Assembly: GCA_021790255.1 (NCBI GenBank)
Contig: JAJYIE010000003.1
Coordinates: 68 to 64,067, forward strand
Direction: 5' to 3'
Origin: a bacterium
GTDB lineage: Bacteria > Patescibacteriota > Microgenomatia > Daviesbacterales > UBA10151
DNA: 64,000 bases
Position 1 is the first letter of the stretch. Each line of letters begins with the position of its first letter. The position numbers and the translations under genes were made by a program. Shown here piece after piece: positions 1-64,000 of the stretch. Under the pieces are notes generated by a model that was not told the origin of the DNA, did not search any database, and saw only the letters and a program-made list of their open reading frames with translations.

Positions 1-369
1 TTTGAGTTTGATTATCCGGCTAACTGGGGGCTTTTGACTTGCCAGGGCAATCAAAATATCGAATTTGATCCGGTGAGCAGTACTGATCAGAAGAACGTTG
101 CCTGCAATGAGGCGGTCAAGCCGATCACGGTAATTGTTTCCGATACTTGTCCGGGGCAAACAATTACTTTGGGGAACAATCAGGTAACAAAATCCACAAC
201 CAATATTTCCACCGGCCATGTCGATTATGAGTGGTGTCTTAATGTAGCCGGCAAGGGTTTGGATATCACCCATCGGGTTTCCGTTGCCGGTGCCCCGGCT
301 CACAGTAAACTGGATTATTCCGCTCAGGTGGAACAGATGATTTCCACCATCCGCCCGTCTGCAAAATAA
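1..369 (+). CDS. C-terminal part of a hypothetical (probably secreted) protein; 5' end lies outside the window
   Basis: Open frame runs from base 1 in frame with the ORF 34..369 and stops at 369. No recognisable family. Confidence 0.4.
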   Translation, partial: FEFDYPANWGLLTCQGNQNIEFDPVSSTDQKNVACNEAVKPITVIVSDTCPGQTITLGNNQVTKSTTNISTGHVDYEWCLNVAGKGLDITHRVSVAGAPAHSKLDYSAQVEQMISTIRPSAK

Positions 370-453
370 CACCCCGCGGGACTTATGTAATTTTTCCGTA
401 CTTGGTAAGAAGCCAGACTTTCGTTAACCGCTGCGACCATATATACTCAAGCT

Positions 454-738
454 ATGTTCAACGAAGATTTGGCTGATAATTTAAAAAAGACCGCCGGTGA
501 AATTTTGTCAGAAACTGATCTTATAAATATTTTTTCCGGAGCAGGAAAAGTTAACCTTGTGGGAAGTTACAGGTTAAACCTGATGAGTCAGCCGGATATA
601 GATATGACGGTAAATTCTAAGTCTCCTTCTTATGATAAAGTTAAAGAGATAACGGCTCAGTTAACCGATTCCGGAAAATTTCAATCAGTGGGGCTGACGG
701 ATATATGCCATGGCTTTGTTGCAGAAAGGGGTAGTTAG
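454..738 (+). CDS. small nucleotidyltransferase-fold protein (MNT/GrpB-like)
   Basis: Motif GSYRLNLMSQPDIDMTV resembles the G-S...D-x-D signature of minimal nucleotidyltransferases. No HEPN partner adjacent. Confidence 0.4.
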   Translation: MFNEDLADNLKKTAGEILSETDLINIFSGAGKVNLVGSYRLNLMSQPDIDMTVNSKSPSYDKVKEITAQLTDSGKFQSVGLTDICHGFVAERGS

Positions 739-1544
739 AATATTTGTACCTGCGACTGTTGCTTCAATTCCTGGAACTTTTGAGAATAAATTTGGTTGAG
801 CTTTTGCTGCTTTAGTATATTGGTAGCCTCTTTAATTTGCCCGGCTGAATCAGTGGCAGTCAGCTGGTCTTTATTGGTGGTGATGAACTGATTAACTTCA
901 GCAGCAGAAACAGAGGCCTCGTTGGCATACATTTTTTCCATCATCAAAAGTATTTCCAGCTGGCTACGCAAATCTTCCCTTGTCTGGCCTTGTTGGGAAA
1001 GCAGGCTGTCGAGCATCTGTGGACCGCCGACATTGCCCTCAAGTTCTGTAATTCTGGCATCAACTTCAGCAGGAGTGATGCTGATATGTTGTTTTTGAGC
1101 GGCATCAGCGATAATTTTTTCATTAATCATCTGGTTTAAAGTTTGGCTGCGGTATTGCTTATTCATCCGGTCCAAAAGAGAGTAATTGCTGATCGGAGAA
1201 CCGTTTACCGTGGCGGCAACAAACCAGCTTTTTTCATAAGAAATAAGCAGAGCCAGAGCGATAACCAAAACGCCTAAATAAACTACTTTGGAAGGGCGGT
1301 ACCTTTTTACATTTTCCAAAGTCTTTTTATCAAACTTAACTTTTTTAGGGCTTAAAGCAGCTAGCCTGCTTTTAGTAATTTGCAGATAAGACGTTTTTTG
1401 TTGGACTGGAGTTTTTTCAGCTTTGTTCGGGCGGCCGCGTTTGGCTACAACATTAGTTGCAGCTGCCGCCACAGTGTTTTTTTTAGTAATGCGTTTTTTT
1501 GGAGCAGTTTCTGTGGCAGCTATTTTTTTAGTTTGTCTGGCCAT
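735..1544 (-). CDS. SurA N-terminal-domain-like chaperone/foldase with Lys-rich N-terminus and one TM segment
   Basis: Lys/Ala-rich basic N-terminus, a TM helix (VVYLGVLVIALALLI), then a region resembling the SurA/PrsA N-terminal chaperone domain. Confidence 0.45.
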   Translation of the reverse strand: MARQTKKIAATETAPKKRITKKNTVAAAATNVVAKRGRPNKAEKTPVQQKTSYLQITKSRLAALSPKKVKFDKKTLENVKRYRPSKVVYLGVLVIALALLISYEKSWFVAATVNGSPISNYSLLDRMNKQYRSQTLNQMINEKIIADAAQKQHISITPAEVDARITELEGNVGGPQMLDSLLSQQGQTREDLRSQLEILLMMEKMYANEASVSAAEVNQFITTNKDQLTATDSAGQIKEATNILKQQKLNQIYSQKFQELKQQSQVQIF

Positions 1545-1775
1545 TGGGGCGATAATAGCAGACTAAATGTGAATTTTGCAAGAGGTATTTTAATTAAGTG
1601 GAATTATTATACAAATGGATAGAAAAAGATTAAGAAATACTTCGGAAAAAGTTATGACTACTTTTTGCTGAAAATTGTTACCAGGATGCTTCGCAATATT
1701 GAAGTAAAATACATCGGAATAAAGTTTAGAAAAAATATTAAAATAGCAAAGTAAATTATCAATTTTCAGGCTAAG

Positions 1776-2495
1776 TTAATTCATGATGTAAATATCCACA
1801 AAGTGGCTGGTCCAATTTTTGGTCTGGTCGTTATCAAATCCCAAGTCGACCATGTTGCCATTAACGCCGCCGCCGGTATCACCCGCTAAAGCCGTGCCGT
1901 ACCCAGGGACATAAAATTTGCTGCCCAGTTTAATGACTGAGGGATCAACCGCCGCAATGCCTTTCCCGGCCTGAAGACCTAAAGAGGTCCGTCCGGTGCC
2001 GCTGCATGTTGAGCAAAAAGGCGTATAGTCGGTGGCCCAGACATGTAATTTCTCCCAATAGCTAATCTGTCCGTCAGGGGTATCAAGTGTGTGCCAGACG
2101 ATTTTAGTGCCGCGGGAGATGATTTTATTTGTGGGACTAATGGTTTTAGTGGCCGTAACTTCCCGCTGGTACTCCCGGCCTTGGTAATAAGTTATTTTAA
2201 TTGTGCGGGTTATTTTACCGAGTTCGCCATCCTGAGCGACCGTTTGTGTGCCTGCTTCAGCATTCGGATCATCCTGGTAAACAGTTTTAAAGGGGATATC
2301 TTCACTTTCCTCTGTGAATTTGCTGGTAAAACGTGACTCTGTGGTGACCGGAGGTAGTGAAGCTGCCAGAGTAACGCGAAGATGTGGAGCGGTCAGATCG
2401 GCTGAGGTGTTTTGCCGGCTGATTGTTAAAGCAACCATAACCAAAACCAGTCCGAGAATAGTTTGCACCTTAATGCTGGCAAATCCGTCTAACAT
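1776..2495 (-). CDS. G5 + 3D-domain cell-wall-binding protein (YabE/YocH-like)
   Basis: N-terminal signal/TM. C-terminal 3D-domain signature (TASG...VAVDPSVIKLGSKFYVPGYG...A.DTGGGV.GN.VDL) is preceded by a G5-like segment. Confidence 0.6.
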   Translation of the reverse strand: MLDGFASIKVQTILGLVLVMVALTISRQNTSADLTAPHLRVTLAASLPPVTTESRFTSKFTEESEDIPFKTVYQDDPNAEAGTQTVAQDGELGKITRTIKITYYQGREYQREVTATKTISPTNKIISRGTKIVWHTLDTPDGQISYWEKLHVWATDYTPFCSTCSGTGRTSLGLQAGKGIAAVDPSVIKLGSKFYVPGYGTALAGDTGGGVNGNMVDLGFDNDQTKNWTSHFVDIYIMN

Positions 2496-4372
2496 CAGGC
2501 ATCCAGCCAGTCATCCTCATCGGCACTTATGCTGATATTATCCAGGAACTGTTCCCCTGGGGGACCGGCTATCTGGCTATTACTTTCTATCAAATCCTCT
2601 GGGATGTCAATAAGAAAGCGGGAAATTAAGTTATTGGAACGGGTACCAAAATAAAGCCTTTGGCGGGTGCGGGTTAAAAACAGCAAATTTTTAGCCCTGG
2701 TCAGACCGACATAACAGAGCCGCCGCTCTTCTTCCATCTGGGCCGGGTCTAAAAGACAGCGGGAATGGGGGAATAAACCCTCTTCCATGCCGACAATAAA
2801 CACCACCGGCCATTCCAACCCTTTGGCCTGGTGCAAGGTGGTCAAGGTCACCGCATCTTTGGTACTCTTTTTCAGCTTCTCATCTGAGGAATATTCACTT
2901 TCCACCAGGGCAACATTTTCCAAAAACTGCGCCAGCTGAGGAGTTTGCTCCGCTACCGACCGGATCTCTTTGACGTTTTCCACCCGTGCCTTGCCGAGCT
3001 CGGTTCCGTCATCAATGTACTCCAGATAGTTTGTTTTCTCCACAACTTTGTCCAGCAGTTCCAAAGTGGAATAGTCCGAAGGACTGGTTCCTATCTCAGA
3101 AACTATCTCCCAAAAATGAGCGGCTCGGGTCTTGCCAATTTTTTCGATACGGCTTTTAGAAACTGTATCGGCCGGGTTTAAAATCAGCCGCAGATAGGCA
3201 AGGATGTCTTTGATCTCCTTGCGTTCATAGAAGCGGATACCGCCTATTAGTATATATGGAAGGTGATGTTTTAGAAAAATTTCTTCGAGGATCCGAGACT
3301 GGGCGTTAGTACGGTACAGAACGGCAAAATGAGATAATGGTAGTCCCAACTCGGTAACTTTCTGCACCACAAACTCTGCCTCCTCCTCTTCATTTTTTGC
3401 CTCTGTAACATTGATTTTTTCACCGCGGGGGTTGTCGGTCCAAAGTTTTAGGATAGGATGGGTGGTGTTTTTAGAGATAACAGAGTATGCAGCATCAAGG
3501 ATATTTTGAGTGGAACGGTAGTTTTGCTCCAGGTTGAATACTTTTGCCTGCGGGTAATCGTTTTTGAAGTTGACAATGTTTCGAAAATCGGCGCCGCGGA
3601 ACATATAAATTGACTGGGAAGCATCTCCCACTACGCAAATATTACGGTAGCGGCTAGCCAGCATTTTGGTTAAAAGGTACTGGACGGGGTTTGTGTCCTG
3701 ATACTCATCCACTAAAATATAGTGGAAACGGATTTGGTAGGAAGCTAGGGTAGCCGGATAATTTTGAAAAATCTTAACGACAAGGAGCAGGAGGTCGTCG
3801 AAATCAACGGCTTTGTTTTTTTCCAGGATTTTTTGATATTCCAGGTAAATTTTGGCCACCTGCTCCTGATAAAATCCTCTGGCAAAACGGGGATATTCCA
3901 AGCTACCGATCATCTCGTTTTTGGCTCCAGAGATAGTTTGCCTGATGGCGAAAGGGGAATTTTTTTGGGTAGAAATATCCAGGGCGGCCATAGCCTGTTT
4001 GACGGCATCAATGGAATCATTTTCATCATAGATGGTAAATGATGGCGGCAGGCCGATCAGGTGACCATCCTGACGCAGGATCTTGGCACAGACGCTGTGG
4101 AAGGTTCCCATCGTAGGAAGTGGATTGTAGGTTGCTGGTTGTTGGTTGATAAGGTTGAGGATGCGGGTTTTCATCTCGTTTGCTGCTTTGTTGGTGAAGG
4201 TTAAACAAAGAATGCCTTCCGGAGAAACACCATTGCTTATTAAATAGGCAGCTTTGTAAGTTAATACTCGGGTTTTCCCACTACCTGCTCCTGCCAGAAT
4301 AAGCACCGGACCATCAGTGCTCTTAACTGCTCTCTGTTGGAGATCATTAAGCGATGATAGGTCGACGGTCAT
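2495..4372 (-). CDS. pcrA: ATP-dependent DNA helicase PcrA/UvrD family (SF1)
   Basis: Walker A LILAGAGSGKTRVLT, TFTNKAANEM, Walker B VDEYQDTN, and further UvrD motifs. 625 aa. Confidence 0.85.
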   Translation of the reverse strand: MTVDLSSLNDLQQRAVKSTDGPVLILAGAGSGKTRVLTYKAAYLISNGVSPEGILCLTFTNKAANEMKTRILNLINQQPATYNPLPTMGTFHSVCAKILRQDGHLIGLPPSFTIYDENDSIDAVKQAMAALDISTQKNSPFAIRQTISGAKNEMIGSLEYPRFARGFYQEQVAKIYLEYQKILEKNKAVDFDDLLLLVVKIFQNYPATLASYQIRFHYILVDEYQDTNPVQYLLTKMLASRYRNICVVGDASQSIYMFRGADFRNIVNFKNDYPQAKVFNLEQNYRSTQNILDAAYSVISKNTTHPILKLWTDNPRGEKINVTEAKNEEEEAEFVVQKVTELGLPLSHFAVLYRTNAQSRILEEIFLKHHLPYILIGGIRFYERKEIKDILAYLRLILNPADTVSKSRIEKIGKTRAAHFWEIVSEIGTSPSDYSTLELLDKVVEKTNYLEYIDDGTELGKARVENVKEIRSVAEQTPQLAQFLENVALVESEYSSDEKLKKSTKDAVTLTTLHQAKGLEWPVVFIVGMEEGLFPHSRCLLDPAQMEEERRLCYVGLTRAKNLLFLTRTRQRLYFGTRSNNLISRFLIDIPEDLIESNSQIAGPPGEQFLDNISISADEDDWLDA

Positions 4373-5202
4373 AAAGCAAATCCTTTAATAAACTTTTGAA
4401 ATTTTCGCTCCATATATAATTCTGTGTCGTGGTACATATAGCCGAATAATTTCAAAGAAGCTTTATGCCCGCAACTCAAAGTATAATAAGGAGTCTGGTT
4501 ATTTGAGAACCTAGTCTGTATATTACTCGCATAGAGTTCATGTAAAACGCCTGATAGTATGTTATGTATTCCTTGAGCCATATTTAAACTGGCAGTGTAA
4601 AATATTGTAGCAACTGGGCTGCGATATTTATTTGTGTTTCTAAGAAAGACGCAACCATCTCCGTCAAAATAACCCCTTAGAAAGTGACGAACTAGATTAT
4701 TCGGTATTTTGGGGAAATTTAAGGTTAACCTTTTTCTCTCTGAAATACCAAGTTTTAACAAATCATCAAAGACCACGCGATCACAAATTCTTAAACTAAA
4801 GGATATTTTGTTGTTATTTCTGTGGTTCTCATGCACTGGACCGTTATACTCTAAAGTTAATTTAATTTTTTCTATAATATCCCGATCGTCGCATGCGATA
4901 TGTAATATATGGGATCGACCACTATGGCAAATATTGCCGTCGGCTGCAATAAAACCTAAAGTATAAGCCATATTTGCTGACCATTTCTTGAAGAAGTTGG
5001 AGTTGACGGAGTACTTTTTAACTTTTTGCTGAATAGGTAGATATCTTACTCTTGACTGAATAGAAGCCGGAGTACGCCTAATATCTTTTCCCATTTGCTT
5101 GTATGTAAGCTTATGTACATTTGCTTTTAAAAAATTAATCTCTTGGGAAGTCCATGGGTGAGTGAATTGATTTGGCATATAAGTATTATAACAAAGCCGC
5201 AA
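4369..5202 (-). CDS. free-standing LAGLIDADG homing endonuclease (double-motif)
   Basis: Two LAGLIDADG-type motifs (LGFIAADGNI and LRGYFDGDGCV). AT-rich relative to neighbours. Stop overlaps the pcrA start by 4 nt. Confidence 0.8.
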   Translation of the reverse strand: MRLCYNTYMPNQFTHPWTSQEINFLKANVHKLTYKQMGKDIRRTPASIQSRVRYLPIQQKVKKYSVNSNFFKKWSANMAYTLGFIAADGNICHSGRSHILHIACDDRDIIEKIKLTLEYNGPVHENHRNNNKISFSLRICDRVVFDDLLKLGISERKRLTLNFPKIPNNLVRHFLRGYFDGDGCVFLRNTNKYRSPVATIFYTASLNMAQGIHNILSGVLHELYASNIQTRFSNNQTPYYTLSCGHKASLKLFGYMYHDTELYMERKFQKFIKGFAL

Positions 5203-5237
5203 CCCATATATTTCAGTTTTCTACTCCGTTCGATTGT

Positions 5238-5438
5238 TTACCAGAAAATTCTCGGTTGCGCTCCTTTTTCTTTGACAAGATAAGCCGCCTCGTGGGTTAA
5301 GGCCTTTGTTTTGCCGCTTCCAGCGCCTGCTAAAATCAGGGTCAGACCATCTGCGGCTTTAACAGACTCATGCTGGACGGGATTTAAGTCTGCTAAAAGA
5401 TTAGGGACGTTCATACTGAGCGTAGTCGAAGTGGGCAT
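5238..5438 (-). pseudogene. N-terminal fragment (66 aa) of a UvrD/PcrA-type helicase, truncated right after Walker A
   Basis: LILAGAGSGKTKALTHEAAYLVKEKG is paralogous to the pcrA N-terminus. Terminates after ...PRIFW, about 35 bp upstream of the LAGLIDADG gene. Confidence 0.6.
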
Positions 5439-5718
5439 GGTGGGAGTATCTTAACACCAATGTAAGCCGAGGGCAATTTGGCGAGTTACTTTTTAAGACT
5501 TAATATCGCTGGGGTACCCTTTCCCGGATGAGGGTAGATATCCAAGGCAGCCCTGTGACCCAGTAAAATATTTTCCGGCAGATTGTCTATAAGAAGTTTG
5601 GGTTTAGGTATAGAAACTGGTTAGGGTATAGATATTGGGTATAGGCAACCTAACAGCGAGCCCTATTCCAAAACCTCTCGCCTCCTGTCCGTCTGCTCAG
5701 ATTTAATCAGGACATGTC

Positions 5719-6087
5719 TTAACTGCTCTGCCCTCCGTTGCCATGGGCTGATAAATAGGCACCGGCGTGATCAGACTGATTCCCCTGGGGTTTATCCTGC
5801 GGCAGGAGCAGGATGCCGGAAGATGGGGAGAGGGGAGGGGAATGATCCATAGCTACCTGCGGAATACTAGTCGGCATTTGGATACCGGCTTGGATATTGT
5901 CAGCTGAAACTTTCTGGGTACCAACTTGGCTGCCCCCCATTACCATGAAAAATACCTGTGAGCCAATTTGCGGCGGGATAGTTGCCGGCTTTCCGTCATG
6001 AGTAAACGAGGCCAAAAGTGCCATTAAGGCTGCTAAAAATTGTGGCATATAGTTTTCACCGCTTACTCCTAATGGTTTGCTTAACAA
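5719..6087 (-). CDS. hypothetical small protein (possibly secreted; weak)
   Basis: ORF only. Hydrophobic N-terminal segment. No family recognised. Confidence 0.25.
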   Translation of the reverse strand: MLSKPLGVSGENYMPQFLAALMALLASFTHDGKPATIPPQIGSQVFFMVMGGSQVGTQKVSADNIQAGIQMPTSIPQVAMDHSPPLSPSSGILLLPQDKPQGNQSDHAGAYLSAHGNGGQSS

Positions 6088-6193
6088 TAGTGGCCTATAT
6101 TAGGACGGAAGACAGGAAGAAGTAAGAAAATAGCAAGAAAAGGTCAGGCAGTTTTGATAAATTTAGGCTTTACTTGTTGTTGGCCGCGGTGGT

Positions 6194-6466
6194 ATGATGT
6201 TTCCCGCTATGGTACAACTTTTGGATTTTTGGGCGGAGTGGTGTGGTCCCTGCCAGATTATGAAACCTGTTGTGGAAGAGCTGGAAAGAGAGCTTAAAGG
6301 TAAAGTTGAAGTGAAATCCGTTGATGTGGATGCCGACCCAAATGAAGCTTCCAAATTTGGCATAATGAGTATTCCCACATTTGTTGTCCTAAAAAACGGG
6401 AAAGAGGTTGGCCGCAAAATTGGGGTGACTTCTAAGACAGAGCTCATGAAGTTGGTTAATAGTTAA
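6194..6466 (+). CDS. trxA: thioredoxin
   Basis: Active-site WAEWCGPC and typical thioredoxin length and sequence. Confidence 0.85.
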   Translation: MMFPAMVQLLDFWAEWCGPCQIMKPVVEELERELKGKVEVKSVDVDADPNEASKFGIMSIPTFVVLKNGKEVGRKIGVTSKTELMKLVNS

Positions 6467-6486
6467 TAGTTTAAGACCAAAGGTCA

Positions 6487-6530
6487 CAAGCTTTGCTTAA
6501 GACGTAGTCGCAGGCTTTGCTTATTGTTGG
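6487..6530. repeat. 44-bp intergenic repeat, copy A (CAAGCTTTGCTTAAGACGTAGTCGCAGGCTTTGCTTATTGTTGG)
   Basis: Near-identical copy at 14184..14227 (4 mismatches). Contains an internal direct repeat AAGCTTTGCTTA / AGGCTTTGCTTA. Confidence 0.7.
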
Positions 6531-6599
6531 TAGTAATGTATCGGCTGACACATATCAATCCACTATCTGCTGCCCGCAACCAGCACCTGATTCATTTTT

Positions 6600-6923
6600 A
6601 TGAACTTCAAAGACCGTGTGATTAAAGTTGTCAGGCAGATTCCCCCGGGTCGGGTAACCACCTACGGCACAGTGGCCATATTGGCAGGGATGCCAAGGGG
6701 TAGCCGGCTGGTGGGAGGGGTTTTACATTTTAACAGCGAAAAATACAACCTTCCCTGGCAAAGAATTATTAACCGCCACGGCTTTATCTCCACAACTTGC
6801 CTGGAACACCCGAAGCAGGCCCAGAAAGCCCTGCTTGAGAATGAAGGTGTAGAAGTCTCGGAGGATTTTATTGTAGACTTAAAAAAGTACGGATGGCGAG
6901 GAAGGGAGAATAAATTAACCTAA
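6600..6923 (+). CDS. alkyltransferase-like protein (ATL; MGMT-fold DNA-binding domain with Trp replacing catalytic Cys)
   Basis: TYGTVAILAGMPRGSRLVGGVL...LPWQRIINRHGFIS matches the ATL/YbaZ PWHR(V) motif rather than the PCHR active site. Confidence 0.75.
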   Translation: MNFKDRVIKVVRQIPPGRVTTYGTVAILAGMPRGSRLVGGVLHFNSEKYNLPWQRIINRHGFISTTCLEHPKQAQKALLENEGVEVSEDFIVDLKKYGWRGRENKLT

Positions 6924-6967
6924 GTACTAATTCAGGTCAATTCGGGTTTAGAGCAATTAGAGACTTT

Positions 6968-7642
6968 ATGAAAACACTCTGGATTGTCGCTAACTGGAAA
7001 TCTAATAAAACCATTGCCGAGGCTCTGGATTGGGTGGGGCAGGTGGGGCCGAAACTTATTCACAAACCCGGTATTCAGGTGGTGGTTTGCCCGACTTTTC
7101 TGGCGGCGGAAGAGGTAAAAAAAGTCGTGATGGTAGGCCACTTTCCCTTACTGGTCGGAGTGCAGGACCTCTCCCCATTTGAGGAAGGTCCCTTTACCGG
7201 GGAAGAAGCAGCCAGAATTTTGTCGGATGTGGTAGACTTAGCCATTCTGGGCCATTCAGAAAGGCGGCAAAACTTTGGGGAAACTGATCAAATGGTTGCG
7301 CAGAAAGTAGCTCAAGCCCTAAAGTATAATATTAAACCGCTTGTTTGTGTGCAGGGTCCAGATACTCCGGTGCCACCCGGGGTAAAGCTGGTAGCTTATG
7401 AGCCGCTTTTTGCCATCGGCACAGGTCATCCGGAAGATCCGGTGAATGCCAGTCAGGTGGCCCGCCAGCTGAAGGAAAGAGTGGATACGTCTTTGCAGGT
7501 GCTCTACGGTGGCAGTGTGACGGGAGAAAATGTCGGCAGTTTTTTATCTGTGGAGAATTTATCTGGTCTTTTGGTGGGCGGGGCTTCCCTTGACCCGCAG
7601 CAGTTTGGCCGGATTGTCCAGTCTGCCTACGAAACGAACTAA
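6968..7642 (+). CDS. tpiA: triosephosphate isomerase
   Basis: ANWKSN, ILGHSERR, AYEPLFAIGTG and LYGGSV motifs. Confidence 0.9.
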   Translation: MKTLWIVANWKSNKTIAEALDWVGQVGPKLIHKPGIQVVVCPTFLAAEEVKKVVMVGHFPLLVGVQDLSPFEEGPFTGEEAARILSDVVDLAILGHSERRQNFGETDQMVAQKVAQALKYNIKPLVCVQGPDTPVPPGVKLVAYEPLFAIGTGHPEDPVNASQVARQLKERVDTSLQVLYGGSVTGENVGSFLSVENLSGLLVGGASLDPQQFGRIVQSAYETN

Positions 7643-7644
7643 AT

Positions 7645-8856
7645 ATGGACGATTTAAGGCCGGTTAGACTGCATAAAAAACGATATCCGCAATTCTCATG
7701 GAGCCGCCGCTATCTTTTTTTGCCTATTCTGGTGTTGCTTGGTGCTGTTTACCTTATTTTCGGCCGGCAGGGGGATTCGCCTGTCCTCCGTGTTTTGGGA
7801 GGAGGCAGCAGCCTGAAAATATATGACGGGCGGGTGAATATCCTTCTTTTGGGGATTGCCGGGGGCAACCACGACGGACCAAATTTGACGGACACAATTA
7901 TGGTTGCTTCCTACGATACTCACAGCCATAATGTAACCCTGGTTTCCATTCCCCGTGACCTGTGGCTGAGTGATTACCACGGCAAAGTTAATACTTTGTA
8001 TGAAGATGGCCTGGCAAAAGGTAACGGACTGGGGTTGGCGGAGCAAAAAATCGGCCAGATCTTGGGGATAACCATACCTTACGGGGCGCGGATTGATTTT
8101 GACGGATTCACTAAAGCTGTTGATTTAGTGGGAGGGGTGGATGTAGTAGTACAGCGCTCCTTTGATGATTACGCTTATCCTTTTCCCGGCAAGGAAGCTG
8201 ACATGTGCGGCTATAAGGAAGCAGTGCATGATATTACTGACCAGCAGGCCAGAACATTGGGTGTTGAAAAAGGCAAGCTAAAAGTCTTGCTTGACCCCCA
8301 GGGCAATATTGCCACCGCCGCCGCCACTCCCGACGCGCCCTTAGCATATAACGATGATCAGGTGCTGCAGTATTTTTCCTGCCGCTTCGAGCATTTAACC
8401 TTTAAAGCGGGGCCGCTGCATCTGGACGGAGCAACTGCCTTAAAGTATGTCCGCTCCCGCCACGGCACTAACGGTGAGGGCAGCGACTTTGCCCGCTCCA
8501 GGCGCCAGCAGCAGGTTTTGCAGGCGTTTGAGGCTAAGGTCTTTTCTTTGGGAACTTTAGCTGACCTGCCGAAGGTTATAAGTTTAATCAGGACTTTCGG
8601 TGAAAGCTTGGACACGGATATTCCCCAAAGTGAGTATCCTGATTTTTTGAAACTGGCAAAAGATGTCGGGCCTATTAAAAGCTATGTTATTGACGGTGCT
8701 GGCAGCCCGGAATTTTTAATTAACCCTGATCCGGCAGATTATGGAGGCTCCTGGGTGCTGATTCCACCGAATAACGACTTTACAGCTGTCCACAGTTACA
8801 TTCATGGGATTTTATCACCCGAAACAGCTTCCGGTTCTGCACAGGTTAAGCAATGA
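7645..8856 (+). CDS. LytR-CpsA-Psr (LCP) family cell-envelope phosphotransferase
   Basis: N-terminal TM, then NILLLGIAGGNHDGPNLTDTIMVASYD, the LCP signature. Confidence 0.8.
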   Translation: MDDLRPVRLHKKRYPQFSWSRRYLFLPILVLLGAVYLIFGRQGDSPVLRVLGGGSSLKIYDGRVNILLLGIAGGNHDGPNLTDTIMVASYDTHSHNVTLVSIPRDLWLSDYHGKVNTLYEDGLAKGNGLGLAEQKIGQILGITIPYGARIDFDGFTKAVDLVGGVDVVVQRSFDDYAYPFPGKEADMCGYKEAVHDITDQQARTLGVEKGKLKVLLDPQGNIATAAATPDAPLAYNDDQVLQYFSCRFEHLTFKAGPLHLDGATALKYVRSRHGTNGEGSDFARSRRQQQVLQAFEAKVFSLGTLADLPKVISLIRTFGESLDTDIPQSEYPDFLKLAKDVGPIKSYVIDGAGSPEFLINPDPADYGGSWVLIPPNNDFTAVHSYIHGILSPETASGSAQVKQ

Positions 8857-9380
8857 ACTTAATTTTGCTGGGGGGCAACAGCCTACAAAATAAAACCTGG
8901 ATTAAAGAGGTGGAAATGGTTTTCAAGCCTGATTTTGATTCAACCAGAATTCAATACTATGACCATTGGCAGACCGGTGAAAAGGTTATAGGCTTCGATA
9001 AAGAACTGGAAAAAATGGTTAGCAGTCTGGCCGGGCAAAAAGATTACGTTATTTTTGCTAAGTCCATCGGCACATTTTTAACCTTAAAAGCAGTTCACCG
9101 GAAACTGATTAATCCCAAAAAGTGCATTTTTGTCGGCACGCCGGTTTTATGGAGCCGGGCGCATAATTTCGGGGCGGATGAATGGCTGGAAGGATATAGC
9201 ATTCCCACTTTGTTTGTGCAAAAAACTTTGGATCCGGTGATGCATTTTGCTGATTTAAAAACCCTGCTGGAACAACTGGCGGTAAAAAATTACCGGTTAG
9301 TAGAAATTCCCGGAGAAAGTCATGATTATGAGAGTATTGATCAGCTGAAAGGGCTGACTCTTAAATTCCTTTCCGGATAA
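8853..9380 (+). CDS. alpha/beta-fold serine hydrolase (RBBP9/YdeN-like)
   Basis: About 175 aa with a nucleophile-elbow-like AKSIG. Start overlaps the LCP stop. Confidence 0.5.
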   Translation: MNLILLGGNSLQNKTWIKEVEMVFKPDFDSTRIQYYDHWQTGEKVIGFDKELEKMVSSLAGQKDYVIFAKSIGTFLTLKAVHRKLINPKKCIFVGTPVLWSRAHNFGADEWLEGYSIPTLFVQKTLDPVMHFADLKTLLEQLAVKNYRLVEIPGESHDYESIDQLKGLTLKFLSG

Positions 9381-9471
9381 ATCCGCTACTTCACTAATTT
9401 TGCATTTTGGGCTCCAACGTCTGATACCCCCACAATTTGACCCGACTCATGGATTTTGCTAAATTTGTGCC

Positions 9472-10269
9472 ATGAAGATCGAGGCCATTTTGTGTGATCT
9501 AGATGGAACTTGCCTTTCGGAAGATGAGGCAAACAAGCAAGCGTATAGGCTCACTAGTAATGCTGCTCGAGATAAACATGGTATTGATTTAAACCTTCTG
9601 GCACTGCAAGCTCATCAACTATCTAAAAATTTTTGGCTAAACTCAGCAGGATTTTCTTACGGACAAAGGATAGGTTTTGGTTCTACAGACGGCCTTTGCG
9701 GTGAATTTACTATTCCGGATCCCGAAATTAACATTGATAAATTAAATATGGAAGGACCAATTTTACGCTATCGGGCTTGGTTGGAAGCTTTAAAGCAATT
9801 TGAATGTGAAGACGAGGCATTAGCTATGGAAATGGCGATACTTTTCCCGATGACTAGGCGCCAAACTTTTAGCCCTTATCAAGGAGCGGCAACAACTTTA
9901 GAATTCCTCGCATCCCATTACGGTTTGGCTATTGTAACTAACGGCGTAAATAGAATCCAAATAGATAAAATCAGGGCCTGCAGAATAGATGGAGTAGTCA
10001 ATGCTGCTATCGTTTCGGAAATGGTGGGGGTGGGGAAGCCAAATGAATTAATGTTTGAAACTGCACTTAATAAGCTGAACATTCCCCGAGAAAAAGTAGT
10101 TATGGTAGGCGATAGCTTAAGGAGTGATATTTTAGGAGCTCAAAAAGCTGGCGTTGGGAAAACAGTTTGGGTCGCAAATTCTAATGTTATTCCTTCAGAA
10201 AATATTCAACCAAATTTTAAAATCTATTCGCTTGTTGAATTACCTTCTCTTCTTGCTTCTATTAGTTGA
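9472..10269 (+). CDS. HAD-superfamily hydrolase (subfamily IA)
   Basis: Motif I CDLDGT, motif II VTNG, Lys in GVGKPN, motif IV GDSLRSD. Gene is clearly more AT-rich than its neighbours. Confidence 0.75.
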   Translation: MKIEAILCDLDGTCLSEDEANKQAYRLTSNAARDKHGIDLNLLALQAHQLSKNFWLNSAGFSYGQRIGFGSTDGLCGEFTIPDPEINIDKLNMEGPILRYRAWLEALKQFECEDEALAMEMAILFPMTRRQTFSPYQGAATTLEFLASHYGLAIVTNGVNRIQIDKIRACRIDGVVNAAIVSEMVGVGKPNELMFETALNKLNIPREKVVMVGDSLRSDILGAQKAGVGKTVWVANSNVIPSENIQPNFKIYSLVELPSLLASIS

Positions 10270-10367
10270 AAAAATTTCCTGGCGTCAAGTGCAATTTTGA
10301 GGCTGCAATGCTAAATATAGAGATAAGCCCTCATACTTCTTTGAACTGACGAAAAGTGTTAAATTAA

Positions 10368-11039
10368 ATGCTGATGAAGGTAATTTTGTTGTATGGGCCA
10401 GGAGAGGCCGGGAAAAGGGAAGAAGCTTTAAAACTGCGCCGCCATTTCTCCCCGGATGCTGTTTCCATAGTTGATTTAAAAAATGATGACGTAGACAGAC
10501 TGGAAAGCATGCTTATTTCCCCTTCCTTATTTTCTTCCGGGCAGCGGCTGGTGGTGGCAGAAAACGCTTCGGAAAAATTGGACCTTTTAAAACTCCCGGT
10601 TGTTGGGGAGGAAACTACCACGCTGATTTTATCAGGAAATTTAAAAAAAGACAGCCCACTTCTTTTAAGCGCCCAAAAACTTTCCGCCTTTTCCCGCACA
10701 TTTGAAGATAAAGAAGAGATAACGGCTTTTCCTTTTCTGGACAATCTGCTGGATGGGAAAACGGATGCTTTTACTGAGCTTGATAAGCTGCTGAAAGAAT
10801 ACGGGCCAATGTATATACTGGCAATGATTTATTACTCGCTGCGGCGCAACTTTTTACCGCTACCGACCCCCCCTTTTATGCAAAAAAAGATAACCAGGCA
10901 AAAAAGCCGCTACCACCCCGAAGATTGGCTAAGGCTTTATCGGGAAACCATTCAGGCAGACTTTGCTTTAAAAAGCGGAACCGCTTCTGAGAAATTAATA
11001 CTTAGCCGGCTGGTCCAATCGTTTCTGCAGTGGACTTAA
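10368..11039 (+). CDS. holA: DNA polymerase III delta subunit-like (short form)
   Basis: ILLYGPGE N-terminus, the SLFSSGQRLVVAENA block, and C-terminal AFPFLDNLLDGK...YILAMI resemble HolA. Confidence 0.5.
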   Translation: MLMKVILLYGPGEAGKREEALKLRRHFSPDAVSIVDLKNDDVDRLESMLISPSLFSSGQRLVVAENASEKLDLLKLPVVGEETTTLILSGNLKKDSPLLLSAQKLSAFSRTFEDKEEITAFPFLDNLLDGKTDAFTELDKLLKEYGPMYILAMIYYSLRRNFLPLPTPPFMQKKITRQKSRYHPEDWLRLYRETIQADFALKSGTASEKLILSRLVQSFLQWT

Positions 11040-11044
11040 GCTAA

Positions 11045-11971
11045 CTAGTGTGGTTGGGAGGATAAATAATTAACAAGTTGTTGTAGATCTTCCTGGTCCA
11101 CTTTGCCGTCCCCGTTTATGTCTGCCTGCCTTAAAAATGTCTTTTTATTGATGTTTCTTAAAAGCACGCTAAGATCCAAAGAGTTGATTGTCCCGTCATC
11201 GTTTAGGTCATATAAAGAAGTTGCGGCGACAGACTCTGCATCAAGACTCAGGTCCTTTCCCAATGTTACCGGCGGCAAAGGTTTAGCGGGCAGTGTTAGG
11301 GAAACGGAAGAACTTTTATTGCCGTCAAATATCCGCAAAGTTGCCTGGGTTGAGGAAAGAGGAAAGGCGGAGGTAAGAGCATCGTTATAGAGAGAGTTAA
11401 GAGAGAGAGCAAAGCTGCCGGCAGTTTTGCTGATAGTAGCCATTTTTTGAGCGCCGGGTATCTCCAAAGTAATGATCGCTTCATTCACCGGCTGAGAGTT
11501 GTCATCGATGATATTGCCGACAACGGGTGGAGTGGCAGAAGGCGTAATTGGAGAGGCGGTTTTGAAAGACAGCGGTTTATCGACAGGGTAAATAATTGCT
11601 CCGGAGTGAACTTTATAATAGTAGACAGTGTTCGGCGAAAGGTTAGTCAGGGTGACAAAGTGCAGCTGGTGGTTTCCCAAAGCTGTATGGTCACGGTCAT
11701 CCTGAAAAACCAAATTCAGGGAGGAGGCCGAGGTGCCGGCCTGGATAAAGCCCGGGGTCTGCTTTTCGGTTTGCCAGTAAACTGAGGCAGCGCTCCCGGA
11801 GATATTGGCTACCTCAGCTCCGCGCGGAGTAGCAGATGTGTCAGCAGAGGAGAGAAAAGTTTGCCGCAGAGGGATCAGAAGAATACCCACAATTAAACCG
11901 GTAACGATAGTAGCCAGTCCGAGAAGTGTAGGGATTTTAGATTCCAAGCTCATTGATTGCTTCCTGGTCAA
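11045..11971 (-). CDS. membrane-anchored FN3-like / dockerin-repeat protein (possible pilus-associated accessory protein)
   Basis: N-terminal TM, FN3-like segment (NLSPNTVYYYKV), and a C-terminal type-I dockerin pair (DLNDDGTINSLDLSVL...DINGDGKVDQEDL). Lies in an operon downstream of pilO. Confidence 0.6.
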   Translation of the reverse strand: MTRKQSMSLESKIPTLLGLATIVTGLIVGILLIPLRQTFLSSADTSATPRGAEVANISGSAASVYWQTEKQTPGFIQAGTSASSLNLVFQDDRDHTALGNHQLHFVTLTNLSPNTVYYYKVHSGAIIYPVDKPLSFKTASPITPSATPPVVGNIIDDNSQPVNEAIITLEIPGAQKMATISKTAGSFALSLNSLYNDALTSAFPLSSTQATLRIFDGNKSSSVSLTLPAKPLPPVTLGKDLSLDAESVAATSLYDLNDDGTINSLDLSVLLRNINKKTFLRQADINGDGKVDQEDLQQLVNYLSSQPH

Positions 11972-12119
11972 AATTCGGGTCCAGGGGTTCGATAAGCTGA
12001 CTGACTTCCGCAGGGGGAGAGACTTTTTTAGCCTGGGAATGGATGAAATCTGCCCCTATCCAGATAATGATGGTTATCAGAGTAAATATTAAAATGTAAA
12101 CAAATTGTCTTCCACCCAT
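11937..12119 (-). CDS. small single-TM protein between pilO and the dockerin protein
   Basis: 60-aa ORF with one hydrophobic helix. Overlaps its neighbour, consistent with an operon. Confidence 0.3.
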   Translation of the reverse strand: MGGRQFVYILIFTLITIIIWIGADFIHSQAKKVSPPAEVSQLIEPLDPNFDQEAINELGI

Positions 12120-12124
12120 TATGG

Positions 12125-12859
12125 TTATTCCTTATGCGCCAAAAAATAACCCTTCCCGCTTACTGAAAGTGTCAGCGGCGGAAGCGGGGCTGCATTTTCT
12201 TTTTGGGCCTGGTTTTGTTCTTCATTTTTACTGATGGTAACACTTTCCAACTTAAGTATGCGCGGAGTTTTTTCCAGGCGGTCAATAGTGTCCAAAAGTT
12301 GTCCGAAGTCCCCTTTAACTGTGTAAGTAAAACCTATCTCATCCGTGGCAAACGGGTAGCTTACACCGGTGCTTGTCAGCAGGGTAACGGGTTGAATTTG
12401 CAGGGCTGTTCCGGAAACGGTAGCGGTGTTTTCCCCTCCTACTATCCCTGATACGCTGGCCTGTTGTGAGTTTTCAATATTGGCTATCAGGTCAACAACG
12501 TTTGCCTGAAGGGGAGTGGCCCGGTCAATTTTGGCCCGGCTGTCGTTAGTCAGATTCTCGAGATTACCCTTGGCAACCTGCAAGACTTGGATCTTTTTAT
12601 CCAGGTCCCCGGAAAGCTTGCTTTTTGTGTTTATCTCATCGCGAAGCTCTGTAATGGTAAAAAGGGTGGGGCGAAAGACAAAAAGAGTGAAAAAGATGAG
12701 AGCGAGTAAGGTAAAGATAATCGGCGCTGCTGATTTAACCCCGGGATGGGTAATAATTGGCTGAAAATATTCCCAACGCTTGGGGCGCAGACTTCTACTG
12801 GCCATCTGCCTCCTTTGGGTTCGGAACGATAGAAATAGTGAAAGAGAGTTCTTTGTCAT
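12125..12859 (-). CDS. pilO: type IV pilus assembly protein PilO-like
   Basis: Single TM, then a coiled-coil and PilO-like periplasmic domain. Sits immediately after the pilN-like gene. Confidence 0.55.
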   Translation of the reverse strand: MTKNSLSLFLSFRTQRRQMASRSLRPKRWEYFQPIITHPGVKSAAPIIFTLLALIFFTLFVFRPTLFTITELRDEINTKSKLSGDLDKKIQVLQVAKGNLENLTNDSRAKIDRATPLQANVVDLIANIENSQQASVSGIVGGENTATVSGTALQIQPVTLLTSTGVSYPFATDEIGFTYTVKGDFGQLLDTIDRLEKTPRILKLESVTISKNEEQNQAQKENAAPLPPLTLSVSGKGYFLAHKE

Positions 12860-13388
12860 AGGATAGGCTGTTTAGAGTAGTTTGCTTGAAAGAACCGCTG
12901 CCTTTAAAATGCTGCATAAAGGAGGCCAGCTCGACGGTAGTAGGAGATGTCCCTGTAACTGTCATAACGTTTTGCTGAGCAGAATCCAGCGACAAAGCAA
13001 AGCTGATGCTTGAAACTGTTATATTTTTGGGGGTAATTTGGGCCACACCCCGGACAGCCTGTGTAAATCGAGGGTTGGCTGCCTTAAGCTGTTTTACCTG
13101 GAGAAGTTGGTATTGAACCTGCCGGATTTCCTGTTCCTGCCCCTGCATAGCTTTCAGAAAATCGACTTTGTGTTGAATTTCACTGTTAAGATCAGCAATT
13201 TGGGCGTCCAGCTGATAGCGGTACACAAATGCCGCAATAACTCCCATTTCAACTGCAATTACCAGGAATCTTCCGACAGTGAGGAGCCATTTTGTAAATC
13301 GGGCCTGCAGGGTAAGGATATCTTCTCTTTTGTGTATCAGGTTAATCTTATACAGGCTGGTTAAAGGGCTTTTTAGTGAGGCAGGCAT
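12795..13388 (-). CDS. pilN: type IV pilus assembly protein PilN-like
   Basis: Conserved N-terminal INL segment, TM, coiled coil. Typical PilN size and architecture. Confidence 0.55.
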   Translation of the reverse strand: MPASLKSPLTSLYKINLIHKREDILTLQARFTKWLLTVGRFLVIAVEMGVIAAFVYRYQLDAQIADLNSEIQHKVDFLKAMQGQEQEIRQVQYQLLQVKQLKAANPRFTQAVRGVAQITPKNITVSSISFALSLDSAQQNVMTVTGTSPTTVELASFMQHFKGSGSFKQTTLNSLSYDKELSFTISIVPNPKEADGQ

Positions 13389-13723
13389 ATTAGAAATTCC
13401 CGCTGCAGGAGCGGCTCCATACTTATTTTATGTCCTCAGCTTTTTTGTTGCAAGCTGGATAATCTCTCGACGCGAAGGCTGAGGAGGGGAAGGTTCTATC
13501 CAATCGGCTGGGCGCTCTTTTTAGTCGATTCATTTTGAGCCTCGCATAACCAACTGGATCGCGCATAATAACCATTACTGCTGAACTGGCAGCTGGTGAA
13601 AATGGCTCCACCTCACTTCCTAATACTCCGGGTAATCTTTGTTCAGAAAACTCTCGAACCTTTTTCTACCCCTAGCTGTCTATTCTGAGAAAACAATCTC
13701 ATCAGCTTGAGAACTGGCGCTAA

Positions 13724-13906
13724 TCAACTGATAAATGGTGGAGCCGCCACCCACCCTAAAAAGACGAACTGGTGCTGCAGGGGGGAGTTGCTGGTATGCT
13801 CGATGAAAAAATCTAAAAGTTCTGCTTTTTCCGGATCCACTTCGGAGTAGTATTTAGCCAGGTATTTATCCGGATAAAACCGGTCGTAGTCCTTCAGAAG
13901 TTCCAT
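13724..13906 (-). pseudogene. N-terminal remnant of an NNMT/PNMT/TEMT-family SAM methyltransferase
   Basis: FYPDKYLAKYY resembles the F.PRDYLEKYY start of that family. The ORF stops after 60 aa and about 330 bp downstream is ORF-free. Confidence 0.3.
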
Positions 13907-13912
13907 GCCGCT

Positions 13913-14152
13913 TTATTTGGCTGTGGACAATTTGGAGAGCCTCGACTTTAGCCTGGCAGCCTTGTTGGCATGGATTAAATTAACTTTGACGGCTTTATCC
14001 AAAGCACTGGAAAGTGCGCTCAGGTTTTTCTTATTCGGAGTGCGCCGTGCAGTTTTAAGTATTTTTTTCAATGAAGCCTCCCGCTTACTGTTGTGAGCGG
14101 TGCGGGTTTTATCTTTGCGCGCCTTTTTTATAGCTGATTTAATAATAGGCAT
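13913..14152 (-). CDS. rpsT: 30S ribosomal protein S20
   Basis: MPIIKSAIKKARKDKTRTAHNSKREASLKK is a typical bS20 sequence. Confidence 0.85.
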   Translation of the reverse strand: MPIIKSAIKKARKDKTRTAHNSKREASLKKILKTARRTPNKKNLSALSSALDKAVKVNLIHANKAARLKSRLSKLSTAK

Positions 14153-14183
14153 ACTTATATTTCACAGTGATTATTGCCAATTT

Positions 14184-14227
14184 CAAGCTTTGCTTAAGAC
14201 GTAGTCGCAAGCTTTACTTATAATTGG
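14184..14227. repeat. 44-bp intergenic repeat, copy B
   Basis: Matches 6487..6530. Located in the divergent rpsT/murJ promoter region. Confidence 0.7.
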
Positions 14228-14302
14228 CACACCCTACGTGCTAACTTGAAATGTTAACACAGACTATAGCTTCGCGCAAGCCGCTCTGCTAAAATTTCAA
14301 TT

Positions 14303-15943
14303 GTGGTAAAAAATATTTTTACTCTTCTCTCTCTCAGGCAAACATCAATTCTTTCAGGGGCTTTCGTCATTATGGTTACGGTGGCTGCTTCCAAATTTTT
14401 GGGACTGATCCGTGACCGTTTATTGGTACACACCTTTACCCCCGATCAGACAGCAATATTTTTAGCTGCTTTCCGTCTCCCAGATTTAATTTTCCAGCTA
14501 ATGATTGTCGGGGCAGTTTCAGTAGCTTTTATCCCGATTTTTACCGATTATCTTCATCATAAAAACGAAGAACAGGCTTTTGATTTTGCTTCTGATGTCC
14601 TAAATACAGTACTGCTCTTTTTTACAATCTTTAGTTTACTGGCAATTATTTTTGCTTTTCCCTTGACCGGGCTGATCGTCCCCGGGTTTAGTGCTTCCCA
14701 GCGTGATTTAACTGCCGGCCTGACCAGGGTTATATTTTTAGGGCAGGTGCTTTTGGTGATCGGGGCCTTTTTTGCTTCCATCGGCCAGGCTTATCAGCGG
14801 TTTATTGTTCCGGCACTGGCAGCCATGTTTTATAATGTCGGAATTATTTTGGGTATTTTACTGCTGTCTCCATCCGTAGGAATTTACGGCCCGGCTTTCG
14901 GGGTAATCATCGGAGCGCTGCTGCATGTGGCTATCCAGCTGCCGCTTATTTCCGCTTTAAATTTCCGTCACAAATTTCGTCTGAATTTTTTCAGCGAAGG
15001 GATCAAGGAGGTGTGGGGAATGATGAGCATCAGGACGATCGGTGTAGCGGTGGAACAAATTAATGAAACTGTAGGAGTTGTTTTGGCTTCGCTGATCTCC
15101 GCATCCTCCGTGACCTACCTGACTTTCGCCCAGCACCTGCAGACGGTGCCGATCGGCTTATTCGGGGCTACCCTAGCTCAGGCAGCTTTGCCGGTTTTGG
15201 CTACTGAGCGGGCAAAAGGGGAAACAGAATCTTTTAAGGCAACACTTCTTACTACCATGCACCAGATTATGTTTTTGAGTTTGCCGGCCACGGCGATGCT
15301 GATTGTGCTGCGCCGGCCGGCAGTCCGTTTGGTCTTCGGGGCGTCTCAGTTTGACTGGACTTCCACTGAGCTCACCGGCAAAACAGTAGCTTTTTTGGCT
15401 ATCGGCCTGGCGGCCCAATCAGTGGCGATGCTTTTGGTGCGTGGCTTTTATGCCTTAAAAGATACCCGCACCCCCCTGATAGTTTCTCTGATCAGTGTAA
15501 GTTTAAATATCATCTTAAGCTTGTTGTTTGTCCGCTGGCTGCAGTTGGGTGTCTGGAGTTTAGGGCTATCTTATGCGATTGCTTCCAACCTCTCTCTGCT
15601 GCTTTTGCTGGCTTTTTTAAACCAAAAGGTGGGAGGTTTTTCCTGGAGGGAGCTTTTTGCTCCGGAGGCAAAAATGGGTTTTGCCGCAGCTGTTTCTGCC
15701 CTGGCACTCTATTTGCCGGCTAAAGCTTTAGACCAGCCCTCAATCCTTAACACCCAGCGGGTTATTAACCTGATTGCCTTAACCGGTATCGCCTCATTAT
15801 TTGGCCTGTCAGTTTATCTGCTTTTAGTATGGGCGCTGAGGGTCAGGGAGCTGGAAACGTTCGGCGGTCTGCTGAAGAAACTCTACCGGATGCCGTTTAA
15901 TGTCAAGTCGCAGGAGATGGTGCAGGAACCGGAATCAATTTAA
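14303..15943 (+). CDS. murJ: lipid II flippase MurJ (MviN family)
   Basis: RDRLLVHTFTPDQTAIFLAAFRLPDLIFQL and the multi-TM profile are typical of MurJ. Confidence 0.85.
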   Translation: MVKNIFTLLSLRQTSILSGAFVIMVTVAASKFLGLIRDRLLVHTFTPDQTAIFLAAFRLPDLIFQLMIVGAVSVAFIPIFTDYLHHKNEEQAFDFASDVLNTVLLFFTIFSLLAIIFAFPLTGLIVPGFSASQRDLTAGLTRVIFLGQVLLVIGAFFASIGQAYQRFIVPALAAMFYNVGIILGILLLSPSVGIYGPAFGVIIGALLHVAIQLPLISALNFRHKFRLNFFSEGIKEVWGMMSIRTIGVAVEQINETVGVVLASLISASSVTYLTFAQHLQTVPIGLFGATLAQAALPVLATERAKGETESFKATLLTTMHQIMFLSLPATAMLIVLRRPAVRLVFGASQFDWTSTELTGKTVAFLAIGLAAQSVAMLLVRGFYALKDTRTPLIVSLISVSLNIILSLLFVRWLQLGVWSLGLSYAIASNLSLLLLLAFLNQKVGGFSWRELFAPEAKMGFAAAVSALALYLPAKALDQPSILNTQRVINLIALTGIASLFGLSVYLLLVWALRVRELETFGGLLKKLYRMPFNVKSQEMVQEPESI

Positions 15944-16304
15944 AACCAACGGGTAATTTTTTGGGGCAGTCTTCGGCTCAGTGCCGAGACAAGGGTTGTA
16001 AAGCGGTTTAAAAGCAGTGGGGATGAGGTTAGTATCCTGACGCTTCCGGTAGTAAGTAGGCCAGGTGGTCATGGTAACACAGGCTCCAGGTTCTAACTCC
16101 GGGGAAACTCACTGTATAAGGATTCGGAAGCCTGGACCACTTCTGACCTCGGCCGGGCTCAAAAATATACCGGCATTTCCATGATATGCTCACTCATGGT
16201 TTGCTACTATAAGGTAAGCCCATGTTAGAAGTCAATAATCTTACTTACTTATCGTCTGATCTGCTGATTTCTCTTCATCTGTCCGGTTTGTTACAATTCC
16301 TATT

Positions 16305-18107
16305 ATGAATAAAATCAGGAATTTCTCAATTGTGGCGCATGTGGATCACGGTAAGTCTACCCTGGCGGACCGACTGCTGGAGGTAACCGGGACAGTCCCC
16401 AAGGATAAGCTTAAGCCCCAGCTTTTGGATTCTCTGGCCCTGGAACGGGAGCGGGGCATTACCATTAAGCTGGCTCCTGTGCGCATGAACTACACCTTAA
16501 GCGCTATACCATACACCCTGAATTTAATTGATACTCCCGGCCATGTGGATTTCTCCTATGAGGTTTCAAGATCTTTGGTGGCGGTAGAGGGTGCAGTCCT
16601 TTTGGTTGATGCTACCCAGGGTATTCAGGCCCAGACTTTATCTCACGGTCTGGCAGCTTTGGAACAAAATCTGGTGCTGATTCCGGTGATTAACAAAATT
16701 GATCTGCCCAATGCTGATATCACAAAAACTAAACATCAACTGGTTAGTACCTTTGGATTCTTAGAGGAAGATATTTTGCTGGTTTCCGGTAAAACCGGTA
16801 CGGGAGTGGAAGGACTTTTAAAAGCAATCATCGGGCGCATTCCGCCTCCCAAATCCGCAGGTGTCAAGCTATTCCAACCCGGGGGTGGCAACGTAAAAGA
16901 GTCCTTAAGAGCTTTGGTTTTTGATTCCTTCTTTGATCCGTTTAAAGGAGTGGTGACGCAGGTGAGGGTTTTTGATGGTGAAGTACCGGAAGTTGGGGCA
17001 AAAATTAAATTTTTGGGCACGGGAGCTGTCGGCGAGGTGTTAGAGAAGGGATATTTTAGCCCACAACTAGTGGCGACTCAAAGTTTGCGCTCCGGAGAAA
17101 TTGGTTATATTGCCACTGGGATTAAAGAAGCGGACCTGGTTCATGTCGGTGATACGATCACCGATCTGGAAAGCCGGGACATTGAACCACTGCCGGGCTA
17201 TAAAGAAGTAAAACCGATGGTTTATGTCGGACTTTATCCGATTGAGCAGTCGGAAATTAACACCTTAAAAGATACTCTCAATAAGTTCAAACTTACTGAT
17301 CCGGCTTTTTCATTTGTTCCGGAGCATTCTCTGGCTTTGGGGGCGGGTTTTAGGTGTGGCTTTTTGGGGCTGCTGCATGCGGAGGTTGTCCAGCAGCGGC
17401 TTTCCGAGGAGTTTAACCTGGACCTTCTAGCAACGACCCCTTCGGTAGGATATCAGGTGAGCGGGCAGACCATCACTAATCCTGCCGACCTGCCGCGGGC
17501 AGAAAACATTACTGATTTGCAGGAGCCATGGGTGGATCTGAAGGTATTTACTCCCCAGCAGTTTTTGGGTGGAATTATGGATCTTTTATCCGATAAGAGG
17601 GGAATTTTTAAAAACCAGACCTACTTCGGCAGTCAGGTGGAGCTTTTGTATGAGATGCCCCTGGCAGAGATGATTACCGATTTTTATGATAAGTTAAAGT
17701 CGTGCTCATCCGGTTTTGCCTCGCTGGATTGGGATTTTTTGGAGTTTCGGGAAGCAGAGGCAGCAAGGGTGGATATTTTAGTGGGCGGGGAGAAAGTGGA
17801 CGCCCTCTCAACGATTGTTTATAAAAGATCAGCAGAAAGTGTGGGCCGGAAACTGGTGGAAAAATTAAAGGAAGTCCTGCCCCGGCAGAATTTTGCCATT
17901 GCCATTCAGGCAACCATTGGCGGAAGTATTATAGCCCGGGAAACGATCAGCCCTTTTAGAAAAGATGTCACTGAGAAACTTTATGGCGGCGACAGAACCC
18001 GCAAAGACAAATTGCTGGAAAAACAGAAAAAGGGTAAAAAAAAGATGAAGATGATTGGTAAGGTAGAAATTCCACAGGAAGCGTTCTTGAGTATTTTAAA
18101 AAGCTGA
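16305..18107 (+). CDS. lepA: elongation factor 4 (LepA)
   Basis: IVAHVDHGKSTLADRLL G-domain and full-length LepA similarity. Confidence 0.95.
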   Translation: MNKIRNFSIVAHVDHGKSTLADRLLEVTGTVPKDKLKPQLLDSLALERERGITIKLAPVRMNYTLSAIPYTLNLIDTPGHVDFSYEVSRSLVAVEGAVLLVDATQGIQAQTLSHGLAALEQNLVLIPVINKIDLPNADITKTKHQLVSTFGFLEEDILLVSGKTGTGVEGLLKAIIGRIPPPKSAGVKLFQPGGGNVKESLRALVFDSFFDPFKGVVTQVRVFDGEVPEVGAKIKFLGTGAVGEVLEKGYFSPQLVATQSLRSGEIGYIATGIKEADLVHVGDTITDLESRDIEPLPGYKEVKPMVYVGLYPIEQSEINTLKDTLNKFKLTDPAFSFVPEHSLALGAGFRCGFLGLLHAEVVQQRLSEEFNLDLLATTPSVGYQVSGQTITNPADLPRAENITDLQEPWVDLKVFTPQQFLGGIMDLLSDKRGIFKNQTYFGSQVELLYEMPLAEMITDFYDKLKSCSSGFASLDWDFLEFREAEAARVDILVGGEKVDALSTIVYKRSAESVGRKLVEKLKEVLPRQNFAIAIQATIGGSIIARETISPFRKDVTEKLYGGDRTRKDKLLEKQKKGKKKMKMIGKVEIPQEAFLSILKS

Positions 18108-18114
18108 GGTAAAA

Positions 18115-19164
18115 TTGAGCCTCATGAAAGCTTTTGATAGCCTGATCAGCAAGAGCAACGCTATTTTAATTATTGCCTCACGTCCTTTGGACTTTGACAG
18201 TTTAGGCAGCGGCCTGATCCTCAAAAAATATCTTGAGTCTTTGGGGAAAAAAGTGAAGTTAGTTTATCCGGAAACTTTAACCGGATATAGCCGGGAAGTC
18301 TACGGCTTTTTGCCTTTTTTCAAAGAAATTATCTTCGGAGACAGCCGGGAAATATTAAAACACCCGGACGGCCTGTTAATTTTATTGGACGGGACTTCTT
18401 TGGTCCAATTTTATGATGCTTTTCAAGACCCGTCTAATCCGCCCGATTTCAAGATCTGGCCAGAGCGGCTTAGGATCGATCATCATCTCCAAAAACCGGA
18501 AAAGCTGGAAACCCGGCTGATCCGCGATCCGCAGGCCAGTTCAACTACCGAAATCATCCTTCACCGAATTATCCCGCCCGGATTTATCAATCAACAAATC
18601 GCGACCATAGGTTATGCTGCCTTGGCTGGGGATACAGGTAATTTTTGCTGGAATTTCACTGCCAGCACGCTCAAACTGGCTTCGGTACTGGTGGCAAAAG
18701 ACGCGGATAAACTGACCATTATTAACCGTTTGTTCTATTTTAAGTCTGCTAACTATTTTAAGCTGGTTAAGCTGGTAATTGATAATGTTGAGTTTGACCC
18801 GAAGCTCAAAACAGTCTTTTTGACCATACCCTACCGGAAACTGAAGACATGGAATTTAAGTGAGGAGGACTATAGGGAGATGCGGTTGACCTTTTTAGAA
18901 GAACTCGGCCGCAAAGTTCGGGGATTCGACCGCTATGTCGCTCTTTTAGAAAAAGACCCCGGACATATTCACGTCAGCGCCAGGGGAAACAATCTCAATA
19001 ATAAAATAAATTTGCCTAAAATGTTTATGGAAGTTGGCGGCAACGGTGGTGGCCACTTCAATGCCTTAGGCTTTGAAGTTGAAGGAAATTTGGGGGAGGT
19101 TAAAGCGAGAGTGAAAAAGCTGATCGGCGAATATTTGCTTCCTAAACCGCAGTCCTTAAGGTAA
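18115..19164 (+). CDS. DHH/DHHA1 phosphoesterase (NrnA-like oligoribonuclease/pAp phosphatase)
   Basis: DHH motif (RIDHHLQ) and DHHA1-like C-terminus with GGGH. Confidence 0.7.
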   Translation: MSLMKAFDSLISKSNAILIIASRPLDFDSLGSGLILKKYLESLGKKVKLVYPETLTGYSREVYGFLPFFKEIIFGDSREILKHPDGLLILLDGTSLVQFYDAFQDPSNPPDFKIWPERLRIDHHLQKPEKLETRLIRDPQASSTTEIILHRIIPPGFINQQIATIGYAALAGDTGNFCWNFTASTLKLASVLVAKDADKLTIINRLFYFKSANYFKLVKLVIDNVEFDPKLKTVFLTIPYRKLKTWNLSEEDYREMRLTFLEELGRKVRGFDRYVALLEKDPGHIHVSARGNNLNNKINLPKMFMEVGGNGGGHFNALGFEVEGNLGEVKARVKKLIGEYLLPKPQSLR

Positions 19165-19378
19165 CACCAGAAGTGGCTGCAGGTCTTCATGAACAAATCC
19201 AATACCTGGATCATCAGCAAGCTGAATATCCAAATCATGAATCTCTCTGATCCCATGGGTACCCAAAGGGCCGGGACCAACGATCACATAGCCGTCATTG
19301 GGCAGCCTAAGGGTGTCCAGCTTTGTCAGTAAAACTCTCGTGGCTCATTTATTGCTAAATTGTAGCATAAAAACCCTC

Positions 19379-19415
19379 TTGACATGGGTTAGCAGTCGTG
19401 ATAAGTTATTGCTAA
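19379..19415 (+). promoter_or_regulatory. sigma-A-like promoter (TTGACA ... TAAGTT) overlapped by a CIRCE-like HrcA operator (TTAGCAGTC-N9-TATTGCTAA)
   Basis: Imperfect inverted repeat matching the CIRCE consensus TTAGCACTC-N9-GAGTGCTAA, directly upstream of hrcA. Confidence 0.55.
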
Positions 19416-19427
19416 CCAGTTATTTAT

Positions 19428-20153
19428 ATGAACTTAAGCGACCGGCAAAGGCAGCTTCTAAAAGCCATCATTGAACTCTACGTTAAAACCGGTGAACCGG
19501 TTTCCTCTGAGCTGATTGAAAAAAGCTACAATCTAGGAGTATCTCCCGCTACTATCCGCAACGAAATGGTCCGCTTAACTGATGCCCAGTTTTTAAAGCA
19601 GCCTCATACCAGCGCCGGCCGGGTACCGACAGCCATGGGCTTTCGTGTGTATATTTCCGAGCTGATGCAGGAAAAAGAGCTGCCGGTGGTGGATGAGGTA
19701 GCTATACGCCAGCAGCTTCTGGATGCCCGCAACCAATATTCCCGCCTGGTTCAGGCAGCTACAAGAGCTTTGGCCAAAAAGTGCGGCATGCTGGCAGTAG
19801 CCATGAGAGATGGGGATATTTACTATACAGGCGCCGCCAATATTTTGGATCTGCCGGAGTTTTATGATATTGATGTAACCCGTTTTGTGCTGTCAATGTT
19901 TGATGAGGCAACTATTCTTGAGCAGCTGATTGACAAGGCTCAAGGGCCTGGTTCGCTGCACATCATTTTTGGTGAAGAAACAGGTTTTGAATATCTGCGC
20001 CCGACCAGTTTCGCTTTTGTTAACTTCCCGACCAATGAAAGTCAACAGGGAGTGATCGGGGTAATCGGCCCCAACAGGTTAAACTTCCCGGTGGTTTTTC
20101 CGTATCTTCGCTATGTCGGGGAGATCTTGGCGGAAGCAGAGAGGATAGTATAG
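19428..20153 (+). CDS. hrcA: heat-inducible transcription repressor HrcA (short form)
   Basis: N-terminal winged-helix RQRQLLKAIIELYVKTGEPVSSELI. First gene of the hrcA-grpE-dnaK operon. Confidence 0.8.
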   Translation: MNLSDRQRQLLKAIIELYVKTGEPVSSELIEKSYNLGVSPATIRNEMVRLTDAQFLKQPHTSAGRVPTAMGFRVYISELMQEKELPVVDEVAIRQQLLDARNQYSRLVQAATRALAKKCGMLAVAMRDGDIYYTGAANILDLPEFYDIDVTRFVLSMFDEATILEQLIDKAQGPGSLHIIFGEETGFEYLRPTSFAFVNFPTNESQQGVIGVIGPNRLNFPVVFPYLRYVGEILAEAERIV

Positions 20154-20157
20154 GATT

Positions 20158-20661
20158 ATGGCTGATAAAGACGAAGTTGGCCAGCTGAAGGAGCAGATGG
20201 GGTCACTGGAAGACCAGCTGAAACGGGCGGTGGCCGACTACCGCAATTTGGAAAAGCGGATCGCTGAGGATAACCAGGCAGCCGGCGATTTTGTCAAAGG
20301 GCGGCTGGTGGGTAGGATTTTGCCAGTACTGGATTCTCTGGACCAGGCTGTAGAGGGGGCTAGCCAGTCGGAGACACAATCCTCCTGGCTTAAAGGAGTG
20401 CTGATGTCAGTCAAACAGCTACGTCAGGTTCTTTCCGATGAGGGGCTTGCGGAAATTGAAGTTGGGGATAAGTTTGACCCAAATTTGCAGGAGGCAGTTG
20501 ACGTAAGGGAGGGAGAAGATGATAAAATTTTAGAAGTGGTCCAGCAGGGTTACTTGTTGGGAGGCCGGGTACTCCGGCCGGCTAAAGTGGTGGTAGGCAA
20601 GGGCCAGCCGGTGCAGATGTCGGAAGAAGCAAGGGAAAAAGTCGAAACGGAGGAGGCATAA
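20158..20661 (+). CDS. grpE: nucleotide exchange factor GrpE
   Basis: Coiled-coil N-terminus and GrpE C-terminal domain. Confidence 0.9.
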   Translation: MADKDEVGQLKEQMGSLEDQLKRAVADYRNLEKRIAEDNQAAGDFVKGRLVGRILPVLDSLDQAVEGASQSETQSSWLKGVLMSVKQLRQVLSDEGLAEIEVGDKFDPNLQEAVDVREGEDDKILEVVQQGYLLGGRVLRPAKVVVGKGQPVQMSEEAREKVETEEA

Positions 20662-20712
20662 AGAGGCATAGCTGACATGGAGTAGACCATTCGTCGCTAC
20701 GCTCCTCAGGAT

Positions 20713-20747
20713 GACAAGCAAATTTAGGGAATTGTAATTTGCTTGTC
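20713..20747 (+). promoter_or_regulatory. perfect 12-bp inverted repeat GACAAGCAAATT-N11-AATTTGCTTGTC in the grpE-dnaK spacer
   Basis: Seen directly. Ends 13 nt before the likely dnaK ATG at 20761. Distinct from CIRCE. Confidence 0.35.
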
Positions 20748-22719
20748 AAATGAACAAAGTATGGCAAAGATTGTTGGAATTGATCTTGGTACTACAAATA
20801 GTGTGGTGGCGGTCATGGAGGCTGGTAAGCCGAAAGTCATCCACTCTGCTGAGGGGGAAAATGTTATTCCCTCAGTGGTTAACCCGGTTAAAAATATCGT
20901 TGGCCGGGTAGCCAAACGGCAGGCAGTGGTTAACCCTAAAGAAACTATTTTCTCCATCAAGAGGTTGATGGGCCGCAAATTTACCGATCCTGAGGTGCAA
21001 AGAGATATTAAGTGGCTCCCCTATACTATTAAAGAAGGTAAAAATGGTATGGCAGTGGTAGAAGTCGAGGGTCACGAATACACCCCGCAGGAAATCTCGG
21101 CAATGATTTTGCAGAAAATGAAGACCGATGCCGAGTCTTACCTTGGTGAAAAGGTGACCGACGCGGTGATCACAGTCCCTGCTTACTTTGACGATGCCCA
21201 AAGGCAGGCTACCAAGCAGGCCGGGGAAATTGCCGGGTTAAACGTGCAGCGGATCATAAATGAGCCAACGGCTGCGGCATTGGCTTACGGGTTGGATAAA
21301 GCCAAGGCAGAAACAATTGCCGTTTATGATTTGGGCGGCGGCACTTTTGATATTTCTATTTTGGAGCTCGGTGAGGGCGTTTTTGAGGTCAAATCTACTA
21401 ACGGAGATACACACCTTGGCGGGGATGATTTTGACCAGCTGATTATTGACTGGCTGGTGGAGGAGTTTAAAAAGGAGCAGGGAATTGATCTTAAAACTGA
21501 CCGTCAAGCACTGCAGCGCCTGCGGGATGGGGCGGAAAAGGCCAAGATTGAACTTTCGTCCTCTATGGAAGCAGATATTTCCCTTCCGTTTATCACTGCG
21601 GACCAATCCGGCCCCAAACACCTGGAGATAAAACTGTCCCGGGCTAAGCTGGAATCCCTAGTGAGTGAACTAATTGAGAAAACATTTACTGCTGTGAAAT
21701 CTGCCTTAAAGGACGCAGGCAAAGAGGCCAAGGATATTGACGAGGTAGTGCTGGTAGGTGGTATGACCCGCATGCCGGCAGTACAAAAAGCGGTCCAGGA
21801 TTTCTTCGGTAAAGAACCACACAAAGGGATTAACCCGGATGAGGTGGTGGCAATCGGGGCGGCCATCCAGGCAGGAGTTTTGGGCGGCGAGGTCAAAGAT
21901 ATCCTGCTTTTGGATGTTACTCCCCTGACTCTGGGTATTGAAACCATGGGTGGAGTAAGGACGCCGCTTATTACCCGCAACACCACCATACCAACCTCTA
22001 AGGCAGAGATCTTCTCTACCGCTGCTGATAACCAGACTCAGGTTGAGGTCAATGTACTGCAGGGCGAGCGGGAGATGGCTGCCGACAACAAGTCTTTGGG
22101 CAGGTTCATCTTGGACGGCATTCCGCCGGCGCCGCGGGGTGTGCCGCAGATTGAGGTGACCTTTGATATTGATGCCAGTGGCATTTTGAATGTTTCTGCC
22201 AAGGATAAAGCTACGGGTAAAGAGCAGAAAATTACCATTACCGGCTCCACCGGATTGTCAAAAGAAGAGGCGGAAAGGCTGGCTAAGGAAGCCCAGGCTC
22301 ATGCTGAAGAAGATAGGCAGAAGAAAGAGGAAATTGAAACAAAGAATCAGGCTGACTCCTTGATCTACACTACCGAGCGCTCAATTAAAGACGCCGGAGA
22401 TAAAATGCCGGCGGGAACTAAGGCTGCTCTGGAAAATAAGATTAAAGAATTACGGGAGGCGGTTTCCTCAGGTAGCAAGGACGAGATTAAGAGCAAATCA
22501 GAGAGCCTGTCTGACGCCTTGTCCAAATTCGGTTCTTCGATGTACGGTCAGCAAACTCAGGCTACTTCTCAGGAGCCGCCGATCAACCCGAATGAGGAGA
22601 TCCAACAGGAGGAGAAGGAGGGCCAGCCAGCCGATTCCGCAAACGAGGCTGTTGAGGGTGAGGTGGTGGAAGACAATCCGGGGAGTACCCAAGGCGAGGA
22701 CCAAGATGGAAGAAAATAA
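20743..22719 (+). CDS. dnaK: chaperone DnaK (Hsp70)
   Basis: [22 protein letters not shown] and full Hsp70 similarity. The ORF-track start 20743 is a TTG; the ATG at 20761 ([10 protein letters not shown]) is the more likely start. Confidence 0.95.
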
Positions 22720-22972
22720 GGGAGAAATGCTCAAACGAGCAGAAGAGATATTTTCCAGATTTCGCCAAACTGCTTCGAAGCAAACTATGGAAATGTATCA
22801 CCGGGGAACATTGTCTAAAGCGGATGGAGAGTTCGTGGCAAAAACACAGGATAGTGGGGATAAGCCAACTATTAGGGTTGAAGGGACTGGCGGCGAACCG
22901 GTGTTAATTTATCCGCGGACGAATACTCCTTGGGAAGAGATAGTAGGAACAAGACAAAGCCGAAAAAGATAA
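22706..22972 (+). CDS. hypothetical 88-aa protein overlapping the dnaK stop
   Basis: ATG at 22706 lies 14 nt before the dnaK stop (the track ORF 22592 starts inside dnaK). No family recognised. Confidence 0.25.
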
Positions 22973-23000
22973 CGGCATTATTGCAGGACCTGAATAAGTC

Positions 23001-23026
23001 GGCCTCGGGAGACCGGGGCCTTTTTT
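23001..23026 (+). terminator. putative Rho-independent terminator (GGCCTCGGGAGACCGGGGCC + T6)
   Basis: GC-rich hairpin followed by TTTTTT, downstream of the dnaK/small-ORF unit. Confidence 0.5.
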
Positions 23027-23032
23027 AAGACA

Positions 23033-23590
23033 ATGGCAAATTTGGTGATAAAAGACAAGGTTGTGGGTGTAGAAATTAAGCTGGTTACCAGAGCCGGGGT
23101 GTTTTCCAAACAGGGGATTGATAGTGGCAGCAGGCTGCTCATGGAAAAGATGCAAGTAACTGATGGGACAATGGTGGCAGATCTCGGGGCAGGAGCCGGC
23201 CTGGTGGGGATTGTGGCGGCAAAACTAAACCCGCACGGCCACATCCACTTTTTGGAAGATCATCTGCGCTCATATGAAACAGCCCGGGAAAATGTTGAGC
23301 TGAATGGTTTGAAAAACGCTGAGGTTTTCTTAAGTGATCTGTTCAGCGCAGTGCCGCAGCGCAGTTACCATCTGATTATTTCCAACCCTCCCCAGCATCT
23401 GGGCAATGAATTCTTAGAAGAGGCAGCCGGAGAGTGCCTGAAACACTTAAAACCCGGCGGGCAGGTGTATTGGGTAATGCAGAGTCATCTGGAGTCATTT
23501 ACTCAAACGCTATTTAAAAAAGTCTTCGGAGGCTATAAAATTATGGCGCACGGAAAGGAGCATGTAGTGGTGTCAGCGTATGGGAAGTAG
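23033..23590 (+). CDS. class I SAM methyltransferase, RsmC C-terminal-domain-like (rRNA m2G MTase small domain)
   Basis: [18 protein letters not shown], the SAM-binding motif [10 protein letters not shown], and IISNPPQH (NPPxH). Confidence 0.7.
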
Positions 23591-23637
23591 CATATAGGGA
23601 GAGTCATCTTCCATTACCAAACCTCTACTCTAAAAAC

Positions 23638-24537
23638 ATGGCAACTAAACGAGACTATTACGAGGTGTTGGGCGTAAATAAGAATGCTTCTGAGGCGGAG
23701 ATTAAGTCTGCTTACCGTAAACTGGCCCGCCAGCATCATCCTGACATAGACAAAAGCTCGGGAGCAGCTGAAAAATTTAAGGAGATCTCCGAGGCTTATC
23801 AGGTGCTGTCCAACCCAGAAAAACGCAAAGCTTACGACCAGTTCGGCCACACTCCTTTTGAACCGGGTGCAGGCTATGGTGCTGGCGGCAGCCCATTTGG
23901 CGGTTTCCGGACTTACACCTATAGCGGCGGCGGCCCCCAGGTCGATTTCAACTTCGGTGGCTTTACTGACCCCTTTGACCTTTTTGAACAGATTTTCGGC
24001 ATGGGCGGAGAGCCGTTTGGCGGTTTCGGAGCGGCGTATCAGAGGCGGCCGACCTATCAAATGGAATTAAGTTTTGAGGAAGCAGCTTTTGGCACGACGA
24101 AGGAGGTTGAAATGGCTGACAGTCAGGGTAAAAGGAGGCGGATGTCTATCAAAATTCCAGCCGGGGTGGACAACGGCACAAGGATGCGTTTTGAGGGAGT
24201 GGATATCGTTTTCCGGGTCCGCCGCCATTTCCACTTTGTTCGTGAGGGGGCAAATGTCTTTTCGGATGCGATTTTGACTATCCCGCAGGTTGTGCTGGGG
24301 GATGTAATTGAGGTGCAAACCATGCATGGAACTGTTAAATTAAAAATTCCTGCCGGCACCGAACCGGGTTCCCTGATCCGCATTAAGGGTAAAGGTGTGC
24401 CGTACCTTCGCAGCAGTCAGGTTGGGGATCACTACGTCCGGGTGAAGCTGGAAATTCCCAAGAGAATTTCGGGTCGGGAAAAGGAACTTTATGAGCAGCT
24501 GGCCGGAGAAAAATCCAAGAAAAAGGGCTGGTTTTAA
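23638..24537 (+). CDS. dnaJ: J-domain co-chaperone, class B (DnaJ/CbpA-like, no CxxCxGxG zinc finger)
   Basis: J domain with HPD (DYYEVLGV...HHPD), Gly/Phe-rich linker, C-terminal substrate-binding domains. No zinc-finger repeats. Confidence 0.8.
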
Positions 24538-24917
24538 TAATCTGCCAGATTATCAGTTAATCTGAGCAGCTTTCCTGAAACCTGAGGGTAATATCTTTCA
24601 TTAGGAAGGCAAGCAACTTGGTTGGGAAACTGGAAAACCCATTTCTCCAATTTTTCATCAAAGACTGCTTCAAATGTTTGTCCGTTAAGGTGCGTAAGAC
24701 GGGTCAACCTTACCCATTGCGGATGTCCGGTTGCGCCTTGCCACTCTTTTGGGACGGCAACAATCTCTTTCACATTAAGACCTTCATTCCCGTAATGGGA
24801 ATATTCCTGCTGGTCAGCAAAACGAACAGTATCGCCTTCTTTAAATTCCATAGCGTGCGCTATTATAAGGAATTTGCTCCATCCGGTCAAATAAATTGAT
24901 TTCTTTAGTTTTAACAC
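24534..24917 (-). CDS. hypothetical protein
   Basis: ORF only. A downstream alternative start at MEFKEGD is possible. Confidence 0.35.
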
Positions 24918-24918
24918 T

Positions 24919-25480
24919 ATGCTGACTGCTATGACCGAAGAATTTAAAGCTGATTATTATGGGGCAGATCAACAGCAGTTTGTTAATCGGAATTAGCGGT
25001 TTTTGTTCATTCTGATGAAGCAATACTGGTAAACAGCGGTTCCTCAGCTGGCCGGCCCTCAATAGTGGCCCGGATGGTTGAAGCACTGTCCCGAAGCGGC
25101 CGGGAGAAAGTGTTGGATGTTGGCATGGCCTTAGGCTATCAGGCAGTAATATTGTCCGGCTGTAGTCGATGGGCTTACACCATAAAATATGATGCTGGGC
25201 TGGCGGCTGAAGCTACCAGGCGACTTGCTGGTTACCAGAATGTGACAGTCAAAGTGAGTGACGGTGCCCTTGCTGGCTGGAAGAAGCGCCGCTTGAACGA
25301 ATTATTTTAATAGCCAGGGTGCGGGATTTTCCGCAAAAGGCTATTGAAAAAGGTTTAGCAGAAGGAGAGTACTTTGCACATCTTGCCCAAAAAATGGGGA
25401 TAACTCCGGATTTGACACAAGCCCATGCCCTGCGGAGGCTGATAGTGCCGGATGAGATTTTGCGGGATGTAGGTATTTAA
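24919..25480 (+). pseudogene. pcm: protein-L-isoaspartate O-methyltransferase (pcm) pseudogene with at least 2 frameshifts and a degenerate SAM motif
   Basis: Three frames together reconstruct PCMT. First frame: MLTAMTEEFKADYYG... Second frame: ...SIVARMVEAL...KVLDVGMALGYQAVIL...DGALAGW. Third frame: APLERIILIA... Confidence 0.55.
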
Positions 25481-25579
25481 AACAAGGGATCTGATCAGAT
25501 CCTCGGTCGCAAGGTCGTGTGAGTGTACATCTTAATTCTTCGGCAGGCCAATTTAAAAAAAGAAGACTTTGAATAATAA

Positions 25580-26167
25580 TTACGCGTCAGGAGTAAATGC
25601 CAGGGCAACTGTTTGGTATCTGATCTCATGTAATTTCCACGGGCTGCGCACCCTGTTTCCCATCAAGTATTTAGCATCGTAAATTTTTAGAAGAGGCGAT
25701 CTTAGATTCGTTCGGTTACTTTCGACTTTGGCATTACAGGCTATGCCGATAAATCTTAAAGAAGCAGCGAGTGGCGGATGGTTTTTGGTAAGAGCTTTAA
25801 TGAGATTTATATCTGAAACATCAACGCTTTCTTTGGGAAAGACTTCAACTCTGTAGCCGGGTTCTTCGATTTTGCCGGAAGGATGAATTTTGCCAATTAG
25901 GTTGATGTTAGCCGTTTGCCCGTCTGCCTCTGCTTGTCCAAAAGCTGCCATGATATCGGGAGTGGGAGTGTATATTTTAGTAATTGTCCGGGCACTGCCA
26001 ACACCTAAAAAAAGAGGGCCTCCCTGGGTTAGAAGCTCTTTGTAGACTAAATTGCGTAGGGTTTTGGCGGCTTCCGAACTTACCATAACCTCGGGTGGTG
26101 AAGTCCTTTCTCCGAAATGCCAGTTAGCAAATCTCTCCGGTATAAATCTGCCGAAATCAGGTAACAT
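25580..26167 (-). CDS. hypothetical protein (195 aa)
   Basis: ORF with sensible codon usage. No family recognised. Confidence 0.5.
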   Translation of the reverse strand: MLPDFGRFIPERFANWHFGERTSPPEVMVSSEAAKTLRNLVYKELLTQGGPLFLGVGSARTITKIYTPTPDIMAAFGQAEADGQTANINLIGKIHPSGKIEEPGYRVEVFPKESVDVSDINLIKALTKNHPPLAASLRFIGIACNAKVESNRTNLRSPLLKIYDAKYLMGNRVRSPWKLHEIRYQTVALAFTPDA

Positions 26168-26254
26168 AAATATTCCCTTTCAGGACGATAATATACTACA
26201 AGTTTAGTTGAATGCCAACCGGACATTGAGTTAATGTTAATTTTCTTCAGGAAG

Positions 26255-27001
26255 CTACTTTTTTAGAAGTTGTTTTATCCCGGTCATGATTTCGGTGGGG
26301 ACAGTGAAGACGATAGTATTGCCTGTGTTGGCAGCAGCAGCTTCAATGGTTTGCAAAGTACGCAGGGAAATAGCACCGGAGGAGGCCATCATCTCCATGG
26401 CGGCCTTGAGGTTTTCCGAAGCGGTTTTTTCACCTTCTGCCCGGATAATGGTGGCCCGTTTCTCACGCTCAGCTTCCGCCTGTTTGGCCATCACCCGCTT
26501 CATGTCATCAGGCAGCTCCATGTCCTGCATCTTGATGGCGGTCACATCAACTCCCCACTCGTCAGTTTCCTTATCCACCAGCCGCTTGATTTGTTCGGCC
26601 AGCTTTTCCCGCTCAGTCAAAAGCGTGTCCAGGTCGACACCGCCGATGACATCCCGCAGGGCAGTTTGGGCGTACTGAGTGATGGCATAGGCATAATCCT
26701 GAATCTTTAAGACGGCATCCTCTGATTTGGTGACTCTGAAATAAACTACAGCATTGATACCTGCCGGAACATTGTCTTTGGTAATAACTTCCTGTTTTGG
26801 GATGTCCTGGGTTTGGATACGCATATCCACCCTGATCATCCGCTGGAAAATGGGGACAATGATTTTTAAACCCGGACCAACTGTATAAGAATAAGCACCC
26901 AGTGTTAAAACTACCCCACGCTCGTATTGGTTAATAATTTTTATGCCTGATAAAACAAGCAAAATCAGCAGGGCAAAAAGTATCCAGAAGAGCATTCCCA
27001 T
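26255..27001 (-). CDS. SPFH/band-7 (stomatin/prohibitin-like) membrane protein
   Basis: N-terminal TM plus an SPFH domain (QDIPKQEVITKDNVPAGINAVVYFRV...) and a coiled-coil C-terminus. Confidence 0.85.
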   Translation of the reverse strand: MGMLFWILFALLILLVLSGIKIINQYERGVVLTLGAYSYTVGPGLKIIVPIFQRMIRVDMRIQTQDIPKQEVITKDNVPAGINAVVYFRVTKSEDAVLKIQDYAYAITQYAQTALRDVIGGVDLDTLLTEREKLAEQIKRLVDKETDEWGVDVTAIKMQDMELPDDMKRVMAKQAEAEREKRATIIRAEGEKTASENLKAAMEMMASSGAISLRTLQTIEAAAANTGNTIVFTVPTEIMTGIKQLLKK

Positions 27002-27059
27002 AAGACCATACTAGCACTTTTTTATTGCGGCGAAAATGATTTATATTGCTACTGCTTTG

Positions 27060-27803
27060 TCAGTAAGTGTTCCACTTCTGGGCAATCGGAGCAGGTGTAG
27101 GATGTGACCGGACTTGTGTTTGTGGTCCCGTGAAGCGGTGCCCGGTTGTCAAAAGGATCCCGGCAATAATGAGAGCTATTTTAATATTTTGGTGATTTAA
27201 AGAAATATAAAAGCTTGGGTAATCATCTGACAGGCCAAAGAAATAAGCCATGGCTGCTTGGGTGACCCGGACGCTGTCCCGGATAAACTCAAATGTGGCT
27301 TCCGGGAAATCTCCGATAGATAAAACATTGTAGAAGGAGATAATATAGCCTAGGGCTGCTCCTACCGCGATCACCTCAACAAACACCAAGTAGGGAATAA
27401 GCAAAAGCAGACGGATAAGACCGCCTGCTAAAGGCACGGCAAAGAGCTTACTGGGGTGAGATGGGGTTTGCATATTAAACGAATAACTATCATCAATTTG
27501 GAAGTTGAAATAGGGGTATTTATCGGTCAAGCCGTAAAAATAGAGCCTCGTTTTAACTATTAGCCTCATCAGGCCAAGGTTATAACGGTAGCCAAACTGC
27601 CAATACTTGTCGGTGAAAAGAACGACAAAGGAACCGATCAGAAGGACAAAGACTAAACCAATGTAAAGAAAAATTAATTCCAGGTATACAGGAATGAGCA
27701 GAATAATTTTGGCTAAAAATCCGATTAGAGGAAAAGCATAAAATTTATTGGGGTTTTTGATATTCACGATTTCCAGCGCTGGGTAAAGGTTGCCTTTTTC
27801 CAT
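27060..27803 (-). CDS. polytopic membrane protein with tandem DUF4389-like repeats
   Basis: Two repeats each containing the FYGLTDKYP(Y/S)F motif flanked by TM helices. AT-rich. Confidence 0.5.
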   Translation of the reverse strand: MEKGNLYPALEIVNIKNPNKFYAFPLIGFLAKIILLIPVYLELIFLYIGLVFVLLIGSFVVLFTDKYWQFGYRYNLGLMRLIVKTRLYFYGLTDKYPYFNFQIDDSYSFNMQTPSHPSKLFAVPLAGGLIRLLLLIPYLVFVEVIAVGAALGYIISFYNVLSIGDFPEATFEFIRDSVRVTQAAMAYFFGLSDDYPSFYISLNHQNIKIALIIAGILLTTGHRFTGPQTQVRSHPTPAPIAQKWNTY

Positions 27804-27869
27804 ATCTTTTTGTACCTATGTCTACAATACGATATCTTGCCTCACCAGTCAATGAACTACCATACGGTT

Positions 27870-28433
27870 TTAAGGCCAAGGTTGGCCATCCAACAGGATT
27901 TTTTTCAAAGCAGCATTACCCTCTGTATCCACAGAAACTACCGCCATAGCTTTTTTGTCGCGCAGGTTGAGATTTTGCCCTTTCCCCTGCGGGATAAAGT
28001 AATTTTCTGTCCCGTATACTATCTGCAGTGTCGGATTGGTGGAATAATAATTAGCCGGCCAGCCGGAGCTTTCCGGCGCACCGGAGACAACTTTTCCCTT
28101 CAGAAAAATCGTATTATCCCCCTCGGGTTTTTTTGTCTGGACACTTTTTGCCGACCAGTACCCGCCGTCTTCTTTTAGGATTACATACACCGTTTCACCG
28201 TTTTTTGTGTTGATAACCCCTAAGGTATATGGGCTGATAGCTGAAAGGTCGGTATAACGGAAAGCAAGATAGTCTCCCCGAAGGGGGCTTGTGGGATCAA
28301 CAGGTTCGATCCTTAAAGTAATCTCTGTGCCCCCGGTTAAAATAACCACTTTAAGTAAAATAATGGTCAAAATTACTGCAACCTGGAAGGCGACTGCCAA
28401 AACAAACTTGTTAAATTTGCTGAGGTTTTTCAT
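27870..28433 (-). CDS. GDYXXLXY-domain membrane-anchored protein
   Basis: N-terminal TM, then GDYLAFRY. The three ORFs 27870..30283 (minus strand) overlap start-to-stop with no intergenic gaps. Confidence 0.5.
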   Translation of the reverse strand: MKNLSKFNKFVLAVAFQVAVILTIILLKVVILTGGTEITLRIEPVDPTSPLRGDYLAFRYTDLSAISPYTLGVINTKNGETVYVILKEDGGYWSAKSVQTKKPEGDNTIFLKGKVVSGAPESSGWPANYYSTNPTLQIVYGTENYFIPQGKGQNLNLRDKKAMAVVSVDTEGNAALKKILLDGQPWP

Positions 28434-29530
28434 GTCTGCGCTGCTGGTTGTTCTCCTTTCAGATTAGCCAAGACCAAGCGCCGACCATTCTCCATTGCGT
28501 ACCCAACCCCGAACATTAAAATTCCTGCCCCGATGAAGAAAAAACCTTTATCCATAAAGGAAAACATCCAGTCAACGTATTTAACCACGATGAACACGAA
28601 CAGCATTGTAGTACTCAGATTGACCAGCCATTCCTCCCGGCGCTTATATCCCAGCAAAATCAGGCCCAAAATTTCCAGGAATATTGTTACATTGAAAATG
28701 ATTGCCCATGAAATGCCGGTTAGCGACAAATTTTCAGAGGAAGAGAAAAGGTTACCTCCACTCAGTGAGATTATTTGTTTGGGCAGCAGAACTAAAGCGG
28801 TAAATAGTATGGCCAGAAGCGAAACAGCTCCGGCTTCAGGCCAGGTGATTAATCTTCTGGCTGACGAGTATGATACTGAGGCTGCTAGGGCAACTGCGAG
28901 TATCAGCAGGGACAAGGTGGCTTGCCAGGAAACCCAGACCGGTGCCCCGCCTGTCAGATCTTCAAGCCTTCCCAGACCGATTTTGGCGGACAGGAAAAAC
29001 AATAGCCCGCTTACGAAAATAATTCCTAGGATTAAATAAACAAGGGCAAACCGGCGGGATTTTTCCATCCTTTCCTGGGCCCTGCCCCAAACGTAAAAAA
29101 ACAGGCTGAAAAAGACAAAACCGGCCATAATGCTCACGGTTTTAAAATTTTGACTGAATGCCCAGGAGAACATCTGGCTTATCCACCACCCCAAAAACCC
29201 CAGCAGGCTTATTATTAGTACTAAAACCGCCTTGAAATAATAGGCTCCGGCAAACCCGGCCAAGGAAGTCAGCAGGACGATTGTTTGCCAGTTTAAGGGG
29301 GAACTAAAGTCCCGGTTCAGAGACTGGATTGTCAGACCCAGAAAAGAGACAGCCAGAAGCAAAAACAGCTGACTGAGAGAATCCTCTCTGGATAAAAAGA
29401 CCTGGAAATACCAATTATTGTCTTTGGCTGGATCCGTTGAGCTATGCCGTCTTTTTAAGATGAACCAGATTAAGGCCGGGATTCCCAGAGGAGGAAAGAC
29501 TATGGCTAAAAGGATGTAGATAAAAATCAT
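28430..29530 (-). CDS. polytopic membrane protein (DUF4401-like)
   Basis: About 10 predicted TM helices. Sits between the DUF2157-like and GDYXXLXY genes; that pairing is the known co-occurrence pattern for these domains. Confidence 0.45.
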   Translation of the reverse strand: MIFIYILLAIVFPPLGIPALIWFILKRRHSSTDPAKDNNWYFQVFLSREDSLSQLFLLLAVSFLGLTIQSLNRDFSSPLNWQTIVLLTSLAGFAGAYYFKAVLVLIISLLGFLGWWISQMFSWAFSQNFKTVSIMAGFVFFSLFFYVWGRAQERMEKSRRFALVYLILGIIFVSGLLFFLSAKIGLGRLEDLTGGAPVWVSWQATLSLLILAVALAASVSYSSARRLITWPEAGAVSLLAILFTALVLLPKQIISLSGGNLFSSSENLSLTGISWAIIFNVTIFLEILGLILLGYKRREEWLVNLSTTMLFVFIVVKYVDWMFSFMDKGFFFIGAGILMFGVGYAMENGRRLVLANLKGEQPAAQT

Positions 29531-29533
29531 TTA

Positions 29534-30283
29534 TTAGTAATACTCCTTTAAATTGTCCGGCATCCTGCGGCGCATAAAATAACTTACAAACAGCACAACT
29601 GCGGTAGCGGCTGCCAGCAGCAGTGATGAGGTGAAAATGGTTGAGCTGTAAATAACGGTTCCGAAAAGCACCCAGGGCTGGCTGGCCGCGGCTATAAATC
29701 CCACAATAACTGCCAGATAAAACAGCGGATACAAATCCAGAGCGAACCCTAACGCAAGTGCTCCGAGCATCCAGAGAATAAACCCGTCCGGCCAGTTTCT
29801 ATGGATGTTAAAAATCTGCCCGACTAAAAAAATTCCGGCCCCGTAAATAATTGCACCCAGAAGCGTCAGCGCTTCCCCGGTTTTCTGGAAGCCATACCGC
29901 TCTTCCATCTGCCAACCGGCAGCATAAGAGGCGACCATAGACAGGAGGATTATTGACACCTTCAAATCTTTAGTCATGTCTGCCCAGTTGGAGGCAACCA
30001 GCGAGAACACTCCGGCGCCGATCAGGATTGCCCCTGCGCTCAGGATAATCCGGACTGTTTTTTTCTGGGTATCGGCCTTTTCATGTTCGGCAGTGAGGGT
30101 AGCAAAACCGGCCTGGATCTGGTCAATGGTGGCGCTTTGCGCAAGAAGGCGGCGGTAAATTTCTTCCATAGGCTGTCCCGCTGCAAGGGAAGATTTTACC
30201 AATTCGGTAACAGCCTGGTTGTCCATAAGCGTGACAAAGTATGATCTCTTCTTAATTGATGCATCAATCCGGGGGAATGTCAA
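29534..30283 (-). CDS. membrane protein (DUF2157-like): soluble N-terminal region plus 5-6 TM helices
   Basis: About 80 soluble residues, then multiple TM helices. First gene of the three-gene unit. Confidence 0.5.
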   Translation of the reverse strand: MTFPRIDASIKKRSYFVTLMDNQAVTELVKSSLAAGQPMEEIYRRLLAQSATIDQIQAGFATLTAEHEKADTQKKTVRIILSAGAILIGAGVFSLVASNWADMTKDLKVSIILLSMVASYAAGWQMEERYGFQKTGEALTLLGAIIYGAGIFLVGQIFNIHRNWPDGFILWMLGALALGFALDLYPLFYLAVIVGFIAAASQPWVLFGTVIYSSTIFTSSLLLAAATAVVLFVSYFMRRRMPDNLKEYY

Positions 30284-30390
30284 GTTAAGCCGCCGGGCAG
30301 GGTTGACTTAAAATTGGTAAAAGGATAAAATGGGGCTGTCAGTCAGAAAGGACGTGTCAAGGTGGGACAAGCCCACCTTTATTTTTATTT

Positions 30391-31824
30391 ATGCCAATCC
30401 AAGCTAGAACTGAATTTGCAGCTGCTTTAAACCAGTTAGCCTCTGAAAAAGGAGTTGATGTTAATATTGTTATTGAAGCGATCCAGCAGGCTGCCCTGGC
30501 AGCATACCGCAAAGACTTATCCCTACGTGGTGAAGAAATTCCAGAAGATTTTGACTCGCTGACCGCGGAGATCGATCCGGTAACGGGTGAAATTTCTATA
30601 TTGCGCGGCAAGGATAATATCACTCCTCCGGGGTTTGCCCGCATTGCCGCCCAAACCGCCAAACAGGTAATCATGCAGCGGCTGCATGAGGCGGAAAAAA
30701 GCGCTGTTATAGAAGAATACGAGCAGAAAGTGGGCACAATCATCTCCGGCACAGTGCAGCGGCAGGAAGGCAGTATGTACTTTGTTGATTTAGGTCGGGC
30801 CGAAGGAGTTTTCCCTGTTCCTGAACAAACCCGCGATGAGTACTATCATTCCGGTCAGCGCCTGAAGTTTTATATCAAGGAACTTCGGGAGGGGCGGCGA
30901 GGCTTGGAAGTAGTAGTTTCCCGTTCAGATGCAAACCTGGTCAAGGGTCTGTTTGCGCTGGAGGTACCGGAAATCCAGGCAGGAACAGTAGTTATTAAGG
31001 AAATTGCCCGTGAGGCTGGTAGTAGGACTAAAGTGGCAGCTATATCTACTCAGGAAGGTGTTGACCCTGTGGGCTCACTGGTAGGCCAGAAAGGTGTCCG
31101 TGTTCAGGCAGTGATGAATGAACTGGGGGAGGAGAGGATTGACATTATTGCTTACTCAGAGGATCCGGCTCGTTTTATTGCTGCATCGCTCTCTCCTGCC
31201 AAAGAGGTGCAGGTTACCTTAAGCAAAGATGGGGAAGAGAAGGTAGCTAAAGTAAAAGTGCCCACGTCCCAGCTCTCCCTGGCTATCGGCCGCGGAGGCC
31301 AGAATGTCCGCCTTGCGGCAAGACTTTCCGGCTGGAAGATTGACATTGAGGGCACCGGCGAAGCAAAGGAAGACACTACGGCAGCGCCAACCCCCGCTCC
31401 TGTCAGCGGTGAAGAAAAGGCCGGAGAGGCCCGAAAGGCGGTTGTGGAAAAAGTTGAGGAGGAGATTGATAAGGCAGCGGCTGAGGAGTCAGCAAACGGC
31501 GCTGCTCCCCAGGAGCCGGTGGAAGAGGAAGGTGAAGCGGTATCCAGGGCTGAAAATGATATGCTGGCTGAAGAAAAAAGTATTGAGGCTGAGGATAAAA
31601 AAGGCCCCGAAGGAGATTTGGTGGCAACGGAGGAACCAGATGAGGTAGAAGCTCCCACAGTGGCCAACACCGCCGATACTCCCGATGTCAGCGCCAAAGA
31701 AAAACCCTTTCCTGCGGGTGGACCGGATGAGCCTGATGAAAAAAGATTGACTGAGGATAGCGCTAAAGAACTGCCTCCGAGCGAAGGTGACACCGATCAG
31801 GCAAAGGCTAAAATGAAAAGCTAA
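30391..31824 (+). CDS. nusA: transcription termination/antitermination factor NusA with acidic C-terminal tail
   Basis: N-terminal domain, S1 domain, and two KH domains (GRGGQNVRLAARLSGW), followed by an E/A-rich tail. Confidence 0.9.
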   Translation: MPIQARTEFAAALNQLASEKGVDVNIVIEAIQQAALAAYRKDLSLRGEEIPEDFDSLTAEIDPVTGEISILRGKDNITPPGFARIAAQTAKQVIMQRLHEAEKSAVIEEYEQKVGTIISGTVQRQEGSMYFVDLGRAEGVFPVPEQTRDEYYHSGQRLKFYIKELREGRRGLEVVVSRSDANLVKGLFALEVPEIQAGTVVIKEIAREAGSRTKVAAISTQEGVDPVGSLVGQKGVRVQAVMNELGEERIDIIAYSEDPARFIAASLSPAKEVQVTLSKDGEEKVAKVKVPTSQLSLAIGRGGQNVRLAARLSGWKIDIEGTGEAKEDTTAAPTPAPVSGEEKAGEARKAVVEKVEEEIDKAAAEESANGAAPQEPVEEEGEAVSRAENDMLAEEKSIEAEDKKGPEGDLVATEEPDEVEAPTVANTADTPDVSAKEKPFPAGGPDEPDEKRLTEDSAKELPPSEGDTDQAKAKMKS

Positions 31825-31911
31825 AATGGACAAAGTTTAACTTTTCGCAGGTAACAACAGAAGGAGCCAGCCGCCTGATCTTATCGGAAAAGGCGGTTTT
31901 TTGACGGTTAA

Positions 31912-32259
31912 ATGGAAATAATCGAAAAAGAGTGGAATAAATTAGTCAGAGATAACGTCTGTGCGAGCTTAGAAGGTAATGGTGCTGTAGTGGAAATGAG
32001 AGTGGTAAGGGATAAAAAAGAGCTGGATTGTCTTTTAAGGGGGAAACTGGTTGAGGAATCAAGGGAAGTGGAGTCAGCGCAAAGCATTGATGAAGTGGTT
32101 GAAAAACTAGCAGATTTGGAAACTGTGAAGCAGGCCTTAATGAGGCTGCATGGTATAAGTCAGGGCAGGTTAACTCGGGCACGCATAAAGAAAGATAAGC
32201 TGAAAGGAACGTTTGGGAAAGGACATTTTCTGATCTCAACAAAAGAAAGAAATGGCTGA
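31912..32259 (+). CDS. MazG-like / phosphoribosyl-ATP pyrophosphohydrolase-like nucleotide pyrophosphohydrolase (tentative)
   Basis: KLVRDN...EE...E all-alpha NTP-PPase-like pattern. Sits between nusA and infB, where small accessory genes usually occur. Confidence 0.4.
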   Translation: MEIIEKEWNKLVRDNVCASLEGNGAVVEMRVVRDKKELDCLLRGKLVEESREVESAQSIDEVVEKLADLETVKQALMRLHGISQGRLTRARIKKDKLKGTFGKGHFLISTKERNG

Positions 32260-33709
32260 AACAGTAAGACCACCGGTAGTAACCATTTTAGGCCATGTTG
32301 ACCATGGGAAAACTACCCTGCTTGATTTTATCCGTAAAACTTCTGTTGCTGCCAAAGAACACGGCGGAATTACCCAGGCCATAGGTGCTTATCAGGTGGA
32401 AGTGGATGGTAAAAAAATAACTTTCATTGACACCCCCGGCCACGCTGCTTTTGAAAAGATGAGGTCCCGGGGAGCGGAAGTGGCGGACATTGCTGTTTTG
32501 GTAGTAGCAGCTGATGACGGGGTAATGCCACAAACCGTTGAGGCAATCAAACACATCCAGCGGGCACGAATTCCCATGATTATTGCAATAAATAAGATTG
32601 ATCTGCAGGGGATAAATGTCAAGGTGCAAATAGATAAGATTAAACGCCAGCTATCCGATCAAAAAGTTTTAGTGGAAGAATATGGCGGCGATGTGCCCAT
32701 TGTCTCGGTCAGCGCCAAGACCGGGGATGGGGTAAAAGACCTTTTGGAAACAATTGGCCTTGTGGCGGAGATAAATGAGTTGAAAGGCGACTTGGACAGA
32801 GCAGCCCAGGGGGTTATTATTGAATCAAATTTGGATAAATCACGGGGTCCGGTGGCGACAGTGTTAGTGCGGGATGGAACACTAAGAAAAGGTGACACTT
32901 TTACAGTAGCCGGGATTGCCTGTAAAGTGCGGGGGATGTTTGACTGGGCCGGCAAAAATGTAGATACAGCCGGACCCTCGGTGCCTGTGGAGGTCTTAGG
33001 TTTCCAAAGCGTGCCGCTTGTGGGTGCCAAACTAGGCGAGGAAAAAGCTGCCGCCGTAGCAAGCCCGGAAAAAGATCTGGGCGGTTTGATCGCCAAGCTA
33101 CGGGGAGAAGAAGGCCAGCTTTTAAATGTGATTATCCGGGCTGACAAACAGGGGTCGCTGGAAGCAATTGAAGAGGCAGTAGGTAAATTTAACGCCGAGG
33201 AGCAGCATATTAAAGTTATTCTGGCCGGAACGGGTGAGGTTATTGATTCGGATGTGGAGCTCGCCGCGGCTACCAGGGGAATTATTTTGGGCTTTAATGT
33301 GCCGGTGAAATCCTCTGCCCAAAGGATTGCCGACACTGAACATGTACTGATTCGGACTTATCGGATTATATATGAACTGACACAGGAGTTGGAGGATGTG
33401 GTGGAAGGGATGCTTAAACCCGGAGTGGTAGAGGAGGTTTTCGGGCGGGCACAAGTAGTGGCGGAGTTTCCTTTTGGTAAGAGCGAGCGGATTGCCGGCT
33501 GCAAGGTTTTGGATGGAACAATCTCCAAAGGCCCGAAAATCAGGCTGGTGCGGACGGATGAGGTAGTCGGAGAAACCAAAATCAAATCCCTGAAAAGATT
33601 AAAAGAAGAGGTGTCCAAGGTGGAAAAAGGCCAGGAATGCGGGATGATTTTTGATGACCAGTCAATCTTTCAAATCGGCGACACAGTGGAATCGTTCAGG
33701 ACGTACTAA
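32252..33709 (+). CDS. infB: translation initiation factor IF-2 (short form lacking long N-terminal region)
   Basis: [18 protein letters not shown]-domain, [12 protein letters not shown], and IF-2 C-terminal domains. Confidence 0.95.
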
Positions 33710-33810
33710 AAATAGTATCTTGACATTCAGTTTTTATTTGGGTAATTTATATTTAACCTCAAATCTTTTGGTAAGGACGGAGTAACTGGGAAGGGGGTGA
33801 GTTTTAAGGT

Positions 33811-34083
33811 ATGGAAATTAGTGATAAGAAGGCGTTGAAATCTGAAATCCTCAAATGCGGAAAAAGGACATTTTTCTTTGATCTGCATCTGGCTTCCAAC
33901 AATAAAAAGTACATCAAAATTACTGAGTCAACATTTGTCGCCGAAGGCCAGGACAGGAAAAGAAACACTTTTCTGCTTTTCCCTGAGGATCTGGAAGGTT
34001 TCCAGTCTAAACTGGCAACCATCAGCGGCAACATCAACTTACCAAAGATTTTTTCATCTTGCTTGTATTATGTTGTACCTTAA
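33811..34083 (+). CDS. bacterial PUR-alpha-like (DUF3276) nucleic-acid-binding protein
   Basis: KSEILKCGKRTFFFDL...YIKITES...FLLFPEDLEGF matches the PUR/DUF3276 repeat. Confidence 0.55.
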   Translation: MEISDKKALKSEILKCGKRTFFFDLHLASNNKKYIKITESTFVAEGQDRKRNTFLLFPEDLEGFQSKLATISGNINLPKIFSSCLYYVVP

Positions 34084-34320
34084 CTGGATTTTGAAATAAC
34101 TTTTAAGCCTCCTCAACAGCACTGGCTTGTCTGAATAGACGCGCCTACTTTGATAACACGCCCTCCGAAGCCCACTATGGTGCTGGTAGCCTGTGATATA
34201 TTTATGGGATTACGAGTGAATTGTTTTTAGGACTAAGTTTGGTCTATTTAAAGAGGAGAAAGGATAATCTTAATTTCCTAGGTTGATATTATAGGTTAAA
34301 AGTGTTAAAATCCCCGCGTA

Positions 34321-35406
34321 ATGGATTACGCGAGCCAACTTTCTGAAGCAAAAAAGGTTTTGCAAAGCGCGCAAAATATTTTAGTGGCTGTTCCTGCTGA
34401 GGCAGACTTGGATCAGCTAGCAGCCGGACTGGCCCTCTTTTTATCCCTGCAACAGGTCGACAAAAACGCTGATATGGTTAGCGCCGGAACAATCAAAGTC
34501 GGCCACACAATCCTCTTTGGAGTTGGGCAGATGCAAAATCAGCTTCCTCCTTCCAGCTCCGGCGACCTGATAATTACCTTGGCCGGCGTGGTAAGCGCTG
34601 ATGCGGAAGGAAAGCCTACGGTTCCTGCTTTGGAAAAGCTGGATTATTATCCGGAAGGCGCCGACTTAAACCTGGTTTTTAAGGTTTTACCCGGCCAAAA
34701 ATTTGAGCCGAGCGCAATTACACCTCATTATAAAAGTAGCGGTTATGACTTGATTTTCGTGGTGGGTGCGCCGGCTTTAACTGCCTTAGGCTCAATTTAT
34801 AACACCCGTACGGAAAGCTTTTCCGGAGCGCATATTGTAAATATTGATAACAAGCAAACAAACACCCAATTCGGCACCAGCAATGTGGTAGACCCCACCT
34901 CGACAACGGTTTCGGAAACGATGACAGCGGTGCTTCCGGCTCTGGATTTGCCGCTGGAGGGTGACATTGCCACTAATATCCTAACCGGGATCTTTGCCGC
35001 CACCAATAACTTAAGTGGCAACAGCAGCGCCAATACCTTCGAAGCAGTGGCCAGGGCCTTACGGGCCGGCGGCCAGAAGCCGGGAGTGTCGACTGCTTCT
35101 GCCGGTGGAACTGTGGCAAGCACACCATTTCAACCGTCTGTACCCGCACCAGCGCCTGTGGCAGAAGAACCCGAAGAAGAATTCGAAGAGCCTGAGCTGG
35201 CCCCGACTCTGGGCACGAACAGGGATAATTTTACTGTCCCTCCGGTAGTGCCAGAAGAACAAAACCAGCCTGTATTAGCTGTCCGGCAGGAGCATGTTGA
35301 AGAGGCGCCTTCTCCTGAGGAAGTTCCGGCCGGTGAGGAAGCAATTACCCCGGAGCTGGACTGGCTGATACCCAAAATTTATAAGGGTGGGTCATCCAAG
35401 GGCTGA
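34321..35406 (+). CDS. degenerate DHH-like protein with low-complexity Pro/Glu-rich C-terminus
   Basis: The N-terminal NILVAVPAEADLDQLAAGLAL parallels a DHH motif-I/II region, but the catalytic Asp/His residues are replaced. The C-terminal half is low-complexity. Confidence 0.45.
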   Translation: MDYASQLSEAKKVLQSAQNILVAVPAEADLDQLAAGLALFLSLQQVDKNADMVSAGTIKVGHTILFGVGQMQNQLPPSSSGDLIITLAGVVSADAEGKPTVPALEKLDYYPEGADLNLVFKVLPGQKFEPSAITPHYKSSGYDLIFVVGAPALTALGSIYNTRTESFSGAHIVNIDNKQTNTQFGTSNVVDPTSTTVSETMTAVLPALDLPLEGDIATNILTGIFAATNNLSGNSSANTFEAVARALRAGGQKPGVSTASAGGTVASTPFQPSVPAPAPVAEEPEEEFEEPELAPTLGTNRDNFTVPPVVPEEQNQPVLAVRQEHVEEAPSPEEVPAGEEAITPELDWLIPKIYKGGSSKG

Positions 35407-35563
35407 CCTCCCTTGCGGTAGTTGCGCTACTATAATGATCGTTGTCTTGTAGCGCCCCATTCTCTAAAAGGTGGGTCATTAAAAGGTTGAGTTTCACTAG
35501 AAGTTTAAAAGGCGGCTCATCCTTAAGACCTGCTTCCTAAACGTATGACCCGCTTCTTATTAG
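35383..35563 (+). promoter_or_regulatory. cluster of four GG(T/C)GGGTCAT-type motifs (3 direct, 1 inverted) upstream of rpsO
   Basis: Direct copies at 35383..35401, 35466..35486 and 35507..35527. Inverted core ATGACCCGC at 35545..35553. Also TAGTTGCG twice. Confidence 0.3.
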
Positions 35564-35649
35564 TTGCGTATTGAACAATTTTCTGCTACAATTCGCCTAG
35601 CAAGTCAGGACTCACTTCTTGGCACCGAGAGGTTTGTCCGGAAAGGATT

Positions 35650-35925
35650 TTGGAGATGCCACTTGATGTAAAAAGCAAAAAAGAGGTTATTGAGGAATTT
35701 GCCACACATAAAGGTGATACCGGTTCTCCGGAAGTGCAAGCCGCTCTTCTCACCGAGCAGATTAAAAACCTTACCAACCATTTGAAAGAACACCCGCATG
35801 ATGTCCACTCGCGCAGGGGGCTTTTGTCAATGGTCAACCGCCGCCGCAGACTTCTGCAGTACCTTTTGAAAAAAGATAATGAGCGTTATGTTGGCTTGAT
35901 TGGCAAGCTGGGGCTGAATAAGTAA
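35650..35925 (+). CDS. rpsO: 30S ribosomal protein S15
   Basis: Typical uS15 sequence ([38 protein letters not shown]...). Confidence 0.9.
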
Positions 35926-36172
35926 TTTACTGGGAAAAATTTGGTAAAAAGGGAAAAGAGTAGTATAATAGGTGTGGTTTAGAGGTGAGGTTGGAGATTG
36001 ACAAGAGATAGTTATCCTAAAGGATAGTTACCTCTTCTGCAGTTTCCAAGCCCCTCGAAACTCACTAGCATTGTTATTGTGGACGCAGTGAAGCATCTAC
36101 CGCAAATGCGGGGGACTTAAATAAATTGAGAGATTCTTCGGCTGCGCCTCGAAATGGCAAGATAAATTCTAA

Positions 36173-38449
36173 ATGAATAAAGTTATTACTAAAGAAATTG
36201 ATCTGGACGGTCGAAAGCTGAAGCTGGAAACCGGATTTTTAGCCCAACAAGCTGACGCCGCCGTGCTGGCGTCCTGGGGGGAAACTGTCGTGCTTTGTAC
36301 AGTGGCAACTAAGAAACTTCTTGAACCGATGGGCTATTTCCCGCTGTCGGTGGAGTATGTAGAAAAATACTACGCCGGCGGTCGGATTACCGCCCAAAAG
36401 TTTATCAAGCGGGAGACCAAGCCTGCAGACGTGGCTATTTTAGCCGGCCGGGCTATTGACCGCTCCATCCGTCCTTTGTTTCCCAAAGATTTCCATAACG
36501 AAGTGCAGGTAATTATTACTGTGCTTTCATTTGACGGCATCAACGATCCCGCCATGCTCAGTATGATCGCCACTTCCGCGGCTTTATCCATCTCTTCTGT
36601 ACCCTGGGCAGGACCGCTGGCAGCTACCCGGATCGGTGCCATTGACGGCAAAACCATTACCAATCCGGAGTTATCCCAATTCGACCACCTGAACTTAGAT
36701 TTGCTGGTGGCTTCGTCGAAAGATAAAATTGTCATGATTGAAACCGAGGCGGATGAGGCTGCCGACGAGCAGGTTTTTGCCGGCATTAAGCAGGCCCATG
36801 AACATTCCCAGTTGGCGATCGCTTTAATTGAAGAATTTACCAAAGAATCCGGCAAGGAAAAACAAACCTATTCACCTTTGGCGGAAGAGATTGAAGAGGC
36901 GGTTTTAAAAGATGTCAAAGCCGACGCCAAGGCGATGATCGAAAAAGTCCTTTTTGATCCGGAACACCCTTGGCACGAAGCCACCGGTGATATGATTAAA
37001 TCTGAACTGGCCACCAAGTATGCCGAGGTTTTGACGCCTCTGACTGCAGAGGGTGTGTTTGACAAAGTCGCCAAGGAGATAATGAACGATACCGTCTTAA
37101 ATAAAGGCAAACGTGTGGACGGCCGGCAGATGGGCGAAGTGCGGCCGATTGTCATCAAAACTGATATCCTGCCACGGACGCATGGTTCAGCCGTTTTCCA
37201 GCGGGGCAGTACACAAGTGTTAGCCATTGCCACTCTGGGACCTTTATCCGCTGCCCAGACTCTGGAGGGTATGACCGGAGAAGGCACCAAACGTTATATG
37301 CATCACTACAATATGGGCATTAACCCCTTTGCTACCAGCGAGGTTAAACGAATCGGCTCGCCGTCCCGCCGTGATATCGGCCATGGAGCCTTGTCGGAAA
37401 AGGCCCTGGAGCGGGTGTTGCCGGATGAGGAAGATTTCCCATACGCCGTCCGAGTAGTTTCGGAGGTACTGGCGGCCAACGCTTCAACTTCCATGGCTTC
37501 AGTTTGTGCTTCGACCCTGGCACTGCTTGATGCCGGCGTGCCTTTAAAAAATCCGGTCGCGGGAATTGCCATGGGGTTGTTGTCCAGTGAGAAGATATTT
37601 CAGGTGATTACCGACATGCAGGCGGTGGAAGATTTTTACGGCGAAATGGACTTTAAAGTGGCTGGCACGGTGAAAGGTATTACGGCTATCCAAATGGATA
37701 CTAAATTAACCGGCTTAACCTTTGAAATTGTTGAAGAAGCCCTGCGGCAAGGCAAAGCGGCCCGGGAGTTTATCTTAGGAAAGATTAACGAAGCCATGCC
37801 GGCGGTCGGGGAAATTTCCCAATATGCTCCGAAGATTGTTGTAACGCACATTAAGCCGGAGGATATCGGTGCCCTGATCGGCCCGGGCGGCAAGAATATT
37901 AACGGCATTATTGCCCGTACCGGTGCCCAAATTGATGTGAAGGATGACGGTACGGTGATGATTTCTTCTACTGATGAGAAAGCTTTAGAAAACGCCTTGG
38001 CATCAGTTGAAGGGATGTTTAAACAGGTGCAGGTTGGCGAAGTTTATAATGGCAAAGTAGTGAGGTTGGCAGCATTCGGAGCGTTTGTGGAAATTTTGCC
38101 CGGTCGGGACGGACTGGTTCATGTTTCCCAAATGGCGCCGAGTAGGGTAGAGAGTCCGGAAGATGTTGTGGAAATCGGGCAAAATGTCAAAGTTCGGGTA
38201 ACTGAAGTAAGTCCTGACGGCAAAATCGGCCTGTCGATGCTTTTCGGTGCTGACCAAAAACCGGAAACGGAAACCCGCCGTCCGCGAAGCGATAGGGGTG
38301 GGTTCAGGGACCGGGACAGAGGGGGGTTTAGAGACAGAGGTTTTTCAGACCGCGGCTTCCGTGACCGCGACGGACTCCACCAGCGAAGCAATGCTGGCCG
38401 CGGCGAGCGTGGTCGTTATGCCTTTGGTAACAGGCGCGACAGGCATTAA
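36173..38449 (+). CDS. pnp: polyribonucleotide nucleotidyltransferase (PNPase) with Arg/Gly-rich C-terminal tail
   Basis: Two RNase PH domains, KH (IGPGGKNI) and S1 domains, then an RGG/RDR-rich tail. Confidence 0.95.
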   Translation: MNKVITKEIDLDGRKLKLETGFLAQQADAAVLASWGETVVLCTVATKKLLEPMGYFPLSVEYVEKYYAGGRITAQKFIKRETKPADVAILAGRAIDRSIRPLFPKDFHNEVQVIITVLSFDGINDPAMLSMIATSAALSISSVPWAGPLAATRIGAIDGKTITNPELSQFDHLNLDLLVASSKDKIVMIETEADEAADEQVFAGIKQAHEHSQLAIALIEEFTKESGKEKQTYSPLAEEIEEAVLKDVKADAKAMIEKVLFDPEHPWHEATGDMIKSELATKYAEVLTPLTAEGVFDKVAKEIMNDTVLNKGKRVDGRQMGEVRPIVIKTDILPRTHGSAVFQRGSTQVLAIATLGPLSAAQTLEGMTGEGTKRYMHHYNMGINPFATSEVKRIGSPSRRDIGHGALSEKALERVLPDEEDFPYAVRVVSEVLAANASTSMASVCASTLALLDAGVPLKNPVAGIAMGLLSSEKIFQVITDMQAVEDFYGEMDFKVAGTVKGITAIQMDTKLTGLTFEIVEEALRQGKAAREFILGKINEAMPAVGEISQYAPKIVVTHIKPEDIGALIGPGGKNINGIIARTGAQIDVKDDGTVMISSTDEKALENALASVEGMFKQVQVGEVYNGKVVRLAAFGAFVEILPGRDGLVHVSQMAPSRVESPEDVVEIGQNVKVRVTEVSPDGKIGLSMLFGADQKPETETRRPRSDRGGFRDRDRGGFRDRGFSDRGFRDRDGLHQRSNAGRGERGRYAFGNRRDRH

Positions 38450-38518
38450 AAGGTTTGTGATATTGTACCCGCTCTCTGGCAAATTCCAGTAAAATCAGAT
38501 AGAATTAATTAGGAAATT

Positions 38519-39583
38519 ATGGATTTTGCTGCCCCCCTTACAGACAAGCAAAATAAATCAGATACCATCACCAAAATCCGTACTCAGCTAACTCAGGCCA
38601 GCCTACCTGCTGATTTTAAAGAGCGGCTGGAAGAGCAAATGGGACGAGTTGAGACAATAATCGCCTCAACCGGATACAGGCCGGAGCTTGATAGGGATCT
38701 TGAATATATCCGTTTTGTTTCCGAGTTGCCCTTTGCCAGGTCCAGCCAGGATATACTGGATCTTCACCGGGCAGCAGAGATTTTAAACCGCAACCATTAC
38801 GGGTTGGTTACGGTCAAGGACAGGGTGTTGGAATATTTATCAATGCTGATTTTAAACACCCACCAAGGCACGCGGCTGAAAGCATCTGTTCTGGCCTTTG
38901 TTGGGTTGGCCGGGACAGGAAAAACTTCTCTGGCCTATTCTATTGCCGAAAGTTTGGGCAGGCAGCTGATCAGGTTACCTTTCGGAGGGTTGGGGTCAGT
39001 TAAGGAGTTACGGGGTGAATCAAGGATTAGGCTGGAGGCGGAGCCGGGCCGGCTGATAAAATCTATTCACGCAACCGGATACAATAATCCGGTAGTTTTA
39101 CTTGATGAAATTGATCGTATCTCGGAAGATGCACGGGCGGATGTGATGGGGGTTTTGGTTGAGCTTTTGGACCCCGAGCAAAATTTTGCCTTTATGGATT
39201 ACTATATTGACTACCCGTTTGATTTATCCAAAGTATTGTTTATTGCCACAGCCAACAACACCACCAATATCGCCACAGCTGTGTTGGACCGTCTGGAAGT
39301 TATTGAAATGCCCTCTTATACTGACGAGGAAAAGATTACCATCGGTCGGCAGTATATTTTGCCGAAGATTACTAAAGAAGCGGGAGTGCCGCAGCAGATG
39401 ATTGTTATTGACGATAATCTCTGGCCGGACATTGTTCGCCCTCTCGGGTTTGATTCCGGTATCCGTTCCTTGAAGCGGACTATTGAGGGGATCGTTCGTA
39501 AGGTAGCACGGGAGATGGTGGAGGGCAGACAGGGACCGTTTAGGATAACGGCTCAAAATATGGCCCAATATTTAGGGGCGTAA
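38519..39583 (+). CDS. Lon-like AAA+ ATPase lacking both the N-terminal LON substrate domain and the C-terminal S16 protease domain
   Basis: HYGLVTVKDRVLEYLS, Walker A GLAGTGKTSLA, Walker B VVLLDEIDR and ...LDRLEVIEM...EEK align with the Lon middle and AAA module. The ORF ends 3 nt before rnj. Confidence 0.7.
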   Translation: MDFAAPLTDKQNKSDTITKIRTQLTQASLPADFKERLEEQMGRVETIIASTGYRPELDRDLEYIRFVSELPFARSSQDILDLHRAAEILNRNHYGLVTVKDRVLEYLSMLILNTHQGTRLKASVLAFVGLAGTGKTSLAYSIAESLGRQLIRLPFGGLGSVKELRGESRIRLEAEPGRLIKSIHATGYNNPVVLLDEIDRISEDARADVMGVLVELLDPEQNFAFMDYYIDYPFDLSKVLFIATANNTTNIATAVLDRLEVIEMPSYTDEEKITIGRQYILPKITKEAGVPQQMIVIDDNLWPDIVRPLGFDSGIRSLKRTIEGIVRKVAREMVEGRQGPFRITAQNMAQYLGA

Positions 39584-39585
39584 AT

Positions 39586-41292
39586 ATGGCTCAGCAAAAC
39601 TTTAAACTAAAACAATTTAACTATCGGGGCCAATCCAGCGCCCCGCAACTGCGCCTTATTCCCCTTGGCGGAATCGGAGATGTGACAAAAAACATGTATG
39701 TTTATGAATTCGGCCAGGATATTATTGTGGTTGATTGCGGGATAGGTTTTCCGGATGAGGGAATGCCTGGAATAGATTTGGTTATTCCAGACGCTTCCTA
39801 TCTTTTTGAGCGGAAAAAGCAAGTCCGCGGGATTGTTATTACCCATGCTCACGATGATCATATCGGCGGGTTGCCGTTTATCTGGCCGAGCTTAGAGGTC
39901 CCAATTTATGCCCAGCGCCTGGCAGCAGCTTTTATCAAAAATAAATTCACTGAGCATCATTTGCCTGAGTTCCAGATCCATACTGTTGACATTAAAACTA
40001 AGCTTGATTTAGGTCCGTTCCGTGTTTCCTTTTACCAGGTTTCCCATTCAGTGCCGGATTCCACCGGCCTGATCATTGAAACCCCGGCCGGCCACATCAT
40101 CCACCAGTCTGATTTTAAACTTGACTGGACTCCCCTCAACGGACAGATCACGGAAATCGGGAAAATTGCCCTGGCAGCGGAAAAGGGTATCAAGTTAATG
40201 CTGATTGATTCTCTGGGGGTGGAAAAGCCCGGTTACAGCCTGACGGAAAGAGCAATCCAGCCTACCTTTGAGGCAATTGAGCGTAAAACCCGCGGCAAGA
40301 TGCTTATTACTACAACCTCTTCCAATATCAGCAGGATCCAGCAGGCAATTAATGTTGCGGCTTTATCCGGGCGTAAAGTTGCCTTGATCGGCCGCTCGAT
40401 GGACAGCAATTTCCAGGTGGCCCGGGATTTAGGGTATTTGCAGGTTTCGCCGGGGGCGATTATTGCTCCTGATGAGGTCAAGCAGTTTCAGCCTCACAAG
40501 CTGCTTCTTTTGGTCGCCGGGTCTCAAGGCCAGCCTGGTTCAGCCCTTTCCCGGGTGGCCAACAATGACCATAAACAGGTTAGTTTAAAGCTTGGTGATG
40601 CAGTGGTTTTTTCAGCCGACCCAATTCCCGGCAGCGAAACAGCCCAATATTCGCTGATTGATCAGCTGACCAAAATGGGAGTAGATGTTTACTACACAGC
40701 CCTGACAGACGCTCTCCACGTCAGCGGCCACGAAACGGCGGAGGAAATTAAGGTGATGCTGGGTGTAGTCCGGCCGGAGTTTCTGATGCCGATTGGGGCT
40801 ACGCGCCGGCATATGAAAGCCTTTGCCGACCTGGCAGTGGAAATGGGTTGGCAGCGTGACCGGGTAATGCTGCCTGACGACGGACAGGTTGTCAATATCA
40901 CTCCCCAAAATGTGGCCCTGAACGGTAAAATTGATGTCAAAAATATTTATGTGGACGGGCTTGGTGTTGGTGACGTGGGGACGGTGGTTTTGCGGGACCG
41001 CAAAGTTATGGCGGAAGAGGGTGTGGTTTTGGTGGTTGTGCCTGCAGATATGCATACCAGCCAGTTGGCAGGGGAGATAGACGTTGTTTCACGGGGATTT
41101 ATTTTTGAAAGGGAGAATGAAGGGCTTTTGGCCGCAGCCAAACAGGTTGTCAGTAAAGTTTTGGAAAGCCACCAAGGTGCAGAGCTGGATTGGCGGTTCA
41201 TCCGCCGCCATATCGAGGAAGATTTGCAGAGGTTTTTCTACGAAAAAACCCAGCGCCGTCCGATGATAATTACCCAGGTAGTGGAAGTGTAA
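39586..41292 (+). CDS. rnj: ribonuclease J (metallo-beta-lactamase/beta-CASP RNase)
   Basis: HAHDDHIGG zinc motif, beta-CASP region, RNase J C-terminal domain. Confidence 0.9.
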   Translation: MAQQNFKLKQFNYRGQSSAPQLRLIPLGGIGDVTKNMYVYEFGQDIIVVDCGIGFPDEGMPGIDLVIPDASYLFERKKQVRGIVITHAHDDHIGGLPFIWPSLEVPIYAQRLAAAFIKNKFTEHHLPEFQIHTVDIKTKLDLGPFRVSFYQVSHSVPDSTGLIIETPAGHIIHQSDFKLDWTPLNGQITEIGKIALAAEKGIKLMLIDSLGVEKPGYSLTERAIQPTFEAIERKTRGKMLITTTSSNISRIQQAINVAALSGRKVALIGRSMDSNFQVARDLGYLQVSPGAIIAPDEVKQFQPHKLLLLVAGSQGQPGSALSRVANNDHKQVSLKLGDAVVFSADPIPGSETAQYSLIDQLTKMGVDVYYTALTDALHVSGHETAEEIKVMLGVVRPEFLMPIGATRRHMKAFADLAVEMGWQRDRVMLPDDGQVVNITPQNVALNGKIDVKNIYVDGLGVGDVGTVVLRDRKVMAEEGVVLVVVPADMHTSQLAGEIDVVSRGFIFERENEGLLAAAKQVVSKVLESHQGAELDWRFIRRHIEEDLQRFFYEKTQRRPMIITQVVEV

Positions 41293-41687
41293 GTCTCTTT
41301 TATCGATCTGCTATTTAAAAAACGATACCGATCTGGAAAATGAAGGATGTTATATGTAGTGGCTGAAATAACCAGGGAGTCCACTGCTATTACAGCGGGA
41401 TGAGCAAGATGATTTGTTGTAAATGCCCAGAGTGTCAACAAAATTAGCAGCGAAAGGTAGCTGACCCAGTGTGAATATGAAGAGTTTTTACGGAAATTTT
41501 GACCATCAAACTTGGCAACAAGCAGGATAATCCGGGAGTGGCGGGGGTTGTAACGCTCCCAAACAACCCCCGCTAGCCAACCCGGCAATGATTCCGAAAA
41601 ATTTCCGTCCGGTAAAGTATAACAAGAGTTTTTCGAATATCCAGCAGCTGGATCCGGATAAATTGCCGATTATTTGTTTCCCCGTAG

Positions 41688-42596
41688 TTAGGACATGACC
41701 TTGGAAACAAACTGGATAGGTGTCTGCAAGTCTAAAGACAAGTGTAAACGAAAATTATTGTAGTAATCAATATATTCCCTTAAGTCTTTCTTGATAGTTT
41801 TTTCTTTAGGCAATACTCCATTAAAACATTCTTCCTGAATAGTTCTGTTAAATCTTTCAATATGGGCATTGTCATTAGGTTTCCTAATGCTGGAATGTCT
41901 CAGTTGAATGGAAGATCTGTAGAGTAGGTAGGTAAACCCGTCCTTAAATTCAGGCCCATGATCTGTTTGAAGCATTTTGAAGTTAAATCCTAAATACTTT
42001 TGAGCATTTTTAACTACTAAGTAACTAATGCTTTGTTTTAATTTAGTTTGATACTCAGCATATGCCAACCTTGAGGAGAAATCAATTAGGCAGTAGATGT
42101 AGTATCTTGATCCATCACCCCTCATTACATGGATGGTATCCATTTGCACTAGATCTCCTGGTGATTTAGCTTCAGGTCTAGGGTAGCAGCTCTTTAAAAA
42201 CCTAGATAGTTTTTTCTTTCTGATTAACCCTTCTTTTTTAAGTACCCTGCCAACAGTTCTGACACTGATTTTGTATCCTTCAGAGATTAAATGAGCATGA
42301 ATAACTGGAGCACATCTTTTGTATTTTCTTCTCAACTCAGTAATTCTTTCAACCAGCTGATCAGATGTCTGATGAGGGTGATGGTTTGGAGCAGAGGATT
42401 GTGTAGAGATGAAAAGTATTCTGTGGTCTTTGGGAAATTTCCTCACCCACTTTGTAATAGTTGCCCTTTGTACACCATACATCCTGGCAACTGTAGCTTT
42501 TTTCAACCCACCCTTAACTACAAGTTTGGCTGCCTCATATCTGGCTTTGGCAGCATATGGTGAAGATGTATATGCCATAACTGGTAAGTTTGCCAC
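41688..42596 (-). CDS. IS481-family DDE transposase (HTH + rve integrase core)
   Basis: N-terminal HTH (ATVARMYGVQRATITKWV), DDE core (QMDTIHV...IDFSSR...LQTDHGPEF...NAHIERFNRT). Confidence 0.8.
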   Translation of the reverse strand: MANLPVMAYTSSPYAAKARYEAAKLVVKGGLKKATVARMYGVQRATITKWVRKFPKDHRILFISTQSSAPNHHPHQTSDQLVERITELRRKYKRCAPVIHAHLISEGYKISVRTVGRVLKKEGLIRKKKLSRFLKSCYPRPEAKSPGDLVQMDTIHVMRGDGSRYYIYCLIDFSSRLAYAEYQTKLKQSISYLVVKNAQKYLGFNFKMLQTDHGPEFKDGFTYLLYRSSIQLRHSSIRKPNDNAHIERFNRTIQEECFNGVLPKEKTIKKDLREYIDYYNNFRLHLSLDLQTPIQFVSKVMS

Positions 42597-42640
42597 CTAC
42601 CAGAAAATTTGTCTAAATTGTTTCCAAGCTATTGACCAAT
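41690..42640. mobile_element. IS481-family insertion sequence (single DDE transposase ORF, imperfect terminal inverted repeats with core CTTGGAAACAA)
   Basis: AT-rich block between rnj and ftsK. IR core at 41699..41710 and its reverse complement at 42619..42630. Exact ends are uncertain. Confidence 0.6.
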
Positions 42641-42754
42641 TGCGTTTCCATCCTATAGTTTATAGAGTGTGGTATAATAGATGGGAAAGTCAAAAGTGAT
42701 AAGTAAGAAGGAAAAAACTTTCAACTTCTAACTTTTTACTTTATACTTAGATCC

Positions 42755-44860
42755 ATGCCCAGACGAAGATCAATTTATTCCATGCCCAAACTGAAGCTTC
42801 GCCAAAAAACCGTTATTACCGTAGGTACCCTGGTTTCTTTTATCCTGGCTGCCCTTTCTGCTGTAGCCTTAACTTCCGCTACCCCGGCTTTAGCTTTCTG
42901 GCGGGATTTTTTGGTAGCTAACCTGGGCTGGCCGGCTATTTTTACACCGCTGATTTTTCTGGTCAGCGGGTTGGTGCTACAAAAGATACGTTGGTCTTTT
43001 GCCCAGACTAATGTCCTGATCGGCCTGTTAACGATAGCCGTGACACTATCCAGCTTGACATCTCCTGTTTCCGGAGAGCAGGCAGGTAACCTCGGCAACT
43101 TTGTCTGGCTGGAGCTTGCTGCCCTTCTGGGTAAATTTGGAACAATGGCGCTTCTGGTGGGAGTGTTTTTAATCGGGGTGGTGGTACTCTTTGATACCTC
43201 ACCCGAGCAGGCCTTTGCTGTACTTGGCGGCCTGTGGAGTTTCTTGAGGGACAAAATTTGGCAGCCGTTATCAGCCGGTGGCCGTGCCGGTGGTCTGCAG
43301 CCGCGCAAGCTGGCTATTAAAGTTTCCGGCATGGAGGAAAGGTCAGCCAAGGCTTCTCCCAAGGCAGTGCCTGCTGAAGCTCCGATGATGGCTGACCAGC
43401 TGGTACAAAATGTGGCCGGACAAAACCAAATCTGGAAGTACCCGCCTCTTTCCCTACTTTCGGATAAAATCGGGGCAACCGCCGACCGGGGGGATGTCAA
43501 CAAAAGCGCTGACAGAATTGAAGACACCCTGGATTCATTCGGGATTCAGGCGAAGGTGGTAGAGGTCAACGGTGGCCCCGCCGTGACCCAGTATGCGCTG
43601 GAAGTGCCGCCTGGTGTCAAGATTGCCAAGATTACTAATCTACAGCATGATTTGGCGATGACCCTGGCTACTCCCACCGGCACGGTGAGGATTGAAGCGC
43701 CTATCCCCGGCAAATCCTTAGTGGGCATTGAGGTGCCTAACCATTCGCTGGAAATGGTGGGACTGAAAAATATTCTTTCATCAGAGGAGATGACTAAAAA
43801 CAAAGCCAAGCTGGCGGTAGCTCTGGGCAGGGATACTTCTTCCAAACCGGTTGTCATTGACTTGGCTAAAATGCCGCACTGTCTGGTGGCAGGAACTACC
43901 GGTTCCGGAAAATCCGTCCTTATCAATGCTTTTATCTGCAGCCTGCTTTTTCGCAATTCGCCTGAGGAACTGAAGCTAATTTTAGTTGACCCGAAAAGGG
44001 TAGAGCTGACCAATTATAACGGTATCCCCCATCTTTTAACTCCGGTTATTACCGATCCGGAAAAGATTTTGTCGGCGCTAAAATGGGCAATAGCGGAGAT
44101 GGACCGCCGCTATAAGCTGTTTCAATCGGTGGGGGTGAGGAATATCCAGGGATATAACGAGATGTCCGGTTTTCAGGCTCTGCCGAACATTGTTATCCTA
44201 GTTGACGAGTTGGCTGATCTGATGATGTTTGCCCCGGTTGAGGTGGAGGATGCTATTACCAGAATTGCCCAATTGGCCCGGGCGACCGGAATCCATATGG
44301 TTCTGGCTACTCAACGGCCGAGTGTGGATATTATCACGGGCCTGATCAAGGCCAACATCCCCTGCCGGATTGCTTTCAACGTTTCCTCGATGATTGATTC
44401 CCGGGTAATTATTGACCAACCGGGGGCTGAGAAACTGTTGGGCCGTGGAGATATGCTTTACCTGCCGCCGGATGCTTCCAAGCCGATGCGTATCCAGGGA
44501 GCCCGGGTAACTGATGAGGAAATTAACAACCTGATTAAATACTTAACCTCTCTAGGTGTAGCGCCTCAATATACGGATGAGGTAACGGAGATGCCATTGG
44601 GTAAATGGGGCGGCCGGATGAGGGTAGGGGACGGCCAGGATGATTTGTTTGAGGACGCGGTCAGGACGGTTTGCCAATACGACCGGGCTTCGGCATCCTT
44701 GCTGCAGCGGCGCCTGCGTGTTGGGTACGCTCGGGCGGCCCGGATTATTGACGAGTTGGAATCAGCCGGCATTATCGGCCCCGGTGACGGTAGTAAGTCC
44801 AGAGATGTGTTGGTGCGAAATGCTGACGAATACTTTAGCCAAAAAGATGTCTCGGAATAA
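42755..44860 (+). CDS. ftsK: DNA translocase FtsK/SpoIIIE
   Basis: N-terminal TM domain, motor domain with Walker A VAGTTGSGKSV, and a C-terminal gamma-like domain. Confidence 0.9.
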   Translation: MPRRRSIYSMPKLKLRQKTVITVGTLVSFILAALSAVALTSATPALAFWRDFLVANLGWPAIFTPLIFLVSGLVLQKIRWSFAQTNVLIGLLTIAVTLSSLTSPVSGEQAGNLGNFVWLELAALLGKFGTMALLVGVFLIGVVVLFDTSPEQAFAVLGGLWSFLRDKIWQPLSAGGRAGGLQPRKLAIKVSGMEERSAKASPKAVPAEAPMMADQLVQNVAGQNQIWKYPPLSLLSDKIGATADRGDVNKSADRIEDTLDSFGIQAKVVEVNGGPAVTQYALEVPPGVKIAKITNLQHDLAMTLATPTGTVRIEAPIPGKSLVGIEVPNHSLEMVGLKNILSSEEMTKNKAKLAVALGRDTSSKPVVIDLAKMPHCLVAGTTGSGKSVLINAFICSLLFRNSPEELKLILVDPKRVELTNYNGIPHLLTPVITDPEKILSALKWAIAEMDRRYKLFQSVGVRNIQGYNEMSGFQALPNIVILVDELADLMMFAPVEVEDAITRIAQLARATGIHMVLATQRPSVDIITGLIKANIPCRIAFNVSSMIDSRVIIDQPGAEKLLGRGDMLYLPPDASKPMRIQGARVTDEEINNLIKYLTSLGVAPQYTDEVTEMPLGKWGGRMRVGDGQDDLFEDAVRTVCQYDRASASLLQRRLRVGYARAARIIDELESAGIIGPGDGSKSRDVLVRNADEYFSQKDVSE

Positions 44861-44880
44861 TCTGTTAAAGTGTCATTATT

Positions 44881-45681
44881 ATGGATGATCCAGCCGCTTT
44901 AGAAAAAGGTATAACGACCGAACCTATAAAATCCTCCAAATCTTGGGATTTTTTAAAAACCTTTGGAACAAAGCTCAAAAATAGGACTGAGGCCAAACCT
45001 CACGTTTACCCTGAATCACCGGCTTTAGTTCAAGAGGCCCGGAATCAGTTAATAGATAAAATACTAACGGGAGGTTTAAAATCCAGTGAGACTGTAGTAC
45101 AAGAGGGTGGCCAGTTTTTGGGGTCAATCGACAAGGAATCGATGCCTTATATTTTTGGGCGGGACTTAAAACCGGTGGATCAATACCACGATCAGGCTAC
45201 ATTCCGACGGGCTTTGGACCAGGTTTTATATATGGGGGATTCTAGCTGTTTGCCGGTAGTTACCGAACGCCCAGGAGAATCAGCAGTCCAAAGACATTTG
45301 GTCAGATCTACCAAAGCAGAGCGAGATGAAATTTCTCGGCGAGCTTCCTCTTCTTTTTTAGTGGTTTGTAAAAGTAACTCTAACTCTGATTATGCCAGAA
45401 CAGAAGACCAGACTAAACCAGGCGACTTTGCCTACGTTGTCTTTCCGGAGCAGGTTTTAAGTGAATACGGTGCAGACAAGTTGGCTCAAAAAGGCTTGAA
45501 AATTGCATCGGTTAGTCGAGTGGTAAAACGCAGTTTGTTAATGGGTGACCCAGTTGATATACCTGACTATGAAGGAGCGCTTGAGGAGATTGTGCAAGAA
45601 CTGAACTCCCCGATTTGGGTCCACGCTGTCAGGTTACCTTTAAAAGAAGATTTAGAGAAAAGTGGGCAGATTCAAAAGTAA
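44881..45681 (+). CDS. hypothetical protein (266 aa), AT-rich
   Basis: ORF with no recognisable motif. Lower GC than flanking genes. Confidence 0.5.
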   Translation: MDDPAALEKGITTEPIKSSKSWDFLKTFGTKLKNRTEAKPHVYPESPALVQEARNQLIDKILTGGLKSSETVVQEGGQFLGSIDKESMPYIFGRDLKPVDQYHDQATFRRALDQVLYMGDSSCLPVVTERPGESAVQRHLVRSTKAERDEISRRASSSFLVVCKSNSNSDYARTEDQTKPGDFAYVVFPEQVLSEYGADKLAQKGLKIASVSRVVKRSLLMGDPVDIPDYEGALEEIVQELNSPIWVHAVRLPLKEDLEKSGQIQK

Positions 45682-45998
45682 TTATCCCGCTAGCGTTTTA
45701 AGGTTGAGAATATTCTAGCAACAGTTTTTCCTTATCTTCCCGGACTTTGCGGACGCGGTGCATTGCTGGTCTAGCATTTTCATCCGGTTGTTTAAGGCCT
45801 GGCTCTGCTTTAAGATATGGAGCAAAAGGAGATTTAATGTATTTAACTAAGGTGTCGATCTGATGCTCGCGGGTTTTAAATAGATTTAGTTCAGACTGGA
45901 ACAGTCAGTATTCTCCTTGGTCATAGAATTATTATGATCCGGGAAAGGTGATTTTCTCAACAGTAACTTTGACAGATTAAACTCTCAAGCCTTACAAT

Positions 45999-46643
45999 TT
46001 GCTCATGCGCACTGTCGGGCAGATTTTTAAGGAAACCCGCGAAGAGAAGGTCTACAGTTTAGAAGAGGTAGAAAAAGCCACAAAGATCAGAAAAGAATTA
46101 CTGGTTGCTCTGGAGTCCGATGATTACAGCAAACTTCCTCCCGCCACCTTTGTACAGGGATTTATCAAAAATTACGCCAAGTTTTTAGGTTTGGACTGCG
46201 AAAAGATGCTGGCAGTTTTCCGGCGGGGATTTTCCGATAAAAAACACGCGCCTTATGTGATGGACGCCTTTGCTCACCCGGTGCAAAATTCCCGTTTTAA
46301 ACTTGCACCCGGCCAGGTTTTAGGCGGGATGATCGTGCTTTTAGTGCTGACTTTTTTCGGGTATTTGTGGGTGCAATACCACCAGTTCGTGGGAGCACCT
46401 GCTCTAACCATTAGTTCCCCTGCCGACCAGCTGACTGCCGATGAGCCAACCATTACCCTAAAAGGCCAGACTGATCCGGATGCTAAAATTACAGTTAACG
46501 GCCAGGATGTGGCAGTGGATGCCAGCGGGAATTTTCAAGAAGATATCACCCTGTCCGCTCCTGTTAATAAACTAACTATTACCTCAATCTCTCATTTCGG
46601 CCAACAAGCTACGCAGGAAAGGACGGTGTATTTAAAAAGATAG
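45999..46643 (+). CDS. rodZ: RodZ-like cytoskeleton protein (XRE-type HTH + TM + C-terminal domain)
   Basis: HTH (LEEVEKATKIRKELLVALESDDYSKLP), a single TM helix, and a beta-rich C-terminal domain. Confidence 0.55.
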   Translation: MLMRTVGQIFKETREEKVYSLEEVEKATKIRKELLVALESDDYSKLPPATFVQGFIKNYAKFLGLDCEKMLAVFRRGFSDKKHAPYVMDAFAHPVQNSRFKLAPGQVLGGMIVLLVLTFFGYLWVQYHQFVGAPALTISSPADQLTADEPTITLKGQTDPDAKITVNGQDVAVDASGNFQEDITLSAPVNKLTITSISHFGQQATQERTVYLKR

Positions 46644-46701
46644 GTATAGTTGAAATAGAAAACTAAACGCTATACGCTATTTACTAGACGCTGATTTTAA
46701 T

Positions 46702-46983
46702 ATGGATATATTACAATTTGCCCTGGTTTTTTTAGTATTATTGCTGGGGACAATGCTGACCATTTTAGGGGTGCAGGTATTCTTTATCCTCCGGGATTTG
46801 CGCAGATCTTTGGACAAACTGGATAACCTGCTCTCTGATGCACAAATTATTGCTGATGATGTAGAAAAGCCCCTTAAGGCTGCGGCGGATATTGGTGAGG
46901 CAATGGAAGCGGGAGCCAAGATGGCTCAGGCAATTGCCCGGGTCAGCAGCCCTGCACGCAGATTGTTTTTTAAGAAACACTAG
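46702..46983 (+). CDS. small membrane protein, DUF948-like (N-terminal TM + coiled coil)
   Basis: Architecture only. The 3' end overlaps the alaS 3' end by 14 bp (convergent). Confidence 0.4.
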   Translation: MDILQFALVFLVLLLGTMLTILGVQVFFILRDLRRSLDKLDNLLSDAQIIADDVEKPLKAAADIGEAMEAGAKMAQAIARVSSPARRLFFKKH

Positions 46984-48853
46984 GATAGGATAGGGTAGCG
47001 TAGATACGGCGCACTCCGGCGCCGGCGGATTCTTCTTTAGTAATTTGGAAATGGCCTAATTGCCCGGTGTGTTCAATATGTGGACCGCCGCAAATCTCTT
47101 TGCTGAAGTTCCCGATCGTGTAAACGCTAACCTTATCCCCGTACTTTTCGGCAAAAAAGCCCAGGGCTCCTGATTTTAAAGCCTTTTCCTTACTCGTCTC
47201 TTCCCGGGTCACAGGCAGATCCTCACTGATTTTCTGATTAACCAGATCTTCAACTTGTTTTAGTTGTTCTTCGGTTAATTTTTCCGGCTGAGAAAAATCA
47301 AAACGGATCCGTTCGGCGGTAATATTGCTACCTTTTTGCTGGACATGGGTTCCCAGAATCTGCCTGAGTGCAGTATGGAGTAAGTGAGTGGCGGTATGGT
47401 ATTTGGTAGTAATTTCCGAGTGATCCTGCAGGCCGCCCCGAAACATACCAGCAGAAGCAGTACGGGATAACTCGCGATGCTGAGTAAATGCCTTCATAAA
47501 TCCTTCCGAATCAATGTATAGGTTTTGTTCTGCAAGAAGTTCATGGGTAAGTTCGTAAGGAAAGCCGTAAGTCTGGTATAGATCAAAAGCAATTTTACCC
47601 GCATCTTCAATATTTTGTTTCATGTTGGGTAATTGTTTATTAAACTCTTTTAACCCCCTTTCCAAAGTTATTCGAAACTTATCTTCTTCTCTACTAAGTT
47701 CCGACAAAATAGTTTCTTCGGTATTTTTTACCCAAGGGTAAACATCCTGGTAAAGTTTAACTATCTGCCTGGCAATTTCTTTCGTGAGATTATTCTTAAT
47801 ATTTAGCTGATGCCCTTTTAAAACCGCACGTCGGATTAGCCGTCTTAAAGTATAACCTTGCGTTTTATTGGAAGGAGTTACGCCGCTGGCGATTAGAAAA
47901 ACGGCGCCTCTTAAATGATCAGTAATAATCCTGAAATCCGGTTGAAAGTTTTTGTCCTCATATGACTTCCCTGAAATTTTCTCTAAATGAAAGATAAGTG
48001 GAGTAAAAAGATCAATCTCAAAAATATCAGAAAGGTTTTGCGAGGCAGCCGTGATTCTTTCTAATCCTCCCCCAAAATCCACATTTTTTTTAGGTAACGG
48101 CTCGAATTTATTTTCGGCCAGCTTTTTAAACTCCATAAAAACAGAGTTGCCGATTTCTAAGAAATGGCCGCAATCACAGTTAGGATGACAATACTTCCCG
48201 TATTTGGGATCATGTTCAATTTCACTGAATTCATAAAACATCTCCGAGTCTGGCCCAAAAGGTTCACCTTCCGGGATTTCTTCGAAGCCACCAAAACGGC
48301 TCCAGAGATTTTTCTTTTCGCCGTAATAAAAAATACGTCCTCCTTGCATACCGACATCGGCAGCGTGGCTTTCGGTTCCCAACTCTACCGCACTGGCTTC
48401 AATCCCTTTTTCAAAAAAGAGTTTCTTCCATATTTCGACTGACTTATTGTCTCTGGGTAAATTGTATTTTTCATCACCGGCAAAAACGCTGACATAAATT
48501 TTTTGTGGATCAAGTCCTACAATTTCCGTTAGAAACTCCCATACCCAAGGAATCTGCTCGTCTTTGAAATAATCACCTAAAGACCAGTTGCCCAACATCT
48601 CGAAAAAAGTAGTATGTCTGTTGTCACCAACTTCTTCAATGTCCTGAGCCCTGAAACTGAGCTGCGAATCAGTTAGCCGGTTTCCTTCGGGGTGAGTTTG
48701 CCCCAATAGATAGGGAATCATTGGTTGCATCCCCGAACCGGTAAAAAGAGTCGTTGAATCGTTCTCGGGCACAAGGGGAGCTGGTGGCACATTTTTGTGC
48801 CCTCTTTCTTCAAAGAATTTTAAATATTTTTGGCGAAGCTCATCAGCGGTCAT
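46970..48853 (-). CDS. alaS: alanine--tRNA ligase lacking the C-terminal C-Ala oligomerization domain
   Basis: Catalytic core (FTGSGMQP, WSLGDY), tRNA-recognition and editing domain (HTATHLLH...CGGPH). Ends after the editing domain at 627 aa. Confidence 0.9.
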   Translation of the reverse strand: MTADELRQKYLKFFEERGHKNVPPAPLVPENDSTTLFTGSGMQPMIPYLLGQTHPEGNRLTDSQLSFRAQDIEEVGDNRHTTFFEMLGNWSLGDYFKDEQIPWVWEFLTEIVGLDPQKIYVSVFAGDEKYNLPRDNKSVEIWKKLFFEKGIEASAVELGTESHAADVGMQGGRIFYYGEKKNLWSRFGGFEEIPEGEPFGPDSEMFYEFSEIEHDPKYGKYCHPNCDCGHFLEIGNSVFMEFKKLAENKFEPLPKKNVDFGGGLERITAASQNLSDIFEIDLFTPLIFHLEKISGKSYEDKNFQPDFRIITDHLRGAVFLIASGVTPSNKTQGYTLRRLIRRAVLKGHQLNIKNNLTKEIARQIVKLYQDVYPWVKNTEETILSELSREEDKFRITLERGLKEFNKQLPNMKQNIEDAGKIAFDLYQTYGFPYELTHELLAEQNLYIDSEGFMKAFTQHRELSRTASAGMFRGGLQDHSEITTKYHTATHLLHTALRQILGTHVQQKGSNITAERIRFDFSQPEKLTEEQLKQVEDLVNQKISEDLPVTREETSKEKALKSGALGFFAEKYGDKVSVYTIGNFSKEICGGPHIEHTGQLGHFQITKEESAGAGVRRIYATLSYPSVS

Positions 48854-49042
48854 GAGGCAATTATATGCCGAAGGCGCCCTTCTCGTCCACCTGACCAGCA
48901 GCCTATTGCCGGGGTTCTCATTTTGCTGTTTTGTGCTAAACTAAACTGAGTAGTCAGTGGGTAGTGAATAGTGGTTAGCGAACCGTAATGCGCCAGCTGT
49001 AGTACAACTATAAACTATTAACTATTTACTAATAACTAATCC

Positions 49043-51478
49043 ATGAGTTTTCTAGATGATCTGGCTGCCCGCCTCCCTTTTAAGCTTAAACGTCGAGCCG
49101 CTGAGGCTCAATATTTTTTTGCTGTAAATATCAGCCTTTTTCAGGTCACAGCCGCAGTCTGGGAAATTTTTAACAACCGGCTGGAGATTAACGGTCAGGC
49201 AACATTACCCTCTGAGGGAACAGGTGAGCTGGTAGAAAAAACTTACCAGGCTTTAGACCGCGCAGTTGGGGCACTTGAAGTGGAACCGGAGAAAGTGCTG
49301 TTCGGAGTGCCGGACTCCTGGAGCGATAAGGAAGATCTGCGCGAACCATACCTGAAACTGCTGCGAAAAATGCTCAAAGAATATGAGCTGCAGCCTTTGG
49401 CGTATGTAACTACCACTGGAGCGATTTCTTATCTGCTACAAAAAGAAGAAGGCATTCCGCCGACGGTTATCCTGCTTGGAATCGGAGACTCTGTTGAAGC
49501 AGCGCTGCTTTCCGCTGGTAAAGTGGTGGAAAGTCATTCGGCACGGGGGGAGAACTTACTGGATAGTGTAGGAAAAGTAGTCGGACAGTTTGCTGAAATG
49601 GAGTCATTGCCATCCCGGGTTTTGCTATATTCTACCTCCTCTGATGCGGATCTAACTAAAGCACGGGATCAGCTGATGTCTTATCAATGGATACAGAAAC
49701 TGTCTTTCCTGCACTTTCCCAAGATTGAAGTTTTAGAAGAAGGAACAGCCCTGAAAGCTGTGGTTTTAGCCGGAGCGGTGGATTTGTGCCCGCAGGTTGA
49801 TCTGCGCCACAGCTTTACTGCAGGTAATTTATCCGGAACCGGTGGAGAAAGGCTCAACGGATCAGGCGCGCGCAGCTTCGGGCAAAGTTTGGCAGGAGCA
49901 AGGCCGCTTACAGATTCCGACACAAGGCAAGCAGAAGAAGCGGATGAAGTCAGCAAACACCCGGCTGGCGCCGGTTTTATTCAGGGCGATATCCGTAATT
50001 TTAAGTCTGCAAGAGCAGCAGACTCGGAAGATGATTTGCCAGCCGGAGGGAAACCCCGCTTTTCAGTTGGGACTTCTGATGAGGAGATGACAGATATGGA
50101 GCGTGAAGATTTAGATGACGACAAATTGATGGGTCCGGATAAGGAAGAAGAGATGCTAAGCGAAGAGGAAGAGGAAGGGATTTACGCGCCCCTACCGGGG
50201 CAGGTACACCAGGGTCTTATGCAACCCGCACCGGTTAGTGAAACTTCAGCTCTGCCGGCATTGTGGTTGGGCCGGTTGCAAAGGGCAGTGCAGGGGTTAT
50301 CTTTTCCTATGTTAAAAGGAGGTATGGGAGCATCGTGGAAGCTTTTGGCTCCCTTAGGCCTACTGCTGATTTTGCTGGCAGTTTATATTTTTTATCCCAA
50401 GGCTACGGTGACAGTTTTTGTCCAGCCACGGACTCTGGAGAAAAGCGCGGAGATTGTGGCAGATCCGGCAGCCACAGCGGTGGATGAGCAGAACATGATT
50501 ATCCCGGGCAAGGTGGTGGAAACTGCTGTCAAGGGATCAGGAACAATTGCCGTTACCGGCCAGAAAGAAGTTGGCGATCCAGCAAAAGGGCAGGTGGTCA
50601 TTTACAACCTGACGGAAAATCCTCAGTCTTTCTCTCAGGGGACTGCCCTGTCTTCTGATTCCGGCCTGAAATTTACCCTGGATACCTCAGTAAGTATTGC
50701 TTCCCAGTCTTCAACGATAGGCGCCGATTTTACGCAAACTATTAAACCTGGGAAGTCTGATGCAGTTGGGATGACGGCAGTTCAGATCGGACCGGAGGGC
50801 AATCTGCCGGCCGGTAGTCAGCTGACGGTCGACAGCAAATCCAAATCTGAGGTGGTAGCCCGGGTAGAGGAGGCTCTTTCCGGCGGTACCTCTAAACAAG
50901 TGACCGTTGTTACGGCAAATGATCAGGCAAAACTCAAAGCTCAGGTGCTGGACACACTGCGCCTACAGGCTGAAACGGTGCTAAAAGGGTCAGTCAATGG
51001 CGACCAGCAGGTGATCAGTGAAGCCCTGATGGTCACTGACAGCAGCTTTGATTTTAATAAGGAAGTGAACGATCAGGCCAGCCAACTAAGCGTTAACGCC
51101 ACAGCCCACTTTAAAGGCACGGCATATTCCGAAGCAAACCTGCGCTCTCTCGTGTCAAAGCTTGTCTCTACGGATATTCCGTCCGGATACTCTCTGGATT
51201 TGCAGAGTACTGAGACCCAGGCCGGTGTTTCCCGGGTGGAAAAAGACGGCAAGCTGGTATTTCAGGCACAGTTCAAAGCCGAACTGTTACCGACACTAAA
51301 CCTTGATACCCTGAAAAGCAGTATCGAGGGCAGAAGCATAGCCGATGCAAAGGCAAGTCTGAAAAATATGGATAATGTCATTGATGCGGATGTCAAGATT
51401 AACCCTCCCCTACCAGGGCCACTGCAGCGCCTGCCCCTTTTCGGCAGTCATATTAATATTGATGTTACCCCAAAGTGA
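49043..51478 (+). CDS. large membrane protein: degenerate FtsA/PilM-like actin-fold N-terminus + acidic linker + 1 TM + about 380-aa extracytoplasmic domain
   Basis: VILLGIGDSVEAALLSAGKV parallels the FtsA/PilM phosphate-2 region (VLVDIGGGTTD) but lacks the catalytic Asp/Gly-rich residues. TM helix is LLAPLGLLLILLAVYIF. Confidence 0.55.
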   Translation: MSFLDDLAARLPFKLKRRAAEAQYFFAVNISLFQVTAAVWEIFNNRLEINGQATLPSEGTGELVEKTYQALDRAVGALEVEPEKVLFGVPDSWSDKEDLREPYLKLLRKMLKEYELQPLAYVTTTGAISYLLQKEEGIPPTVILLGIGDSVEAALLSAGKVVESHSARGENLLDSVGKVVGQFAEMESLPSRVLLYSTSSDADLTKARDQLMSYQWIQKLSFLHFPKIEVLEEGTALKAVVLAGAVDLCPQVDLRHSFTAGNLSGTGGERLNGSGARSFGQSLAGARPLTDSDTRQAEEADEVSKHPAGAGFIQGDIRNFKSARAADSEDDLPAGGKPRFSVGTSDEEMTDMEREDLDDDKLMGPDKEEEMLSEEEEEGIYAPLPGQVHQGLMQPAPVSETSALPALWLGRLQRAVQGLSFPMLKGGMGASWKLLAPLGLLLILLAVYIFYPKATVTVFVQPRTLEKSAEIVADPAATAVDEQNMIIPGKVVETAVKGSGTIAVTGQKEVGDPAKGQVVIYNLTENPQSFSQGTALSSDSGLKFTLDTSVSIASQSSTIGADFTQTIKPGKSDAVGMTAVQIGPEGNLPAGSQLTVDSKSKSEVVARVEEALSGGTSKQVTVVTANDQAKLKAQVLDTLRLQAETVLKGSVNGDQQVISEALMVTDSSFDFNKEVNDQASQLSVNATAHFKGTAYSEANLRSLVSKLVSTDIPSGYSLDLQSTETQAGVSRVEKDGKLVFQAQFKAELLPTLNLDTLKSSIEGRSIADAKASLKNMDNVIDADVKINPPLPGPLQRLPLFGSHINIDVTPK

Positions 51479-51541
51479 TACTTTCTTTGGACTGGCACCT
51501 TTTCCGATAAACAGTTAGAATCTCATTTAGACTAAGATTAT

Positions 51542-51928
51542 ATGAAATATTTAGGGGTTGACTGGGGATTAAAAATGATCGGCTTGGCAGTATCAGAGGG
51601 GGAACTGGCGGCTCCATGGCAAAGTATTAAAGTTCACAGCTTTAAGCAGGCCATTGCGGTAATCTCTGCTTTGGCCCGGGAGGGTTCTTTCGAGAAAATT
51701 GTGATCGGTCAACCTGAAAGAGAAATGGGCAAAATAGCGCAGAAAGCAGGTGGGGTTTTACAAAAGAGGGGTTTTCCCGTTATTATGGCTGATGAAACCA
51801 TGAGCACCAAAGATGCCCGTGAGCAAATGATCAAACTTGGTATGGGGAGAAAGCGGCGCCGGGATGACAATGCGGTGGCGGCAGCCATAATTTTGCAGCG
51901 TTTCTTGGAAGAGAGTAATCAGAAATGA
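51542..51928 (+). CDS. ruvX: Holliday-junction resolvase-like RuvX/YqgF
   Basis: YLGVDWGLKMIGLAVSE matches the YqgF N-terminus. The alaS...ruvX-mltG neighbourhood is conserved. Confidence 0.85.
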   Translation: MKYLGVDWGLKMIGLAVSEGELAAPWQSIKVHSFKQAIAVISALAREGSFEKIVIGQPEREMGKIAQKAGGVLQKRGFPVIMADETMSTKDAREQMIKLGMGRKRRRDDNAVAAAIILQRFLEESNQK

Positions 51929-52902
51929 GAAAATCACACTTTTTATATACGCTGGTGGTAGTTGCTATCGCCGGGGTGCTGGTTTTCTGGGCAGCTAAAT
52001 CTTACTGGGATTACCTTTTGTCTCCGGCTGATTCCCAAGATAGCCAGGTGCAGGTTTTTATCATCAGCAAAGGTGATGCTTCAGCCGATATTGCTGACCG
52101 CCTGCAGCAAAAAGGGCTGATCAGATCAGCTTTGGCTTTCCGGCTGTTCGCCCGCTTTTCCGGCCGGGCTGCCCAAATCCAGGCCGGCTCTTTTCGCTTG
52201 TCGCCCTCAATGAGTGCTGACCAAATGCTGCGGGAGTTGGCAGTGGGAGCTGAGGATAAATGGGTGACCCTTTTGGAAGGGTGGAGGGTGGAGGAGATGG
52301 CTGCCCAGCTGAGTAAGGATCTGGGTATAGATAAAAAAGAATTTTTAACCCGGGTCCGGGAGGGTTATGTTTTTCCCGATACTTACCTCTTTAGCAAGGA
52401 TGGCGGTGTGGCGGAGGTAATTAAAGCCACCCAGGATAATTTTAATAAAAAATATGATAAGGCGCTGCAGCAGATGGTGGAAGCAAAAGGGTTAACAACC
52501 GACCAGGGGGTAATTCTGGCATCAATTGTGGAAAGAGAGGCCCGCACCCCGCAGGCCCGGCAGATGGTAGCGAGTATTTTGTTAAAAAGGCTTAGGATTG
52601 GTATGGCTTTGAACACCGATGCTACCATCCAGTATGCTCTCGGCTATCAGCATGATGAGAAAAGTTGGTGGAAGAAAAACCTGACGGATGCGGATAAACA
52701 GGTAGATTCGCTTTACAATACCTATACCCATGCCGGTTTGCCGCCCGGGCCGATTTGTAATCCCGGGTTATCTTCACTGGAAGCTGTAGCCAACGCTGAC
52801 CCGTCAACGCCCTTTCTTTACTATTATCATGACTCAAACGGCGTTCCTCATTATGCCCGCACCCTGGATGAGCAAAATCAAAATGTGGCCAATTATCCGT
52901 AG
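51925..52902 (+). CDS. mltG: endolytic murein transglycosylase MltG (YceG family)
   Basis: N-terminal TM and a YceG domain (GSFRLSPSMSADQML...GLPPGPICNPG). Confidence 0.85.
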   Translation: MRKSHFLYTLVVVAIAGVLVFWAAKSYWDYLLSPADSQDSQVQVFIISKGDASADIADRLQQKGLIRSALAFRLFARFSGRAAQIQAGSFRLSPSMSADQMLRELAVGAEDKWVTLLEGWRVEEMAAQLSKDLGIDKKEFLTRVREGYVFPDTYLFSKDGGVAEVIKATQDNFNKKYDKALQQMVEAKGLTTDQGVILASIVEREARTPQARQMVASILLKRLRIGMALNTDATIQYALGYQHDEKSWWKKNLTDADKQVDSLYNTYTHAGLPPGPICNPGLSSLEAVANADPSTPFLYYYHDSNGVPHYARTLDEQNQNVANYP

Positions 52903-52904
52903 AT

Positions 52905-53981
52905 ATGGAACTATCACCTTTCAAACTAGAACGCTATTTTGCTAGGTATGAGTTCTCTGCTAAATATTTACTGCCGCCTCCGATTGCGACGGTTTGTGCC
53001 AGCAAGATCTTATCGTCCTATCGGACCCCGAAATCAAGCACCTTTGGGATAATTTGTTTAGGCTATACCGAGTCACGCGGTTTACCACTACTGCGCGAGG
53101 AAATAAGCAAGATTTATCGGGAACTTCAGCGGATGATGTTCTGGTTATTGCTCCGGAAGAGGGAATCTTTATCGCCATGAATACAATTTTAGAACGCGGA
53201 GACCATTTAATTTGCACTTTCCCAGGTTGCCAATCCCTTTATATGAAATAGCTCAGGGGCTCGGATGTGAAGTAACGAAGTGGCAGCCGGAAGAGGAAGA
53301 GAGATGGTGGTTTAACCCGGAGTTTTTAGAAAGCAGCATTCAATCAAACACTAAATTAGTGATGGTTAATTTTCCTCATAACCCAACCAGATATTTCCCT
53401 TCCAGACAGGATTTTGACCGGATAATTGAGATTGCCCGAGCCCATAATTTATATCTTTTTTCGGATGAGATGTATTATTTGTTGGAGTACGACTCTTCCG
53501 ACAGATTACCTGCGACAGTTGAAGTTTATGATCAGGCTGTGTCGCTTTTTGGTATGCCCAAAACTTTCGGTATGGCTGGGATTCGTCTGGGATGGGTAGT
53601 AACAAAAAACAGGCAGATGTTGGGAAAGTGCTGATCTTTAAGGGCTACACCACAATTTGTAGCAGCGCTCCTTCGGAGATTTTAGCCCTGGTTGCCTTAA
53701 GAGCCAAAGACCGAATTGTTGCTTAGCATCTTAATTTGATTAAAAGTAATTTAGAGTTGACTGAGCAGTTCTTTGCGAGTCATCAAGATCTGCTTAGCTT
53801 CATATATCCGAAAGCAGGAACGATCTCTTTCCATAAACTATTTTCCAGCCATCGTGCATTGAACTTTTGTGAGAATCTGGTGAGCGAGACTGGGATAATG
53901 TTACTGCCGTCAACGGTTTATGATTTTGACGATAAACATTTTTGTTTAGGTTTTGCCGGAAGAATTTCCCCGAAGCCCTAG
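52905..53981 (+). pseudogene. class I/II PLP-dependent aminotransferase pseudogene (at least 5 frameshifts + 1 in-frame stop)
   Basis: The protein can be reconstructed only by hopping frames: LSPFKLERYFARYEFSAKYLL / DLIVLSDPEIKHLWDNL / LGYTESRGLPLLREEISKIY / SADDVLVIAPEEGIFIAMNTILERGDHLICTFPGCQSLY / EIAQGLGCEVTKW...GMAGIRLGWVV / LIFKGYTTICSSAPSEILAL...* / LNLIKSNLE...LGFAGRI. Confidence 0.75.
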
Positions 53982-54774
53982 CTGTTTTTGCGCAGTATTT
54001 GGATGAGAAGTCATAAAGCTAAACCATTGCACAAAACGCCAATGTGGCAGGCTACCTCTGAGAATCATTTAGAAGATTTTGGTAAAAGGTATTAAACCCA
54101 TATTTGATCTCAGCGCTGATTGACTTGGCGGTTTGGTTCAACTGCTGATTCCAGGAGCGGCGGTAGTTGCGAGATCTAAGACAATCCATGCTTGATGCGC
54201 ATGACCGGAAGTTATGAGGCTCTAGGTTGTGACCGCGCCTGAAAGTTGATTGATTCGCTTTTTTCAATTCATGGTTGATCAACATCTGCTCGTGATCTCT
54301 GTTCATATTCTAGAGTATATACGAAGACGGCAAAATTTGTAAATCCAGGTTTTTAAATAGTAAGTCAGATATGGTAGGTATATTCTGTAAAAAAGAGGTG
54401 TGGGGATTTTGGGGAAGCTAGTTTGCTTACTTCAGTCACTCCGGGTATCAGATGGTCTTTGGTGATCTCCTTAAGCTTTTTCCAAAAACATTCACCAATT
54501 TTGGAATCTGTTACAAGCTCTCCCTGTGGGTTTTTTCCGGTAAAGACGTGGCAATAAACCTCGCCCGGTTACGCCGGTAGAAAGACAAGCGGACGGATCT
54601 TTTAGGGATAAGAAAGGGTCAGTTTATCAAGCAGCACTTTACAACCCAACTTATTTCTACCATCCGGAAGAGATCTTTGACTACTTCTCAATTCCGCCGA
54701 TTCCAGACAAGAGTTAACAGAACAAGATGTAGATTTACCTACTGAGACAGATTTAGTCTATCGGCAGAGAGGTG

Positions 54775-55389
54775 TTAACCGGCGCGTTTGATTTCTTTAG
54801 AAGTAATTTTCCCGTCACGATTAACCTGGTAAACGTAAACTTCCCCTGTGGCGATTTCTAGCTCGGGGATTCGCTCGTCAGGGATATTTTCCAAAAATTT
54901 AACCAAGGCTCTGAGGGAATTACCGTGGGCGGAAATTAAGACATTTTTCCCGGACTTAAGCTCTGGTAAAATTTTTTCCTGATAAAAGGGCACCACCCGG
55001 GTATAGACATCTTTAAGCGACTCTCCGTGGGGTGGCGGACAGTCCCAACCGCGCCGCCATTTTAAAAACTGCTCCTCTCCAAACTCCTCTTTAATTTTCC
55101 ATTTATTTTTGCCAGTCAAGTCACCGTAGTCACGCTCATTAAGCGCCGCGTCTTTTGTGGCCGGCAGTTCAGGCTGACCCAAAACCTGCTCTATCTCGTC
55201 CAAAGTTTGTTGGGCTCTTTTTAATTTGGAAGTAAAGGCAGTATCAAAATGGATGCCGATCAGTTGCCGCCCGGCTTGCCGTGCTTCCTGCCGGCCTCTT
55301 TGTGTTAACCCCACATCCATCCACCCTGTCCACAAACCTTTAGCATTCCACTCCGACTCGCCATGTCTTATTAAAGCTAAATATGCCAT
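54775..55389 (-). CDS. gpmA: 2,3-bisphosphoglycerate-dependent phosphoglycerate mutase (short form)
   Basis: LIRHGESEWN catalytic His motif and dPGM-family similarity. Confidence 0.85.
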   Translation of the reverse strand: MAYLALIRHGESEWNAKGLWTGWMDVGLTQRGRQEARQAGRQLIGIHFDTAFTSKLKRAQQTLDEIEQVLGQPELPATKDAALNERDYGDLTGKNKWKIKEEFGEEQFLKWRRGWDCPPPHGESLKDVYTRVVPFYQEKILPELKSGKNVLISAHGNSLRALVKFLENIPDERIPELEIATGEVYVYQVNRDGKITSKEIKRAG

Positions 55390-55424
55390 GTAAAGCCCTC
55401 CGAAAACTTCCTTACTTTAATCTG

Positions 55425-55634
55425 TCATTTTTTACTACCGGACCGGTAAACCAGCGCTAATACTCCCAAAGCAATCAAAGCAAATCCCCATCTGAGCGGA
55501 TGAGTTCCGATCACCGGATAAGTCAGAAGAATCCCCACTCCAATGCCGATTATCATATAAATCGCACCGGCGTACATGACAATACTATCAAAATATCCGC
55601 TGCCGCCACTTTTGGCTTTTGCCATCTTAATCAC
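55425..55634 (-). CDS. small two-TM membrane protein
   Basis: 69-aa ORF with two hydrophobic helices. No family recognised. Confidence 0.35.
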   Translation of the reverse strand: MIKMAKAKSGGSGYFDSIVMYAGAIYMIIGIGVGILLTYPVIGTHPLRWGFALIALGVLALVYRSGSKK

Positions 55635-55766
55635 CCCCCCTCTGGTTTTAGTATGGAGGGTTTTTTCTGTTTTGGCAAGCAGGCAAAAGTGTAGGAAGGT
55701 TACCCGTTACCCGCATATTGACAGCTAAAAGCGAATGTGCTTAAATACCCACAGTTAAATATTTAA

Positions 55767-55799
55767 AAGAAGGCATACTGAAATTGTATGCTTCTTTTT
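55767..55799. terminator. near-perfect hairpin AAGAAGGCATAC-N7-GTATGCTTCTT + T5 upstream of rpoB (terminator/attenuator-like)
   Basis: Seen directly. No plus-strand gene lies upstream, so an attenuator or bidirectional-terminator role is inferred. Confidence 0.35.
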
Positions 55800-55843
55800 G
55801 TTGTGCCCCGCCGCTGGTGGGGTAGTTGGGAACTCATCTACTA

Positions 55844-58800
55844 ATGCCGGATACAACAGAACACAACTTATTAGGCACCAGAGTTTACTGGGGCAAGCGA
55901 AAGGACTCCACAGTTAATCTGGATTTGACGTACCTGCAAAAGGAGTCCTATGAGTGGTTTACCAAGGAAGGAATCGGAGAGATTCTGGCTTCAATTAACC
56001 CAATTGTTGACTTCACCGGGAAGAACTGGCAACTGGAATTTGGGGAATATACCCTGGGTAAACCGCGTTTTTTTCCGGAAGAGGCAATTATAAAAGGCGT
56101 TTCTTTTGATGCTTCTCTGCGGGTTAAGGTTACCCTGACTAATCTACAAACAAATGAGGTTTACAAGCAGGATGTTTTTCTTGGTGATATTCCCGTAATG
56201 ACCCCCAAGGGAACTTTTGTTGTCAACGGAATTGAGCGTGTAGTTGTCAACCAGATTGTCCGTTCCCCGGGAGTTTTTTTCTCTTCTTCACAGGATCCGA
56301 TCACAGGCAGGGTTCTTTATTCTGCAGAATTTCGCCCGGCGCACGGTTCCTGGCTGGAATTTTCCGTCTCCAGGACTGATGTGGTGACTGTTAAAATTGA
56401 CCGGCGGCGCAAATTTGCTGCCACTACTTTTCTGCGGGCAATTGGGTTTTCCGATGATGAGGCGATCAGAAAGCTCTTTACCGGAGTTGATGATAACGAA
56501 GACCACCATTATATTGATTCTACTCTGGCCAAAGATTTGACAAAAAATCAAGAAGAGGCTCTGCTGGAGATTTACCGGAAGATGCGGCCCGGTGATCCGG
56601 TGGTTTTGGAAAACGCCAAAAATATGTTAAACGGCATGTTTTTCAACAACCGCCGCTATGATTTAACTAGGGTTGGCCGATTTAAAATCAACAAAAAGCT
56701 TGGTCAGGATATTCCCAATACCCCGGAGAATTGGATTTTAAAAACGGAAGATATCGTAGCCACTATTTCTTATCTGATCGGTCTGCAAAACGGCCAGGGT
56801 AAGGTTGATGATATTGACCACCTGGCCAACCGCCGGGTAAGAAGGGTCGGTGAGCTGGTAGCCCAGAACGCTTTTTGGGTGGGACTCCTGCGGCTGGAGC
56901 GGGTGATTAAGGAACGGATGAGTTTGCTTTCAGCGGAAACAGAAATTAACCCTGGCAGTCTAGTCAACGCCCGGCCGATTATTGCTGCCGTCAACGAATT
57001 TTTCCGCTCCTCACAGTTGTCACAAATTTTAGACCAGACTAATCCCTTATCAGAGATTGACCACCTGCGCCGCCTGACTGTTACCGGTCAGGGAGGAATT
57101 ACCCGGGAAAGGGCATCTTTTTCCATCCGTGATATTAACCATTCTCAATATGGCCGGATTGATCCAATCCGCTCCCCGGAAGGTCCGAATATAGGACTGG
57201 TGACATACCTGGCGCTCTTTTCCCGGATTAATGAATACGGTTTTCTGGAAACACCGTATAAAAAGGTGGTTTTAGAAGATGGTAAGCCGCGGGTAACCGA
57301 CGAAACAGTATATCTTTCCGCCGACGACGAGGAGAACTTTTATATTACTGAGGCGACAGTGGCTGTAGATGAAAAAGGATTTCTTACCTCTGCCCGGGTG
57401 CCAGTGCGCTACAACGGCAGCTTCTTTGAAGCCGATGCTAAGATGGTAAACTTTATAGACATATCTCCCCAGCAGGTAGTGGGAATTTCCGCTTCCCTCA
57501 TTCCGTTTCTGGCACATGATGATGCTAACCGGGCGCTGATGGGTTCACACATGCAGAACCAGGCTGTTCCCCTGCTTCTTCCTTCCGCGCCGGTTGTTGG
57601 AACAGGCATGGAAAGACTGGCAGCGGATAATATGGGAAGAATTGTCCGGGCCCCCTTTGAGGGTACAATCACTTATGTGGACGGAGATAAATTAACTCTG
57701 GAGGGAAAAAATGAGAAAATAACTTTTGAGATCAAGAAATTTATTAATACGCCGGAGAGTACCTGTTATAGCCAGCGTCCGGCGGTAAAGTTCGGCCAGA
57801 AGGTCAAAGCTGGGGATCTTTTAATTGATGGCACTTCAACCGACAAAGGTGAATTAGCCCTTGGGCAAAACCTGCTGATTGCCTATATGAACTATGAGGG
57901 TTTGGGGTATGAAGATGCTATTGTTATTTCTGATCGGCTGGTAAAGCAGGATATCCTTTCCTCAGTTTACATTGAGGAGTACGTTACCGATGTAGTCGAA
58001 ACAAAGCTTGGCCCGGATGAGTTAACCCGGGATATCCCCAACGTGGCCGAGGAAAATCTGGCTAACCTGGACGAAACGGGAATTGTTCGCATCGGCGCCA
58101 AAGTCGGGCCGAATGATATTTTGGTGGGTAAAGTTCAGCCTAAAGGTGAAACTGAGCTGACAGCCGAAGAGCGGCTACTGCGGGCGATTTTCGGCGAAAA
58201 AGCCAAGGAAGTGCGCGATACCAGTCTGCGGATGCCGCACGGTGAACGGGGGACAATTATTGGTATCCAGATTTTATCTCGGGAAAATGGAGATGAGCTA
58301 GACGCCGGAACTCTGAAGAAAATTAAAGTTAAGGTGGCCCAACTGAGAAAGGTGACTGTCGGTGATAAACTGGCCGGCCGCCACGGCAACAAAGGAGTAA
58401 TTTCCAAGATTATTCCGGAAATTGATATGCCCCACCTGCCGGACGGAACGCCTGTAGATATTGTCATCTCGCCGGTGACTATTTTATCCCGGATGAATTT
58501 AGGACAACTACTGGAGGCGCACTTCGGCCTGGCGGCGGATCGCCTAGGCATGAAGATTGCTGCCCCGGTTTTTGAGAAAATCCCTGAGAAGATACTGGTG
58601 GATCTGCTCAAAGAGGCCGGTTTGCCGGAACACGGAAAGATGAAACTGATTGACGGGCGCACCGGTGAGTATTTCGACCAGGAAGTGGTAGTCGGCAAGG
58701 CTTATTTCTTAAAGCTGATCCATATGGTGGAGGATAAACAACATGCCCGTTCCACCGGACCGTACTCAATGGTTACACAGCAGCCTTTGGGCGGGAAAGC

Positions 58801-59230
58801 TCAGATGGGTGGCCAGCGGCTGGGGGAGATGGAAGTCTGGGCGCTGGAAGCTTATGGGGCTGCCCATATCCTGCAGGAAATGTTAACTATCAAATCTGAT
58901 GATGTGATCGGCAGGACCAAGGCTTACCAGGCAATTATCCAGGGTGAGGATATCCCGCAGGCTTTAGTGCCGGAGTCATTCCGGGTACTGGTCAAGGAGC
59001 TTCAATCATTAGGGCTGAATATGGAGACAGTTAATCCGAAGGTTATCCAAGTTGCTCCGGAAGAGCCTAAGGAGGCGATAACGGAGGCAGTTCAGGAGAT
59101 GGAACAGGTGCTGGAGGCAGGCCCCGTGCTGGAGAACGCTAACGAACTTTCTGAGAACTCCGGCATGGAAGTAGTTGACCTGAAAGACGAAACAGAGGAA
59201 AATATTGCAGCGGAAGAAACTGCCGAATAA
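55844..59230 (+). CDS. rpoB: DNA-directed RNA polymerase subunit beta
   Basis: Full-length RpoB similarity. The ORF-track start 55826 is a TTG; the ATG at 55844 is preferred. Confidence 0.95.
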   Translation: MPDTTEHNLLGTRVYWGKRKDSTVNLDLTYLQKESYEWFTKEGIGEILASINPIVDFTGKNWQLEFGEYTLGKPRFFPEEAIIKGVSFDASLRVKVTLTNLQTNEVYKQDVFLGDIPVMTPKGTFVVNGIERVVVNQIVRSPGVFFSSSQDPITGRVLYSAEFRPAHGSWLEFSVSRTDVVTVKIDRRRKFAATTFLRAIGFSDDEAIRKLFTGVDDNEDHHYIDSTLAKDLTKNQEEALLEIYRKMRPGDPVVLENAKNMLNGMFFNNRRYDLTRVGRFKINKKLGQDIPNTPENWILKTEDIVATISYLIGLQNGQGKVDDIDHLANRRVRRVGELVAQNAFWVGLLRLERVIKERMSLLSAETEINPGSLVNARPIIAAVNEFFRSSQLSQILDQTNPLSEIDHLRRLTVTGQGGITRERASFSIRDINHSQYGRIDPIRSPEGPNIGLVTYLALFSRINEYGFLETPYKKVVLEDGKPRVTDETVYLSADDEENFYITEATVAVDEKGFLTSARVPVRYNGSFFEADAKMVNFIDISPQQVVGISASLIPFLAHDDANRALMGSHMQNQAVPLLLPSAPVVGTGMERLAADNMGRIVRAPFEGTITYVDGDKLTLEGKNEKITFEIKKFINTPESTCYSQRPAVKFGQKVKAGDLLIDGTSTDKGELALGQNLLIAYMNYEGLGYEDAIVISDRLVKQDILSSVYIEEYVTDVVETKLGPDELTRDIPNVAEENLANLDETGIVRIGAKVGPNDILVGKVQPKGETELTAEERLLRAIFGEKAKEVRDTSLRMPHGERGTIIGIQILSRENGDELDAGTLKKIKVKVAQLRKVTVGDKLAGRHGNKGVISKIIPEIDMPHLPDGTPVDIVISPVTILSRMNLGQLLEAHFGLAADRLGMKIAAPVFEKIPEKILVDLLKEAGLPEHGKMKLIDGRTGEYFDQEVVVGKAYFLKLIHMVEDKQHARSTGPYSMVTQQPLGGKAQMGGQRLGEMEVWALEAYGAAHILQEMLTIKSDDVIGRTKAYQAIIQGEDIPQALVPESFRVLVKELQSLGLNMETVNPKVIQVAPEEPKEAITEAVQEMEQVLEAGPVLENANELSENSGMEVVDLKDETEENIAAEETAE

Positions 59231-59231
59231 T

Positions 59232-62200
59232 ATGAACGATTTACTTGATTTTGAAGCATTAAAAATTGCTATTGCCAGTCCGGAACAAATTAAGGCCTGG
59301 TCTTTCGGCGAGGTTACCAAACCGGAAACCATTAATTACCGGACCCTAAAGCCGGAAAAAGATGGGTTATTTGCTGAGAATATATTCGGTCCGACCAAGG
59401 ATTATGAGTGCTACTGCGGCAAATATAAAAGGATCCGCTATCGCGGTGTCATCTGTGATAAATGTGGTGTCGAGGTTACCCAAAGCAAAGTTCGCCGGGA
59501 GCGTCTTGGTCATATCACTCTGGCGGCACCGGTTGCCCATAACTGGTTCGTCAAAGGGGCTCCATCCAAGTTGTCACTAATCCTGGATTTGTCTTTGAAG
59601 AGCTTAGAATCTGTAATTTACTTTGCTTCTTATCTTGTGACTTCCGTTGATGATGCCGGCCGAACTAAGGCTTTAGAGAAGCTGGAGAAAGATTTAGAGC
59701 AAAAGAAACGCCAGTCCCAGGAAAATTTGGATAAAAACATTAAAGCGCTTCAGGAAGACTCGGGGCGCCAGGTAAAAGAGATGAAAAAGGGTGTGGGTAA
59801 GGGAGAGTCAGAGCGGGTTGATCTGGCGGCCCAGGAAGTAGAGTTAAAATCGCGGCAGGAAATTCAAAAGCTGCGGGATAACTTAGTAGTAGGGCATACC
59901 CAGCTGGAACAAATTTTTAAAGCTGTGGCAGATCTGGTTAAAAGCGTGGTGCTGCTACGGGTGCTTTCGGAGGATGAATACCTCAAGCTTGACGAATATG
60001 GCGTGGCAGATTTTCTGAAAGTCGGTATGGGAGCAGAAGGGCTGCTTGATGTCCTGCGGCAGATTGATCTGGACAAGCTCTCGGCAGAGCTGCGGGAAGA
60101 AGTGCGCAAATCCAGCGGCCAAAAGCATATAAAAGCTACCAAAAGGTTGCGGGTGGTGGAAGGAATGAGAGGCGCTGGAATTCTGCCTGAGTGGATGGTG
60201 TTGCGTATTTTGCCGGTTATACCGCCTGACCTTCGCCCGATGGTTCAGCTTCCCGGAGGCCGCTTTGCCACCTCTGATTTGAATGATTTATACCGCCGGG
60301 TCATAAATCGCAATAACCGTTTAAGAAAGCTAATTGACCTGGGAGCCCCGGAGATTATTCTGCGCAACGAAAAACGGATGCTGCAGGAAGCAGTTGATGC
60401 CCTGATTGATTCTAACTTAAAGACCACCAGGCGTGCGGCCGGCGGCCATACTTTAAGATCGCTTTCTGATATGCTGCGGGGAAAACAGGGCCGTTTCCGC
60501 CAGAATCTTTTAGGGAAGCGGGTTGATTACTCCGGCCGCTCGGTTATCGTAGTCGGGCCGCAGCTGAAGCTGGATCAGGTTGGTTTGCCGAAGGAGATGG
60601 CCTTGGAGATGTTTAAGCCGTTTGTGTTGCGGGAGATTATCGCCCGCGGCCTTGCTGCCAATATCAAAGGCGCCAAGAATGTTTTGGAAATGCGTATTTC
60701 CGAAGTATGGGATATTTTGGAAGAGGTTATTGAAGGCCATCCGGTTTTAATTAACCGGGCGCCGACGCTGCACCGCCTGGGTATCCAGGCTTTCTATCCG
60801 GTGCTGATTGAAGGCAGTGCTATTCAGATTCATCCATGCATCTGCGCCGGGTTCAATGCTGACTTTGATGGTGACCAGATGGCGGTGCACGTGCCGCTTT
60901 CCCAAAAATCACGGGAGGAAGCAATCAATTTAATGATGGCCAGGGAAAATATTCTGCGTCCGGCGTCCGGCACCCCGATCACCGCTCCTAACCGGGAGAT
61001 GGGGCTGGGGGCATATTATGCAACCTCAGTTGATGAAAATATTCCCGCCTTAGAGAATAAAGTTTTTAATCCCGAAGAGGCAGTTTTGGCTTACCAGCTG
61101 GGTAAAGTAGGGTTGCGCCAGAAGATTAAAGCCTTTACCGGCGGGAAAGTAATTGAAACAACCGTCGGCCGGATCCTGTTTAACAAGAATCTCCCAGACT
61201 ATATGAGTTATGTGAATGAACCGGTGGGAGTCAAAAATTTACAGGATATTGTCATGAAAGCGTTTGGCAGGCTGGAGAAGACGGAAGTAGTGAAATTGAT
61301 TGATGCCTTAAAAGACTTTGGCTTTTGGGGCTCGACCTTATCTGGGCTCTCTCTGGGTATCTTTGACAACACCATCATTGCGGAAAAAGATGCTCTGATT
61401 GCTGCCGGCGATAAAGAGGTAGCGGAAGTGGAAAGCAACTTCCGTAAAGGTTTGATTACGACCGAAGAGAAGCGGGTTTTAACGGAAGAGATCTGGACCC
61501 GTATCGGTGATGATATTGCCCGTAAGACTTTAGCGGTTTTAGCTCCTGATAACCCGGTGAGTATTATCATGAAATCCGGCGGCGCCCGAGCGACAACTGA
61601 GCAGATTAAACAGTTGTCCGGTATGCGCGGGTTTTCCGTTGACCCGACCGGTAAGATTGTGGAGCTTCCGACCAAATCCAATTACCGTCAGGGGCTGGCA
61701 GTTTTCGAGTACTTCACCTCTTCCCGTGGTGCTCGTAAGGGTGTAGCTGACCGGGCAATTAAGACCGCTGATGCGGGGTATTTGACAAGAAGATTGGTGG
61801 ATGTGGCTCACGATGTCATTATCCGTGAGGAAGAGTGTGAGGATCAGGCTGGGGTTTCCCTGCCGGTTCCGACAGAAAGCCCGGTAGCAGCTTATTCCCG
61901 GTTTGTCGGCCGCAGATTGGCAGCAAAGGTAGTCGACCCGAAGAGTAAAAAGGTTATTGTTGCCGAAGGTGAATACCTGGACGAACTGCGCATTAACCAA
62001 ATTCTGGAAGCTAAAGTGGTAAGTATAACTATCTTTTCACCGCTTTCCTGCCGGGCTAAGTATGGCATGTGTGCCAAATGTTACGGCTGGGACCTGACTA
62101 CCCGAAAACAGGTGGAAGTGGGAGTGCCGGTGGGGGTGGTTGCCGCGCAAAGTATCGGTGAGCCGGGAACCCAGTTGACAATGAGAACTTTCCACTCCGG

Positions 62201-62933
62201 GGGTGTGGCCAGTGGTGTAGATATTACCATGGGTCTGCCGAGGGTTGAAGAGCTATTTGAGGCCAGAACTCCGAAAAATGCCGTAGCCATCTCTGAAATT
62301 GCCGGGAAAGTGACGGTTGCGGAAACGGATATGGGAATCAAAGTCAGGGTGAGGACTACCACCAAGCCGTTTGAGGAAAGGGAATATTTGGTGCCGGCAT
62401 CAGCAACTTTGCTGGTAGAAGACGGGCAGCTGATCGCAGCCGGTCAGCAGTTGGCAGCCGGTCATCTAGATATTAAGGAAATTGTCCGCATAAAAGGCTT
62501 AAAAGAAGCACAGCGCTATATTGTTGATGAAGTGAGAAAAGTTTATGCCTCTCAAGGAGTGCCGATTTCTGAAAAACACTTTGAGACGATTGTCCGCAAG
62601 ATGTCGGATAAGGTTCGGGTGGAAAGCCAGGGCGACACTAATTTGCTGCCGGGGGAAGTTATTGACCGGGTAAAATTTGAGGAAGAAAATGAGCGCGTTT
62701 TGGCTGCCGGCGGCGACCCGGCCTCAGCCTCAGTAGTGATCCTGGGAATTACCAGAGCTTCACTTCTTACTGAATCGTTCCTGTCAGCAGCTTCTTTCCA
62801 GGAAACCACAACGGTTTTGGCTGATGCCGCTGCCCAGGGGAAGGTCGACCGCCTGCTGGGGCTTAAGGAAAATGTTATAATTGGGCGCTTAATCCCCACC
62901 AGCCCTGACAGAGTGCAGGTGGAGGCAGAATAG
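59232..62933 (+). CDS. rpoC: DNA-directed RNA polymerase subunit beta'
   Basis: Zn-binding CYCGKYKRIRYRGVICDKCGV, NADFDGD catalytic motif. The ATG at 59232 (MNDLLDF) follows the rpoB stop; the track start 59205 is a TTG inside rpoB. Confidence 0.95.
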   Translation: MNDLLDFEALKIAIASPEQIKAWSFGEVTKPETINYRTLKPEKDGLFAENIFGPTKDYECYCGKYKRIRYRGVICDKCGVEVTQSKVRRERLGHITLAAPVAHNWFVKGAPSKLSLILDLSLKSLESVIYFASYLVTSVDDAGRTKALEKLEKDLEQKKRQSQENLDKNIKALQEDSGRQVKEMKKGVGKGESERVDLAAQEVELKSRQEIQKLRDNLVVGHTQLEQIFKAVADLVKSVVLLRVLSEDEYLKLDEYGVADFLKVGMGAEGLLDVLRQIDLDKLSAELREEVRKSSGQKHIKATKRLRVVEGMRGAGILPEWMVLRILPVIPPDLRPMVQLPGGRFATSDLNDLYRRVINRNNRLRKLIDLGAPEIILRNEKRMLQEAVDALIDSNLKTTRRAAGGHTLRSLSDMLRGKQGRFRQNLLGKRVDYSGRSVIVVGPQLKLDQVGLPKEMALEMFKPFVLREIIARGLAANIKGAKNVLEMRISEVWDILEEVIEGHPVLINRAPTLHRLGIQAFYPVLIEGSAIQIHPCICAGFNADFDGDQMAVHVPLSQKSREEAINLMMARENILRPASGTPITAPNREMGLGAYYATSVDENIPALENKVFNPEEAVLAYQLGKVGLRQKIKAFTGGKVIETTVGRILFNKNLPDYMSYVNEPVGVKNLQDIVMKAFGRLEKTEVVKLIDALKDFGFWGSTLSGLSLGIFDNTIIAEKDALIAAGDKEVAEVESNFRKGLITTEEKRVLTEEIWTRIGDDIARKTLAVLAPDNPVSIIMKSGGARATTEQIKQLSGMRGFSVDPTGKIVELPTKSNYRQGLAVFEYFTSSRGARKGVADRAIKTADAGYLTRRLVDVAHDVIIREEECEDQAGVSLPVPTESPVAAYSRFVGRRLAAKVVDPKSKKVIVAEGEYLDELRINQILEAKVVSITIFSPLSCRAKYGMCAKCYGWDLTTRKQVEVGVPVGVVAAQSIGEPGTQLTMRTFHSGGVASGVDITMGLPRVEELFEARTPKNAVAISEIAGKVTVAETDMGIKVRVRTTTKPFEEREYLVPASATLLVEDGQLIAAGQQLAAGHLDIKEIVRIKGLKEAQRYIVDEVRKVYASQGVPISEKHFETIVRKMSDKVRVESQGDTNLLPGEVIDRVKFEEENERVLAAGGDPASASVVILGITRASLLTESFLSAASFQETTTVLADAAAQGKVDRLLGLKENVIIGRLIPTSPDRVQVEAE

Positions 62934-62939
62934 GAAGAT

Positions 62940-63371
62940 ATGCCAACCATAAATCAATTAATCAGAAAGGGCCGTTCAAAGACCCAAAAAAAGGTTAAAG
63001 CCACGGCGCTTAGGCGCTCATTTAATGCCAAAGACCGCCGCTATACGCCTACTTTTAACCCCCAGAAGCGGGGAGTTGTGACAGTAGTCAAAACTATGAC
63101 CCCCAAAAAACCCAACTCGGCCCTGCGCAAAGTAGCCCGTGTCCGTTTATCCAATAAAACTGAGGTAACGGCTTATATTCAAGGGATCGGACACGACCTG
63201 GCAGAGCATGCAATTGTCATGGTGCGTGGCGGCCGGGTAAAGGATTTACCGGGTGTAAAATACCATATTATCCGTGGCAAGCTGGATATGGGAGGAGTAC
63301 AAAAGAGAAAAACAAGCCGTAGCAAATACGGTGCTAAACGGCCATCAGGAGGGAGGACTGCCGGTGCCTAG
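62940..63371 (+). CDS. rpsL: 30S ribosomal protein S12 (with about 14-aa N-terminal insertion)
   Basis: [12 protein letters not shown]...[16 protein letters not shown]...[17 protein letters not shown]. Extra segment [15 protein letters not shown] compared with typical S12. Confidence 0.95.
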
Positions 63372-63846
63372 ATCAGGAAAGGTTACTAAAAGAGAACTGC
63401 CAGTTGACCCGATTTATAATTCGCGGTTAGTTACCCGTTTTATCAATAAGGTAATGGTCAGTGGTAAAAAGACTGTTGCCCAAAAGTTGGTTTATCAAGC
63501 TTTTGAGGGCATTGAAAAGCAAACGGGCAAAAATCCTCTGCCGCTTTTTGAGGCAGCTGTGCAGAACGTCATGCCCAAAATGGAGGTTAGGCCGCGACGG
63601 ATCGGCGGTGCTTCTTACCAGATTCCAATTGAGGTACGCGGGGACAGGCGGGAGGCTTTAGCTTTGCGCTGGATTATTAACGCTGCCCGCAGCCGCTCCA
63701 ATAAAGATTATCACACCTTTGCGGAAAAGTTGGTGGCGGAGTTGCTGGATGCCGCCGAAGGCAAAGGCGTGGCCGTTAAGAAGAAAGAAGATACTCTCCG
63801 CGCCGCCGAGGCGAATAAGGCATTCGCACATTTTGGTAGATTCTAG
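63364..63846 (+). CDS. rpsG: 30S ribosomal protein S7
   Basis: Full uS7 similarity from [17 protein letters not shown]. Likely GTG start at 63364, preceded by GGAGGGAGG. The track start 63274 lies inside rpsL. Confidence 0.85.
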
Positions 63847-64000
63847 TGCTCATGCCTTGTGACTCGCCCTGCTTGTCTTAAAGTCCTTGCTCACTTCGGT
63901 AGATTTTAGGTTCGCAAATTTCTGGTCTTTTGCCCATTTTGATTGCTTCTAATTTTTCTTTGAAAAAGATCAAACACATTTGAGACAAACGCAGAAAATT

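Follow-up and report, generated by a model that had tools for sequence, protein, structure and literature searches.

GspL has an actin-like cytoplasmic domain that is free of nucleotide, one transmembrane (TM) helix and a periplasmic domain, and both GspL/EpsL and the PilM-PilN pair combine an actin-like cytoplasmic domain needing no ATP hydrolysis with a single TM helix and an extracytoplasmic domain. In PilM and GspL an SHS2-type domain is the binding place of PilN peptides and of GspE, and the extracytoplasmic domains of PilN and GspL are ferredoxin-like. FtsA (~420 aa) also has an actin fold and is attached to the membrane by a C-terminal amphipathic helix, and its subdomains 1C and 2B serve polymer contacts and the binding of FtsN and FtsZ. 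TsaB (YeaZ) is a small, soluble actin-fold interaction partner of ~230-260 aa in which nucleotide binding has been lost. GlxA of Streptomyces lividans is a membrane-anchored radical copper oxidase needed for glycan deposition at hyphal tips.

Here, we analyse a gene in the window – the whole stretch of 64,000 nucleotides under study – whose 811-aa product is a bitopic membrane protein with its N-terminus inside and its C-terminus outside. An N-terminal peptide is followed by an actin-fold domain, an acidic linker, one TM helix and a large ectodomain (Table 1). The first-pass annotation had called this open reading frame (ORF) exactly as we find it and had described a cytoplasmic domain, an acidic linker, a single TM helix and a large ectodomain, an architecture that is borne out; the strings it quoted are all located, namely VLFGVPDSW (aa 85-93), VILLGIGDSVEAALLSAGKV (aa 142-161) and EEEMLSEEEEEG (aa 368-379), the last being the acidic run at 50144-50179 within the linker. 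More than 360 full-length homologues retain the N-terminus (MSFLDK...), the two domains and the TM helix, and the ORF is therefore not a chance one. Pairwise identity is 0.36 for both domains, compared with 0.22 for the linker, and because the two domains are equally conserved, both are under selection. The N-terminal peptide has the consensus M-x-[FLI]-[LF]-D-K-[LIF]...LPF among 363 members, and aa 1-20 are modelled by AF2 as a low-confidence short helix (pLDDT 53-57) outside the globular fold. A scan for promoters and terminators around the gene gave no excess over shuffled expectation.

Table 1. Features of the gene for the 811-aa protein and its neighbours (positions in the window)
Feature	Position	Strand	Basis
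Whole gene	49043..51478	+	ORF list (ATG start, 811 aa); homologues with the same full-length architecture
Conserved N-terminal peptide MSFLDDLAARLPF	49043..49081	+	Column counts, 363 members
Predicted minimal actin/ASKHA-fold domain, aa 22-258	49106..49816	+	AF2, Foldseek, motif columns
FLHFPK loop, aa 222-227, with F222, H224, P226	49706..49723	+	Column counts
Variable acidic low-complexity cytoplasmic linker, aa 259-430	49817..50332	+	Alignment, composition
Conserved linker motif AGFIQGDI	49970..49993	+	Column counts
Single TM helix, aa 434-455	50342..50407	+	Kyte-Doolittle; position conserved in alignment
Extracytoplasmic domain, aa 456-811	50408..51475	+	AF2, Foldseek
Baseplate_J/GlxA-type beta-barrel, aa 510-616	50570..50890	+	Pfam, PHROG, hhalign
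ruvX (YqgF, Holliday-junction resolvase-like), downstream	51542..51928	+	PF03652; 69/80 Daviesbacteria loci
mltG/YceG-like lytic transglycosylase, downstream	51925..52902	+	PF02618; 67/80 loci, also Levybacteria clade
alaS (short, 627-aa alanyl-tRNA synthetase), upstream	46970..48853	-	Pfam; 76/80 loci
RodZ-like protein (HTH_25, TM, Glucodextran_B domain)	45999..46643	+	Pfam; 63/80 loci
ftsK (alpha, motor, gamma domains)	42755..44860	+	Pfam; 56/80 loci

The family is a core gene throughout the CPR class Microgenomatia, so that the restriction to a few strains considered in the first-pass annotation clearly does not apply. Its profile matches 9241 representative proteins at E<=1e-3; at the stricter E<=1e-30 it still finds 2140 clusters (50% identity). 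One hit to the family carries the label Saccharimonadales. The protein had not been recognised as belonging to a described family, and our literature searches likewise found no published description of one; database labels read 'hypothetical' or 'baseplate J/gp47 family protein', the latter deriving from ~100 residues, and the actin-fold half has no database annotation at all. Of 35 families reported as enriched in Microgenomates (PMC6744442), most are hypothetical and 14 are membrane proteins.

The N-terminal ~260 aa are predicted to adopt a minimal two-lobe actin/ASKHA fold. In the AF2 model of aa 1-258 (pLDDT 89.5, pTM 0.86) the order beta-beta-beta-alpha-beta-alpha-beta-alpha is repeated twice, giving two RNase-H-like lobes (aa 22-136 and aa 142-250) with no insert between or within them. 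Foldseek returned 569 PDB matches at E<=1e-3, of which the best 50 are all ASKHA proteins, headed by Pseudomonas aeruginosa PilM (5eox, E 2.3e-10); Staphylococcus aureus FtsA has the highest query coverage (TMq 0.63), Vibrio FtsA is also among the best, and ROK kinases and Ppx/GppA follow with nearly as good matches. AF2 and Foldseek thus agree on the actin-like fold that had been proposed for this region, with PilM and FtsA as the best PDB matches.

Membership of the FtsA/PilM family, also proposed, finds no such agreement. No Pfam or NCBIfam model of FtsA, PilM, SHS2 or GspL matches the window protein (for FtsA/SHS2_FTSA, none at E<=10) or any of 36 family members (for FtsA, none at E<=0.01). 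Probabilities from hhalign are below 1% against E. coli FtsA (0.1%), HofM and GspL, with the window's DnaK also negative, and sequence and profile searches of the PDB gave nothing past one chance match (E=0.69). In the Foldseek alignments, FtsA and PilM have ~100 extra target columns, and the modelled 258-aa domain has no room for subdomains 1C/SHS2 and 2B, which define those two proteins. TsaB is similar in size, has lost nucleotide binding, as is most likely for this domain too, and acts as a partner, but it has no TM helix or ectodomain, shows no detected sequence match and is not among the best 50 structural matches.

The first-pass annotation had described the ATP-binding residues as lost, and the corresponding columns are degenerate across the family: with columns placed by predicted secondary structure rather than by residue-level superposition, the phosphate-1 position of the 363 members is N/E/L/V/I (canonically DxG), phosphate-2 is L-G-hydrophobic-G/E-x (canonically DxGGGT) and the adenosine motif is A-G-A-S (canonically GGGA). 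Given the loss of all three motifs, the predicted actin-fold domain is most likely a pseudo-ATPase. Three residues of the FLHFPK loop, F222, H224 and P226, are invariant in the same members (F in 362/363, H and P each in 363/363), as are P190, G159 and W216 elsewhere in the domain. Residues H224, P226, P190 and G159 could mark a site for catalysis or ligand binding, which would be at odds with a role as scaffold alone. Together with F222 and W216, and with the near-equal matches to ROK kinases and Ppx/GppA, they would suit an active enzyme – kinase-, phosphatase- or chaperone-like – that binds nucleotide or a phosphorylated ligand through non-canonical residues and signals across the membrane. 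However, the acidic and glycine-rich phosphate-1 and phosphate-2 residues needed by active ASKHA enzymes are absent and unconserved in the family, and we regard such an enzyme as highly improbable.

The linker ranges from 28 to 199 aa across the family, and 19% of its residues are D or E. Its surroundings being otherwise unalignable, one motif of the form [LF]-G-F-[VI]-x-x-D-[IV] is conserved (G 341/363, F 354/363, D 323/363); it is a candidate docking peptide for a cytoplasmic partner. Kyte-Doolittle 19-residue windows exceed 1.6 at aa 427-460 alone; there is thus exactly one qualifying hydrophobic segment (LLAPLGLLLILLAVYIFY, aa 434-451), as expected for the single TM helix originally noted.

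At the core of the ectodomain lies a predicted Baseplate_J/GlxA-type beta-barrel. In the AF2 model (pLDDT 89.7, pTM 0.62) long beta-hairpins precede the barrel, which is followed by a long helix (aa 625-650), a beta-beta-alpha-beta-beta module and then alpha-alpha-beta modules; the domain is beta-rich as had been stated, although its length is 356 aa and not ~380 aa. The barrel (~100 aa) is the only part with sequence-level homology to known families. The window protein matches PF04865 at E 9e-4 and 19.0 bits, below the Pfam cut-off of 21.1, and 18 of 36 members match it at E<=0.01 (best 2.6e-6), with Levybacteria-clade members reaching 24-32 bits, above the cut-off, and also matching PF21110 (GlxA beta barrel domain) over the same ~100 residues. 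The match to phrog_6 ('baseplate wedge subunit') has E 2.9e-5, and 23 of the 36 members match it (best 4e-8); hhalign pairs C-domain residues 68-160 (protein aa 523-615) with Mu gp47 at P 0.01. Foldseek searches of the PDB and BFVD found mostly phage baseplate wedge/J proteins at probability ~1 and a TM-score of ~0.2, the matches including the Mu gp47, phi812, A-1(L) and diffocin wedge proteins, and also GlxA, which has the best PDB E-value (4e-6). GlxA and the 811-aa protein are both N-terminally anchored and extracytoplasmic and belong to monoderm envelopes, but the barrel is all that their folds have in common: the family has no kelch propeller or copper site, and GlxA has no cytoplasmic domain.

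This barrel stands in place of the FtsQ/POTRA- or PilN-like ectodomain previously suggested. Hidden Markov models (HMMs) of POTRA, FtsQ, PilN, PilO and T2SSM match neither the window protein nor the 36 members, hhalign gives at most 0.3% for the ectodomain against E. coli FtsQ, HofN, HofO, GspM and the window's own PilN/PilO-like proteins, and no POTRA/FtsQ, PilN, PilO or GspM structure is among the best 50 Foldseek matches. In the AF2 model, the beta-beta-alpha-beta-beta module after the long helix may bear a distant resemblance to the PilN/PilO core fold.

Members of the Baseplate_J family (Mu gp47, P2 gpJ, T4 gp6 and the T6SS protein TssF) share with the ectodomain a homologous beta-barrel with a G..GN ... 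GG motif region, and the wedge proteins also have a similar overall length. One reading is accordingly of a domesticated phage-baseplate module, in which the ectodomain would form oligomers in the manner of a wedge ring and serve as the docking site of fibre-like adhesins in episymbiotic host contact, with the actin fold anchoring or positioning it. Besides the Baseplate_J and phrog_6 matches, it can draw on Foldseek alignments that span the full length of ~350-aa wedge proteins (probability 0.96-1.0), on the size of the ectodomain (356 aa, compared with 360 aa for Mu gp47) and on a report that CPR pilus operons adjoin a tail-fibre-like protein (bioRxiv 10.64898/2026.03.03.709456). The family, however, is cellular, membrane-anchored, extracytoplasmic and fused to an actin fold, and belongs to the core genes of the chromosome, where it sits among housekeeping genes with no gp25/gp46-, gp48/I- or fibre-like genes nearby; the global TM-scores are low (~0.2), the sequence homology is confined to a barrel found also in the non-phage GlxA, and no relatives were found in viral contigs or phage genomes. 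We consider this reading very unlikely. A recent phage origin of the family was rejected on the last of these observations, from a search of IMG/VR contigs and tblastn of 50,697 phage genomes. The CPR 'Pam' pilus paper deals with proteins other than the 811-aa family.

The gene adjoins ruvX and mltG, both directly downstream as first annotated, and the order alaS-811-aa family gene-(sortase)-ruvX-mltG recurs throughout Microgenomatia (Daviesbacteria, Levybacteria) in a conserved block near ftsK and the rodZ-like gene; alaS is inverted in the window and shares the strand of the family gene in most relatives. We know of no common function for the conserved alaS-ruvX-mltG block. In 62-63 of 84 related loci a gene for a membrane-anchored sortase lies directly downstream and abuts or overlaps the family gene, the gap or overlap amounting to a few nucleotides, including in the distant loci L077, L081, L083 and L089. 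The window's subclade has no adjacent sortase, and none was found within the 64 kb, so the protein can exist without a sortase in cis; sortase has been reported as near-ubiquitous in Microgenomates (PMC6744442). The cytoplasmic tails of the partner sortases are 2-10 aa long and not conserved, so any contact would lie in or outside the membrane, and a tail that docks there, in the way PilN does on PilM, with the actin fold as its binding site was rejected. Also rejected was the 811-aa protein as a sortase substrate, since its C-terminus (...RLPLFGSHINIDVTPK) shows no LPXTG-type motif with a hydrophobic segment and basic tail behind it, its sole TM helix being at aa 434-455. Neither the partner sortase nor any of three family members matched a defence system in PADLOC, and membership of an anti-phage defence system was discarded.

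The first-pass annotation had likened the protein to a single-chain FtsA-FtsQ or PilM-PilN analogue, a comparison that the 84 related loci do not sustain: a dcw or pilus cluster never surrounds the family gene, and the flanks hold no pilN/pilO/pilB or gsp genes. The window does have a pilN-like gene (with N-terminal KINLI) and a pilO/gspM-like gene, 36 kb from the 811-aa gene and with no adjacent pilM. This pair, PilM as the top structural match, a GspL layout that follows the same logic as the 811-aa protein, and the long helix and beta-beta-alpha-beta-beta module that recall PilN/PilO cores would fit a platform of the type IV pilus or type II secretion kind, GspL-like or fused PilM-PilN-like, that couples a cytoplasmic ATPase to a filament base. 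The family nevertheless has neither an SHS2/1C-like subdomain nor sequence-profile similarity to GspL or PilM (no PilM, PilN, PilO or T2SSL/M HMM match; hhalign <1% against HofM, HofN, HofO, GspL, GspM and the window's PilN/PilO-like proteins). It differs further in the long disordered acidic linker between actin fold and TM helix, in a Baseplate_J-type barrel where PilN and GspL have ferredoxin-like domains, and in never being encoded with pilus or secretion genes, and for one complete Microgenomates genome a separate pilM within the pilus locus has been reported (PMC7143001). Such a platform is highly doubtful.

The presence of ftsK, the rodZ-like gene and mltG in the block, the bitopic topology reminiscent of FtsQ, the conservation of the family as a core gene and the FtsA structural matches (TMq up to 0.63) also raise the idea of a divisome component, a single chain that replaces FtsA and FtsQ/DivIB and tethers the division machinery to the wall. 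We judge it unlikely. The domain is much shorter than FtsA, has lost the nucleotide motifs and has neither 1C nor 2B, and the anchor is a true TM helix with an ectodomain in place of an amphipathic helix; the 36 members give no FtsA, SHS2 or POTRA HMM match, and the hhalign probabilities for E. coli FtsA and FtsQ stay below 1%. The gene lies outside the dcw cluster, never beside ftsZ or dcw genes in the 84 loci, and ftsA is expressed in CPR bacteria (PMC9938205), a finding for CPR in general rather than for this lineage specifically. A tblastn search of 1.56 Mb from related loci, which all cover one and the same genomic region, gave no FtsA or FtsZ.

Rather than an FtsA, PilM or FtsQ, the protein is probably an organiser of cell-surface or wall assembly. 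We tentatively favour, with a probability of about 0.4, an envelope-spanning scaffold whose pseudo-ATPase actin fold stays inside and which works with sortase and wall enzymes. The actin-fold domain and linker peptide would bind or co-assemble with cytoplasmic partners and so position the protein in the membrane, a step that we infer by analogy with the nucleotide-free GspL and with TsaB as a degenerate ASKHA partner. At that site the ectodomain may organise sortase-dependent anchoring of surface proteins, peptidoglycan remodelling, or both. A positional cue in the cytoplasm would thereby be coupled to wall or surface assembly outside, as a trans-membrane coupler much as is likely for GspL/EpsL and PilM-PilN, with no ATP hydrolysis by the protein itself. 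The link to sortase and MltG is drawn from gene adjacency, which in streamlined CPR genomes can be non-functional.

A bolder version of this scaffold, which we hold to be quite unlikely, is a Microgenomatia-specific trans-envelope organiser in which the nucleotide-free actin fold assembles or docks inside, and outside a baseplate-wedge-derived ectodomain oligomerises into a platform that positions sortase and wall enzymes or anchors surface fibres, possibly taking over linker roles of the FtsA/FtsQ type in these reduced genomes. If true, a part of the phage baseplate would have been domesticated and joined to a bacterial actin fold.

Next to nothing is known of the cell biology of Microgenomatia, a vast class that is uncultivated, and the family described here is one of their conserved membrane proteins. 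Its analysis corrects a tempting FtsA/PilM/FtsQ label and adds a new architecture to the bacterial actin-fold proteins, and the family may exemplify the recruitment of a phage structural module into the cell envelope. It also offers a starting point for understanding how monoderm, ultra-small cells organise the assembly of their wall and surface.

The ORF called in the first-pass annotation is present with the stated length and has an ATG start, and the strings quoted from its product are present: VLFGVPDSW (residues 85-93), VILLGIGDSVEAALLSAGKV (142-161) and EEEMLSEEEEEG (368-379). A Kyte-Doolittle scan agrees with the single transmembrane (TM) helix proposed, finding one TM-grade hydrophobic segment (residues 427-460, core 434-451). 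Gene content and homologues place the window, which derives from a metagenome-assembled genome, within the CPR, among Candidatus Daviesbacteria/Microgenomates. A first search gave 142 full-length homologues (34-50% identity), every one from Microgenomates-type MAGs, and a 36-member family profile searched against 1.84 billion cluster representatives matched 9241 proteins at E≤1e-3, 5979 at E≤1e-10 and 2140 at E≤1e-30, the best 150 being nearly all 700-820 aa and aligned end to end. Further searching from the homologue at the distant locus L077 (28% identical) and from P0367, the most divergent homologue sampled, reached Levybacteria and unclassified Patescibacteria, whose proteins share the same architecture. 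With this breadth and reach, the restriction to a few strains that the annotation had allowed for does not apply; this is a real, conserved, class-wide core gene. Among 363 aligned full-length members, the cytoplasmic N-terminal domain and the ectodomain beyond the TM helix are conserved alike (mean pairwise identity 0.36 each), and the linker has a mean pairwise identity of 0.22 and a length of 28-199 aa.

The AlphaFold2 model of residues 1-258 (73-sequence alignment) is confident (pLDDT 89.5, pTM 0.86), with two repeats of beta-beta-beta-alpha-beta-alpha-beta-alpha (residues 22-136 and 142-250), so that the domain as modelled is a minimal ASKHA/actin fold. Foldseek against the PDB returned 569 matches at E≤1e-3, and the top 50 are all ASKHA proteins; Pseudomonas aeruginosa PilM ranks first (E 2.3e-10), Staphylococcus aureus FtsA has the highest query coverage (TMq 0.63), and ROK kinases, Ppx/GppA, BT_3980 and CoA-dehydratase activators come next, at most one order of magnitude behind. 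The model and these matches thus bear out the FtsA/PilM-like reading at the level of the fold. Family membership fails: no FtsA, SHS2, PilM or T2SSL model matched the protein in Pfam or NCBIfam, or any of 36 family members in Pfam; hhalign comparisons of the domain profile with Escherichia coli FtsA, HofM, GspL and the window's own DnaK gave probabilities below 1%; and the two lobes leave no space for the 1C/SHS2 and 2B subdomains, which are defining features of FtsA and PilM.

The reported loss of ATP-binding residues holds across the family, in columns assigned from predicted strands, not residue-level superposition. The nucleotide motifs are degenerate and variable even among members: N (118 of 363), E (89), L, V or I occupies the phosphate-1 position, L-G-hydrophobic-G/E stands in the phosphate-2 hairpin, and A-G-A-S takes the place of the adenosine motif. 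Despite this loss, G159, P190, F222, H224 and P226 are unchanged in 362-363 of the 363 members, and W216, G88, W93 and W40 are also invariant, a pattern that points to a putative conserved site in the actin-fold domain. The protein could be an unrecognised active enzyme using this histidine patch, a reading to which we give very little credence.

The linker is acidic, of low complexity and unalignable across the family apart from an eight-residue motif, [LF]-G-F-[VI]-x-x-D-[IV], in which G is present in 341, F in 354 and D in 323 of 363 members. The extreme N-terminus is also conserved (M-x-[FLI]-[LF]-D-K-[LIF]...LPF), with low confidence in the AlphaFold2 model. Both look like candidate docking peptides.

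The model of the ectodomain (residues 456-811) is locally confident (pLDDT 89.7) and globally less so (pTM 0.62), and runs from long beta-hairpins through a beta-barrel and a 26-residue helix to beta-beta-alpha-beta-beta and alpha-alpha-beta modules. By HMM and hhalign it is neither POTRA/FtsQ-like nor PilN/PilO-like. The suggested FtsA-FtsQ or PilM-PilN analogy is partly supported: the actin fold survives and membership of those families does not. A substitute for FtsA-FtsQ in the divisome is an unlikely role; CPR bacteria, the ultra-small group that includes Microgenomates, in general express ftsA (PMC9938205).

Several independent lines instead point to a relationship between the barrel and phage baseplate wedge proteins (Baseplate_J). 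Pfam PF04865 falls slightly below its cut-off in the 811-aa protein (E 9e-4), matches 18 of 36 members (best 2.6e-6) and passes the cut-off in Levybacteria-clade members (24-32 bits); PHROG phrog_6, 'baseplate wedge subunit', matches 23 of 36 (best 4e-8); and Mu gp47 was the sole hhalign comparison above noise (P 0.01). Foldseek PDB matches include Mu gp47 and the phi812, A-1(L), XM1 and diffocin wedge proteins, and 31 BFVD matches at E≤1e-3 are nearly all baseplate J/wedge proteins, with global TM-scores of only ~0.2 in both databases. The Pfam 'GlxA beta barrel domain' matches the same ~100 residues of family members, and GlxA, a Streptomyces wall-glycan enzyme that is anchored in the membrane and lies outside the cytoplasm, has the lowest PDB Foldseek E-value, so the barrel is not confined to phages. 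Homology is established for the barrel alone, and elsewhere in the ectodomain is suggestive. Since no relatives were found in IMG/VR contigs or phage genomes, a recent prophage gene was rejected; a domesticated baseplate serving as a platform for surface fibres seems improbable to us. Some members already carry the NCBI pipeline name 'baseplate J/gp47 family protein', a label that conceals the actin-fold half.

Coordinates of the features discussed (window positions unless a related locus or residues are named)
Feature	Position	Strand	Remarks
ORF of the 811-aa protein	49043-51478	+	ATG start, 811 aa
N-domain loop, aa 222-227	49706-49723	+	F222, H224, P226; invariance in family
Linker motif AGFIQGDI	aa 310-317	+	family column counts
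Baseplate_J/GlxA-type beta-barrel	aa 510-616	+	Pfam, PHROG, hhalign, Foldseek
ruvX	51542-51928	+	directly downstream of the 811-aa ORF
mltG/YceG	51925-52902	+	after ruvX, overlapping it
Sortase genes	L077 12268-12963; L081 12431-13249; L083 12328-13020; L089 12375-13094		directly after the homologue
Zinc-ribbon-like ORFs	L081 13662-13853; L083 13407-13607; L077 14615-14803		CxxC...CxC, ~63-66 aa
93-aa TM protein	46702-46983	+	rodZ-like/alaS interval
266-aa ORF	44881-45681	+	after ftsK
361-aa ORF	34321-35406	+	
IS-type transposase	41688-42596	-	HTH + rve integrase core
Aminotransferase-like gene (class I/II)	52905-53981	+	
Its ORF pieces	52905-53180, 52994-53251, 53212-53634, 53736-53981	+	ORF list
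Pil-like cluster	11045-13388	-	
PilN-like gene	12795-13388	-	N-terminal KINLI motif
PilO/GspM-like gene	12125-12859	-	
LAGLIDADG_3 homing-endonuclease-like ORF	4369-5202	-	directly upstream of helicase gene
UvrD-type helicase gene	2495-4372	-	

As annotated, the gene adjoins the ruvX-mltG pair; its upstream neighbour is a short alaS on the opposite strand, an inversion of the window's subclade, alaS being co-oriented in most relatives. Searching 80 Daviesbacteria loci with the window's neighbours (tblastn) revealed a conserved block of ftsK, a rodZ-like gene, alaS, the 811-aa gene, ruvX, mltG, rpoB and rpoC (alaS 76/80, ruvX 69/80, mltG 67/80). In more distant members the homologue and ruvX are separated by a sortase gene, the genes lying just a few nucleotides apart or overlapping by as little, and such a gene directly follows in about 62-63 of 84 related loci. 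No sortase was found anywhere in the window's 64 kb, and the gene is also absent at this locus in the closest relatives; there the spacing to ruvX is only 64 nt (51478-51542 in the window). The sortases pass the generic sortase model only, and those of Daviesbacteria have cytoplasmic tails of 2-10 aa. The Levybacteria clade has ruvX outside the block and retains alaS-homologue-sortase-...-mltG.

Other features of the region were seen. Three distantly related loci carry a small zinc-ribbon-like ORF between ruvX and mltG, with none seen in the window, where those genes overlap. The 93-aa TM protein has no family match and keeps its position in relatives, in which it is followed by a YtxH gene; the 266-aa and 361-aa ORFs likewise have no family match. 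RNase J and ftsK, adjacent in related loci, are separated here by the transposase, which therefore looks recently inserted. The aminotransferase-like gene is broken into four or more ORFs whose reading frames differ and is probably a frameshifted pseudogene or contains assembly errors. Elsewhere, the LAGLIDADG_3 ORF extends at its 3' end 4 nt into the start of the helicase gene, and searches of the window (1-64000) found no tRNA genes and no Rfam families at gathering threshold.

The window also has a small cluster made up of the PilN-like and PilO/GspM-like genes, a 60-aa TM ORF and the gene for a secreted protein of 308 aa that carries FN3-like and dockerin/EF-hand domains. The KINLI motif resembles the PilM-binding motif INLLP; no pilM lies beside the cluster, and rpsT is upstream. 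That the 811-aa protein serves as a pilus or secretion assembly platform is a doubtful proposition; one complete Microgenomates genome has pilM within its pilus locus (PMC7143001).

The 811-aa protein is thus bitopic, with an actin fold lacking nucleotide motifs inside, a flexible tether that bears the conserved peptide, a single TM helix and a conserved ectodomain with a J/GlxA-type barrel. Its gene is usually followed at once by a sortase gene, and mltG, ftsK and a rodZ-like gene lie nearby. The logic resembles that of GspL and PilM-PilN, in which a nucleotide-free actin-like domain is joined to a TM segment and an outer domain; the protein fails the HMM, hhalign and subdomain tests of membership. 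Literature searches gave no description of the family, in keeping with the first-pass annotation, and this actin-fold pseudo-ATPase with one TM helix and a Baseplate_J/GlxA-barrel ectodomain, usually sortase-paired, is an undescribed class-wide architecture. We place this architecture within a known kind of protein, the bitopic actin-fold couplers, and see a smaller chance that it is an envelope machine of a genuinely new type. Méheust et al. (PMC6744442) report sortase to be nearly ubiquitous in Microgenomates, and the family is plausibly among the 35 Microgenomates-enriched families that they list, mostly hypothetical and including 14 membrane proteins. Our preferred reading, to which we assign a probability of roughly 0.4, is a scaffold that spans the envelope: its linker peptide and pseudo-ATPase actin fold would take a cytoplasmic positional cue, through partner binding or self-assembly, and the ectodomain would arrange sortase-dependent anchoring and/or peptidoglycan remodelling outside at the cued site.
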